Shown one piece after another: positions 1-64,000 of a stretch of DNA of 64,000 nt. This stretch comes from Tubulanus polymorphus (lineage: Eukaryota; Animalia; Nemertea). How positions within the stretch are numbered: position 1 is the first letter of the stretch; each line of letters starts with the position of its first letter. The DNA is taken from assembly GCF_964204645.1 (NCBI RefSeq), contig NC_134029.1, positions 2,480,001 through 2,544,000 of the forward strand, read 5' to 3'. Under the pieces are notes generated by a model. The model ran no database searches, had not been told where the DNA came from, and saw only the letters and a program-made list of their open reading frames with translations. The translations under genes were made by a program, and so were the position numbers.

Positions 1-1681
1 CGAAATTAATTTTCTAAAATTCTCTGCGTGTTTTTAACTGTTTAACGTAGCACATAAAATTAGCATATGAATTACCAATCGCGGGTAAACCGAAGGTTTT
101 ATCGCAGTCCATAAAATCTGTTTAGTTCATCGACCCTCGTAATGAATGTCATTACACTTATGTGGGTTGAATATGACCTCATTGCGGGTTTACGTTCGCT
201 ACAAAACGACACCTTTGACTGTCATTTAGCCGGAACGTCCGACGCATCTGCAGTCGCTAGTATTTCTACCTGCTTCACGTCGGGGTACATCTATAAACTC
301 ATATCCCGTGACGCGCATAATCAGGCTTGTTACGAGTTGCCCCTGTGGGTCAATTATGACCGACTAGCATCGCCGGTTGACGTGATCCGCAATATTTTCA
401 TTACTTGCCAATATTTACTAACCCTGCGGGGACGATTTTGTACCCGACACACACAAAGTTCGTGATATAAGATGCATATGGTTTGTGTTTATTGTATTAT
501 GGACTGACCAGTTTCATTACCGCGCCGGTTTTGAAAGTAACGCCTAGGTAGCGAGTGTGGTGAATATGACGCCTCGACTAGCGGCGAAGCCCCCGCTAGC
601 ACGTCTAAACTAGGATGGTTAACCGATTCTCGTCTCTCCCCGATCATTGATCCAGTCAGACAATATTAACCTATGTAATTATACCTCGGCGGCAAGATCT
701 ACTCGGAAATTGATATAAGATGGAATCGCATGTACATTGATCATCTTTAAAAAAGCTTTAAGCTATTCGAATTTAATGTTCCATCTTATTTGCTCCTGGC
801 ATTTTTTCAGAGTGAAGGCATAATGAGGACCCCGAGCCACCAGCTATCCCGCTAGATGAAATGATAGAAAACTCAATCAAAATTGAGTTCATTTTGTATT
901 AGTTTCATCCAGATTTTTAGCCTCCCTAATAGCAATTTGTCAAATTATATAAACTCAGATCAGTGTTTGATATTCATAGCGCGAATTTTTATTCTTCAAT
1001 AGAGTAGAATGCGAGAAATTACGGAAAGATTTTCATGGAATCCTAGAAGAAATCCGACATCATTTCCAAATGCACACTAGCGAACCTGGTAGATCCTCGC
1101 TTACCATATGCGGAATCCTTGATTGCAACAGCCAAACGTTGAGTCAGGCCTAATGAACCAAATTCCCCGATATAGGTCCCGGAAGATTGAGACCTTGTCG
1201 TGGTGTTAATTTGAAATGTTTTTGGTCCACGTAGTAACGACCTTTTTACGTAAAGTTATCACCATGAACGCAAGCGCGGTCCAATCCACCAAAATGCATA
1301 CATACAACAATAACATTGTGGCGTTTAATATCAGCTCAGTGATGGATGGAACGGTTCAGAAATAATTAATCATTCGTTGTCATCAACGACTTTATGAGAT
1401 AATGAAACTTCATCTTAACATCAGCTGAACTGCTGTTGCTGTTGCTGCTGTTGCTGCTCTAACTTTCACCCGCAAGAAAATAGATTATTAGCTTCACTCG
1501 CGCCTCTTATGAACATCCGCTTTCAATGACATGAAAACAACGTGAGTTCAGGGGTTTCGAACGAAGAAATCGTCAAACGCTTGAATTCATCTTTTCTGCA
1601 AAATCGGCTGATGAGAGTGATCGTGTCAGTTTGATCGCATTTCAAAGAAGGACGATCAAATAATTAGGAATAATTACGTAC

Positions 1682-1757
1682 CTGATATCTGCAGTGATAC
1701 AGCGACTATGAAGATACAAGTCCACTTCGAGTTAAAGTAACAATCTACTGCCTTCAT
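1682..1757 (-). CDS. Candidate first coding exon (signal peptide) of a minus-strand gene continuing to the left
   Basis: On the minus strand: acceptor ttcatttattgcag| near 1837, aaaaATG at 1757, ORF MKAVDCYFNSKWTCIFIVAVSLQIS, then phase-1 donor CAG|gtacgt at 1682. A hydrophobic core followed by a phase-1 intron is typical of signal-peptide exons. Product not identifiable. Confidence 0.45.
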
Positions 1758-4135
1758 TTTTCAACGTCGAGTCTGATAGCTTCCGTCCGTTTTTTTTTTC
1801 AAAATTATCGCGTCCAAATAACTTTCGGTGCCGAGCCTGCAATAAATGAATTTCGACATTAAGAGATTCTGAGCATGTCTTTTTTAATTCGTCAACTCCG
1901 AGAACCACTTTTTGATCTTTGACTCCTCGGTCGATTCCTCGCTGTCAAGTGGCATTGGCGTTAATAAACTAAGCGCGATTGGATAATCTATAAACGAATT
2001 AATATACTTTAAAAAATTCAAGCCAGCGTAAGAAATGGAAGAGTCAGTGCGCACTGATTAGCAACCCCCTGGACGGGACAGCGGTAAGCGAGGGATATAA
2101 CCGCACTAGTGGTGCGCGGATATTATTGGTAACTAGATCTTATTAACGAGCGTGTGAACGGAAAAATGTATGAGAAATGATTTTGCTGACGAGAAAGCTT
2201 ATGCTATTCATCAATAAAGCGTAGCATTAGACCACGTATAATGATCTGTACGAGAACTGGCAGCTTCAGCCAACGTACATTATTTCAAAGGTTTCTAATT
2301 AGGAAGCACCCCCCCCCTCCCCATATACCGTAATACATACTCTCTAGAGTATTCGTTTTCCATAATGATTCTGTCCATAAAAAATGCGATCATAACGAAC
2401 GATTTTTAGTTTACAAAACGGCTCATTGAAATCTGATTCATTTTAATCTCTAAATCTAAAGATAGTTTAACGATATTTCATTAATCAATCTCATTATCAA
2501 CACAATATTTGAATTAGCAACTTTAAATCATTTGGACCAATTTACTGTCGTAAATTTCTATGTTTAATCCAATGAAATCTAAAGACTTGTCTAGTTTTCG
2601 TTCACCGGTCTAGTAATCACCGAAATTTTTCCTAGCGAAAACTTGCTGTTCTCGTTCTCATCATAAAAGATTTAGTTCGGAAAATCTGATTTTATTCCGA
2701 GTGTTCAGGTAAGTATGCGAATGATATTAACGCAACACTTGCAAAATAGAGTGATTTTTATTCTGTGAGGCAATAGACAATCTGCTCAAGTAACGAGAGA
2801 CTGTATCGCGCGCAACGAAACGTAATGTCCGTGTAACCGCATTTCTTTTCAAATGCGTCGTTCGCATGGGAAGAAAGCAATTTATGTTTTCTGGTTTGCT
2901 ACGTGTATACGAGCGATTGATGGGAATATTTAATTTAGCGCAAATAATGAAGTTGGTTCCTGGGGTATTCCAGACAGCGGTATGATCACAAAGCATTCAT
3001 ACAAGATGACGCCGATATCGCTGTCGTAATGCGATAGATACCCACGTGAAATTGGATCCAACACGCCATCCGTCGATACATAATTCATCCTTAGATAAAC
3101 ATATATCTTGTCATAAACTTTCAATTGGCAACCAACTTCAGAAGTTTACGTATACTCGCGTGGAAATATGAATAAAAATTGTTTCCTGTTTCGCGAGTGC
3201 AGCTTTAGATGAAGAAATTGATAGAATGCGTGGACTCGATTAACTTACTACACAACGTAAGAATCTTGATTTTCTATATGCCTGCAGCCCCAGTAGCCAT
3301 AGGGGATTCCGGCAATGAACCTGATAAGAAACTATCGTAATCAGAAAATGATAGCGGATATCGTTAGTGAATCGAGAATGATTGACAGCCAGTCACCACA
3401 CCTGACTGGTCACCACTGACCAGACTAAACTCGGTCATTCACAGTGACCCGGCGATGATGGAGGTCCCATATTGGAAGCAGAAGTCGAGCTTCACTTTTT
3501 AATTTTATCTTCGACATGCGTGCACCCCGATCGAGTTGTCAAGCCGTATTTACACGTTTTAGATACAATCGCGGGAAGACAAATTGATAACTGGGCAGAA
3601 CAGAATATTGACTTTTAAGTCGAAGCAGGCGACTCTATCTGGTGGCCACTGATGTTTCTAAGCTCAAAATGGAACCGCTTTCAGTAGGCTTAGCCACTAA
3701 TAGGAATTCGATTCCAAATCTCTAGAAATTCCAGCCGAATAGAAACAAATATCTTACTCGGGAATCTGCGCAAATAATTTCCGAAACAATATGGCGATTA
3801 ACTTTTTTCTAAGCGTTTCCGGCAGAGACGGAACCAATCTGTAGTTAGTGGTTCGTTAAACGAAAAGAGATTTATGTAAACACTATTCGAATTCGATTTG
3901 CTGCGCTTTCTCCAGAATCCGCCGCAAATTGCCGCAGATGCAATATTGAATTACCGGCAACGAAATCACTATTTGCAAGCTTCGGATTTCGGTCGGACCG
4001 TGGAGATCTCCTCGGAGAGGTTTGAATTTTACAGAGAACGAAATGAAGTGAATAACAGGACGTCGTTTGAATACAAAAACAGCACATGTGTCGGGGAACT
4101 TGTCAATTTCGTTCTCCATCATCCGTCAATATTAC

Positions 4136-4620
4136 CTGACCTCACTACAAATGTTTTTTTCTTGTTTCCATCCCAGCTCTAAGGCGTAGTTCATGAATAA
4201 AAATGAAATCGATTTCGCTGCAAACTATTGAAGGCATTAATAAAGATACAACGATCTTTGGGAACTTAACCATTAAAGATACTATTCTTAAAAACAAATC
4301 CAGATTGTACAGTATTTGTGATACCATTCTATCCTGTACGTCTATTATTTCTTAGTAATTTGAAATCTATTTGAAAAAGGTGTCGATGTCAATTAATTTA
4401 GTAAAAGCTATAATTTGTTGTCATAGTTGTTTCCAAACTCGGCAATACTTACTATTATTCACTTCTCGAGTTCAAACAATCCTTCGTCTCATTCGTAAAT
4501 CCATACATGAAATGTTTTATCTTTTTGATATCTATCGAGCACCTCGTGTTGTTGTTGTTGTTGTTGTCGGTGTTGTTACTGCGCGCGTGGACGAGTGAAC
4601 TATTAGACAAACTAGACTGA
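4136..4620 (-). promoter_or_regulatory. Candidate TSS and non-coding first exon of the minus-strand gene
   Basis: Minus-strand Initiator-like TCAGTC at ~4615-4620 in a CpG-rich patch, followed by an (AAC)n tract (4548-4577) and a donor CAG|gtaat at 4136. Confidence 0.3.
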
Positions 4621-7454
4621 TGTCGTTCGACAGATCGCTCGAATGTTGATGGATAGCTGCTCCGATCGAACGCCACCGATGCCGCGGCCGCCAGACGATG
4701 TGTCAGATAAAGGCGTCGTCCACAATATCGTTCTATCGTGAACAGCCGATTGATTGTCGGAGATATTTACGCGCTAATTAGGGTCCGACATGTGACGTAA
4801 GCACGAGCCATAAGTAACAAAGTTTTGGGTCAGGTTGCAGAATCGAGTAGGAAGTGACCGGCACGTCGCTCTTGAGGAATGACACCCTATGTTCGTGGAA
4901 CAGATGGGTTCACAGAAAACTCATTCAGAACCGTTAATTTCCCCAGGTGTAAACGATACACGGTACCCATTGTGTTCGATAGAGTAATAATCACTGATAC
5001 ATTTTGTCCTTTTCAGTTTTTCGCTGTAAACTATAACCGTCCTATGCTGTTCTTAAAGAATAGTTTTTGAAAAATTTTGTGCTTCTTTATTCATCGCATA
5101 GATCATCGAAATTAGTTGACGAGTAAAATCTATTTCACTCCGTTTATTTTCTAAATGTGCCAAAAAAGTATGATTCCCTAACTTCAATGGAAAGGAACGG
5201 TTAGCGCCTTTAATAATTCAGGTGCGGTCTGTTTTCTTTGCGTGAAAGTTTATTCGTTATCAATTTGTATTAATATTGGTAATAGAAAAGTACGTCATCC
5301 GGGGAAATTGAACGAATGAATAACGTGGGTGCCCAAACGATAGGGACGTTCTGTATAAATTAGAGTTAATGTTATTCATTATTCAATCAGTCCACCGAGT
5401 ATTGCTACATAAACAGTGACAAAACCTACGGAATTATTGATATTACAACAGATTTCGGGGCTAATTTCAAAGGCATCCGTTGATCCATTAATAATACATG
5501 AAATATTGACTGACAGCTCACGTAAATCAGCAATGAGTTAACACGTGAAAATATAAATAAATAAATGCCTTCTCTCTCTCCCAATCTCGGCGCTAATGAA
5601 TGTAGGGAGAGAAATTCTACGACGCTAATTAATGTAGGGATGTTGATTTTTTATCTATATTTGCTATGTACTTATTCATCAATACATCGTGGACGAGGTC
5701 GCAGTTGTTTGAAACATCGCTCTAATCATCAATCCGATGTGAACCGACTTATCACTCGCATGCCATAGTAGGAATCTCTCTCAACCGCCACGTGCTGCCC
5801 TATAGAAATAACATTGGCGGTGAATATGTAAATTAATTTACTAATACTCGCACAATTGTGTCAATTGAATTTTCCGAATTTAGCTTTTCAGGTTTAATTT
5901 TGCTAGAAATGTCGAAAATCCGGTGAGAAATCCCGGTATTGCCTCACCCACACCCAATCAGCATCTCCGTGAACATGTTTGTAACTGATCTTATTTGAGT
6001 AATTCTATCGTTCAGGGTAAGAGGAATATTATTAACTTGACGCCAGATGCCTAATTCATAGATACGACACTCCACTAACTGCGGTTACAGATAAGACTAA
6101 AAGCATCTACGAATGACCACGTGGTCAGCCCGGTGTATGCTCTTAGTTTCTCGACTCAGAAAAAGCGACGCTGGGGCATGTATAGTATGCGAGTCTAGTT
6201 GATGTAACGTCAGGAGTGATTCCGTATGTTTTCGAGATTATCGCGCGCGTCTAATGCAACTTGACATCTGTCGGGATAATTAGTTTAGTTCACCACTGGC
6301 AAGTTAGAAACGTGCCTTGCAAAACCAAAAAGGATTTCAGGAATGAGAAGCACGACGTTGAGTTGCAGGCTATGAAAATGGACGACCCGGCGCGGCTGGA
6401 CTGTGGGCCGGGGCGGGGCCGCTGCACTAGTGGCACATTCTGGAAAAGTATAAAAGAAACCATCTGAATAAAAAAAGAATATGCCTGCCTACAATGTTGC
6501 CTTAGTATCTAGTCCATCCCAAGGAAAGGAAAGGTCCGTGGATGGATAACTCCTGCCGGCTCGGCGGCGCGGGCCCGGTCAAGTAGCAAAGTCCGCTCCA
6601 AGTAATTAAAAATGCCTCATATATCTCCCCTCAATTGAATCGAGGAGTTTTTTTAATGAAAATCTGTCTATTGACGGGATTCTGTGATAACAGTATGAAT
6701 GATGAATAATCGTGAATACATGGTATTAGTGGGTTTTCCCCCAATGACTCAAATAGACCGCTTTTCTCGTGCATGTGAGGTAGTTATCTCGGGTGCATGA
6801 ACTGTCCGTGACTAATAAACTAATTTCATTAGTAAATATTTACGCGGTTTCTATGATAGGAAGACCTGTGGTTGGTGTGAATCTTTAACTGGAAGTGCTA
6901 TCGGTCGGTATAATTTATAAATTATTCTAGAATTTAAGAAAAAAAAACAGGCGGATGCTTATAAATTCGGAAGTAGCTGTTGGGAATCAAATAATTTATT
7001 TCATGGCCTTATCAAAGTTCCTCCACTATATTGTTCAGCTGACTACTGGCGCGTATTCAACCCGGCGGTGGAACCTCATAATGTAAATCCATTCAACAAT
7101 AGAGACACAATTGCGGGTTTTCAGAGTTGTTGATATCATTCTGACACGCGCTATTGAATACGTCACCGGCTGACCACGGTGTACGCAAGCATAGACCATT
7201 CACCTCAGCTTACTCACACTGTGAACATGCTACCGTGGATTCTCCTCCTGGCGATTTTCGCTGCGCTCCCGCTCCTGCTCCTGTTCCTGCTTCCTGAGGA
7301 ACGACGTCTTTATGTTTTATGTGTTACTGTTTGTCTCTGTGCTGTCCTGTACTGTTCCGTGTTAATTAATCCGTTCTATTTTTCAGCAATTAACCCGTTT
7401 TGTTTTTCAGGGCCGATTTCTCTGTCGAATTTCAACGTTTACTGGAACAAAACT

Positions 7455-7680
7455 AATGTCCGAAAGCGTCAGCTCTCCTTCGCCGGTCATGTGTCGAGGA
7501 TGTCAGACAAAGAGTCGGTCAGGAAATTCTGCCCTCTACACGCCCTCATACGGAACACCAAAACCAGGATGACGAGGCCTCACTGCCCCCACCTATCTAC
7601 AAAGTGTGCTGAGTGATGCCAATGACGGGCATATCTGTGAGATTGCACGGGATACAAATGGAGCGGTTATACTGGATTGT
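7455..7680 (+). mobile_element. Degenerate 3' fragment of an RTE-like non-LTR retrotransposon ORF
   Basis: Translation VRKRQLSFAGHVSRMSD then, after a frameshift, LYTPSYGTPKPG*. This resembles the C-terminal R-x-L-x-(W/F)-x-GH-x-x-R...G-x-R-x-x-GRP region of RTE-clade ORFs. Confidence 0.55.
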
Positions 7681-7693
7681 CACGCTACTAGCA

Positions 7694-7955
7694 TTCATTG
7701 TGTCCTTGTGACCGCCCGGATGAGGGATGATTCTACTGTCACGCTCTTTGTTTCTGGTATTCTGAGTCGGCTGAGGGATGATTCTACTGTCACGCTCTTT
7801 GATTTCTAGTTTGAGTGCTAGTTTTCATTGTGTCCTTGTGACAACCCCGGTCAGTGGATGAAGTCTCTCGTCGACTTGTGAGTGCTAGTTTCATTGTGTC
7901 CTTGTGACAACCTCGGTCAGTGGATGAAGTCTCTTGTCACGCTTTTGAGTGCTAG
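7694..7955 (+). repeat. Imperfect local tandem duplications downstream of the LINE fragment
   Basis: tgagggatgattctactgtcacgctctttg x2; ttcattgtgtccttgtgac x3; cggtcagtggatgaagtctct x2. Confidence 0.8.
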
Positions 7956-8819
7956 TTGAGATCCTGAATCTCAACCCGGTCAAGCTGGTTGTACTGCGCT
8001 ATTTGTGTTTCGTGCAATTTTACAGGTGTGTCCGTTACTGACGTCGCCCAGTACATCCTGCAGTTAGATGGGGAATGTGAGGCGTTGTCATTCTGGTTTT
8101 CGCGTTCTGTGTGAGGGCGTGTAGAGGGCAGTATATTCCTGGCTGGCTCATTGTCTGGTGTTCTCGGCATGTGACCGACGACGGAGAGCTGAAAAGCTTT
8201 CAGACATTAGTTTTGTTCCGTACCAGGTTTTCATCGCTCTTCTCTTTTTTTTCATTTCAGGACTCCCAAGATGAAGAAGAAGATGCTGAAGGCGACTACA
8301 ACGAAGACGATGCCAAAAAAGAACACTGGACTCAGCAATATTGAAAGTTAAGTTGATACACATGTAAATTACGATGCGTGATACGGAAAGGATTGTGTAA
8401 CTACAGAATATCGTTCTTTTACTCATTTCAGGTTAATCCGGAAAGGCCCATCTAAAATCTGCCCACCAGAAGTGCCCACAAAAGAATCCACCTTGAACAC
8501 CGAAAGACCTGTCGCAACCGAACCTGGCAGTCTTGCATGGCTCATCCTGCATGGCAGCAGGAATACATAAAGCTAAGTTGATTTTTCATATCTGGGGTAG
8601 AATGCATAGGCGCTGGTCAAGCTCACCATCTCCACACTACTTTATTGAGGCTCTGTGGGCGGTAGTAAATTTAAATATAGCTAGGCAATGATTGCTTGAA
8701 TATTTACAATATTAGACGAAATGATTGAGTGAGGTCCTTTAAATATTCTTTGGTCTGATAATTGAAATGTAGATTGGTCAGTTATTGATTAAAAGATTTT
8801 GTAAGTATGTACAATTAAG

Positions 8820-11800
8820 GAAAATTCAATATCTTATGTGACATTTGAAATTATTCGAATGTACCGTAGATATTTCAGGCCTCATATGACTATTGTTTAA
8901 CTGACAATCAAGATCTAGATAGGACAATTTTTACTAAAAGATATATCAATTAAACTTTATCGTTGGTTGATAGATTTTTCTTTACAAATAATATATTGAT
9001 AAATTTATTAAGATTGAGGCCATACTTTACAATATATACTGTGTGCTGTCTCACACATAACAGTTATGAATTTCATAAGATAGTGTCTAGGGCTCTATCG
9101 AGGTCTGGTGTTATACGGGAAAAACTATGGACTACAGGTCTTTATGAAACAGTGATTTGGTCTCAACACTTTGATAAATCCAGAATAAACCAAAGCTTTA
9201 ATTGATTTAATTCATTCCTGAAACACTGCGTCTTGTTTTGGGCGACGCATGATAATTGTTGTTTGACTGACAATTAGCATACAGCCAGGAAAAATGGCTT
9301 AGATATTCACAATTAAGATGAATTCAATATTTGATGTTAGATCAAAAACTTTTTATATCATAAATATTTATTGAAATATAGCTGAAATATATAATATATT
9401 TGAGCACATCTATAAGGGAATCAGTCTCATTGACTGATCAGTTCTGTATCGCCAACTGCCGCGCTTATGACGACTAGCCATGCTTTTCATTATTGGCAAA
9501 ATTTACTCAAACCTAACTGATTCAATTAATATCTAAAAGCCATACTGTGTGTCAAGTGACGCATATTAGATATAGTTTAACTGAAAATTAGAATCTAAGA
9601 TGAATTACTCATTAACGTATTACTTAGATCGATTAAGGTTAATTCAATTGTTATGTGAAATTATTTCTAATTCCATGGACATTTAAAATGTAGCTGATAC
9701 ATGTGTATCTGAGCACATTTATTTATCTGTATCTAAGTGAACCTATGGTGTCTTCACACAGCTGTATTAGTTTTGATACATATTGCCAAAATCATTTAAC
9801 GCAGATTTACTTCCGATCGAATCTGTGCACAAATACATTCCTGGATTTGGAAGGGGGAATATTTCAATTTCACTGTGTATGTCAGATTGAAAGCCTTATT
9901 CTGACAGGATATCCTAAACTTAGGTCTTATTCCTCTTGCTAATAGCTCTCTTTTACTAACTCCTCTCCTTCAAACTATTTTCTAGCATCATGACTCGCAC
10001 CGCACCAGGGAGGTCCGGTCATAACAAGGTCTTTTGGTCCTTATACACAGTGTACTATATAAGGGGAATAAAGATTATATAGCCGTTCGGCTAAGGGAAT
10101 TTCTAATTTACCACTAAAAATATGCTTTTTTATCTTTAATTTCTGATGAATTCAAATAGTGACGAATTCACCACATCTTAAATTCTACTCATGTAGATTT
10201 TCAGGCTCCATATAAATATTGTTCAACTGACAATTAAAATATAGTTAGTATGATTACTAATTAATGGTTCGCTTAGATACCTAGAATTTAATAAAAATTA
10301 ATTCAATGTAATGAATATAAGTGAAACTTATTCAAAATTGCACAGTGGATGAGACGACTGTATCGCGCAATGTCATCCGCGTCTAACTGGGATCTGTTGA
10401 ATCAGTTAGGTTTTGGGGGATTCTGGGTTAGTTAAGCTAGGTATCAAAAGCTCTGATGCAAAATTAGCAGTTCAAATAGTGATTAATTCAAATTCGTACC
10501 GGATCTGAAATTCTTCTTGTGTAGAAATTTCAAGCCCCATATAAAATATTGTCCGAGACAATTTCAATTATAGCTAGGACATTATCAATTAACGTATAGA
10601 TTAGGTATCTAATTCAGCATCTTCGTATAAGGTAAAAGTGCTCAAATCTAAACCATAGGGGTTGATAAGTATAATTCAATATTGGTTGATATATAAAGAA
10701 TACTGGGTATGTTTTAACTCTGTCTCTTGTGCGTGGGATTTATTGAATCTTTAAGGCTTTGCAAAATTCTGGATTTGTCGAGTTGTGGGAATGATTCGAG
10801 GTTTCTTAAATCTGTAGAACCATGTTACTTATAGGATCAGTGTGCTCAATGCTGGCAGCGCACTCACTCTTTAGTTAGTTATATTATCATAATTACAAAA
10901 TCATTGTATATATTAGGAGCAATATTTAGAATTAATGAAATGGATTAGAATACCATTCACTGGGTACAGATGTCGCCATCTGTGGGTAGAAAACATCTCT
11001 TAAGTTTATTAACTGACGATGAAGTAAATTTGATAATACGAACATGGTTTAGCTGACAATCGAAATATATATAGGCTAATATTACTAGCAGGTTTGCACT
11101 GTATGATGGGCCTGGGTTTCAATAAAAGACACATCAAGAATTTCAAGAAGATAGAAGAGAAAACAGTTCAAAAACGATTTGATAAGATGGATTATGCATT
11201 ACTAAATTTGTTGTAACTCTGGTATTCCTAGAGATGACTATAGATGCTTTAGTTGAATTGTTGTTAAACTCTAATAATCAACCATTGCTTAGATATTTAG
11301 AATATAGATGAATTACTATATGAGCTGAATTTCATAAATATCATTTAAGACTATTATTAAAATCTACGTATCGATCCACGTTGCTGATCTTATATATGAA
11401 TTGACATGATAATTATGATCAGTGATATTCCAAAGGATTTTCTGCTCAAAAGGTTCTGCTCTTTTCTTCAGCTTGCCATTTCAGACTGATTGAAAGATAG
11501 TTTGAATGAACCGGAATCGAATTTCCCAATTATGTACTTCGATTTCAGACATACTCGAGAAAAACTACAATAAACTTTAAAAAATTAGACAAATTTAAAG
11601 GGTGAAAATGACAAAAAAATTAAAGTTAGACAAAATTCTCCCACCTTGTAAACTTTCGGACTAGTAACATGAAAAAAAGACCAAATATTGTAAAATATAG
11701 TTATTTCCAAAGTCTCGATGTATTAAATTAGGCAGAAAAAAAATAGATAAAATTATTCAACCTTGTAAACTTTCGGACTAGTTACATGAAAAAAAGACCA

Positions 11801-12810
11801 AATATTGTAAAATATAGTTATTTCCTAAATCTCGATGTATTAAATTAGGCAGAAAAAAATAGATAAAATTATTCAACCTTGTAAACTTTCGGACTAGTTA
11901 CATGAAAAAAAGACCAAATATTGTAAAATATAGTTATTTCTGAAATCTCGATGTATCAAATAAGGCAGAAAAAAAATAGATAAAATTATTCAACCTTGTG
12001 AACTTTCGGACTAGTTAAATGAAAATAAGACCAAATATTGTAATATATAGTTATTTCCAAAATCTCGATGTATTAAATTAGGCAGAAAAAAAGTTAACCC
12101 CAATCAGTCACTTAATATGTGCTTCGACTATTTAAACGGTGAAAACGACCAAAAAAATTGAAGTTAGACAAAATTATTAAACATTGTAAACTTTCGGACT
12201 AGTTACATTAAAAAAAGACCAAATATTGTAAAATTATCTTCAACAATCAAGTTATTTCCAAGATCAGAATTAGGCAGAATAAAAGATTGTTTGAATGAAC
12301 CGGAACCGAATTACCAATTATGTTCTTGGACTTAAAAAAAAAGATCTGTAAAACGACCGCCGATCACGCAACTATATCTGTACTTCGATTTCCGATTTTG
12401 AAAAAACCGCCGTATCGCTCCCGCCAGGTGTGGTAGGTTTGTAAGGGACACCAACTCGAAAAGTCAAATGAGAGCTTGAGGTCAACAACTCATCAAAAAT
12501 CTGCCAATTAGAGAAAACTGCACAGAAACTAACCGACTTAGGAGATCCTCGTCGATGATGAAACCAGCAATCATAAAAGGTAACTTGATATACATGGAGT
12601 TATTACGATGATTTCTAAATGTCTTGATTACAGGATATATTTATTTACTCATTGCAGCTAAGTTTCAACTATAAGAAAGAGACCAGCTTAAAATCAACTA
12701 CTCATTTGAAATCTACGGATTTGAACAACCCACAGAAGAATCAAACTCATTGGATGGAAATTACCAGTATATAGAAATTTCAGGCCTCATATGAATATCA
12801 GTTGATAAGT
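8820..12810. repeat. Dispersed/degenerate repeated module (~320 bp spacing where adjacent)
   Basis: Core gtaga(a/t)atttcaggcc(t/c)catat..atattgtt(t/c)aactgacaat recurs at ~8866, ~10193, ~10521 and ~12771. Partial gttt(a/g)(a/g)ctga(c/a)aat cores occur at ~9261, ~9576 and ~11047. Confidence 0.6.
11594..12290. repeat. Satellite array, 116-117 bp unit
   Basis: Unit ccttgtaaactttcggactagttacatgaaaaaaagaccaaatattgtaaaatatagttattt...aaattattcaa starts at 11644, 11761, 11877 and 11994 (truncated), with another partial copy at ~12181. The array is bracketed by direct copies of ttgaatgaaccggaa(t/c)cgaatt at ~11502 and ~12291. Confidence 0.92.
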
Positions 12811-13305
12811 GATTATCATCGAAATCTATTTACCTGTCCACATGGCTGATCTTAGAACTTTTATCTTTACTAGTCTTGCACCTTGGAGTAATAAATTTTT
12901 CAAATGATTACTCCAAGCTTAAACATTAATGAACTAGTCCTACTACTGCAATTATTTATTGGGGTTTAAATCGGCAATTGACGTCAATGAACCTAATTCT
13001 GATTTTGGAAATAACTATATTAACTGAAATTAAGTGAAAAACACGGTGGCTTGTAATTTGAAATGACACGTAAGTTATGATAAATCTGTCTAAAATGTTT
13101 TGCTTTCTTCACTTTGTTTCAGTCAAACTACATCCCGGAAATAATGGCCTGAAGAAGACACAAGTAGACAAATACCCATTGACCCATTTGCTGATGAAAA
13201 CTGCAGAAGCCCAGATGAGAAGTTTAGGAGCCAGCGACGGATTAATCACTCAACGATGGAATCTTCTACAATCGGTGGTTGATTTCTATAAAACATTTTA
13301 TCAGG

Positions 13306-13455
13306 AGCAGCAGAGATGATAGTGTATCTTATAAACACTGATTCGCGCAGCAAAGACAATGGATTATCTTATAAAATCTGATTCAGGATAAACACCGAAG
13401 CAGCAAAGACAATGGTTTATCTCATGAACACTGAGATCTAGCAGCGGCAAAGACC
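13306..13455. repeat. Degenerate ~40 bp tandem repeat
   Basis: gcagcaaagacaatgg(a/t)ttatct(t/c)at(a/g)aa(c/a)a..ga, about 3.5 copies. Confidence 0.65.
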
Positions 13456-15179
13456 TCTGTAGTAAAGTATTGATTTTTTTACTAATATCACCCTTTTTCA
13501 GACCAGTCTGATAGGTAACATAGTTTAAAAAATTTACCTGATTGCGTGGAATGGAGTATGAAAATAGTTGTTGAGTCGAATATTGAAAATAGTTAAAAAT
13601 TAGTTAGATAATTAGGTTCCTTTGGCCTGAGAAAGGAACTCTACGTTTGAATATTTCAATATAGAGAAAACTATTTTATAACGAGTTTGTAAAAAGATGT
13701 GTCATGTGTTTTGCAATGTGACAGAAATATCCTTCTTAGAGTCTTATAAAAGCTAAGCTCCATTAATTCACGATATTGGTCTTCGATCTTAGGTTGATAG
13801 ATAAGTCGAGTTGGTTAGTCACTAGGAGTAAATGGTCGCGTCGAGCGCCTAGTTTTGAGTCGTAGGTCTGTTGAGTTAACGCCTAAACTGAGATATAGTT
13901 TCAACATGATATTGTAAGTTTTATTGTGCTTACCATAGTTAAACAGAGTCAACACAGTGGCTTTGCCCTGTAGATATCACATGGTTAGGAAACATAGAAC
14001 ATAACGTTCTATGTACAAATAATAAGTATTTGCAGAATTGTAGATGTACTAATTTGACGGCATTGATATTTTCGAAGGCCCGTGTAACCAATTTGAGAAA
14101 TGAATCATATATGTTGATTTTCACATGGAGTTTTAACTTTGAGCCTCCATCAATCTGTTCGATGCTACGTATTTGAAAGCAAAAGCTTTATCTAAAAGGA
14201 GACCATATTTACATTTGAGAGGTAAAGCTAAAGTTATAGCTAGGACTAATTTTGAACGTTTTAACATTGTTTATAGACAACCTTCCCTAAGTATAGCGAA
14301 AACCCGAGATCTTTTCTGTTGTTGTTTTTAGCATTCTATCAATCAGTTATTGTAATAAACAAAACAAATAACTATAAACCTTAACTAAATCGAATACACT
14401 TAAAAAATAGATAGAATGCTTTGAATAACTGTGATGAAAGATCGACCCGTCCTTAGAACTAGCTGCGCTCAATCACTGTTTATTGTTATACTGGGGTAGA
14501 CTTACGGGGCAGACTTACTATCTAAAATCATGTACATACATTTTACTTTTTAGAAAGAATTTAAAACAGCTATAAACTTAAGTTATTGATGTTATCGATT
14601 AGTTACCGATTGTATAATTATGTTGATGTTTTCGAAACTGGAAGAAAAAACGTCAGAATAGTTAGTATTTAATGCCAAGGTGCTTGAAAATCTTTAAGTC
14701 GGGGCAAAGTTGGCAAAATTCTAGATTTCAAGTGAAAGTAATGTTTACGAAAAAGAAATTAAGAATGATAAATTGATACTCCAAGATTTCTGGAGTGAAT
14801 CAGTATGTTTTATCTCTAGTTTTAACGCTTTATGTTAGAGACTGTTATTGTAATACAGTTCACGTGTTTGTAAATTAGTAACTTACATGATGATTCCTCG
14901 ATTAAGATATTATTGTTGTGTGAATAAAACAATGTACATTTTCATCATTCATGTTGAACCTTTTCAGTTGTTAAGTTTTATAGCAACAATTTCACTTTGG
15001 TGCTTATCAGTCGTTCATAAAATACTGATTTAATTAAGGCCCTGTTGAAAATAGAGGATAACTTGTGGATGCAGTGCTAATTGGTCAATCGTCCAAGCTT
15101 TGTTTTGATTATCGGTTTAACCGCGTCTGTGTGGGGCCTGTAATGTCTGGACAAGAAGAATTTCCTTTATAATAGTTTG

Positions 15180-15426
15180 CAGGGTTTGATCTAAGGAATA
15201 AATGCCATTCGACCGCAGGGCAGGCATAATATGTAATATCGCTTGCCCTCTCAACGTGCCCTACATGAGCAGTCCGATTGTGACACAATCATCCCTTGCA
15301 TTGAGTGGGATAAAAGCTTTGAGATATAGAATTACACAAGCTCGGTGGATGAGCGATAATGACTACTTGCCCTAATGAAAATATACTTGTCCCGTGCAAT
15401 TGAACTAGTGCTTAGATCAGACCCTG
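15180..15426. mobile_element. hAT-like MITE
   Basis: Terminal inverted repeats CAGGGTTTGATCTAAG / CTTAGATCAGACCCTG (15/16 match) with internal cttgccc repeats. No clear TSD left. Confidence 0.6.
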
Positions 15427-16750
15427 CTTTATTTCAAATGTAACATTTGTGAAATAAGCTAGTTGATAATGTTTGAAGAAATCTCTTAAAGACAAGGATA
15501 ATTTGGCAATGTTTTTAGTTTTCTTGTAATAAGTAAGATTAATTAGTTAACCTTACGCTCTCAAGAGTGTGAGTGAATTTGTAGGTGTAATGTATTCATG
15601 TTTTTATTCTGAACTGTTTTTAAATAACTCATTAAAAAAAACGACATACATGTTCGTCATTCATGTTAAAACTATTCAATTGTTCAGTTACGTGTATTGC
15701 AACTTTTTCACTGTGGTGCTTTTCAGTGGTTCATAAGATACTATTTTTATTAAGGTCCTTATGGAAAATGGAGGAGCAAAATAGAGGAGCATTCTCTTGA
15801 TTAATGAGGATATATGAACAGTATTAATCAGTAAATTGTGCTAGCTATATATGGACTCTAAACCCATGGCTTAAATATGTCTATATGGGTCCTGAAATAT
15901 CTGCATGAGAAGCACCTCAAAAAATTATTGAATCTTACTTAATTTTAGATATCTAAGCAATAAGTTATTACATGTAGTAATTGACCTAGCTGTGTTAAAA
16001 TTGACAGTTGAACAATATTTATATACTCGATTTATCTTGCTGAATGCATAGAAGAGAATGCCTCCAAAATACTTTGCATTAAATGTAACATTTGAGAAAA
16101 TAACCAATTTGATCATGTCTGAAAATCTCTTAAAGACAAGGCAAAGGTGGCAAAACTCTAGTTATCTTTTAAAATAATGTTATCGAAAATTAAATCAAAG
16201 ACTGTTTAAAATCAAAAACGAAATGTTCATGTCAATTGTTCTTCAAACGCTGAATTAAGGTCGTATCGATTCTAGTTGAGCTTTTTCTTGATAATTAAAT
16301 GTCATTTGAAAAGTTGACACGGTAGATTCATATTTCATGAAATATAACAAAGGGTCGGTTATATTGACCTCATGAATTGTCAAATTCATAATCTTAGACT
16401 ATCAGACTAGTCCAATTTTCTGTGTTTTATGGATAAAAGTTTATAATTCTTTGTGTATTTTTGTTATTTTCCTATTGATGCAAATTGTATAAAATCAGTA
16501 ATAGTGGAGATGTATCGTATATTAAAACTTCGAAATACTTTACATGTTACTTTTGTGGTTTAGAGTTATTACAATTTCATTCATAGTAATAGAAATAAAA
16601 TTACTATTAAAATTTGAGAAAATAAGCTAAAAGTTAATAATATGATATGTGAAAATAAAATGATGTAAAAATGTAAATCAGATTGATTACTTAATCCTAC
16701 GCTTTCAAGAGTATATGGCCAGGTTTATCTCTGGTTTTAGTGCGGGGAGC

Positions 16751-16855
16751 CATGGACGCGAGAGTCCATGGTTGTAGGCCATAGACGTTTCTGTTTTAGA
16801 GTCTATGGTTGGACCATGGATGTATAAACTCTAGTTTATAGTTTATACATCCATG
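16751..16855. mobile_element. Three adjacent ultra-short palindromic insertions with CATRGA termini (P-superfamily-like)
   Basis: catggac..gtccatg (16751-16770), catagac..gtctatg (16780-16807) and catggatgtataaact..agtttatacatccatg (16815-16855). The last is flanked by a 7-bp direct repeat gttggac. Confidence 0.6.
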
Positions 16856-17446
16856 GTTGGACTGTTTTTGAAATACAGTCCACGTGTTTGAGGAGCTTAC
16901 GTTATAATTCCTCGAGCACAAACCTGGCATTTTGTATGATTGTTGTACACTGTATGAGAATAAATATGATTGAAATTCTTTATCTGTTTAGCTACTCTGT
17001 CTGAACTTTGTTAGTTCACCAGTCAGTGGTTTTTTGTTATCTTGCAATCCACCTCTTCTTTCAAACCAATATTCCCACCAACATTGTGCGGAGACGAGGA
17101 TGTCCGGAAAACATGATAATCGAATATTGGCAATACAGCTTACCACTTCAACCCGGACACACTAACACTTGTTGACCGGTTAGAAGCGAGTGTTGAGCTG
17201 CCGAAGCGTGATTACGAAATTAGCAATCTTTTTGATTGTCACTTTGATCGGTTTGATTTTTATATACAGAAGCAGAGTCCTGAATAGTTAACTTTGCCTT
17301 TAAAAGTGGCACCCCAGTATCCTTCTTTTGGTGTTAACATTACATGATTAATTACATGAGATTTGTGTTTCTCTTGTAAAAATCATTGTTTTTATTTTCT
17401 TCATGCTTTCGGTAAATGTAGCCGATGACCTCCTGATCGTCTCTAA

Positions 17447-18275
17447 GGTTCGAACCCAGTAATTACTGATACTGGTTCAGAGTGGTCCTGATGCTGAATA
17501 GAGGATGCACAGAGGTGTCCCGGGTTCGAATCCAGTAATTACTGATGCTGATTCAGAGTGGTTCTGATGCTGAATAGAGGATGTACAGGGGTATCCCGGG
17601 TTCAAACCCATCCGGCAATTGCTGTGATTCAGAGTGGTCCTGATGGATAAAGGATGGACAGGGCTGTCTAGCGTTCAAACCCAGTAATTGCTGATACTGA
17701 TTCAGAGTGGTTCTGATACTGAATAGAGAATGTACAGGGGTGTCCCAGGTTCAAACCCAGTAATTACTGATACTGATTCAGAGTGGTCCTGATGCTGAAT
17801 AGAGGATGTACAGGGAGGTCCCGGGTTCAAACCCATCAATTACTGTGATTCAGAGTGGTCGTGATGGATAAAGGATGTACAGGGGTGTCCTGGGTTCAAA
17901 CCCAGTAATTAATGATACAGGTTAAGAGTGGTACTGATGCTGAATAAAGGATGTACAGGGGTGTCCAGACCGTACAGTGCTGCCGCTATGCTCATCGTTA
18001 GCGGGATTTTCATACACTAACTAAAGTCAACTCTGGCAATCGACGTGCTGTCCAGTTATACTCCGTGACCTTAGCTTGCCAGAGTTGACTAACGTTAGTG
18101 TATAAAAATCCCGCTAACGATGAGCGTAGAGACAGCACCGTACGGTAAAATGTTGATATCTTAACAAAAGTAATTACTGATAACTGATTCAGGACACCCC
18201 TGTACATCATCTATATATTCAGAATTAGGAACCCAGTAATTACTGATGCTGATTCAGAGTGGTCCTGATGCTGAA
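17447..18275 (+). repeat. Tandem array of ~76 bp tRNA/SINE-head-like units
   Basis: Units contain B-box-like GGTTC(G/A)AA(C/T)CC (17447, 17523, 17599, ~17672, 17748, 17824, 17893) and A-box-like TG(G/A)TTCAGAGTGG. The array is interrupted by a foldback element at 17970-18145; an inverted part-unit lies at ~18192-18233. Confidence 0.85.
17970..18145. mobile_element. Foldback MITE (CCGT...ACGG termini)
   Basis: ~70 bp inverted arms ccgtacagtgctgccgctatgctcatcgttagcgggattttcatacactaac..agtcaactctggcaa / ttgccagagttgact..gttagtgtataaaaatcccgctaacgatgagcgtagagacagcaccgtacgg around a ~37 bp spacer. Termini are related to the copy at 31660. Confidence 0.8.
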
Positions 18276-19692
18276 ATATTTATGGCGAATCCTTTCTAGT
18301 TTGACACCATAACGCGGTATATAGTTTTCAAATTCAAGGAGTTTGATAAGATAAAATCCCAAGGAGTTTGAATTTGTCAGTGGTGGTCAGCGATGGTCAG
18401 TTTATGAATTTGCAATGATTCTTCAGTAGTTTGAAAACAAACTTTGAAAAATTTCCGAAATTTGAAGTCAAGTGGTCAGACTCGGGGATACATCTCAATT
18501 GGTCAGTTTCTGACCATCATGGTGTCAACATTGTGGTCTATAGCTCAAATGAAACATGTGGAACCGACGATCAATGGTCCCAAAAGCGTAAGTCATTTCC
18601 TGAGTTATGTGATCCAAAAATGCCCTAACTGGAAAAGGCAGTCTCTCAATTGGACGAAACCAAATCGGACAGGACAATTGAAATTTGGGAAGGCCACAGG
18701 TAGTGGTCTTTCTACGAAGCCCACGCGGTGAGCGTATTATTATGAAATACGCGGTGAGCGTATTATTATGAAATCTTTTTTTAAACCACCATGTACCACG
18801 AAGTAATAAGCATCGTTGTAAGCACTTGAAACAGTCATTAACCACTCTTGAAACTGTCAGATCAAACATCATACCGCATCCCCGCAAAGAGGGGTAGTTC
18901 AGAAAACCGGGGTTTTCATTGGCCTCTCTAGACTACCCCGCCAGTACGGGTAGCCGAGCAAACCGGAAAACTCATAATGGATCCGGAGAGCCGTGGCGTG
19001 GCATTCACACATCACGTAATGAATTAACACGACAGATTCGAACCGGCGATTCTCTCTCATCTCTATGCATATTCATTATTTTTATTCTTATTCTTTCATT
19101 GTGTTATATGCTGGTGGTCCTTCGTAGTCCTTTTCTATCTTTAACGAAACTGCTATTTGTCATTATTCGGCAAAAATGATATAGATTTATATTGAATTGA
19201 CGAGAGAATAAATATCTGAAGTTCAGGAAATATCCAGTGCCTACCAATTCAATTCAACGCCAAATTTATTACAAGCCGGTATTGTCTTTTTATAAATAGT
19301 ACCCCATTCGATACCATGATCAGAATTTCCATTTATTCAAGATTACTGATATTTTAGAAGGCTGAGCCTTGAAAATGGAGGAGGTCTTAACTTTATAATT
19401 TTTCAGTATTCTGATTAATAATTGACAATTGAATTGTCCAAGTTTGTTTTTGCTATCTGCTAGTGCTATCCAATCGGACAATAAATAATGAGCCAGATGA
19501 TGACCTCTCGAAGAGGTCAGCGTGCAGTAGTGGCCAGACTTGTGAATTTTCATTTATATTTCTATGACAGACTTTTAACCCTGAGAGTCTTTTACTTGTA
19601 GTAGGTTTTAATACAGACACGAGAGAGTGACCAGTGTCAGTGACTGGTCAGTAAGATTGTTGAGAGTTGGGACTGGAAGGAGTATTGAAGAG

Positions 19693-21630
19693 ATGCCTGG
19701 TGAATTTATAGAGAGTGAGCCTATAGCTCATCATGAGAGCATGCGTAATCATACTATAGATACAGCTATAGATCTTACAGCGGGAACTATAGGTAAGCAT
19801 TATTGGATTGAAATATTGGAAGTGGATATTTTGTCTATAGCTTATTCTGATTGGTTTGTGATTGCATTGAGGCACATTGACAGTCGTTCCTCATTAAAGC
19901 CCTCAACCTTACCCTAGTCCTTCTCTTAACCCTAGATTTTAACCCAACCCTAATCCTTGCCCTTAAATCTTACTAGGACCCTTATTCTCACCCTAATTGC
20001 AAAAAATTATTTGTCTTTAATGACATGTATTGGCAAAATAGTATTTACTAGAATGCCTGGAGTTGTATTTGCAAAGTAGTTGTATCCACTTCCTAGATAT
20101 TCATTGTATCTGTGTAGGTTCGGTGTTGAGGGATTAACGTTCTTTCTGTTTAATCATTTAAGGTGGAATTGCTAATTGTTTATCAGCTCAACCATTAGAT
20201 ACGGTCAAAGTTAAAATGCAAACTTTCCCCGGAGAATATAAAAATGCGTTGAATTGTTTAACGCAGACGTTTAAGAAAGACGGATTCACGCGCGGACTTT
20301 ATGCCGGTACCGTCCCTGCTTTAGTGGCGAACGTCGCAGAGAACGCTGTTTTGTTTATGTTTTACGGTATTTGTCAGAAAGCTGTGATGAAAGTCGCTGG
20401 CATTGAGAAGGAACACGATCTCAGTTCAGTGCAGAAAGCGACTGCTGGTTCGGGAGCCGCGTTCTTCGCCGCTCTCGCTCTTACTCCTACAGAACTCGTT
20501 AAATGTCGACTGCAGGCGATGAGAGAGATGGTCGACGCCGGAAAACTAGAAAAATCGAAATCATTCAGGTCAGTTTTACAATCAGACTAGAGTAGTTTGA
20601 GCAGAGCCGTGTCATGCACCGGTAATGAAAGCTGGTGTGAAAGTTCTGACTTATGGCTTTTTAAAAGCGCTGATTTGGCTCAGTCTGACCGCTACAAATC
20701 CTGGTTAACCTAGCACCAGTCTTGATTTAAATTCGATTTTGTGTTTGAATGAGATTGTAGCCGTCATTTTGGGTTTTTCAGCGGTCCGTTTGCTATTTCA
20801 AAACATATCGCAAAAACAGAAGGATTACGGGGATTTTTCCGTGGATTCGTGCCGACCGTCGCCAGAGAGATGCCCGGTTATTTCTTCTTCTTCGGAGCGT
20901 ACGAAACATCAAGACGACTGATGACGCCACCTGGGAAAACGCCTGATGAAATCGGTTAGCGTACATTCACTTGTGTTTTGTAATGTTTGAGATTCAGATG
21001 TCTATAGATTGATATTATTTTCGTAGGGCCGGTGAAAACTGTTATTTCTGGTGGTTTTGGTGGAATAGCGTTTTGGACGTCAGTATTTCCAGCCGATGTA
21101 GTGAAATCACGTGCTCAGATCTCTTCCGGCGCTGCTTTAGGATTCGTACAAACACTTAAACTCATAGTTAAAGAAGACGGTATGTGTCACGTGTGTCCGT
21201 TATACTTCAATAACATACATCCCTTTATCAGGATCCAGCTCAACAATTCATCTGAGGTCAGTTGCATAGTCATGGCTTAGGTTTATAGTTCTCCAATCTA
21301 GCCGACAACCTCAAGATCGGTGTAAGATTCAAGAACCGGCCCCTGGGTTACAATTTGAGTCTACAGTTTCATACTGATTTCTGGGATTTAAAAAAGAAAC
21401 TTCAAGCTGTCTCAACAGTGGAACTGGCTCATGATGTTAAACCTGACCACCCCAATCATCAAGTTTCAAAATTAACTCAATATTTGGGTGTGTATTTTTC
21501 AGGTGTGAAAGCTCTGTATAAAGGCCTCGGGCCGTCACTCGTTCGATCTTTCATCGCCACCGGCTGTCTATTCGTTTCTTACGAATATACGAAGAAATTT
21601 CTGGAATCTCTGGCTTACGGAAACAGCTAA
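19693..21630 (+). CDS. SLC25A15: Mitochondrial ornithine transporter (SLC25 carrier), 5 coding exons
   Basis: Exons 19693-19792, 20163-20568, 20782-20954, ~21027-21179 and 21503-21630 join in frame via GT-AG. Three carrier signatures are present ([30 protein letters not shown]), plus [24 protein letters not shown] and [11 protein letters not shown], typical of ORNT1. Confidence 0.92.
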
Positions 21631-22398
21631 CGTTGAACAGTATTACTATAAACCAAGCAACAATTTCCAAAACTGTATACATTCCATGAATTCTGAACTT
21701 TATTTCTGTGGGTTTTTTGTGAATATTTTACCGATTATTTTAGTACATATTGACAAATCATGTTTTCAATCGAATATTGATATTGTACTTACCGTAGTTC
21801 CGAGAATAACAAAACATATTTCATGAGTTTGTTTGCGAGCATATCACATGGCTTTACTATGGAAGGATCTGATCTTGTTGTAGTTGTTTTTATTGTAATT
21901 AACATTTAATAGATTGAAGTATTTTAGTCTTGTATTACTTTAAGAGTAACTTATTTCAATAATAAAATATGGTTGAAGTTTTAAGAATTTCTTCAATTTT
22001 TTTCTCGAGTCTCTCTTAAGTTGAACCCTATTGAACGAATAAAAACGATGATTTCCATTTATTCCAGTTTGGAATGAGACAATTTATTCATCCTGATTAA
22101 TACGTGTACATAAATAATTTTCCACATTGAATATTCTACAGTCATTGATTGAGTTTGTTAGAATTATTAGAACATCTGATCCAGTAAAATATTATTTAAA
22201 CACTACAGTAGATTCTGCGTGCCACAGAGCCAATAGCCTTCGATTATTTTGGCAATATCTTAAATTTTCCTACTCCAATTCAGTCAACTGTAGATCAAGG
22301 CGTAGGCTACTTGAGATCGAAGGTAAGCAGTGTTCTGTAGATCTGAGACAAGCGGAGTTAACTGTATCATTCTTAAGCCCCAAATACAAAGAACACGA

Positions 22399-23154
22399 TC
22401 AACTGATGTCATCGACAATGTGACACATCATTTTATCGATTTCATCGACTTCATGAATTTGTAACGCTGTTTCTGAGTCCGGTTCCTCTGTGTCCATTAA
22501 CTGCGTAGTAACAGCCAGTTTATTATCGATATCGGTATCGGGTAAAGCAGTCGCGCAGCCCTGCAACACTTCGATCACTTTATCTAAATGTTTTTGGAAG
22601 CGGTCAACGGTATCGATACGCTGACGTTTCTGGACCTCCATCATCACTCTCAGAGTCTCTCGCGCCTGATGAGGTCGAAACTCGTTGATCAAATGATGCG
22701 TATTTATGAAAAGTAAATTCAGATCTTGGATTTTTTCGGCGCGTTTCGGCGAATCGGGACATTTAATGAGGATATCGAGCAGATCGAGGAAATTGACAAG
22801 GATCGAATGATTGAGTTTTTTCAGTTCTCGTTTGTGATCGTAAGCCTGAGGGTATAAACGTCGGAATCCGAGGTTCTCTAAAGGTTGGATTATAGTGTCA
22901 TCCGAGTGATACGCGACACCAAACATCGAATATGAATCCTGAAAATATATATAGAAAATCAATGAAAACAGACGATGATGTCAATTTAAATCAAAATGGG
23001 CGATTCAATTTACTGCCAATATAGTACCGACCTGAGGTGGGGGCGGGGGTCGAGGATTTCTACCTCGTTTAATATTCTCATCGCTGTATGCGTTGACATA
23101 TTGCATCGGAGGTAGCGGTAGAGAGCTAACTCCCTGACCCGGATTATCCGCCAT
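22399..23154 (-). CDS. MED7: Mediator of RNA polymerase II transcription subunit 7
   Basis: Exon 23154-23032 ([32 protein letters not shown]) and exon 22938-22399 ([59 protein letters not shown]), the conserved MED7 motifs. Confidence 0.97.
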
Positions 23155-23499
23155 CGCCTACAAAAATCAACAAAAAAAGACATTTCCTATTCGGCTTGTG
23201 GTGCCTGGTAGTGGTGGTGGATGGTTTTTGGTAAACAATAAATTCCACTGCCGATTCAAATCGAATCATTAAATATCACTTCAAATCCTAGATCAATACT
23301 CAAATTTAGATATTTTCTTACCTTTCTATCAACTCGTATTACGCATGAAAAGGTAAATAAATGCCAGAAATGAGAGAAAAGAATTCGGTACAATTAAGCT
23401 TGAATATATTGAATTTAATTGAATTGAGTTAATTCTGTTGCTCTTTTGGGTTCGAATCCTGAATTTTCCATCCATTTACGTATATTACGCTAACGCAAT
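23155..23499. promoter_or_regulatory. Bidirectional promoter region MED7/MRPS27
   Basis: Divergent start codons ~345 bp apart. A MED7 5'UTR donor lies at ~23321, and a YY1-like ATGGCGGC overlaps the MRPS27 start. Confidence 0.6.
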
Positions 23500-26493
23500 A
23501 TGGCGGCGTCCATGAGTATTCGTGCCGCTTGCCGATTGAATACTATATTCAGGCATCGAATCCATTCTCAATTAGGTAATCTTTCGTCGCTTTTGAACAG
23601 AACGAGTTATTTATCGTCAATTTCAGTTTAGAAATGAGGTTTATATAATTTTATTAATAAGAATAGACTGCAATTTTAAGATTTTACGACTGTCTACCCT
23701 ATTCGGCGGATAATGCCAATGGACTCATTTGCCTGTGGTATATTAAAACTTTTTTTCAGGTTGTCAGAAAATCCGGACGCTTTTGTCTAGTGCTTATTCC
23801 TGTGATGAATTGTGGGCGAAACGATCTGAAAATCCGATTTTATCAGCAATTAACGCGAGTAAGTGTTGAAAATTACAATGACTTTAATCTCAGTCACTCA
23901 AAAGACAAAGTCATTCATTCAAAGTGAAGAGTCACTAATTATTGGATTTTTTTCAGATGAATTCATTGTGAAACTTCATGAAAAATATGAAAAAGAAAAA
24001 CTGATTAGTGCAATTGATATAGATATAGTAGGTATCTCATTCCTCCACTACTGCAACCTTTCATTACGATCCTACACTAACAATGAGAAATAGAGATAGA
24101 GATGTTTCCTCGAGATGATGTATTACTATAAAAGTACCACTGAAGATGACTTAAAGAATCTAGTGGAAACGTTAAATAAAAGAATAAATCTCAAGGAAAC
24201 TTTCGTACTCTTTTTTTACTAATTTTTAATTTTTTTTACTAATTGTTAATAATGTTTTTCATCATTCAATGTTTATCGTCACCTATAATTTAAGACAATG
24301 AATTTAACGGTTCTTGCTTATTTAATTTATTTCCAGCTTGCAAATAATATCGAAAATGTTGATTTCACCGAAATTGATTTCACTGAAAATCTTTTTAAAA
24401 GGTATCATCATCTTATACATTTAAAAACAGAGTTTGCAGAAATTGTATAAAATCTAATTTGATGATATTTTTTTCAAAGGTTCCGTAGTTGTCAAGGTGC
24501 ATTAGATGTTTTAGATTCGACACCCTACGCTCTCGTACGGGGATATATCAATATGAAACAGACCGATCGATTTCTAGACATGCTTCAAGATAAGGTTCGT
24601 TTTTCGAGCAACTTACTTGCAACAATGCAACTATGTCACCTATCTTTCAAAACAACTGTTTGATTTCATTTCAGTTTGGTTATGGAATATTTTTGGATCA
24701 TTATTCTGGCAGTTTGTTGATGGACTATTTCATCAAACAAGAAAACTATTACGGTTAGTGTTGTGATTCAATTGCCTCAGATTATTGCATGGATATTACA
24801 TACGACCGAGTCAGAATTCACTCACTCCTCCAAGACCTTTGGGTAATTCTTATACCCTCTCCAGTAATTGTTATATTATTATCTCTCTATTTTTATAGAT
24901 GCGGCTCAAGTTGCTTATGAATTTATGCTTCAAGAAGATTATACGAATCAAACGGTGAAACTGTTGAGTTTGTATTCGTCGTATAAACATCTTATCAATC
25001 CATTACCTGAAGTTGTAGATGAAGAGAGTGGTGAAAATACAGAACAAAAATCAGACGTGAGTTCAGTGATATCAAACAAACAAACTTGCAGGCTAATGGG
25101 GAGGAAGTGTTGAATATACTTTTGTTTATTAATGTCATTCAAGGATTCTGATTAGAGCCTATTCATAAGTATATAATCCTCCATGGGGTAAGGGGTTTCA
25201 AAAATTGGCCAATCGTAATACTTCGAAGCATCACATTTCTGAAGTGGTCTCTATTCTTAAGACCCAATTTATATATGCATTTCAATTTGCTAAGAGTGAA
25301 ACGTAATGGATCATCCAAACTATTACTCTTTTAATCATGTTCAATTTTATTCTGAGAATGTTTGATTTAACCGAAATACTCTATCTGTTACAGGAAACTA
25401 TTTACATGAGGGTTCCGTATGTTCGAAATCCATCATTCGATGATCATTTCGACCTGGTCGAAGACCGACACGTTCTCGGTAAAACTCTTCACTCAATTGG
25501 TAACCACGGCAATGATGATATTATACACCGTAGCTGTCGTTTGATCGGTCTCGGTTTATGGGAGAAAATCAGCGACGGTTTTAAAATACTGCGTGAATAC
25601 ATTTCATCGAACATGAAACACTGTATCACACAAGATGCTGTAAGTATTTCAATCTTGATTCTTGAGCCGCAATCGCACAAGTGTTTTTGACAAGGCCAAA
25701 TTTGGTCTGGCCCAGGATAGGCTTGGGCAAACCATTCACACTGCTTTGATCGGTTGTGTTTTTTCATATTTTATTTTCTTTTTGCAGCTCGATAGATTTA
25801 AAACGGCTCTAGATGAAATCGAAGCCCAACCAGTCGATCCTGAACTGACGAGCAATAGAGGAATTCAGGTGAAATTGACACCTGAGGAAAAAACCAAATA
25901 TCAAGAGGAATTTGAGGTAAGTTCTAATGGGAATAAAATTGAATTCTTTCTGAAATCATTTTAATCTCGTAATTGATAAAATCTTTCTTTTAGGAGTTCA
26001 TCTTTTATGTTAAACTTCACCCTAATAAGGAATGAATGTTCTATTTCAGGAAATTCGTCAATCCCTTCAAAAAGCAAATCTCTTGTCGACGGAGAATCTG
26101 GATGAACTAATTGAAACTTTAGTCAAATCAGAATTACCTAAACTCAAAGCGCACGATATCACGGCACAGGAGCAGCTGTTCGCGCGGTGGGAAATAACAC
26201 GACAAGAAAAACTTAACGAACAATTAGAGAACTATCGATACAACCAACGCAAGAAAGAATTAATCAAACAAATGTTAGAAATCAAAGAGAAAGAGGAATT
26301 ATTGAACTATTACGAGCGAATTCACGATATTCAATTAGCCGCTTCGAAAGCGCCGAAAATAGAAGTGGAAGAAAAACACGATGAAATCGAAGAGGATGTG
26401 AAAAAATATCTGAAAATTCCACGAAAACGAAAAGTTTACGAAATGCCGCGTTCGATATTCGAAGTTGTACACGGAAAACAAGAAGAATACTAA
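23500..26493 (+). CDS. MRPS27: Mitochondrial ribosomal protein S27 (mS27, PPR-type), ~10 exons
   Basis: MAASMSIRAACR targeting peptide. Exons encode RTLLSSAYSCDELW, ISAIDIDI, DK-FGYGIFLDHY, DAAQVAYEFMLQE, RVPYVRNPSFDDHFDL and GKTL..LIGLGLWEK, with a coiled C-terminal exon (26050-26493). Confidence 0.88.
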
Positions 26494-26574
26494 ACTGTCA
26501 ATAAATATGTGTTATTGTATGATATTGTCGTTTCATTCATTCAAATTCATTTTAAATCGAAACTTAAAGACTTT

Positions 26575-26760
26575 TGTAGGATGCTGTCATAGTGTGGCAC
26601 ATCATAAGCGGTGTGTTCCTACTGTGGCATGCGATTAAAAATTTAGTTCACAGATTTGCCGCTTACATAAGGGCAGCACATAACGGTCAAAATCTGACAT
26701 GCATCGATGTTCCCACTGTGGCATGCGAGTAGTAACTTAGCTCACCTCACCGATGCGGCA
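26575..26760. mobile_element. Degenerate copies of the CCGT...ACGG foldback MITE upstream of SYAP1
   Basis: actgtggcatgcga...ttagttcacagatttgccgct...gggcagcacataacgg (to 26686) matches the core and right arm of the 31660-31803 element. A second partial core actgtggcatgcgagta lies at ~26715. Confidence 0.6.
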
Positions 26761-26994
26761 ACTTAAACTTAAAATTGATCCACCATGTAAATGTTTTTTC
26801 ATGCTCAAGTATAAATTATAGCATTTTAAACCCGGGGATACCCAAACAGCACAAGAAGTTCCCGTGTCCGTGTAGTAGTCCGTTTTCTCGTCCGATCATT
26901 AGTTCACATTGTTTACTTCCGGTTGTCAAATAGTCAATATCTATTGCGTATTTTACAAATAAAAAGAAGACAGTGATCTGAGGAAGAATAGAAC

Positions 26995-28113
26995 ATGTTT
27001 CAATCAATGTCGAACTGGTTTGGAGGAGCAAGTGGGTTCAAGAAAGATCAGGAGGAACTAACTCCTCCTGAGGAGGAGACTGACAGCAGCGTGAATCCGA
27101 CCAAAACCACTGATTCCGAAAACAACAGTGAAGAAGTTAAGAAGGAAACTGAAACTGCCAATGATTCAGCAGCAACTGAGGGGGAATCTGAGGGAGATGA
27201 TTTAGGTCTCCCCAATCTCGATGAAGTCTCCGCGAAAGCTCTAAATACGGCTAAAGTTTGGGGCAGTTTTCTATTGAATGTCGGGAAAGAAGCGACGAAA
27301 ACCGTTACGAAAACCGCGCAACAGCTGAAAGAGAAAACTCCGCTGATCAGCGACTTCCAGAAAGAACAAGATCGATTCAAAAGTGAAATGAAGAAGAAAC
27401 ATTCGGAAGCGGCCGTGCCTCCGTGGGTCGGGTATAACGAAGAGGAAACAATGAAAGAACAAATCATCGCTCTTTCTCAGGATCGACGTAACTTCCTGCG
27501 TAATCCTCCGGCTGGCGTTCAGTTCACGTTCGAATTCGACGCCATGTTCCCGGTCGCCATGGCCACGCTGCAAGAGGATCAGCGTCTCGAGAAAATGCGA
27601 TTCGAACTCGTGCCGAAATCGATCGCGGAAGAGAATTTCTGGCGTAATTATTTCTACCGAGTTTCGTTGATTAAACAATCGACTCAACTTACGTCGATGG
27701 CTCAACAACGAGTCGGAACTGATTCATCCTCAACTTCGTCTTCGGATTACGACAAATTGTCCGATTTACAAGAAAATCGTGCGGAGCCGGCGGCATCGGA
27801 GAGTCCTGAGGCGGAGAAACGCCTCGCTAAACCGGAGGATATCCCTACAGGAAGCAGTCCGCCGGATCACGAATTCATCAGCGACACGTTCCAGACCGAC
27901 GACATCAACGAGGAGGAAATCCGTCAAGAGATGCTGCTACTCGGGATGCAGAGCGGGGAACAGCAAGATGAAAAGAGTTCAGCGGGTGTGGCGCAGTGGG
28001 AGGAAGAGTTACAGCAGGAGTTGAGAGAATATGAAATGGTTGATGACGGAGCAGATGACGACATCGAGAAAGAGATACTAGAACAATTAGAACAAGAATC
28101 ACAACAAACATAA
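26995..28113 (+). CDS. SYAP1: Synapse-associated protein 1 / Sap47 (BSD domain), single-exon CDS
   Basis: 372 aa ORF with AAVPPWVGYNEEE, LSQDRRNFLRNPPAGVQF, MRFELVPK..EENFWRNYFYRVSLIKQS (BSD domain) and WEEELQQELREYEMV. Confidence 0.95.
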   Translation: MFQSMSNWFGGASGFKKDQEELTPPEEETDSSVNPTKTTDSENNSEEVKKETETANDSAATEGESEGDDLGLPNLDEVSAKALNTAKVWGSFLLNVGKEATKTVTKTAQQLKEKTPLISDFQKEQDRFKSEMKKKHSEAAVPPWVGYNEEETMKEQIIALSQDRRNFLRNPPAGVQFTFEFDAMFPVAMATLQEDQRLEKMRFELVPKSIAEENFWRNYFYRVSLIKQSTQLTSMAQQRVGTDSSSTSSSDYDKLSDLQENRAEPAASESPEAEKRLAKPEDIPTGSSPPDHEFISDTFQTDDINEEEIRQEMLLLGMQSGEQQDEKSSAGVAQWEEELQQELREYEMVDDGADDDIEKEILEQLEQESQQT

Positions 28114-28128
28114 AAAAACATTCATTTG

Positions 28129-28410
28129 TTACAGTAGAGAATGGGTGCTTACCTTTGATGTACAGTAGATTAAGGCATTTCTTATGATCTACAGTAGTCT
28201 TGACTGTGCGCTTGCCTTTGATTTACAGTAGATTGAGGCATTTCCTCTGATGTACAGTAGTCTAGACTGTGCGCTTGCCTTTGATTTACAGTAGATTGAG
28301 GCATTTCCTCTGATGTACAGTAGTCTAGACTGTGTGCTTATCTTTGATCTACGGTAGATTGAGATCAGGAAATGCCTTTGATCTACAGTAGACTGCGCGC
28401 TTGATCTAAC
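28129..28410. repeat. Minisatellite in the SYAP1 3' region (63 bp dimer of ~30+33 bp subunits)
   Basis: Alternating tacagtagattgaggcatttcctctgatg and tacagtagtctagactgtgcgcttgcctttgatt. Confidence 0.85.
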
Positions 28411-29577
28411 GGGACCAATATTTTCTCTGATTATAGAATTTCATCACAAGAGGTACTCAATGATCAGAAGCAAGCGCTCTAGTCTACCATATTCTTTTAT
28501 CGGTATCCTTCGGAACCAATGGTTATTTGCGGATTAAGAATGAATGTATCTCCTCCAAGGATCAGGATAGAGTATATGGTCATCGAACTGGGAAGTGGTA
28601 TCAACTTTCTTCTGTTTAATGCAATATTGTTATTTTAGCAAGGGAAAACACTAAAAAAACATTTAGATATTCTCAAACTGTGCTGACTGTATTGAATCAT
28701 GCAGACTTTGGTGGTTTAAGTCAGGCTTTGGAACTTCAATTTGGGATTTATTTGGTCAAAAAACTAATTTAAGAAAAACCTATCATTATCTGAATCTATT
28801 TATTGTAAGTGCTCTTTTAATATGCTTGATTGTGTAATTAATTGTTAATTTCTGATTATTAAAGTTTAACAGACTAGTGTCTCATGGATGATAGTTGATT
28901 CGCATTGTAATGAATACAAGATAGAGTAGTGTCTCACAATCTAAATCTGGGTCCAGGTTTATTTAAGAATGTTTTAGGGATGAATGGTTTGATTGTCTAT
29001 AACCTTGTAAAATAATGAAGTTACATGTATTAATAATGAACATGTAGTGATAGTATAGTGGGGTATAAATATATTGTGTAACTTTCATTTCCGTTTTTCA
29101 TTGTAAATAAATAAAATAATTATATATCAAAGGCCATCCTTTAGCTCAACATTCAGGATTCACTCAATCCGACCTGTTTGGTTTTTCAGTATGAAATTCC
29201 ATGGAGATGTCGACTGAATCGGACAAGGAGGGACGTTTTAGCCTGGCTACGGTTCAGTCAGTTGGGTACAGCTAGTAGATTAGTGGTACTGATGGTGAGA
29301 ATATAAGTACAACGCAGTCTCAAATACTAGTAGTCATTAAACTAACTCCATGTTAAATGTATACGAAATATATTTATTTCAATCAAAAGCATTATAGGCC
29401 ACAGAAATGCAGATAAAGCACAAAACACATTTTTCAGTCAAGAGATACATATAAACTAGGATGAAAGAAAACATTTCAGAATTGATATGTTTTATTGAGC
29501 AGCAGCTAAAGATATGAACTCAGTAGACTGAACATCAGTGAATAAGGATGAAATGAACTAAATTCATGCAGAAACAT

Positions 29578-31390
29578 TCAACAATCTGAAGATGTTTGAA
29601 AGTTCAGTTTAAAACAGGTTGAATTGTCTTCTAACAATTCGATCATCTTTGATTCAAATTTCTCTCTGACTTCGTTAAACTGCATGATATTCTCAGGTTT
29701 AGCATCGATCCAAAACTGATCGAACTCTGTGAATAAATAACCTACAAATAAACAAAACATTGATCATAGAGAACGGCAGCTTACAGCTACTGGAGAGGAG
29801 GAAAGGCAGTTGTGAGTGGAGGAAAGGGAGCGATGTCGAGGAAGAAAGAGGGTCTATTATTAAACAATACTTACAATAAACATAGTGAAAGTGATTGATA
29901 TCGGGAGCTCCTTGAATAACGTTATATAAATGAGTTTTCAAATGTCCTTTCATCAGTAAATCATACGTTAAACTCGTTATATTGATTCCTACTATCGCGA
30001 ACGAATATCTACAAAACAATTAACAGTTAGTAATCAGTAAATGAGTTAGGATTCAATTGTTCTGTACAACTGAATTCTACTGACCCTGTCTGAGGATGAT
30101 TCGAATGCGACAATAACTGCCTCGCTTGATCTTTGTAATTAGTAGAAAAATGTCTGAAATAAAACCACAACAGTTACGTTCAATAACTGAGCACAGTAGC
30201 CATCTTTATCCGGAGGATTACATACACCTTGTTACTTACACGAGATTATTCAAACCTAAAAGTCCCATGCCACGGAAATCTGTTTTCGGATCATCACCTT
30301 GGAAGCCGATATCGGTCCATTGTTTTGTAATACGAGATTCGAGGGGGGTATTCGGCATCAAATTCGCCCAAAGCTAAAAGAAAATGCACTGACCTTTGTA
30401 ATATATACTAGGGCTATACCATTCCCCGAAAACACATGAATAGAATTGACTAAATGCAGTATATGGTAGAACATGTAATAATACCTTCATTAACGAAGCC
30501 TCGTGATTTTGATTCTCATCGGTGTAAATTATCTTCCTCATTTTTTCAACATCAGCCATCAATAATCGGTAACCGCAAAGCTGATTCAAAAATACTTTCA
30601 TAGTCGACTCAAATCTAGAATTCATCAGAAAAATTATCAGTACTTATTGGGCTATTCAATAAGTATGCGCCAGTCATTGAGGATTGGGGACAAAAATCAA
30701 GCACTATGTTTATAATGCTTATGATGGTGTATATGGGAAGAGGGTGATTGAAACTCAACAACTTGTACCATAATCTTCATTGCAGTCGTTATTCTATTGC
30801 AAAAAGTTAAATAATTGATACAATAGATCAGAGATTTCAGTGTCTCCATATTTGTAGGACATTAAGAATACAAATTTATCAAAAGCATCAAACTTTAACT
30901 GTTGCTCCATCTTCAGTGGTGACACCCATGTCTAGCGGTTGCTCCTTCAGCGGTGGCCCCTTTTAAGCACTTGCTCCTGTCTCCTTGCTTTTGACTCACC
31001 GCGGGTAAAGCTGAGGTTTGATATTCTTTATAGTCGCAATTTCACTCGAAATATCGTCGACATTCGCATCTTCCGCATTCTGAATTAATCGCCATGACGA
31101 CTTTAGTTGCTTCGATAATTTCAACGATTTTTCTTTAATACGAAAATAGGGAGAATTTTAACGAGTTTCGCTTGAACACATTTTGATACATACTTCATGA
31201 ATTGCTTCTTAAATCGAAACTTACCGATATTTTTAGTAGTGACACCACGCTGGCGGTTGGCGGAGGGTCCGGCAGTCAATCGTAATAGTTCGCATTGACC
31301 GGTCAGTTGGTGTAGCGTCCATTTATAGATTGGACGCAGCAGTAAGAAATAAACACAATTACAAACACTGAAGAAATATTCAGTAAACAT
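29578..31390 (-). CDS. ELMOD2: ELMO domain-containing protein 2-like (ARL GAP), multi-exon
   Basis: Exon 1 MFTEYFF..KWTLHQLTGQCELLRL. Later exons encode QLCGYRLLM, QWTDIGFQGDDPKTDFRGMGLLGLNNL, YSFAIVGINITSL, LKTHLYN, FHYVYC and EFDQFWIDAKPENIMQFN. Assignment to ELMOD2 rather than ELMOD1 is tentative. Confidence 0.88.
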
Positions 31391-31659
31391 CACTGAAGCG
31401 TCGAGTCTGAAACTATAGAGCGAAACTTTGACACGACGGTCAACAACACAATATAAATCCGAAGTCACCCTCACAGTGAAATTTTCTGAGGAACTGAGGA
31501 GGCTAAATGAGTTATCAACACACTGAGTAAATGGGTAAAGGATAACTGAAATACAGTTAACCAGTCGAGATCTATCAAAGATCGTATCTTATTGTAGACA
31601 CTTCCTTTATGAACAGTACGTATTATTTACCTGTCATCCAAACCGGTAATTGACTTTAA

Positions 31660-31803
31660 CCGTCCTGTGCTGCCCCTAAATATAACGTTGGCGGTAAATC
31701 TGTGAACTAGCAATAGCTAGCCATACTGCTACTGTGGCACGCGAGTAATGAGTTAGTTCACTGATCTACCGCTAACGTTATATATAGGGGCAGCACTTCA
31801 CGG
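31660..31803. mobile_element. Foldback MITE, piggyBac-like (TTAA site), between ELMOD2 and POLR3K
   Basis: TTAA|ccgtcctgtgctgcccctaaatataacgttggcggtaaatctgtgaacta ... tagttcactgatctaccgctaacgttatatataggggcagcacttcacgg|TTGA, with ~50 bp inverted arms. Confidence 0.75.
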
Positions 31804-31889
31804 TTGAACTCTGAGATACCAACTCTGGCATGCGAGTAATAAATGTTAAATTAAACTTTATTATACAAAGTGTAGATAATGTGAGGATA

Positions 31890-32563
31890 ATGTTGACTTT
31901 TTGCCCGTGTTGTGCTAATGTACTGATTGTTGAAGAAGGTCCTAAATGTTACAGATTTTCCTGTAATACATGTCCATACATTCATAATATACAGAGAAAG
32001 GTAAGCACTACTGGCCATTATTGTGGTGGCCAAAATGGCAAAAATCAGAGGGAGAGGGGGCCAGGGGGTCTGTCTGTCTCAAACTGTTCCGCCTCTTCTC
32101 AGAAAAGGGTGATCGCTGGATTATAGCATATTTCTACCACTCACAAGAAATTCAGTACAATCCTCTAAATAACTAATTTACCAATCATTAGTGTTTCTAC
32201 TAAGGGACCACCAACCAACCAATCCACCAACCATTAATTATGAAATGATGACCGTGTTAACGTTCTTTTAGATTGCGAATCGGAAATATCCTAAATTGAA
32301 AGAAGTAGATGATGTGTTAGGTGGTGCAGCTGCCTGGGAGAATGTCGACTCAACGGAAGGTACACCTAACAATCCCTCATTTAAACATTTGATTTGTCGG
32401 TCACGTCTCTAATGTGTATTTATATATTTCTGCAGAAACTTGTCCTCGCTGCAGTCACCCGAGAGCGTTCTTCATGCAGATTCAAACACGGTCGGCTGAT
32501 GAACCGATGACAACGTTTTATAAGTGTTGTTCTCAGTCGTGTGGACACAGGTGGAGAGAATAG
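31890..32563 (+). CDS. POLR3K: RNA polymerase III subunit RPC10/C11, 3 exons
   Basis: Exons 31890-32000, 32272-32359 and 32436-32563 encode MLTFCPCCANVL..CNTCPY, KLKEVDDVLGGAAAWENVDST and CPRCSH..FMQIQTRSADEPMTTFYKC..C (TFIIS-like zinc ribbon). Confidence 0.97.
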
Positions 32564-32822
32564 AAACAATGACAGAATCAGAAATATCTATGTAAATGAA
32601 ATATATTTGTAAATAAACTTTTTTTTATCAAATATGTCAGTGATTTTTCCATTTACTTATTCACTTCTTTAAATCAATTACTGGGATCAATTAGGATGTA
32701 AAATGGGGGAAACCCACAATTACGCAGTAAAATTTGTCAAAATCCTCTATTCCTTTCATATACTTTAATTTACATTCAACTGATCTGGATTTAGCAAAGT
32801 CTAATGTACGAGGGTCTATGGA

Positions 32823-35378
32823 TTAAAAACCATCCAAAAGTGGTTTTCGTTTTTTCGGTTTCTGCTGCTGCGGGGTTGATGAGAAGAAATGAGTATTTGC
32901 CGACTGCGAATTCGTGGCTAGGTTTAAATCGGGCTGCGACGTGAACCAACCGTTAGAATTCATCTGAGATGATTGAAACATTTGTTTATCCAAATCATCG
33001 AAGATATTCTCATTCAGGTAATCGTCGTCAGCACCGCCGCCCGAGTCTAGCTGCGTCGAAAATAAATCCATCGATGAATCGAAAGTTTCCGCTTGAGTTT
33101 CTATATTTTCGGTATCCGTTTGATTCACCTGAATCTCTTCGGATTCATCCGCGGAGACGGCGTTTGAAATTAACCGATCATCGTTAGGTTTCTGCGGCGT
33201 TCCATCTAGCGTTTCGTCTTTGTCGACGTCGTATACGATTTCCTCTTCGTTCCACAAACGGATTAGTATTTTATTTTTCTCCGTATCGTCGGACGGGTCG
33301 TCAGTGCCGATCGCCCGATTCAGTTCGTGTTCTCCATCATCGAGACAATAATCGACGACTTTTCGACGAAACCTGTCCGGATGAGAGTCGACGTCCATCG
33401 AAACGTCTAACCCGCAATGACGACACAGCGAATCGGAGAACACATTCGTAGAATGGATTAAGTTGTCTACATTTTGCGGATTACAGCGCGGGCAGGCTAC
33501 GTGCGCCACCTGCCGACCTATGATTCTAAAAAAAGAATCGGAACCATCGACTTCGGGGAACTTTAAATCATCGGCAGTCGTTCGTTTATTCCTAAACTGC
33601 TGATGCACGCGTTGCAACCAGTCGCGACAGTATTCTGCACTCGTTTGATCGAGCGACACGGCCGCTGACCGGTCACCGATATCCATCTCTTTCGCGACTA
33701 AATCGACATTCTGATAAAATAGGTCGCCGAAACAACTCATCTGAATGACGGTGACCGAACGACTGTCACATCGTCGCTTGAAGCCGCAGATACCGAGCAG
33801 TGACGCATCGCGCACGCGTTTCTCAACGTTTTCTTTTTCAACTCCGTGAGGAATCAGTGAATCGTCGTGGGTAAACCGATTCATCGGAGAAACGCGCCAG
33901 CCGACTTTATCCGCGCGAGGGGTTTCACTCGTCGAGATCGGGTAGCACATACACTCGTCATTCAACCAGGAACTAGCGAGTAGCAGGTCTGGAAGAGCTG
34001 GATCGGGAACAATGTCTCTGATTATATCGGTATACTGCACCGGACAGCGTAGAGGTTGTTTCCAATGCAGCGCGGGATGTTTAGGAAAACGCTCGTCGAT
34101 CAAACTCATAGTGAAATCCGTATTTACGAGGTGATAAAACGGATTCGACGGCAGTGAATGAATCGAAACGATTCGTTCGTAATTCAATAGTAAATCGTTC
34201 GGTAAAATAAACAGATCGATTCCGCGTTGATTTGTGATTCTCTGATCCATCAAAACGACGTTTGTCTGATCAGCTATGCAGTAACACCGAGGGTGAGCCG
34301 TGTAGTGAACCTGTGTCCAATCCTCGCAACACGTGAATCTCGATTCGAACAAATCGCACACTTGATTCACGCGACCGTCACGACCCCACGTGAAAACCTG
34401 ACGCTTGTCGCTCGTTAAGACAGCTTCACCCGCGATGTGAGGACTTAACGCTATCGAACTGATTGAACCGGTGTTCAACACGTGTTCACGCACGAGTTCA
34501 ATTTTCATATGTTCGTCGCACGCATAAATAGAACACGATTTGTCACCCTTAGCGACGATAAGATCGTCAAATTGAACGCAACAATGCTGCAGCCCGGTGA
34601 CTGATTCCCCATAACGCACTTTATCAACATCGATCAATCTAATCGGCTCGCTCTCACCTTCTCTCGACGATGATAACTTTTTAACCAATATCTGGCTTAG
34701 ATTTTTACCCGAACTGTAAATTAAATAATCGTCATCATCGCGGGTGAATTGATTCAAACAACCCCCGGTATAACGATGGTTTACCGACGGTATATACGGA
34801 TCCGTAAACAGCTCTTTCGACCTCGCGAGAAACTTTACGTACGACGGAACCTGCGTTAAAACCGCGCCTACATCTATCGATCCATTTGAATCTTTAAATT
34901 CCCGTAAATGTCGAACCCATTTTTCCATGATTTCTATTTTCGGCGTGGCTTGTCGATTACTGGTATTTCCTAACTTTCTAAACAGAGATCTGTAGCAATT
35001 TGTCAGATTTTCGCGCTTGTTTTCGATTTCTCCGCTATAAACGTCGAATAATGGGAAATTCACAGAGTTCGGCTCAGTAAGAGGAAGACTCGGTTTACGA
35101 CCTCTAAATGTACAATTTACTGACGGATACTGAGGATACCATTTCACTAAGCAACCATCGTCACCTTCATTGTCATTATCATTCTCATTTACAGTAACTG
35201 ATACCGATGAGAAACCCTTCGAGCCGTAATCGTAGAAACACATTCTGTGTTCTGTACTAGTAGTTGTTCTATGTGATGGTTCGAATCCCCTCAATCCGGT
35301 CGGGGGATTTCTTGATGCGAGCGGACGCGGATAGTGATATTCTGGAAATTCGTTTGAGTTTACCCTGTTTTCTTCCAT
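32823..35378 (-). CDS. TAF1C: TBP-associated factor RNA polymerase I subunit C (SL1), single-exon CDS
   Basis: 851 aa ORF with beta-propeller-like region. Motifs SPHIAGE, AHPRCYCIADQT, LIDERFPKHPALHW, GDLFYQ and the C-terminal KKRKPLLDGF resemble TAF1C family motifs (SPH.PGE, AHPR, DER.P..P.L.W, GD.FYQ, basic..GF terminus). Confidence 0.8.
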   Translation of the reverse strand: MEENRVNSNEFPEYHYPRPLASRNPPTGLRGFEPSHRTTTSTEHRMCFYDYGSKGFSSVSVTVNENDNDNEGDDGCLVKWYPQYPSVNCTFRGRKPSLPLTEPNSVNFPLFDVYSGEIENKRENLTNCYRSLFRKLGNTSNRQATPKIEIMEKWVRHLREFKDSNGSIDVGAVLTQVPSYVKFLARSKELFTDPYIPSVNHRYTGGCLNQFTRDDDDYLIYSSGKNLSQILVKKLSSSREGESEPIRLIDVDKVRYGESVTGLQHCCVQFDDLIVAKGDKSCSIYACDEHMKIELVREHVLNTGSISSIALSPHIAGEAVLTSDKRQVFTWGRDGRVNQVCDLFESRFTCCEDWTQVHYTAHPRCYCIADQTNVVLMDQRITNQRGIDLFILPNDLLLNYERIVSIHSLPSNPFYHLVNTDFTMSLIDERFPKHPALHWKQPLRCPVQYTDIIRDIVPDPALPDLLLASSWLNDECMCYPISTSETPRADKVGWRVSPMNRFTHDDSLIPHGVEKENVEKRVRDASLLGICGFKRRCDSRSVTVIQMSCFGDLFYQNVDLVAKEMDIGDRSAAVSLDQTSAEYCRDWLQRVHQQFRNKRTTADDLKFPEVDGSDSFFRIIGRQVAHVACPRCNPQNVDNLIHSTNVFSDSLCRHCGLDVSMDVDSHPDRFRRKVVDYCLDDGEHELNRAIGTDDPSDDTEKNKILIRLWNEEEIVYDVDKDETLDGTPQKPNDDRLISNAVSADESEEIQVNQTDTENIETQAETFDSSMDLFSTQLDSGGGADDDYLNENIFDDLDKQMFQSSQMNSNGWFTSQPDLNLATNSQSANTHFFSSTPQQQKPKKRKPLLDGF

Positions 35379-35613
35379 TCTGTTCTGTTTGCTTCGTTCG
35401 GATCAAACTCAAAGTTCCTACTTACAGTATAGAATAAAGCCAGTGAAATCAATCAATCAATATCAATAATTCTTCATCAATCAGTTCATGTGTAAGCGGG
35501 AGAGAATCAATCCCTGGCAAGCGATGTCTCCACAGGTCCTTTTAAGTCACTTTTTAAGATGCTTTTAAGTCGGCCACTTGACGGTTTTGGTCGGTAATTA
35601 GAACTACCGCAAA

Positions 35614-37599
35614 ATGGCGGCGCCCAGTGTTTTGCTGGGAAGCTGTTTTGAGTTTGATTTAAAGAATTTGGTTCGAGGTAAGACTTTAATCGGGTTTTTC
35701 AGTGTAATCGAGTGTGAACGCCAGCACATTCAGTTCGGAAATGAGTTAGATATTTTGCATCTATCGTTGAATCGGTGAAAAACAGTCAAAAAGTAGTCAA
35801 AATATCGCGGTATTTATTTACTTCCGGGTTTTGACGTACCATTTTGATGTACCATTTTTTTTACTTAGGCTATCATAATCGTGAAACCTTTTGACTGTTG
35901 ATTTTTTTCTTTTAAGAAATATTGGATTCTGAAGAATTACCTGCATTTACTTCGCCCCTGCCTGAGATTAGTGCCTATAATTGGGCTGTAGACACCAAGT
36001 ATTACACAGCTGATGTAAATCTATGTATAGCAGCATCAAGAACTATTGGAACTGAAGAATTTGCAGACAGTGTTCAGGCTATTATACTTGTATTTGATAG
36101 TAAAGATGTAAGTATTTTGATCGTGTACAATGAAATGCTCTATCATCCGGGAAAACTCAGGTAATTTAGGAATATAGATCACAAGAGGATGAAAGATTGA
36201 TACTTGCTCAAGGGCAGGATTTTTATGTAATCAACAAGTTGTGTCGATGTTGTTAAAGTTTTGCATCAATAAAATCATTTCAGGAAGATTCGTTCAAACT
36301 TCTGCAGTCATGGATTCCATTCGTTGATCTATTTAAGCCAGCTGTGCAGTTACTAGTCTGTCAAAGATCGACACAAATTGATGGTTAGTTTCCACACTCT
36401 GAGCCTTAACTCTTGAATCATAATCAAATTCGTTATTACTGCTATTGACTTATTTGTAGCTGTTCCGAGGGCTAAAGTTTTCAACTGGTGTTTAGACCAT
36501 GATTTCGAACTGATCGAATTAGATCCAGAAGAGGAAAGCGAAGATGAAGAAGAAGATGGTAATTTCCTCATCTGATTGACGATCGTTGTAATTGAGTTGT
36601 ATTCATTTCTATTGTTTGTTTCTCCATATTTCAGAAGCGTTTAAAGATGTTATTGGTGTAAAACGAATTGTACAAGCACTGCATTCTCATCCCTGGCCAA
36701 ATCTTACTATGAAAGGTACAATATTAACAATTACTGTAAAATCTGCTTGTTACTCAAAACTAGGTACATGTTAACATATCTAGGTTCTAATAAGGATCCC
36801 TTATTCCTTGTGATCAAGACCAGTCAATATGTTCTCTTCAATGGGAAACTTTGTATTATTGCATTATTTTTTGCAACTCAAACATCATGATCCTGGTTTC
36901 CATAGTCAGCTAGCATTGTCAGTTGAATTTGTCAGTTCCACACATTTTATACATTTCAATTTTAGAACAACAACCATTCCATAAACAAGCCCTGATAAAT
37001 GGTCTCATGTCACAGAATGAAATTGCTGCTGGAAATGATGAAATCATAGAAACCTCTCCCGAGCAGGATTCTTCAAACCTACCAGTAGCTGCTGCTACTG
37101 GACAGAATAAGAACAATATTCTAGACGAGCAAATCGGTAAACAATTAAAAGAACAACATTTTCATTCGTGGCCCTGAATTTGATTGAAAAGATTATGGAT
37201 GTTGTTTTAATGATAATGATATCTATTTCAGATGCTTTACTAAAGGAAGATCTGAAAGCATTCGAATCGATTACGGATGAAGATGAAGATTCCTTCGAGA
37301 AATTATTCGAGAAAATGAGTTTAATGAAAGGTATTGAATGATTTGAAATTGTAATTCATTGATTACAACAGTTTTAACATTCAACCATTCATTCTATTTT
37401 TAGAGAAAACGGATAAACTGGATCCTGAAGCTCGGAAACTTTACGCTGAAAAGGTATTGAAGTAATAAATCGTCAATTAACTAAATATCCAATGTATATT
37501 CACTGTGATCTCTTCTGTGGACAGGTTGCTATTAGTTTTTGGAAGGCTATTGGTGGCGATGACAGTGAAATAGAAGGTTTAGATGATGAAAGTGATTGA
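35614..37599 (+). CDS. AAGAB: Alpha- and gamma-adaptin-binding protein p34, multi-exon
   Basis: MAAPSVLLGSC start. Exons encode WAVDTKYYTADVNLC, WCLDHDFELIELDP, GVKRIVQALHSHPWPNLTMK, SFEKLFEKM, RKLYAEK and VAISFWKAIGGDDSEIEGL; stop at 37597-37599. Confidence 0.93.
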
Positions 37600-38479
37600 A
37601 GACACTAGTTTTAGTTTATGTAATATAGTGTGCAACATGTATGGTTCATGTATTTATAAATAATGTAGCTGTATTATTTTATTGTAAATACTCTAAGTCG
37701 TAAACAATGCTTTGTTTATTTGTAAAAAATAATAATAATGGCAATACTCTAACTGTACAAAAGTGTATTTATTCGATTGGTTAACTACCTCGCTGCAGAA
37801 CATCATCAACTGAGTTGAGAATCTGGGACAATTCGAGAGTGTTTCATACGAAGAAGTCAACAACAGAATTTCTCTTTCGGAGGGAGACTTGAACAAAATT
37901 TATTAATACTGATTGAGCAACCTTTGCTGTTTTCATTACAAACCCTTCCATCAAATTACAAACTTGATTTGATTGCAAACTCCTGTTCATGAGATTATTC
38001 TCTTCATGTATAAATGCATAATAATATGAGACATTCCTCAGATCAGAGGAATCCGCAGCTCAAGAGGAATCATCAACTCTTTAGGAGCAACATTTTAAAC
38101 GTAAGATATGAATCGTTATAGAATAATTATTGCGGTGGAACCTAGTTATAATGAACTCAGTTATTAAGGCGAAAACAATATGACCGAAATGATTTAATTC
38201 CGTCAGTTCATGAAGTATATTCTATTGAGGTTCCATGGTTAACGAAAAACGCTTTCTGGTCATTGCACTTTTTTAATGATTTATGTACGAACTAAAACTA
38301 AAATCTAATTACTAGCGCTATATGAAATTCTACTCGATCTACTACTGGTAGATAGCACTACAAAAGAAATACAAAATCTAACTCATATACAACAAATAAA
38401 CACTTGCAATTGACAAATTTTGCTTCCATCTTGTCAAAAAAGCAAATTTCCAATGAGACAAACAAATACAAGACAATTC

Positions 38480-39017
38480 CAGAGGAACCTTGTTTTAACG
38501 ACCTCAGATATTACGATTTATCAGATAATACACAACCAAGAATTTTATCCCAAATAATTTTAATACAGTAGACTCCACTTAAACCCGTACAGTTGGGACT
38601 TTCAACCAAATTAGGTGGTTAAGTCCTTCAATCATTAAACTTGACACTTCATGTTTCTCTTAAATTCCACAACACTTTCCTTTAGGTTGACGCGTGATGC
38701 ACTAGCGTCATGAAAACTATGGCCAATTTAGATCATGAGCGCGCAGTAGAAGTAACATAGAGCCTTAACATTATTGTTTACCAGTTTACATGCTGAATGA
38801 AAGGAAATGATGTCAAAATTTTACCAGATAAGGTTGATTACCGATGAGTAATACCGGACTAGGCGATATCTATGAATTGAAAAACGATAGCAAACGGAAG
38901 TTTTATTTTCATTTCACTGAATTAAAGGGGTTTACGCGGAGTCTACTGTCATTTCATACTGGATACAACAAACAGATTTTCTGGTCCCCTGAGGTTTGTT
39001 GTAACGAGGTTCCACTG
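38480..39017. mobile_element. Nested pogo/Tigger-type MITEs
   Basis: Outer element: cagaggaaccttgttttaac ... gttgtaacgaggttccactg|ta. Inner element 38566-38948: ta|cagtagactccacttaaaccc ... ggggtttacgcggagtctactg. CAGT termini at TA are typical of pogo/Tigger. Confidence 0.7.
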
Positions 39018-39128
39018 TAGATTGATTGATAACTACAGAAAACATACAACAAAGGAATATGTAAATAATGAAGTAATGAAGATTACGCAATAAATGCCTG
39101 ATTTATTCTTAAAATCAGTGACCGATAT

Positions 39129-41196
39129 TTACTCGGTAACGCGATCTGGATTCATTTGTTTTTGCGGACAGTTTCGTGAAATGTGCCCCAAATTATGGCA
39201 GTTGTAACATCGTACAGCACCCGAATTGTTGTACGGTGGTTTATTATTTTGAGTGTGATGAGAGGGTCGATTAGCGTAACACCTCGCCGTAGTGTGACCG
39301 GCTATCTTACAATTCTGACAATACAGCGGTGTTTTACAAGCTCTATCCGAGTGACCGACCAAGTTACAATATCTGCACGGCTTTGTGCGACAATCGGTGA
39401 TCACGTGACCCGACATTCGACAGTAAGCGCAATACGGACGATTCTCGACGAACCCCGGATATTTCGGACAACAGAACTTTGTGTGATCGCTTCCCCCACA
39501 CATCGTACAGCCTCTGGATTCAACCAGGTTATCACCGCTGAAAACGAAACCGGATCATGGCGGATTAACGAATGTATACTCAGTGACTAAGACAATGATT
39601 AATCCTATAGCAATGATATTTCAAAGTTAATTTATCTGACTATTTCAATATTAGAAATATTCATTGAAACCCCTTGTATAATTCATATTAATGGTTTTGT
39701 AAGCATAAAACAAAATCTTGTATGAATCTCGGATTACATTTTAAATTATTTGAGATATCTAAGATATGATATATTTTCTGAGAGCTCACCTCGCAGCAGC
39801 AGTGAACGTGTCTTTAATTACAGTTGAATCTACAGCAGTATTTGAAGTACGACTCGGCCAACCTGATTTCATCGCATTCCCTATATCTAAATAGATAAAC
39901 TCAGATTACCCGGTAATCATCTAATATTGCAGTTTATTCCAATCGAATGATAAAAACGTTTTAACTGTTTACCAGGCACAGACTGCTCTTCATCCCAAAC
40001 TGGTTCAGGTGATGTAACCACTGTGTGTTGTAATTCTGATGCTATATTTTCACTTGATCTCGTATGTTTCAGTCGGTTTTTCTGGTTTCTCTTTTTCCTA
40101 CCTGAACGTTTTTTCCCACCAGAATCAATAGAATCTACTGGTGATGGGGTAGAGCGTTGAGGTTCAGTAGATGCTGGTCTGTGGGGGTCAGTAGATGCTG
40201 GTCTGTGAGGATCAGTAGATGCTGGTCTGTGAGGTTCAGTAGATGCTGGTCTGTGGGGATCAGTAGATGCTGGTCTGTGGGGATCAGTAGATGCTGGTCT
40301 GTGAGGATCAGTAGATGCTGGTCTGTGGGGATCAGTAGATGCTGGTCTGTGAGGATCAGTAAATGCTGGTCTGTGAGGATCAGTAGATGCTGGTCTGTGA
40401 GGATCAGTGTGAGCTGCTACTGCCGTTGGCTGATGTAATTCTGTCTCCCAGTTCTCTCTGTTTTCAGATTGATATAAACGATTTGAATTCCACGAATCTC
40501 TCTGGTGACCTTGACTGGAAGATGCTGGTTGCCATGATGATCCACTATCACTGTAATGATGTCGATTGTAACCTGTCGGTTGCCATGATGATCCTCTATC
40601 ACTATTGTGATGACTGGAAGCTGCTGGATGCCATGATGATCCATTATCGCCATGGTGATGTTGGTTGCGCGATACCGGTTGCCTCGACGAACCTGTATCG
40701 CCATGGTGATATTGATTATAAGATGCAGGCTGCCATGACGACCTACTATCTCTCTGATATCTGGTTTCATTGAAGTCATGCGACTGGTATGTGGTCGTAT
40801 CCCATGAGCCTCCATTATCAATATGATGCGTTTGCCCTTGACCCCAGTAAGCCTCATTCTGGTGATTGAAGGACTGTCTGCCGGGTTCCTCAATGAGAGC
40901 TGGTGGTGGTGATGGTACAACATCAGTACGTCTAGTTTCAGAGATGTTGCCGGTGCTGGTAGCAGCTGGGTTCACTGCAGATGCAATTGGAGGTGGTGGT
41001 CGGAGAACATCAATAAACGGCGGTGTCCAGGGAACATCAGCTGAATGTGGAATAAACGCACCACTGAAATCTGTAAAGAAGTTTTTATAGTTGAACAATT
41101 TGTCAAATTTCAAAAAGTTGCAAATCATTGACGCAATACGTACTAGGAAACGACTGCATCTGATAAAACTGATATGGATTTACTGGTGCTCCGCCA

Positions 41197-41227
<31 letters not shown>

Positions 41228-44200
41228 CACACATCATCATACGAATGTAAGCCTCAGGAAGATCGGGTTTTAACTGAGCTGTTGAAGCTGGCGGCCGTTT
41301 TCTGATCGGTCTCAGCGGATGTTCAGTCATATCAGCATCAGATTCCGATGTAGAATGAGCCGAAACATTCAAACCTTTCAATTTACGATCAGCTTTTCTC
41401 TGACACTCTGAATAACGAAATCAGTACATGTTTTACTAATAACAGGCATCAAGATTTATGCAATACTCCGAGTCAGTGTGGTAACCATAATATAAACTCC
41501 CACACTGAGAATAAAGAGTCCTTGAGCTAACATCTTCATCAACATTTCAACTCTATCCTAATAAGTCATCTTCAGAATCATATTTAACATTACCCTCATT
41601 GTCCCTATTTCTAACTTAAATTCACCCAAGTATTCCCGTAGATGACTATTAGGATACAGTCAAAAGCTCAAGGAAACATTTTGGACAAGGTTCAGTGTTT
41701 ATTTGTGAGAGAAAGTAAAATAATTACCTATTTTGTATAGATGTTCGTATATATTAACAGCTGGTCCAACCTTTGCGAAATCAATCAGACGAACATGAAC
41801 TAAACCACCAGGACTACATGCCACCTATTAGACAAGTACACAACTATATTCCACAACTCTGTTTCTCACAGGTTTTCTCGAAATGAAGTCACGATTACTA
41901 GTAAATGAGTTCTCACCACTTCGACCCTGAAAGTTTTGTCTTTCGTGAACGTTTCGAAGAAAGTCATCGATTCCCTTGAAAAGGTGGACAGTTCCTGACA
42001 TCCGATTGCGCACTTTACAGCCTTTAAACATAGAACAATACACTGCATCATTCTCGGCAGGTTAGGTGTAATTAACCCAGATATAACACCCACATCGATG
42101 ATCGTGTCAGGCATATCAGGAGTTAAATAGGATAACCACTTTTATTTCACTAGGCTTTTCCTTGACATGTATGTTGCTTTCCCTGACTTGATCTGCTAAC
42201 AATTCAATCAATTAACAGTCAAATTTGATAGACATAACAGAAACTGTTTGCTTTTATGCGTAATCTAGCAATCTCAACACATTTCCCTGACTTTTGGCTA
42301 TTTTCAACAAATTTCCCAGACTGTTTTAAAGAAAAGAAAATTACCCAACTTTTCACTGATTTCCAGGTAAAATGGCCACTCTGTTAATTGTGACAAGTTC
42401 TAAGACAAAATACAGATAGAGATTTCTGTTCTAAGAAAAACCTGGTGTAAGGCGGAGGTGGCGGTATATCATGGGTTCACTGTACCTGAAATGGCGCGAG
42501 ACCGACTAGAGGCATACACCTCAAATGTTCAATACGAACTCTTGCACTCGTTCCGTGATCCAAAAAACGAACTTTCACTTTCTGCAAAAACAAAATCGAT
42601 GGTTTCAAAATAGAGCAGCATCGAAAATTGAGAAATCAGATTTCATTGAGTTCAAAATTGAAAGCAACGTCAATGTCAAACTCATTTAAATAATCATCAA
42701 ATAAGTCATCAAATTACTGTTGCCACTAATTATGAGTCCCATTCAGATAACAACGTAGCCACACTCTGACTAGTGAAGTCATCTGTAATTTTCTGCATGA
42801 ATTTGTACTTCAATTTACTAAGAATCATTTACATCAACGATGACTTTGACAGTACGAAATATGAAATGAATACCGGGTATGTGAAACGAACCTCTGTTCT
42901 CTGGTCAATGTTTTCTAGTTGAGCCCGATACCACACTTTCTGAAACTGAGCCAATACGACAGTTCCTACCGATACTGTTATACACGGGCATGGCGAACTC
43001 TCACCCAGATTTCTGAGAATACCAGAAAAAAGACAAACATCAAACATGAACAAAATGAGTAAATTGCCTGACCCTTGACAAAAACTCGCTTATTAAATCA
43101 TAAGACCTCCTCAGAGGGGACTCTTTCTTCTTGCGCCAAAAATTCAAATTCCCTGACTTTTCCCTGATTTTCAAGAAAAGAGTTAGAATTCCCTCATCCG
43201 TGAAAACCCCGATTAAAGTGAGCATCTTACATCTTAAATATGACTGAATACGGTACTGCATCGTATGATTTCAATATCATAATAGGGGTGGGAATAAATA
43301 AACAATGATTGACAGCTCTTACTGAATCATTCCCTGTAACTGTTGAATTTCCTCTTCAGACCGGACACGATAATGACGCAGCCAAAATGTGCCATCACTG
43401 TGGAGATTGTTCGTTACTTTCGCCAAAAATGTGCAACCTACAATAAATTCACGTTAATCAACGTTTTGACTGATGTAGCAAGTTTTATAATCGATATTGG
43501 AACAACATGTAACACTAACCTGGAGTATAAACACCCGACCAATTGCACGTCTCCTCAGCTTTCATCAGCAATGCATTCATTTGTTCATCGCTCAGTTTAT
43601 TTTCAGTATACAACTCAGGTTTTATTTCAGGAGTTTTTTGTCTCAGTTTCTGTTGATTGTTAATCATAGACTGTTGTCTATTTAACTGATGTTGATCTCT
43701 TGCGGAATCCACTGTATCAGCACCACTCATATTGATAGTTTGATCTATAGCAGCAGTGCTCAAGTTGAAAGTTTGATCTGTATTGGCATTGCTCAAGTTG
43801 AAAGTTTGATCTGTATTAGGAGCGCTCATGTTGAAAGTTTCATCTGTATTTACTGCTTCAGGGATCGATGTTAAAACGCAATCATTTGACAAACTTGGCA
43901 CCGAATCTAAAATATTTTCAAATCACAATTGAACTTAAAGAAGAGGACAAAAGTTCTTAATGATGTTAAACCCCTAAATTGAAGCTTTTTACTGACCTGA
44001 GATATCTACATCTTTAGCAGTAACCCAATGATTGGACACATCAGCAGTAGAACTATCAGGAACACTTATAGGTTCAGCAGTAGAATCAGGTAAAACTGAT
44101 TGATGAGCAACAGATGGAACTGGTTGAATTATACAGGACGATTTGGTGCAAGACTCTCTGCTATCAGGCTCACAGTACTCCCGCCTATCAGGCTCACAGG

Positions 44201-47200
44201 ACTCCTCGCTACCCAGCTCACAGGAGTCTCTGCTATCAGGCTCACAGGACTCCCGCCTATCAGGCTCACAGGAGTCTCTGCTACCCAGCTTGCAGGAGTC
44301 TCTGCTATCTGGCTCACAGGAGTCTCTGCTATCTGGCTCACAGGAGTCTCTGCTATCTGGCTCACAGGACTTCTGGCTATCTGGCTCACAGGACTCTCTG
44401 CTACCAAGCTCACAGGAGTCTCTGCTATCAGGCTCACAGGTATCCATGCTATCTGGCTCACGGGTATCCATGTTATCTGGCTCACCAGACTCTCTGCTAT
44501 CTGGCTGACAGATGTCCTTGCTAACTACCCTCCAGGTCTCACTGCTAGCTACCTCACAGGTATCTATGCTATCTGGCTCACAGGACTTCCAGCTATCTGG
44601 CTCACAGGTCTCCCTGCTGTCCTCAAAGATCTCCCCGCGAACTGGCTCTACGCACGTTTCATTACGAGCATCGTGGTAAATATCCACAGCCGTATTTTCA
44701 CCACCATCAACACTATCAGTCTCTAAAACTGGTGAGGATAACGTGAGACCTTCCTGTAATGAGAGGAAGAAAAAAATACAACTACTGCTATGTGAATCAT
44801 TATTATATCAAAATCTTAAAAATCTAGCGATATAGAATCAGATAACCTGTATAGATTAGCGGGGTAATGCTATCATTTGGTCGAAGTGCAACTTAGTACT
44901 TACTATTTCCATTGCTTTTTTTATGATATCTTCGACGAATTTAGCAATTTTTGCATCGACTTCACCTTCATCAATACTCGAGCAATCTGGAGTCTTGACA
45001 CAGATATTTGGAGGAGTATCCAATGAGACAGCAGCACGTTCATTACGATAATCCATCTTCTCACTCGAGACTTCAGAAACATCGATATCTCGTTCGGGCA
45101 GACGGGTGTAATCTACCGATATCTCATTATGGACCTGGACCAGTAAACCGGAGTTGGTTTGCTCCGAGCTCGCAGTATCTGTTGGAGTATCAGTCACTCC
45201 GGAGGATGTCATCAGATTCTGATTACTGTGTAAATATGCATCACTCTGCATCAATACGTTCACAGCTTCTTCCATTATATCCGAAACTATAGATGATGAG
45301 GAAGCGTTTATTTGATCCTCATGAGTAGTAGAATCACTCACACGTCGAGTGCTATCAGCGTGCTGCTGTCCTGACGTTGTCGCGCTATCAGTATATTCTC
45401 TAATGATATTAGATATGGCTTTTTGAACCTCCAAGTCGGCGACTTCCACAGCAGCTTGCGTTTTATAATTGAGTTTTTTGCTGATATTTCCATTATTATC
45501 GATGAGAGACCCGCGTTGTAGAATGCTGATCGGTTGCGCAATGTCAGCTGAGGTCACTGTGTGTACGATAACAGGGTCAGTAAAATCACCGGATCCTGAA
45601 TTGACTGTTATTTCTTTATCATCAGTTACAGTTTGAGGAGTATTATCAGGAAGAGTTGTGCAGTCCGGTTGTTCTTCGTGTTTCTACAAATATAATCAAA
45701 CAATGAGCAACTGCAAATTCTACTCTCATCTTCTGGGTTCAATTTCTTCTACAAATCTGTTAAAATTGAATGAACTTTTTTTTACAATAAATCAATTATC
45801 AATAAAACCTATTTCAATCACAGAGTAGAAAAATGAATTCGAAGTATATTTGCCGAAAAGTTCAGTTCAAAGTTTATTGATAATGGTCTAATTTTGATGT
45901 TAGACTGGTAGCTTGTCACTTCAACTGGTGAGATAGTTAGTGTCACAAGTCACTGTTATGTTAAAACAAATCAAGAAACTTTGAAGTTCAAATTGACATC
46001 ACAATTTTTACCTCTATTTGATTGTCCTCTTTAATAGTAACGGCATCATCTGAAATAAAGATGTAACTTCATTAAGTGAGAACCACAAATTTAAACAAAA
46101 TACATTCTTTAAAATGATTGACACGAGAAGCAGAACTTACTGTCATATTCAGCTTTAATGCGAGTCAATTTCAAAATTCGACCATCACAGTTGTAATGTT
46201 GAAATTGTTCCATACGTAGATCACATTCATGGTCAGTATGATATCGAATGAAACAAGCCCCTGGTCTGTTTCAAATCATAAAACACATTCAAATAGTTTC
46301 ATTTTTTGGATTACCGGGTTACTGATACAGGTATTAATCTACTGTCTGCACCCTCACCCCTCAGACAACCAACTGTCTGCACCCTCACCCCTCAGACCAC
46401 CAACTGTCTGCACCCTCACTCCTCAGACCACCAACTGTCTGCACCCTCACTCCTCAGACCACCAACTGTCTGCACCCTCACCCCTCAGACCACCAACTGT
46501 CTGCACCCTCACTCCTCAGACCACCAACTGTCTGCACCCTCACCCCTCAGACAACCAACTGTCTGCACCCTCACCCCTCAGACCACCACCTGTCTGCACC
46601 CTCACCCCTCAGACCACCAACTGTCTGCACCCTCAACCCTCATCCTTTCAAGACTTCCGAGATTTGGCCCAAGACATTTTTAATTATCATGGAATTTCAA
46701 TTGGCTTTTCGTTTCGCCACATAGACATGGTTTTATCATTACAGATGGTAAATCAGATTGTACAGATGATTATCTGAGGATGTACAAGGCACAGGCAGCA
46801 GATTGACATCGATATCTCAACGATAAAATCACCACCCAATACTTACGGCTTCTTCTGTATTCTAGATCCTCTTCTGTCCGGTTTTTTCTGATAGCTCAAC
46901 CATATATCAACAGCGTCGGGGAATAATTCAGCAGCTCGCTGATTATCAAATGAAGGTGGTAAATTCCTGATAACTATACCCGGCAGCTTCTTATAATCAA
47001 CTACAATAGAAAATTATCTCAGTAACCTGCAGTGTATGTTATTCTTTGTGCATCTTTTTGAGTATCAGGATAATTGCCACACATTTTTCATCAACTAAAT
47101 CCTTTATAATCTTTGGAATGAAGTACAACCAACGGTTCACCTTGATACTAACTACTAATTCTAAAGCCTACTTCACTAATCTAAGTAAATAAGTGTACAG

Positions 47201-50200
47201 CTTAATACTGTAGGACTAATTGATTGATTTGTCTTATTCTGCTAAAGTATCACCAAAAATAATATTCTGCTTTATACATCTATACTTAACAAAAATATGA
47301 ATGAATTTCAAAGTGAAGTTGTTTTTAGTTATATTCAAAGAATGAAGCTGGCCTTCTTGAGAATAATGAGGGAGGGCAGTTGTCCTTCATGTATTATTTT
47401 GACGTCATTTCTACGGTTTTTATTTCATGCAACTGTTGAGTCATGAGGTATATATACTACTTGACGAGTGACATCAGGCAGTTTGTTCTATTGTAGTGCG
47501 TAACCACCATCAATCAAGTGTATGACAAGTTATATTGTCGTGTCTGTCATGTCTCCTCAGTCTATCGGATATTTCTGACCATAACATCAAATTACCGACT
47601 TGCCTTAGAACTTCTGGATCCAGTTCCTTGATTCTGAATATTTGAGTTATGTTATTTATCGAATATGAACAATTTTCATAAGAGTCTAACTATGGAACTA
47701 TGAAACTGGTCCTGTGGTCACGTGAATGTGTTCATTCAAAGACAAGAACAAAAACACAAATAATTGGTTTTATATGGATTCTTGTTTATTATATTATAGC
47801 AAAAAGCACAGATTTCAATAATCTGCTGTAAATATTTACAGTCACTTGAATTATTACATACTTCGTCTCTCTACACATTTGCGACACTAGTTTTCTAATT
47901 AGTTCATTCTATTAAATCATTTATTCATTTTCTATGTTACATTTATTCATTTTCTATGTTAAGTACATTTTATTGTCATTAGTCTAACAAGCTTACAACT
48001 GATTCATATGCATATAGGCTGGTGCAGCACCTGATGTAGATCACAGATTCAGATGCATGATTTGATTAGTTTGCGAATGCGTTGTTTGATGCGTAGGAGG
48101 CTGGTGCAGCACCTGCTGATGCTGCTGCTGCTGCTGCTGCATGTGGTTAGCGTTATGTTGTGTGTTGATATGAGTAACGGGAGGATGAGGAGAATGCATC
48201 GGCGATGGATGTTGCTGCTGCTGATGCTGTTGTTGATGATGCTGCTGCTGCTGCTGCTGCTGCTGGTGTGATACAGGATGACTCATCAGCATCGACTGTC
48301 CACCAGCGGGTGCTATATTAACCGGTTGATAGTGAGGATGTATGATAGTGGCGGTCATCGTGACCGGCGTGTGCAGTAACCCGGCCTGTAAATACCCATC
48401 ACGGACGACGTCCACTTTCTGACTGGTTCTCTCGTGGACGGCCATCAACCACATCGCGTGAACCGGCTTCAGAACGTTCATACGTAGATCGACATTAACC
48501 GCTTCCATACGAGCGACCGTCTGATCGCCGTTATGATACATCTGCTGTTCTAACTGTTTAACCATCTGCTGTAAATACCACGTATGAAAACATTCGCGTA
48601 GATCGTCTTTATAATGTTTGACGACCGTTAAATCGATCGGTTGTAGTTTATCGGCGACCTGCGACGGTACGAACACGACGTAGATCGCGTGCTGTCGTAG
48701 TCGTTCTAACAGACCGTCGCCGCGGAACGGTTTATTAACGTCGAACACGGCCAGCGACGGATGATCGGGAACTAACCCCTGAACGTATCGTTGGTGTCGT
48801 ACGTACGGTACGATCACGTTATCTACGAACTGATACAACGTCGTCTCGTCGGCTTCGTGATTCTCAGAGTGCGTTATATGCCAACCGTTCGGGAAGTTCA
48901 CGTTCGGGTGACACTTATCGGTTTTACCGCCGTAGATCACCTGCGGCGGTAACAAACACCCGGACATCGTTACGGCTAACATCACCGATATCTGACGTTT
49001 ATCCTCGTGGTTGCTGTGATTGACGATAATCGGGGCAGAGTTGGCGTCGTTTTGAGGAACGGTCCAGTCGTTTCCCGGTACGAGATTCAGAGGAATCATA
49101 TCCCAGTTTATAACGAGCGTTTCCGGGATGTTATTCTCTTGCATACACGACCGGACGCCGACGATAAACGACGTTCGCACCGCCTCGAAATCCTCCGGTA
49201 ATTGTTTCGCCGGTTTTTTCTTGTTATCCTTCGCGCCGCGGTGTTTCACGAACCCCATACGCTGCAGGAACGACTTCGCCCACGACATCGTCACGTTTAT
49301 CGGTCCGCCGTATTGCGATAAACTCGTCTTATCGAACTTCGTGATGATTCCCTCGGCGGCGGCCATGACGGTACGAGCGTTCACGACGCCTCCGCTCGCG
49401 TGCGTCTTCTTCACCCATTCCTGAACCATCACGTCGTAGTTGCCAAGTCGAAGCGGTTGACCTCGTTGCCCCTTCGGTAGCGTGTTCACGTCCGTACTGT
49501 CTTTAGCTTTAGCCACCAGTCTCAGATACGTTGATTTCATGTGTCTCACCGTGCTATCGCTGATAGTTTTACCCAATTCGCGGCTGTATATTTTCACCGT
49601 TCGCGGTATGCCGACGTCCAGAGCCGATTTCGCGATCTTCGCTCTCAGCTCGTCCGAGTAATAATTGTACTCTCCTCGTTTACGCTTGGCGCCGCTGGTT
49701 TCTAAAGCTCGTTTCACGCTGTCGTTCGCCGCTTGCATCATCGTATCTGAATCGATATCGACTGATTTATCCGCTTCCTCCGACGCTTGTTTCTTCGGTT
49801 CATCGAAAGACGAACTCAGTTCCTCGTCTAACTCGGCCTGACGAGCCGCAGCTTGCTCCCGGCGAGCGCTCTGACGCGTTTTCTGTCTCGTTCGACCTGC
49901 AATGAAAAGACTTTTTATTTTCAATTCTGATATGATATCTTACATATTTCTGCTCCGTTCATAAAGGAATCAGGACTCCGAGCCTTGCGCAACAATGACT
50001 CGGTTACACAGTCGGATGTATAGGTGAGAATTTAATCGACTTTAATTTTTTATCCACTTTGAAACTGAGTTCAGGTACAGTGAAAGCCTTCTAAAATGCA
50101 ACTGTTGAGACCGATGAAAAACATGGTGTTATAACCAATTTGGCTTTAGAAAGAATTGGCATTTACATTGAATTTGAGTGAGATTGAGTAAATTCATTCC

Positions 50201-53200
50201 CTGAAAATGTTGGTATTTAAAAGGGTGACGTTGTAACGGACTTTGACTGTGTATCGAGTATAATTAAGTAAGTCAAAATTTCTTATAAAACATCATTATA
50301 TGAAATGTTCATTCCCCATTGGGGACGTTGAGAGCACACAAAACATGGCTAGAAGAGGCCTAGGATAGGTATAAATCTGAGAGTGACCTGAACGAGGATT
50401 TGAATGACGCTGAATGCACATACCTGTACGAAACAGCTTTTAGTCTTCATCACTTTATGTTTCCCCCACCAGGTGGACGCACGCTTCTCGAGATTGATTG
50501 ACTACATATTTTCTCATTAATTTGCGACTCCTTTCAAAAGAACATTTTTCAACGGAACTCAAACCCGAAATAATACGCCGGTCATTTTTTTCTTGTTTTA
50601 ATTTGGAAATTCACAAAATACAACATACAAAATACAGAGGGTTTTTTCGTTTCAAAATTCATGATTTTTCATATTAGATCTTGTCAGAACTACCGGTAAA
50701 TATTCACATGCCAAAACTTATTTTAGGGAGGTGATGAAATCCAGACAACCAGCCATGTCTGCACTCCACATTTTCAAAATAATGATGTTTTAGAAGGACT
50801 ATTACAACAATCAGTTAATATATTATACCACACAGGGAGGAGTAGGAAGGAGGAAAGAGGGAGCCGGGAGGGTACAGTTCCAGTTAAGAAATATTAGAAG
50901 GCATCTAAAAGAAAAGGTTATTTCTCGAATGAAGCATAAGAAAGATTTTCCAAGAGAATAAATAAGTTTGTAGGTCCTTGAAATGGAAGGCAGGGAAATA
51001 CACTTTAAGTCCATCCACCTTGGAGTTATAGTGAAGAGTGAATATTCTACCTCTAGTTCTACGCCGAGCGGCTGAAGGTCTATCATCATCCTGCGAATGT
51101 CCCGGGGAACCCATCGTATCAAACGCTTGTGGATTCTCAACGAGGCGATAATCGCGACACGCGATCGTATGCTCTTCTTTAGGCTTCGATTGAAATTCTT
51201 GAACTAGAAAATTCACGTAATAAAAATATTGATTGTATCTTCTCATCAATGTAGTCTAACTGATGTGAAAATGTAATCTATCTTTAGGGAGGAATGAGTG
51301 AAATTATTACTTTTGTTTTCCATGAGGTCATTAAGACAATCAGGTAAGGCAACACCTTGTGTATTGAGGAATCGGAATTCAGCGTGATAAACAGGCATCC
51401 CGTTATCATCAGCCACCTACAAACAATCAATTACAGTCTGTTAATACACTTTCAATCCAATAACTTAATAAAAACCCTCCACATTGTCGGGAATGAAAAA
51501 TGGAGTTCTGTTTTAACCATTCATTCAAATCGAAAAAATGTTGAACCAGCTCGAAATTAAATTGTCATTACTCCGAAATAAAATACTAAATTAATACCTT
51601 TGAGAGAATTTTACATTGAAGTAATTTATTTTTGACGAGGTCATTGAATTCCCAGCGAATTTGTCGATCGAGGTCTTCTTTAGATGTCTCACTCAACGAA
51701 CAGCAAAACGCCTTTAAAAAATATTTAACGATTTGATCAAAACTCATAAATAAACCATGAAAAGATGAAAATAGAGATTTGATTTTTGTGGTAATCAATA
51801 CTGACCTGATACGGTAAATTAGACACGATATCATCTCTGAACGGAAACACTTTATCCAGTGGAATTTCGGCGTTGTTTCCGAAATCTAAAAACCTCACAA
51901 GAGCCAAACTCTACAACAAAGAAATATATACCAGAGATTTCATCTAGATTTTAACCCAGTAGATCATCAGGGTAGCCACTTTAATTTAACTTGCTTATTC
52001 CCTGACTATTCACTGACATGCTAAGTTTTTCCCTGACCTGATCTGCCCAGATCCAATCCACTAACACAGTCAAATATGTAAGACATAGATGGAAACTATT
52101 TGATTTTTCACGCAATCTAGCAATTTCATCAAATTTCCCTGACTTATTGCTTTTTTACAATTTCCCAAACTTTTTTTAAGAAATGAAATTTTTCCGTGAT
52201 TTCCAGGTAACTCGACGTACCTTCTCCTGAGAGACTTTACAAACGAGGCCGCGGTACCAACGTTTATCTTTCTCGTTCTGCGCAAAACACAATGAATCGA
52301 TTTCAGGAACTTTAGACGAGTCGCCGTAAGAAATCCAATCACTACTCGTTAACCACGAACACCTAACGAATAACAATTTCAGTTATAAATACCAGTAGCA
52401 TAATAGAACGATAACCACACTCAAACGTGGTGAACGGATAATAAGATAAAAACCCACTATCTACAGATTAAAAGAATTTAAAAAGAAGAAATTTATTAAT
52501 TCGAACAATCTAAAAGAAATATATATTAGATATATTTTAGATTGTTTGAATTAATAAATTTCTTGTTTTTAAATTCTTTTAATTTGTAGATAGTGGGTTT
52601 TTATCTTAATACCAGTAGCCTTTTTATTAAAAACACGATGAAAGCTACATATCACACACACTTCATAATTAATCATTGATAACACGTATTGAAATGTAAA
52701 CTCACCTGATTTCATAATTCACGTGTAAAAGTCCTGTATAGATTTCTTTCTCTAATTCGGGATGAACCCAGAAATAACCGTTCGGGTTCATCAAATTAGC
52801 AACTTGAACCGTGTACGTTTCGCCTAGAAATATATAATTACAATCAGAATACACAATACAATAGGATTCATTCATCATTGTGAGGTAAAACTTTATAAAC
52901 TTACCCACTGTGACTTCGATAAGACCGTTCTTATTGATCTTACGTGGAATTTCATCTTTCGGCGCATTCATTTTTACTTTCATTTCAGGTATTGCTTCTT
53001 CGATTTGACCGAATTCCAGTTCGAATGACATGTCTAACTCGGGGAAAGCTTGCTTGTCACAAGAGAATTCAAGTGGATTCAGCTATAAGAAATTCAAATC
53101 CTATCAAACCTGAAACTGTGCAGCTTAAATCTAACTATCAAGAATTGGAGAGCTGAGTGGTTTATTTACCTTTCCATCCAAGTCTTGCATCCCCTTCTGA

Positions 53201-54923
53201 AATTCCTCTTCATCGACAACTTCTACTAACGATGCAAGTTTGTCACGAACCTGAAAAATAATATAGCAAGTGATATTTCATTAGAAAACAGAGCTAGGTT
53301 TTTGTCTTTCACATCAATATTTCACTGAGTTGAGAATCAAGGAAGATCAGTAGTAGTACTGTATCTAACAGGATGATGATGGTTTATGTTACCTGTTCCA
53401 TTTGCAGTATGTGTGATTTCTGACTTTGTTTTTGTTCCAGGATCCACGACTGTTTTTTTCCACTCAACTCTTTCAATTCGCTGATTATAGCTTTACCCTG
53501 ATTACGTAACATCACTGTCAGCGCTTGCACTTTATCTTTCACTTCTTGTTCATAAATCGACATCCTATAAAACAACAACATTGATGAAAAATTCAACATC
53601 TAAGGCTAAAAAAAATTGATACCTTGTTTCTCCGCTCTGCTGAGCTTAAATGTTGATCCGGCCGGCCGCCTATCTACCCTATACATTACTTTTTTTTAAA
53701 TCGGGGGATCATTTGTACCATAACAGACCCGGCCGCTATAGAAATGAACTGTTTACAAATTTTATCATATTTTACAAAAATGACCCGGCCGCTGCGGAGA
53801 AACAAGGTATCATTTTTGTTTAGCCAAAATCCCATCAGCAGAGAGAGAGAAATTGTGTTTCTCTGAAGATCATTTAAGTCAAGTTCAGTGTCTTTCAGGG
53901 GTCATTTTCATGAAGAAACTCAAAATGATGAAATAAAAGTTACCTTTCCACTAAATCATGTTCAGCTTTGTCCAACTCCTGGAATTTCCGTTTCACGATA
54001 GTTTCGTTTCTGAAAATGAGCGAAATTGATGAAAATTTCTGACGCACTAAAATAGCAAATATCAGAGAAAGGAAAATTTGAGGCTTACTTCATAAACGCT
54101 TCCAATGTTTCTTGTACATTTTGACGTTTCTGAAATATTAAAAAAGTCCTAATTTCAAATCCAAGTATAAACTAAGCAGAAATAAACGAACCATAAATTA
54201 AAACGTTTTACGGAATTTGCTTCAAATTTTGATATTAATAATTTTCTTTCACAAAGCGACTTACTTTCGACGCCAATGTGACAACTTGATGGTCGCGACA
54301 TTTCCCGCGATGAATAGAAGAGTTACATTCAACACATAACTTATACGCTGGAAGAATAACATAAATATTTCATTCCCAAAGAAAGAAGCAAAAAGAACAA
54401 AAAAGGGAAAGGCCAGGGCTCAACAGAAAATACACGTGCTGTTATTATATCAACAGCAGGACCACTTAACAACAGCATCATTACTTTAAATTTAGAACCA
54501 TAGATTGAATTGGTTCATTATTTGAGAAATTTAATTTTCAGCGATGAAGGAATGACAAATATAAGCGGCGAGTGAAATAAAGAAGAAAGGACAAAAAATA
54601 CAGGCCACACCCAAAAATACATTTAGCTAACCCCTGGGAATAATACAGCATTTACAAGTGTTGTTTATCTATTTTGACGGTTCAAAATATAACGCTTTAA
54701 CTTGGACGAAACAAAAGCGTTAAATAATCATCCGACGAATTCAGTGAAATTCACAAATATATCTTGAAACGGCAGAAATTCCTTTTATTTCTGCGAAAAT
54801 CGACGAATAAAAAGCGTCGAATTTATCGTTAATTAACGCGTTAATTAAACACTAACCTCCTTCACCGATACAATCAGGGCATTCAAACGATATCGGCTGT
54901 TTTTCACAACACTCGCACAACAT
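39129..54923 (-). CDS. ~2,000 aa B-box / coiled-coil / Tudor / RRM / low-complexity / Tudor / 5x CCHC zinc-knuckle protein (28 coding exons traced)
   Basis: ATG at 54923. B-box CECCEKQPISFECPDC..LCVECNSSIHRGKCRDH; coiled-coil exons 54129-53170; extended Tudor 1 (NPNGYFWV..DKRWYRG..VRFLDFGN..LPYQAFCCSL, 52824-51311); RRM (IVIRNLP..PGACFIRY, 47000-46141); extended Tudor 2 (GTFWL..VWYRA..VRFLDHG..APFQAVKC, ~43435-41728); five Cx2Cx4Hx4C knuckles in the last exon (39537-39129). All junctions traced are GT-AG and phase-consistent. Confidence 0.82.
40158..40410 (-). repeat. Coding 24 bp tandem repeat (STDPHRPA)n
   Basis: About 10 copies of ggatcagtagatgctggtctgtg(a/g) within an exon of the Tudor gene. 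Confidence 0.9.
42128..42383. mobile_element. hAT-like MITE with ttccctgac subrepeats (intronic)
   Basis: taggataaccac...tggccactctg termini. Aligns along its length with 51968-52211 (ttccctgac.tgatctgc, aacagtcaaat, aatctagcaat, tttccaggtaa). Confidence 0.65.
44150..44620 (-). repeat. Coding 24 bp tandem repeat (CEPDSRDS/ES)n
   Basis: Roughly 19 imperfect copies of ggctcacaggagtctctgctatc(t/a) inside exon ~44753-43997. Confidence 0.9.
46341..46641. repeat. Intronic 31 bp minisatellite
   Basis: aactgtctgcaccctcac(c/t)cctcagac(c/a)acc, about 9.5 copies, between the two RRM exons. Confidence 0.95.
47737..47790 (-). terminator. Intronic poly(A) signal for the transposase exon
   Basis: Minus-strand AATAAA at 47790-47785 followed ~25 nt downstream by GU/U-rich tttgtgtttttgttcttgtctttg (47760-47737). 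Further AATAAA at ~47925, ~47947 and ~47974. Confidence 0.6.
48041..49896 (-). CDS. pogo-family transposase-derived exon (HTH + CENP-B-type HTH + DDE_1, DD35D) with polyQ/His tail; alternative terminal exon in intron 13 of the Tudor gene
   Basis: Uninterrupted ~618 codons after acceptor ttttcattgcag|. Motifs: RGEYNYYSDELRAKIAK..ISDSTVR (HTH), RGQPLRLG linker, VQEWV..GGVVNARTVMAAA..SWAKSFLQRMGF (CENP-B HTH), INWD, KRQISVML..G..LPPQVIYGGKT, VFD, VP..DKLQPID. Confidence 0.9.
50078..50249. mobile_element. Degenerate pogo/Tigger-type MITE
   Basis: ta|cagtgaaagcctt ... aacggactttgactg, imperfect TIRs. Confidence 0.45.
51968..52211. mobile_element. hAT-like MITE with ttccctgac subrepeats (intronic, right end truncated)
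   Basis: Starts cagggtagccac; same family as 42128-42383. Confidence 0.65.
52388..52619. mobile_element. Short palindromic Penelope-like insertion with 12 bp TSD
   Basis: TSD aataccagtagc at 52388-52399 and 52608-52619. A ~40 bp unique tail is followed by a ~70 bp-arm inverted repeat taagataaaacccactatctaca..aacaatctaaaa / ttttagattgtt..tgtagatagtgggtttttatctta. Confidence 0.7.
53604..53825. mobile_element. PIF/Harbinger-like MITE
   Basis: 32 bp TIRs ggctaaaaaaaattgataccttgtttctccgc / gcggagaaacaaggtatcatttttgtttagcc (30/32 match), flanked by TAA / AAA, with internal ccggccg repeats. Confidence 0.85.
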
Positions 54924-55757
54924 CCTCACGGCGGCTACGGCTCCGAATTCGGCTAATTTTAAACGTGAAAATCGTCAAAACAACATTATTTTCCACGCGT
55001 GAATCCAAGATGGAGTCGTCAACGCGCGCGACTAAATTCCGAACTCACAACTGGCTCAGCGGTGGGAAACTTTACAAGAAAAACAACGTATAACTCATTT
55101 AAAACATAGCATACAAAGTGATTCTGTGTGTGATTAAACATTTAAGATTGAATTCAAAGTGCTCGCAATTGTGTAAATACAGTTTTGTTTGACGTCAAAT
55201 CTAATCTCTTTTCGTAATTTCGTTTTGTTTCTAGAACGGGCACCAATGCTTCGGCTCAGTAACATTCTGACCTAGCGTTGATTGAAAACCCATCGGATGG
55301 CTCAGTGAGTGGAAACATTCTTAAATCCAAATATTTTTCTTTGATTGATTTTTAACATTTTTCTGTCTTTTATAAAATCAAAAATAAACCCAATAAATAG
55401 ATTCAGATAAATATAGTATTCTTGTTCAAAATGACGATAAATAGCGTTAACTTTTTCATGAGCTTGTTAGGAGGTTATGATTAGGGTTTGATCGGAGGGC
55501 ACTGACAGTGCACGGACTCTTGGCCCAGCGGCGCTCAAACAAGCATCCAGCTGAAAACTGTTACTGATACGACGGTCAATATTTTACTGTCGTTGAAACG
55601 TTTTTATGACTAAATTACACTTTTTCTTTATTAATAATATGTAAATGATGAAATGAGTTATCTAAGTAAGTCTTAGTCAACTTTCTTCACGCAATCAATG
55701 AGAGAAATCACCTCTCTGCGTTTCATGTAGTCGTTTTAATGTTCTATGTTAGTAAAC

Positions 55758-58700
55758 ATGGCGGACAGTGACGAGGAAATCGGATCTATTTCTCCAACAA
55801 CTCCTGACAGTAATTGCGCCCATAGCGGCCCCAGGATTGTGACAATATCTAAAACTGAAACAGGGTTTGGTTTTAATGTTCGGGGTCAGGTTAGTGAAGG
55901 TGGACAGTTAAAGAGTATTAACGGAGAGCTGTATGCACCTTTACAACATGTAAGTGCCGTTTTGGAGGGTGGTGCTGCAGAACGAGCAGGAATTATGAAA
56001 GGAGATAGAATATTAGAAGTGTAAGTTCAGTTTGCATAGTTGTCAAATGTGTTTAGACTGTAGATTCCAGATAATTAAGATGTGCTTATTAAAATGAGAC
56101 TTAAATCTGATACAGCAACACCTGAACCTACCTAGGCTAACCAGCTAATTCTGATTGGATTGATTATTGTGGTTTTGATTTTAGGAATGGTGTAAATGTC
56201 GAAGGTGCTACTCATAAACAGGTTGTGGATTTGATTAAATCTGGTGGTGATGCATTAACATTGACTGGTGCGTAAACATATTTCCAGTTGATGAAGATTA
56301 AAAGATGCTTTTCATAATCAACAGTTATAGAAGTGTTTGTCTAATATTGTGATATGTTCTGTTTTCCTACTATAGTGATTTCAGTTCCGAGGCAAATAGC
56401 AGAGAAGTTAGAACCCAGCGACGACTCATCGGGACCGTCACTTATTGATTATTCTGAGAAAAGAACTTTACCGATATCAATACCAGATTATCAAGCATTA
56501 GAGAAAAACGGTGAAAGATTTGTGGTAAGAAAAATAGACTCTGGGTATTAAAGGATTAAACAGTAATATACTGCTGGTATGAAATGGTTAAACAATGGGC
56601 TAATAGACTCTGGGTATGAAATGGTTAAACAATGGGCTAATAGACTCTGGGTATGAAATATTTAAACAATGGGCTAATAGACTCTGGGTATGAAAAGGTT
56701 TAACAATGGGCTAATAGACTCTGGGTATGAAATGGTTAAACAATGGGCTAATTGACTCTGGGTATGAAAAGGTTTAACAATGGGCTAATAGACTCTGGGT
56801 ATGATAAGTGTAAAATCTTCGATCTCCAGTTTGGTGTATAAGTTAGAACTCTACAAGTATTCAATCATCTTATTATTCAATCAGTGATTTGTTGATTATT
56901 TTCAGGTTTATAATATTTATATGGCTGGACGTCATTTATGCTCAAGACGGTACAGTGAATTCGCGGAATTGCATCGGCAACTTAAAAAAGAATTTTCAGA
57001 CTTCAATTTTCCGAAGATACCGGGGAAATGGCCCTTCCAATTGTCCGAACAGCAATTAGACGCTCGGCGGAGAGGTTTAGAACAGTATTTAGAAAAAGGT
57101 TTGTGCGAATAACTCTTAATTCCTCTACTGGTCTATCTGGTATTCGTTCAGTTCAGTAAAATTAAAATTCGATTTCCATTTGGTATTGTTATTTCAAATA
57201 TCGCCTAGTCCTGCACTGCTCTATTCGATAATCCAACTTATCCGATAAAATTTTGACTTCATATCCCTTTATTCGGCGTCTCAACCATAAAGAATCTTCA
57301 CTTACAATACTTTGTTATGTTCTAATATCGATCTGTTTGGGGGAATATTAGGCCCTATGTTACTGCTACTGCATACTCATGACCTAAATTGACCATTACG
57401 CAAAAGTGTCGCAGAATTTAAGAGAAACATGAAATGTCAAGTTAATTGTGAAGGGCTTGTGTCTGGTATATTATATAAGGAATCATCGTTACGGTCTGAT
57501 TATATGAAATACAAGAAATTAGCAATGCAATATAGAATGCCATTAGACTCAATAATTCAATATTTTTATCCACTGATTTTTGTGGTTCTTCAAACCGGTA
57601 ACCCCCTTGTTCGGTATTCCACTGGTTTAAACAGGGTCTACCTATTATGAAACTAATCTCGGCGATATTGTCGTGATATTTTTTCCAGTTTGTGCAGTTC
57701 GAGTAATAGCCGAGAGTGATGTAGTACAAGAATTCCTATCAGCGTCCGACGATGATTCTGTATGTTTACTCGAAATTAACCGCATTATTTGAAAAATCTT
57801 TCTTTGCGATCACGATTATGATTCATTCATGTTTGCGAATGATGTTTTTAGAATTGTAATACGACCAGTGAGGTGGAGCTGAAAGTTTTACTGCCCGATC
57901 GAAATATACTTACAGTCACAATCAAACGCAATCATAACACTGAGCAGGTCTTTGATGTAAGTTTCTGGATCAATATCATCGCTGTTGACTGTGATTAATT
58001 GGTTATTGACACATTTCAACTCTGCCTAATTCAATCAAGTATAAGGTTAAAAAATGCTATCGCAGTTAAGTAGGTTAAGAATATCTAGCCTTTAATCAGA
58101 GCTTTCATTTGTAATTGATAGCAGCTATGTGTACTGTACTGTGTTGTTTAGGATGATGTTAATCTCGTAGATTATTGATTTTCTGTCAGTGAATTCCCCT
58201 GGGTTCATTCCGAGGATATGATTTACTGGCATTGATTTCTAGTTATTTGTTTGCTGAAATGGATGTTGAGATTATTAATCTTTCTATTTTCTGTGTTGTT
58301 TTTCTAATTTAGGTTGTGGTACAAAGACTTGGTCTCACCGATGACATTTCTATCAATTTTGCGCTATTTGAAATTGAAGAATACAACTTCGGTAAGTGAA
58401 AAGAAATCCCTAGTTTGCATAGATCGAGAGGAAATATATTAACGTTTAGTCCCAAATTGATTGAATACTATCTGTCGTAAGATCTTCTCGTTTGTATTCA
58501 AACCTGTCCAAAGTTCTAGTCAAATTGGCTTTTTGGACAATCATTATGGTGTCTGCTTCTGTAATGTCACATCCAGCTTTTCCAAATGATGACTTATGAT
58601 TAGTAATCTGGAGATATACAAATCGGTACTGGGAAATAGTGACGACTTAATAAAGTGAAAAATTATCCAAATGATGACATAACTGAGTTTGTAACGAGCA

Positions 58701-61700
58701 TCAAATGAAGATTTAGATTATATGTAATAGTTCTTGTAATGATCGGGTAAATTTGTTTTTTTCACAGAACGAAAATTACAACCAAACGAAACTCCACACA
58801 ATTTATACATTCAGAATTACAGCACGGCTACTGCGACATGTATCATGCTGCGTAAATGGATATTTTCAGTCACTCGGGAATCGCAAACTTTGTATAAAAA
58901 TGAACTGGCGTTGAATTTCCTATTCTGGCAGGTTTGTATCGGGATTTCGTCTTTTACTGCAGCACTATATATGTATCACGGATTACGAGTGAAAATGTGC
59001 GTTAATGTCAATGTTTGTATTCAGGCGACTGATGATGTGAGCCGAGGACAAATCAAACCTGGAGAAAAATTGTACGAGCTTAAAAGTTTACAGGATTCCG
59101 GTAAAAAACTAGAGGTACGTCTGAAACAATTCTTAACTTCTGATTTATGAAGAAACTGAATGCAGAACTACAGCTGAGTTATCAGTGAAACACTGAATGC
59201 AGCTCTACTGTTCAGCAACTTCATAAACAACTTGTAATTGGTTTTATTAATAGCCTTTGTTTAAACTATGCATCAATCATTTCGCGTGGAGAAGTTAAGC
59301 AACGTGAGTTTGAATAGCAGGTTATTGTATTTGGTAAATGTTTTATTTGCAGTATTTAAAAGCTCTACGGCACATTGAGGGATACGGTGAAATAACATTT
59401 CCGCATTGCGCGTGTGATTCGAGAAAAGACGGCCACGTTATAGCTACAGTATCATACAAAAACTTCAGACTACAAGCGTGTAAAGAGGATGGAACTCCTG
59501 AGGTATATCATCATCAAAGTTGAAAGTCTAACGTTTACTGCGTATCCCAAGCAAATTATTTTGTATTGTACTACTCCAATACATGTAATGACCCATCATA
59601 GATATCCGATAGCTCCAGAATTCAATTGCTGGCTAGCAGAGATTATCTATTGGTCCTGCGTTATCTGAGGCAAACATATTCTAGCTTTTCTACAAATCAG
59701 GAAATCCGAGATTGCAAATTCCCTGCTGGGAGAATCAAGGAATAATTATCCCTAGCAGACTTAAGCTAAAACCTGCTGTATAATGGATATTGACTGTGGT
59801 CTATCTCTCGAGAAAGAGAGTCGTGGAGTTGCTGAAATATTTCTTCGTTTTGATATGATTTTATAGTCACAAGTGATTGAGTTTTTATGGGATGATGTAA
59901 AACAGTACGACGTCGACGATGAAGGAATTTCGTTTAATTTCGAATACGCGCGTGAAGGAAAGAAACCAAGATGGGTGAAAATATATTCGCCTTACGTAAG
60001 TGATGAAATATAAAGTAAATTTTGCACGATTTTCATTTTCTCCGAATATAAAGTTGAGAAGTATCAATAAATGTGGAGTCAGGTCGCACTACTACAGACA
60101 GGTTTCACTTCACTAGCGTGTAGTATATCTTCATTTGGTAAGTTGAGTCTTGAAGCTACTGGTAACAAAAGTTTGGGATTTCTGATAAGATCAGTTACCT
60201 CCCTGGTATACTAGTGCTATCTGTCTTGATGTACCCCATAAATTCAGAACTCCACGTATTAAGACAACTTTACAGAGAGAGGTTTTTGTATATTACAGTA
60301 TAATTTCCTGATGGATTGCTTTGAGCGTGTTATGACAGAAATAACGTGGGAAGAACAGGTAATTTACACTATCTGTTGGCCTATATCAAAAATTCATAAA
60401 CACTGAAGTTTTGCCTTAAATCAATATTTGTTAACTGAGCTCAGTTACAGTTATATACCGGTATGGATAGAACAATAACCACACTCAAATGTGGTGAACG
60501 GATAATAAGATAAAATCCCACTATTTACAGATTAAAAGAATTTAAAAACAAGAATTTATTTATTAAATCTAAAATATTTAAAAGACACGACGTTTCGACG
60601 TTTTAATCTGTAAATAGTGGGATTTTATCTTATTACCGGTATGGATGATTTCATTTACAGAGTCGGCTTCCTAGTAATACAAATGTCACCATACACTCCA
60701 CTGATGTTGCTGCAAAGGTAAATACAAAATTTTCCGTTATCGAGAACATTTTCCTGACTCAGTCTTTTAAACAATTAATGTACTGGGGAATGAAATGACA
60801 CTTTCAATCCTGGCTATGGTAGAAATTCTTGCTCGAATAACTTAGAATCCTTTACCTTAAACATTGATAAAAGATAAATGATACCCATTATTACGTGTTA
60901 GTTTTTGTACAGTTTGGTTGATGATTCCCTGTCCCCAGTGATAAACACATCTCTGCAGAACCTCAGTATTTCAATTGATCTTTGTTCCTGTATTTAGATA
61001 ATAGAAAATAACACATTTATCAGTACTCGGTGTATGTATTCACTTCCAGTAAATCAATCTCCCATACATGTGCGGTGTGTATTGATGTATTGATTGTATA
61101 TTAAGGAAGCTGTGTTAATTATCTCTCGACACAGACGACTAACCATTAAACTGATTTGTGCGGCGCACTTACTACCGACAAACCTGATTGACCCAGCAGT
61201 GACTTACTAGTTCCTAATGAGCAATCACTAGAGACACGATCACCATTAACAAAGCTATTCATTGCGTTCAGTGATTCAATTTGGTAAATCGTAAATATTT
61301 GCTCACAACTGAAATAAACTATAAGAAGCTATTGGTATTACTTTGTTGTTCCACCTCAAATTCTATGAGCCATTTTTAAAACTGATTTATTCCCAAAACA
61401 GTTGTTACAATAAAAAAAAGGTAGAGACCAGTGCTGGTTTTAAAGACTGGGTATCAAAATTATCCCTTAAGGTAAATTCAACATTGGTGAAAATTCGCTT
61501 ACCGGTAGTAACAATAAGAAACTATATGGTAATAACTGACAAATTTCAAAATGTTCCCGAGGTTATTTTGCCTCCAAATCGATGAAACTGTCATGATACT
61601 TGTAGCATCTATGATATGATTTCAGGGCAGTTGATTCGGGAAAAAAAAACTAAAATAAAGTTCGATTTTACTGCGAAATCTGCGACATTTTCTTCGTTAA

Positions 61701-61787
61701 AAATATTGTTCGTTTTTCTCGTTTCAGAACAAGAACCTCGTAGTGAACAACGCGCAAGTTGAGAATATCGGTGACTTAGATTTATAA
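55758..61787 (+). CDS. SNX27: Sorting nexin 27 (PDZ-PX-FERM-like), multi-exon
   Basis: [61 protein letters not shown]; [38 protein letters not shown]; FERM-like [40 protein letters not shown] and [12 protein letters not shown]. The last two exons (60661-60717, 61728-61787) are inferred from splice sites and phase. Confidence 0.95.
56532..56803. repeat. Intronic 36-37 bp minisatellite
   Basis: aatagactctgggtatgaaatggttaaacaatgggct, about 6-7 copies. Confidence 0.92.
60456..60646. mobile_element. Short palindromic Penelope-like insertion with 13 bp TSD (same family as 52388)
   Basis: TSD taccggtatggat at 60456-60468 and 60634-60646. Same tail tagaacaataaccacactcaaatgtggtgaacgga and inverted taataagataaaatcccactatttacagattaaaa arms; contains gacacgacgtttcgac. 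Confidence 0.72.
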
Positions 61788-63322
61788 AACGATCAGTTAA
61801 CTGAGATTGTAATCAATCTGCACTGAAAATGAAAACGTCGTTCTGTAATGTTTATTAAATGTTTTATTTCCTCGTTCCTCGCTGAAATCACACGTTCTAT
61901 TCGTACAATTCAACAATGAGTTTTTCTAGCTTTATTCGCTTTATTTTCTTGTTTAGATTTGATTTAAGTTGATCCAAACCAGCAGCGTGCGTCGTCTTGT
62001 CTCTAGTTTGTTGAATCCCTTTCACCTTAAAAAAAAACAAGTGTGTTTTCAGACATTCCTCGAACATTAATGGACTCATCCATTCATTGCGTATGCATAA
62101 GGAGGGCTGAGGCAATGTAACGACTACCGCCCTCCTATAGCCATGACAGCTGAGTTCCTAATTACCCCAGATCTAAACCAGATTTAACACTTCATTGTTA
62201 TAGAATTAAAATTCCATGCAATTTACAAATATTTATTACTCATTATAATTATATTGAATAGAACAAAATCTTCATTATCAACTGCAAGCCGTTGTTTTAC
62301 TGATTTGCTCTCGTTGTGTTTTGTAAAATTCGTTTCAACGAAATATTTCTATTCCGTTTATTGATTACTATGTGTTATATGCAAATTACGTATGTAAATT
62401 ACGGTAGCTATATTACTTATCATTGTGATTACTATTGTTATTATTATTATTTGTAAAAGATCAATTAAATGATTTGTCATCAGCAGTTGGAATAGATTGA
62501 GTTTCTCTTGATGAAATGTACATAGATTATTCAAAATTGTTCTTGAAACAAATATCAGCGATTTCACAAATTTTGATCTTGAAACTCTTGATACAATCAC
62601 TAAGATAAACAGTGATGAGATTGAATTTCAATGCTGCATCATTTTTGACTGATATCCTCGTGTTAATAATATTTCTAGTCATATTTAGATTACGATAGAT
62701 ATTAAGTAAAGTTAGTGTCATGTATGATTTGAAAAATCACTCTCAAGTTTAGTTTAGATTAGTTTAGTTTAGTGAGAAGGTTGAAATGTGTTCGACGTAA
62801 GGGTTTAAATAGATGAACTGAATTTGTCATCGTTGAAATGAATGCGATTTTAAGAACAGCCGTGTACAGATTCGTTTTTCTTGAATATTCAGTGTTTTGT
62901 TAAATACAGAATTAATAGTAAAATGTTGAAATAAGGAAGAGCTGTTGTTTAAAGTTAACTATAGTTATTTCAACACTTAAAGTAAACATTAAACATTGTA
63001 TACGTGCTGTTACTGGTCAGTCAAGAAATCTATTCTCTAATAATCAGATTATTCATTATTAGCATGAAGTTATTTTAGTAAAGTGCAGTGATTATGGTAT
63101 GTGTGTTGACAAATATGGTCGGTTGTACTACTCTATTTTAATAAGAATAATATGAACAAATTGTTGTACATTGCAATAGTAAAACCATATTGAATAACGA
63201 AGCTATCTGCGTTTTAAGTGGTCTTGTATTTAAGAAAAAATCACTATTTTGTTATGATCATACATCTGTATGTAATAATGAATATATTGTATATAATTTG
63301 CTTCAACAGTACTCCAATAACT

Positions 63323-63526
63323 GGAACAATACCCTGTAGTGAAACAGTACCCTAAAAACTGTGAAACAATACCCTGTAGTGAAACAGTACCCTAAAAACT
63401 GTGAAACAATACCCTGTAGTGAAACAGTACCATAAAAACTGTGAAACAATACCCTGTAGTGAAACAGTACCCTAAAAACTGTGAAACAATACCCTGTAGT
63501 GAAACAGTACCTAATAACTGTGGAAC
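63323..63526. repeat. 40 bp minisatellite
   Basis: gaaacaataccctgtagtgaaacagtaccctaaaaactgt x5. Confidence 0.95.
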
Positions 63527-64000
63527 ATAAGATTGTGTGGCTATCGGGCACTACAAAGAAACTTCACGAAGTCCAACAATTCGTACTGTTTACTATTTTC
63601 TTGCTATCAGATGAAGCCAGGTCCTAGTTCCGTAAAGGTCCAATCTTGAAGTTGTAATTTAGTCCCATTGCTATAATGAATGAGGCTTGTTATATTGAGA
63701 TATTACATTGTATCCACTGTATATTGATTATATTGTACGAGGTTTATATATAAACATACGTTATATATATATATATATAGATATATTTCAGTGTCTTAAT
63801 TTTGGCAGATTTCCTTTACTATGAATGATTCAATATGATGAGAAATCTTCTTGCTAGAATAGTATCATCGAGAAGTGTGTTGTGAATTCACTATACATTT
63901 ACATTTTACGCTTGATGTGTGCATCACTGAAAAATAGCCATTAAACCAAGATATTCATGTTAACTGATGGTAGGTGACTTATTCATTACAATTCCTATTG

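Follow-up and report, generated by a model that had tools for sequence, protein, structure and literature searches.

A domesticated pogo transposase in intron 13 of a Tudor gene, very likely serving it as an alternative last exon

The window (i.e. the whole 64,000-nucleotide stretch of DNA analysed here) carries a gene for a B-box/Tudor protein on its minus strand, and intron 13 of this gene holds a single-copy pogo transposase exon without transposon ends. This exon is very likely an alternative last exon of the Tudor gene, and the resulting fusion is predicted to bind DNA without transposing. We give this reading as a whole a probability of about 0.6. The features on which it rests are listed below.

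Exons 1-2, 54923-54857 and 54347-54265, minus strand: start codon and B-box-type zinc finger (gene model).
Exons 3-6, 53170..54129, minus strand: predicted coiled coil (weak coiled-coil family matches on exon 5).
Exons 7-12, 51311..53082, minus strand: linker, then the first extended Tudor domain, whose cage is predicted to be incomplete (TUDOR profile and TDRD1 alignment).
Exon 13, 51051..51203, minus strand: last shared exon, phase-1 donor (GAG or ...AARRRTR-G, then GTAGAA; gene model, RNA contig to 51057).
50077..50251, no strand assigned: small degenerate CAGT-ended element, probably outside the captured transposon (wholly upstream of the acceptor; other end type).
48041..49896, minus strand: transposase exon, coding part, 618 codons (open frame; RNA contig 49898-47807).
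47737..48040, minus strand: 3' UTR with AATAAA at 47790 and a T/G-rich stretch downstream, likely poly(A) site (sequence; RNA contig end at 47807).
Exons 14-15, 47000-46847 and 46265-46141, minus strand: the long isoform's RRM-like domain (motif-based; the frame continues from exon 13).
Exons 20-24, 41728..43437, minus strand: second extended Tudor domain, confined to the long isoform (TUDOR E=0.02 and 0.01, under cut-offs).
39129..39537, minus strand: five CCHC zinc knuckles in the final exon of the long isoform (zf-CCHC profile and five motifs).

Exons 1-13 (54923..51051) encode 475 stop-free amino acids, and every intron is GT-AG. Exon 13 ends in phase 1 and reads in frame into both the transposase exon (acceptor 49896) and the RRM-like exon (acceptor 47000); the translated frames, free of stops, bear out the initial annotation on this point. 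Joined to the 618-codon transposase exon, the host half gives an open frame of 1,093 aa across an in-frame phase-1 joint, in agreement with the proposed B-box-coiled-coil-Tudor::HTH-DDE protein of about 1,100 aa. The long isoform has 28 exons and 2,022 aa without internal stops, as expected for the proposed Tudor/RRM/zinc-knuckle form of about 2,000 aa, its RRM being motif-based only. Several host-domain calls come from weak profile matches: zf-B_box on exon 2 (E=0.009, under the Pfam cut-off, with the Cys/His spacing visible in the sequence) and TUDOR on single exons (E=0.001 for exon 9 and 0.01 for exon 10, both under cut-offs). Neither exon 14 nor exon 15 matches a Pfam RRM; they carry the motifs IVIRNL and GACFIRY, which we take to be RNP2/RNP1-like. 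The zinc knuckles match zf-CCHC at E about 1e-6 to 2e-6.

RNA evidence comes from contigs only, of one sample in one study. The X2 contigs are taken as RNA because they are spliced (no run is recorded as RNA), and X3 and X4 run through introns. X2 confirms joints in the Tudor 1 region (51806>51711, 51598>51416 and 51311>51203) and between exons 14 and 15 (46847>46265), and this spliced RNA includes the transposase exon and downstream exons of the gene, the last long-isoform exon being part of a spliced contig.

Scored with a matrix built from the other acceptors of the same gene, the acceptor of the transposase exon is the highest of the 231 AGs in intron 13 (10.5 bits), and the 47000 acceptor reaches 5.7 bits. 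Two in-frame AGs upstream, at 49938 (0.0 bits) and 49926 (4.4 bits), were discarded as acceptors. GC and CpG content climb abruptly at 49896, where 51 GC-rich open codons lead up to the earliest in-frame ATG at codon 52, matching the earlier claim of some 50 codons without a start. This Met-free linker (codons 1-51) is followed by two predicted HTH domains (about residues 81-129 and 153-212), a DD35D core and a Q/H/P-rich tail. The linker had been called host-like, which holds only in part: an alignment to the N-terminus of relatives begins at about residue 30. At the other end, the stop codon, the AATAAA at 47790 and the T/G-rich element are present as annotated, forming a putative poly(A) site; the RNA contig runs past earlier AATAAA motifs at 47974, 47947 and 47925 to 47807.

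The exon matches DDE_1 (PF03184) at E=5e-8 and HTH_Tnp_Tc5 at E=0.02, the latter under the Pfam cut-off. Its catalytic triad (D265, D385, D421) is intact, with DD35D spacing between 385 and 421. The AlphaFold model (mean pLDDT 80.5) has two helical domains ahead of the core, and its structural matches include Metnase (Z=16.4, rmsd 3.1, 188 aligned), Mos1 (Z=15.7) and the DNA-binding domain of CENP-B (Z=6.7). Among solved structures, a profile search brought up only a weak similarity to SETMAR. The DDE_1 match, DDD triad and mariner-like fold are those of the pogo superfamily, and the spacing is of the Passer type, which is common to Fot/Fot-like elements too (PMC7386202, accessible text).

Several observations show that this exon is domesticated. 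DNA depth over the transposase ORF is 34.4, against about 31-37 in adjacent non-repeat bins, so that the exon is single-copy by DNA depth, a test that bears on copies of at least 92% identity. No pair of inverted terminal ends with a TA duplication was found in intron 13 around the ORF. (The single 7-mer at 47206-47212 is no more than chance would give.) The possibility raised at the outset, one of many TIR-flanked copies, is thus contradicted by both depth and ends. Relatives start with M-x-L-x-x-Y/W-F/V-K, about 20-35 residues ahead of the Met52 column; the Tudor-gene exon has lost this motif together with its Met, and its 51 codons remain open. Finally, the exon is under purifying selection: all 14 differences between the X2 contig (second sample) and the window are synonymous over 540 gap-free codons (P=7e-10), in a within-species test for which codons 1-51 of the linker contained no SNP.

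Is this exon joined to exon 13? Among the contigs of public runs, none spans 51051>49896 or 51051>47000. The contig ends are nevertheless informative about the junction. The host contig stops at 51057, and ahead of 49896 the transposase contig carries five more letters, of which three do not align. An X3 contig of this sample likewise aligns no further than 51057, where three of its letters remain. When the graph was simulated at k=31 with a single heterozygous base placed at 51056, the fusion model gave exactly the observed contig start. The unspliced and 50424-exon models give long upstream extensions, which are absent from the contigs. The putative variant at 51056 would alter an amino acid. 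From this contig-end geometry, exon 13 is very likely spliced to the transposase exon. The exon 13>14 joint is less well supported, since the RRM contig start at 46980 fits only with a second assumed variant, at a wobble position. For the check that had been suggested, reads across the two junctions, a spanning contig is absent, and of the models compared only the fusion agrees with the contig ends.

A different reading is that the transposase is a stand-alone, nested domesticated gene, started at Met52 from an internal or cryptic promoter, with the link to exon 13 minor or unused. Met52 lies ahead of both HTHs and could start a 566-aa protein, the donor at 50424 is strong (9.2 bits) with a low-depth contig over 50445-50252, the selection test is silent on the linker, and a cryptic promoter of PGBD3 lies within exon 5 of CSB (PMC2268245, accessible text). 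However, that low-depth contig passes through the 50424 donor unspliced, and no contig links the 50424 exon to the transposase. The transposase contig stays out of the intron and of the 50424 exon and starts where the exon 13 model predicts, and the 51 GC-rich codons preceding Met52 are open. We regard a stand-alone gene as decidedly unlikely. A young or neutral insertion, in frame by accident, is scarcely credible: such elements can bring their own acceptors (bioRxiv 10.1101/2020.05.07.082677, accessible text), but single-copy depth, the lack of any non-synonymous change among the 14 differences, the missing ends, the lost start motif and an added tail of 107 aa all speak against it.

In searches of 5.8 billion and 1.84 billion proteins, no orthologue of the transposase exon emerged, the best matches reaching 43-44%. 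Longer fused relatives (the 894-2,550 aa class) and an annotated long isoform were not found in the protein collection, both weak negatives. Neither the Met52 nor the Met53 product came up there in an exact look-up; two single-ORF neighbours of the locus are present in the collection, but a search for products of the locus itself yielded none. The 475-aa host half matches 0 of 80 relative loci and 0 of 174 fetched proteins, and no Tudor or B-box occurs in the 14 long matches scanned. In the ESM Atlas the transposase falls in generic DDE_1 clusters only, and a 126-aa host piece has no usable match. A quick tree (40 rows, one truncated row dropped, without named reference transposases, and so read for nearest neighbours only) groups the transposase with P0001, L001 and L002 (SH-aLRT 99). 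BrkDBD has no match in 13 of 13 aligned members. The nearest relatives are invertebrate-type elements at 42-44% identity, so that the capture would be independent of POGZ and POGK.

These relatives also bear on possible binding sites. Fourteen of the 35 relative loci examined carry TA-CYGTA-type end pairs and none has CAGT ends, so the local CAGT MITEs, proposed initially as targets, are unlikely ones. TACYGTA is commoner than expected in the window (29 vs 12), mainly in one tandem array at 28130-28390.

The transposase core is probably catalytically inactive. Twelve of 64 family-conserved sites are lost, six of them within 7 residues of a catalytic Asp; only 2 of 40 relatives, one of them truncated, have lost a larger share. 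Six near-invariant residues beside the three Asp are replaced, as is a conserved Trp (347). For example, the residues after the first Asp are QT in 84 of 98 fetched relatives and MI in none, and the fourth after the third Asp is Asn in 82 of 96 and Val in none. POGZ retains DD35D, yet a Passer donor is not transposed by POGZ (PMC9976928, accessible text).

Taken together, the fusion would be a nuclear, sequence-specific regulator, and the choice of splice and poly(A) site at intron 13 would pick the address module of one N-terminal scaffold: RNA for the long form (RRM, second Tudor and five zinc knuckles) or DNA for the fusion (transposase HTH domains). The HTHs may recognize sites that go back to the TA-CYGTA-type ends of the parent element, the eroded core may be kept for folding or dimerization, the Q/H-rich tail may act as a low-complexity regulatory region, and the B-box, coiled coil and Tudor may recruit partners. 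We hold DNA binding and this regulator role at even odds. The most likely outcome is a regulator of the same kind as POGZ, POGK and CSB-PGBD3, one that binds DNA and does not transpose.

Two other roles have to be weighed against this one. In a transposon-defence role, the Tudor and coiled coil would tie PIWI/piRNA machinery, or the long isoform, to HTH-bound transposon ends. B-box plus extended Tudor architectures are also found among piRNA factors such as Qin/Kumo and RNF17, and single-exon searches of the host give weak best matches to TDRD1 and TDRKH/TDRD3 (E=0.14-0.46). On the other hand, orthology to a known piRNA gene is only putative, the CAGT targets proposed have the wrong end type, and the Tudor, initially taken as a methyl-arginine reader, is a doubtful one. 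An sDMA cage has four aromatics and an Asn (bioRxiv 10.1101/2020.07.14.203323, accessible text). Tudor 1 has Asn in place of TDRD1's first cage Phe (on a weak TDRD1 alignment, E=0.46), and at the position of the D-Y-G-N motif Tudor 2 has DHGT (i.e. His/Thr for Tyr/Asn), so neither cage is canonical, a canonical aromatic being absent from each, and methyl reading is improbable. A cage need not be complete to bind a PIWI tail: eTud1 of Krimper binds Ago3 in its unmethylated form, and TDRD2 favours unmethylated repeats (same source). Overall, we consider a defence role unlikely. Its fuller version, a piRNA Tudor scaffold that captured a transposase, switched by splicing from RNA to transposon DNA and, alone or coiled-coil-paired with the long isoform, carries PIWI-type silencing to the parent family's terminal repeats, is unlikely as well; if true, the captured transposase would serve a defence gene as its guide-independent sensor of DNA. 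A fusion that is still catalytically active, as a RAG- or PiggyMac-like nuclease or recombinase under host control and targeted through the Tudor half, is very improbable. The triad with its 35-residue spacing, a complete fold and strong purifying selection on the core favour it, but the replacements beside the triad and at Trp 347, and the inactivity of POGZ despite an intact triad (PMC9976928), weigh more heavily on the other side. Of the initial interpretation, then, the exon-trap layout with a captured, domesticated transposase stands, whereas its methyl-reader and CAGT-target functions find little favour.

For the preferred reading, a non-transposing DNA-binding fusion, the interest lies in an invertebrate-type case with a B-box/Tudor host that also carries RNA-binding domains, and in a captured exon that swaps the entire RNA-binding half for a predicted DNA-binding half. 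With both isoforms kept and the transposase exon removable alone, the locus offers a clean test of Tudor-scaffold retargeting to chromatin. It also tests whether transposon-defence genes recruit transposases.

In tetrapods, host-transposase fusions are well described, and the domains that take part are mostly those of transcription factors (KRAB, SET or SCAN, for instance). Qin/Kumo and RNF17/TDRD4 likewise unite a B-box, a coiled coil and extended Tudor domains; by comparison, the Tudor-pogo gene has no RING, one B-box and two Tudors, with an extra RRM-like domain and five CCHC knuckles. No Tudor-pogo fusion was found in the literature searched, which mostly excludes subscription papers, and "Tudor" is absent from the main text of the tetrapod survey of Cosby et al., whose figures and supplements hold 55 host domains (bioRxiv 10.1101/2020.05.07.082677). 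As in that class, capture is via alternative splicing, the transposase forms its own exon and DNA-binding domains are kept; in Cosby et al., parental and fusion transcripts side by side are the sign of a young fusion, whereas Tudor-pogo looks well diverged. POGZ and POGK, Passer-derived DD35D pogo domesticates, share the DD35D core, an HTH_Tnp_Tc5-type domain, an N-terminal host domain and purifying selection (PMC7386202, PMC9976928, accessible text), and the triad is retained here as in POGZ (PMC9976928). Their host domains are ZNF or KRAB; the Tudor gene also keeps an alternative non-fusion isoform. Closest in layout is CSB-PGBD3 in ERCC6 intron 5 (PMC2268245, accessible text), where, too, the entire transposase sits in a single exon within an intron, an alternative 3' terminal exon that brings its own acceptor and poly(A) signal and continues the frame of about 465-475 host residues, with parental and fusion forms side by side. 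It differs in being piggyBac rather than pogo, in keeping MER85 ends where the Tudor-gene exon has none, in the distance from acceptor to first Met (7 nt, against 52 codons here) and in its host, CSB rather than a Tudor protein, the Tudor-pogo protein being predicted across a junction read from contig ends.

The minus-strand Tudor gene begins with 13 exons (54923-51051) that encode a 475-aa open frame, with GT-AG introns and a phase-1 end, and both in-frame continuations proposed in the initial annotation hold. When exon 13 is joined to the pogo transposase exon (acceptor 49896), the gene model translates as a 1,093-aa frame, in which the transposase part has no Met before codon 52. Joined instead to the 47000 exon and 14 more exons, it gives a long isoform of 2,022 aa with no internal stops (a gap left in an RNA contig pointed to its 97-nt exon 39886-39790). 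By a crude matrix score built on the other acceptors of the gene, 49896 ranks top among 231 intron-13 AGs. DDE_1 and zf-CCHC lie above the Pfam cut-off; Tudor and B-box are single-exon matches below it, yet their profile positions run in the order expected, and the long isoform's RRM assignment is motif-based. The long isoform also encodes two tandem repeats: ~19 copies of a Cys/Asp/Ser-rich, CEPDSRDS-like octapeptide (44152-44618) and 10.5 copies of an HRPASTDP-like one (40158-40408). MED7, TAF1C and MRP-S27 are also among the window's genes, a content that marks the DNA as animal. Coding CpG is undepleted in most window regions tested (observed/expected 1.0-1.9; 0.65 in the Q/H-rich tail), which suggests little DNA methylation, and GC3 is higher in the transposase core (0.62) than in host exons (0.41). 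Three further features lie inside or next to the gene:

53604-53825, intron 4: MITE-like element, 222 bp, with 32-nt inverted ends
52434-52616, intron 8: perfect-style 90-nt hairpin, arms 90% complementary, 3-nt spacer
55753-56000, plus strand: transcribed region, with its start ~800 nt before the ATG of the Tudor gene

The extreme depth of the first (a contig total of ~75,000-80,000, in DNA and spliced run alike) shows that it belongs to a very abundant family; the hairpin is a high-copy repeat too. The opposite-strand transcription upstream of the ATG suggests a head-to-head promoter. At the other end, the long isoform's RNA contig extends ~1.2 kb beyond the stop (37907-39128), with a CAGT-ended element at 39019 in this UTR and a convergent plus-strand gene (spliced exons 37000-37600) near the 37907 end.

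Four public runs from one study (X1-X4) cover the region; their records label none of them as RNA. X2 is spliced, its contigs skipping GT-AG introns in the Tudor gene and a neighbour gene. Its host contig (913 nt) ends at 51057, its transposase contig (2,076 nt) runs from 49898 to 47807 across the transposase exon, which is thus expressed, and its RRM contig (164 nt) carries the joint 46847>46265. No contig crosses exon 13's junction to 49896 or to 47000, so the proposed fusion transcript is judged from contig ends. Three unaligned letters precede the AG of the transposase contig. The alignment would reach further with the intron (TGCAG) or with the 50424 exon (TACAG), a possible upstream exon in intron 13, and not with exon 13 (TAGAG). 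Seven scenarios were also compared by simulating their unitigs at k=31. The fusion model with a heterozygous base at 51056 matched, giving a host contig that ends at 51057 and a transposase contig that starts five letters before the exon, as observed; the contig ends of the two no-fusion and the three no-variant models disagreed with X2, and the 50424 exon, suggested earlier as another source of transposase transcripts, fits neither the alignment end nor the simulation. The heterozygous base is supported by an X3 contig from the same sample, whose alignment also stops at 51057 with three letters over. To reproduce the RRM contig's start, a further variant had to be assumed, at a wobble position. 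A different upstream exon could possibly share the five-letter overlap by coincidence; we put the probability that exon 13 is spliced to the transposase at about 0.85, and the exon very likely serves as a fusion isoform of the Tudor gene.

The transposase is domesticated. Its ORF has the DNA depth of its single-copy flanks, and the window holds no TA-CYGTA-type terminal-repeat pair, at odds with a multi-copy, repeat-flanked element. Selection is evident when X2's contig is compared with the window: over codons 1-540 (48105-48274 skipped as repeat), 14 of 14 differences are synonymous, without gaps, where ~11 non-synonymous were expected (P=7e-10). X1 has 8 differences, outside this tally; in host exons, 8 of 11 listed coding differences are synonymous. 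The exon lacks the M-x-L-x-x-Y-F-K-like start motif of its relatives, has 118 residues after Gly500 (median 15 in relatives), with a 107-residue tail in which 30 positions are Gln and 18 are His, and sits on a long terminal branch in a quick tree (0.93 vs median 0.46). Among 35 loci with flanks, taken from 80 related loci, 14 have TA-CYGTA-type terminal repeats (several being copies of one family) and none has CAGT ends, so the CAGT elements once suggested as targets are not the relatives' end type. Seven loci (L014, L016, L018, L040, L042, L043, L074) form a young, possibly active 2.7-kb DD35D pogo family in one metagenome assembly, with near-identical 42-nt terminal repeats.

The DD35D triad is intact, and the exon has lost 12 of 64 family-conserved sites, a larger share than in 38 of 40 relatives. 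Losses flank the three Asp (Q266M, T267I, F387N, T414A, L420I, N425V) and include W347E; R165H and R218H fall within or beside the second HTH and may thus have changed which DNA it recognises. A structure model (mean pLDDT 80.5) predicts two three-helix domains and a mariner-type core. POGZ also keeps DD35D, yet activity need not follow (PMC9976928). Together, the residue losses, fold model and POGZ precedent point to a probable non-transposing DNA-binding module.

Methyl-arginine reading, as initially proposed, is doubtful because both Tudor cages appear to depart from the canonical four aromatics plus Asn (bioRxiv 10.1101/2020.07.14.203323): Tudor 1 has AQN opposite TDRD1's AQF (a weak alignment) and FLDFGN, and Tudor 2, confined to the long isoform, carries AQF and WYR, yet reads FLDHGT. 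The same preprint reports that Tudor domains lacking a full cage can still bind PIWI tails in the unmethylated state. The gene resembles piRNA-pathway factors in its domains only. Most likely, the strong 49896 acceptor and its poly(A) signal would compete with the weaker 47000 acceptor, yielding two proteins that share an N-terminal scaffold and end in RNA-binding or DNA-binding modules; as with other host-transposase fusions, the fusion protein may have a regulatory role in the nucleus.

Protein database searches found no orthologue, the closest proteins being 42-44% identical to the transposase. The locus's own products are missing from a protein collection that includes two neighbours, possibly through masking or merging of the exon during annotation. 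Three relatives are possible further captures of the same clade, which would make capture recurrent: the Sinanodonta woodiana gene model P0060 (KAL3842137.1; BTB, then transposase), P0033 (transposase after an unnamed 175-aa N-terminal region) and P0130 (transposase, then CUTL domains). Literature searches on this combination returned no Tudor host for a captured transposase; in the available text, the word is absent from PMC10027918 and the main text of Cosby et al. (bioRxiv 10.1101/2020.05.07.082677), and is an author name only in PMC7386202 and PMC13548663. As far as the available texts go, the predicted Tudor-pogo fusion thus appears new in host type; its gene layout resembles CSB-PGBD3 (PMC2268245), its transposase type POGZ/POGK (PMC7386202, PMC9976928) and its class the host-transposase fusions of Cosby et al.
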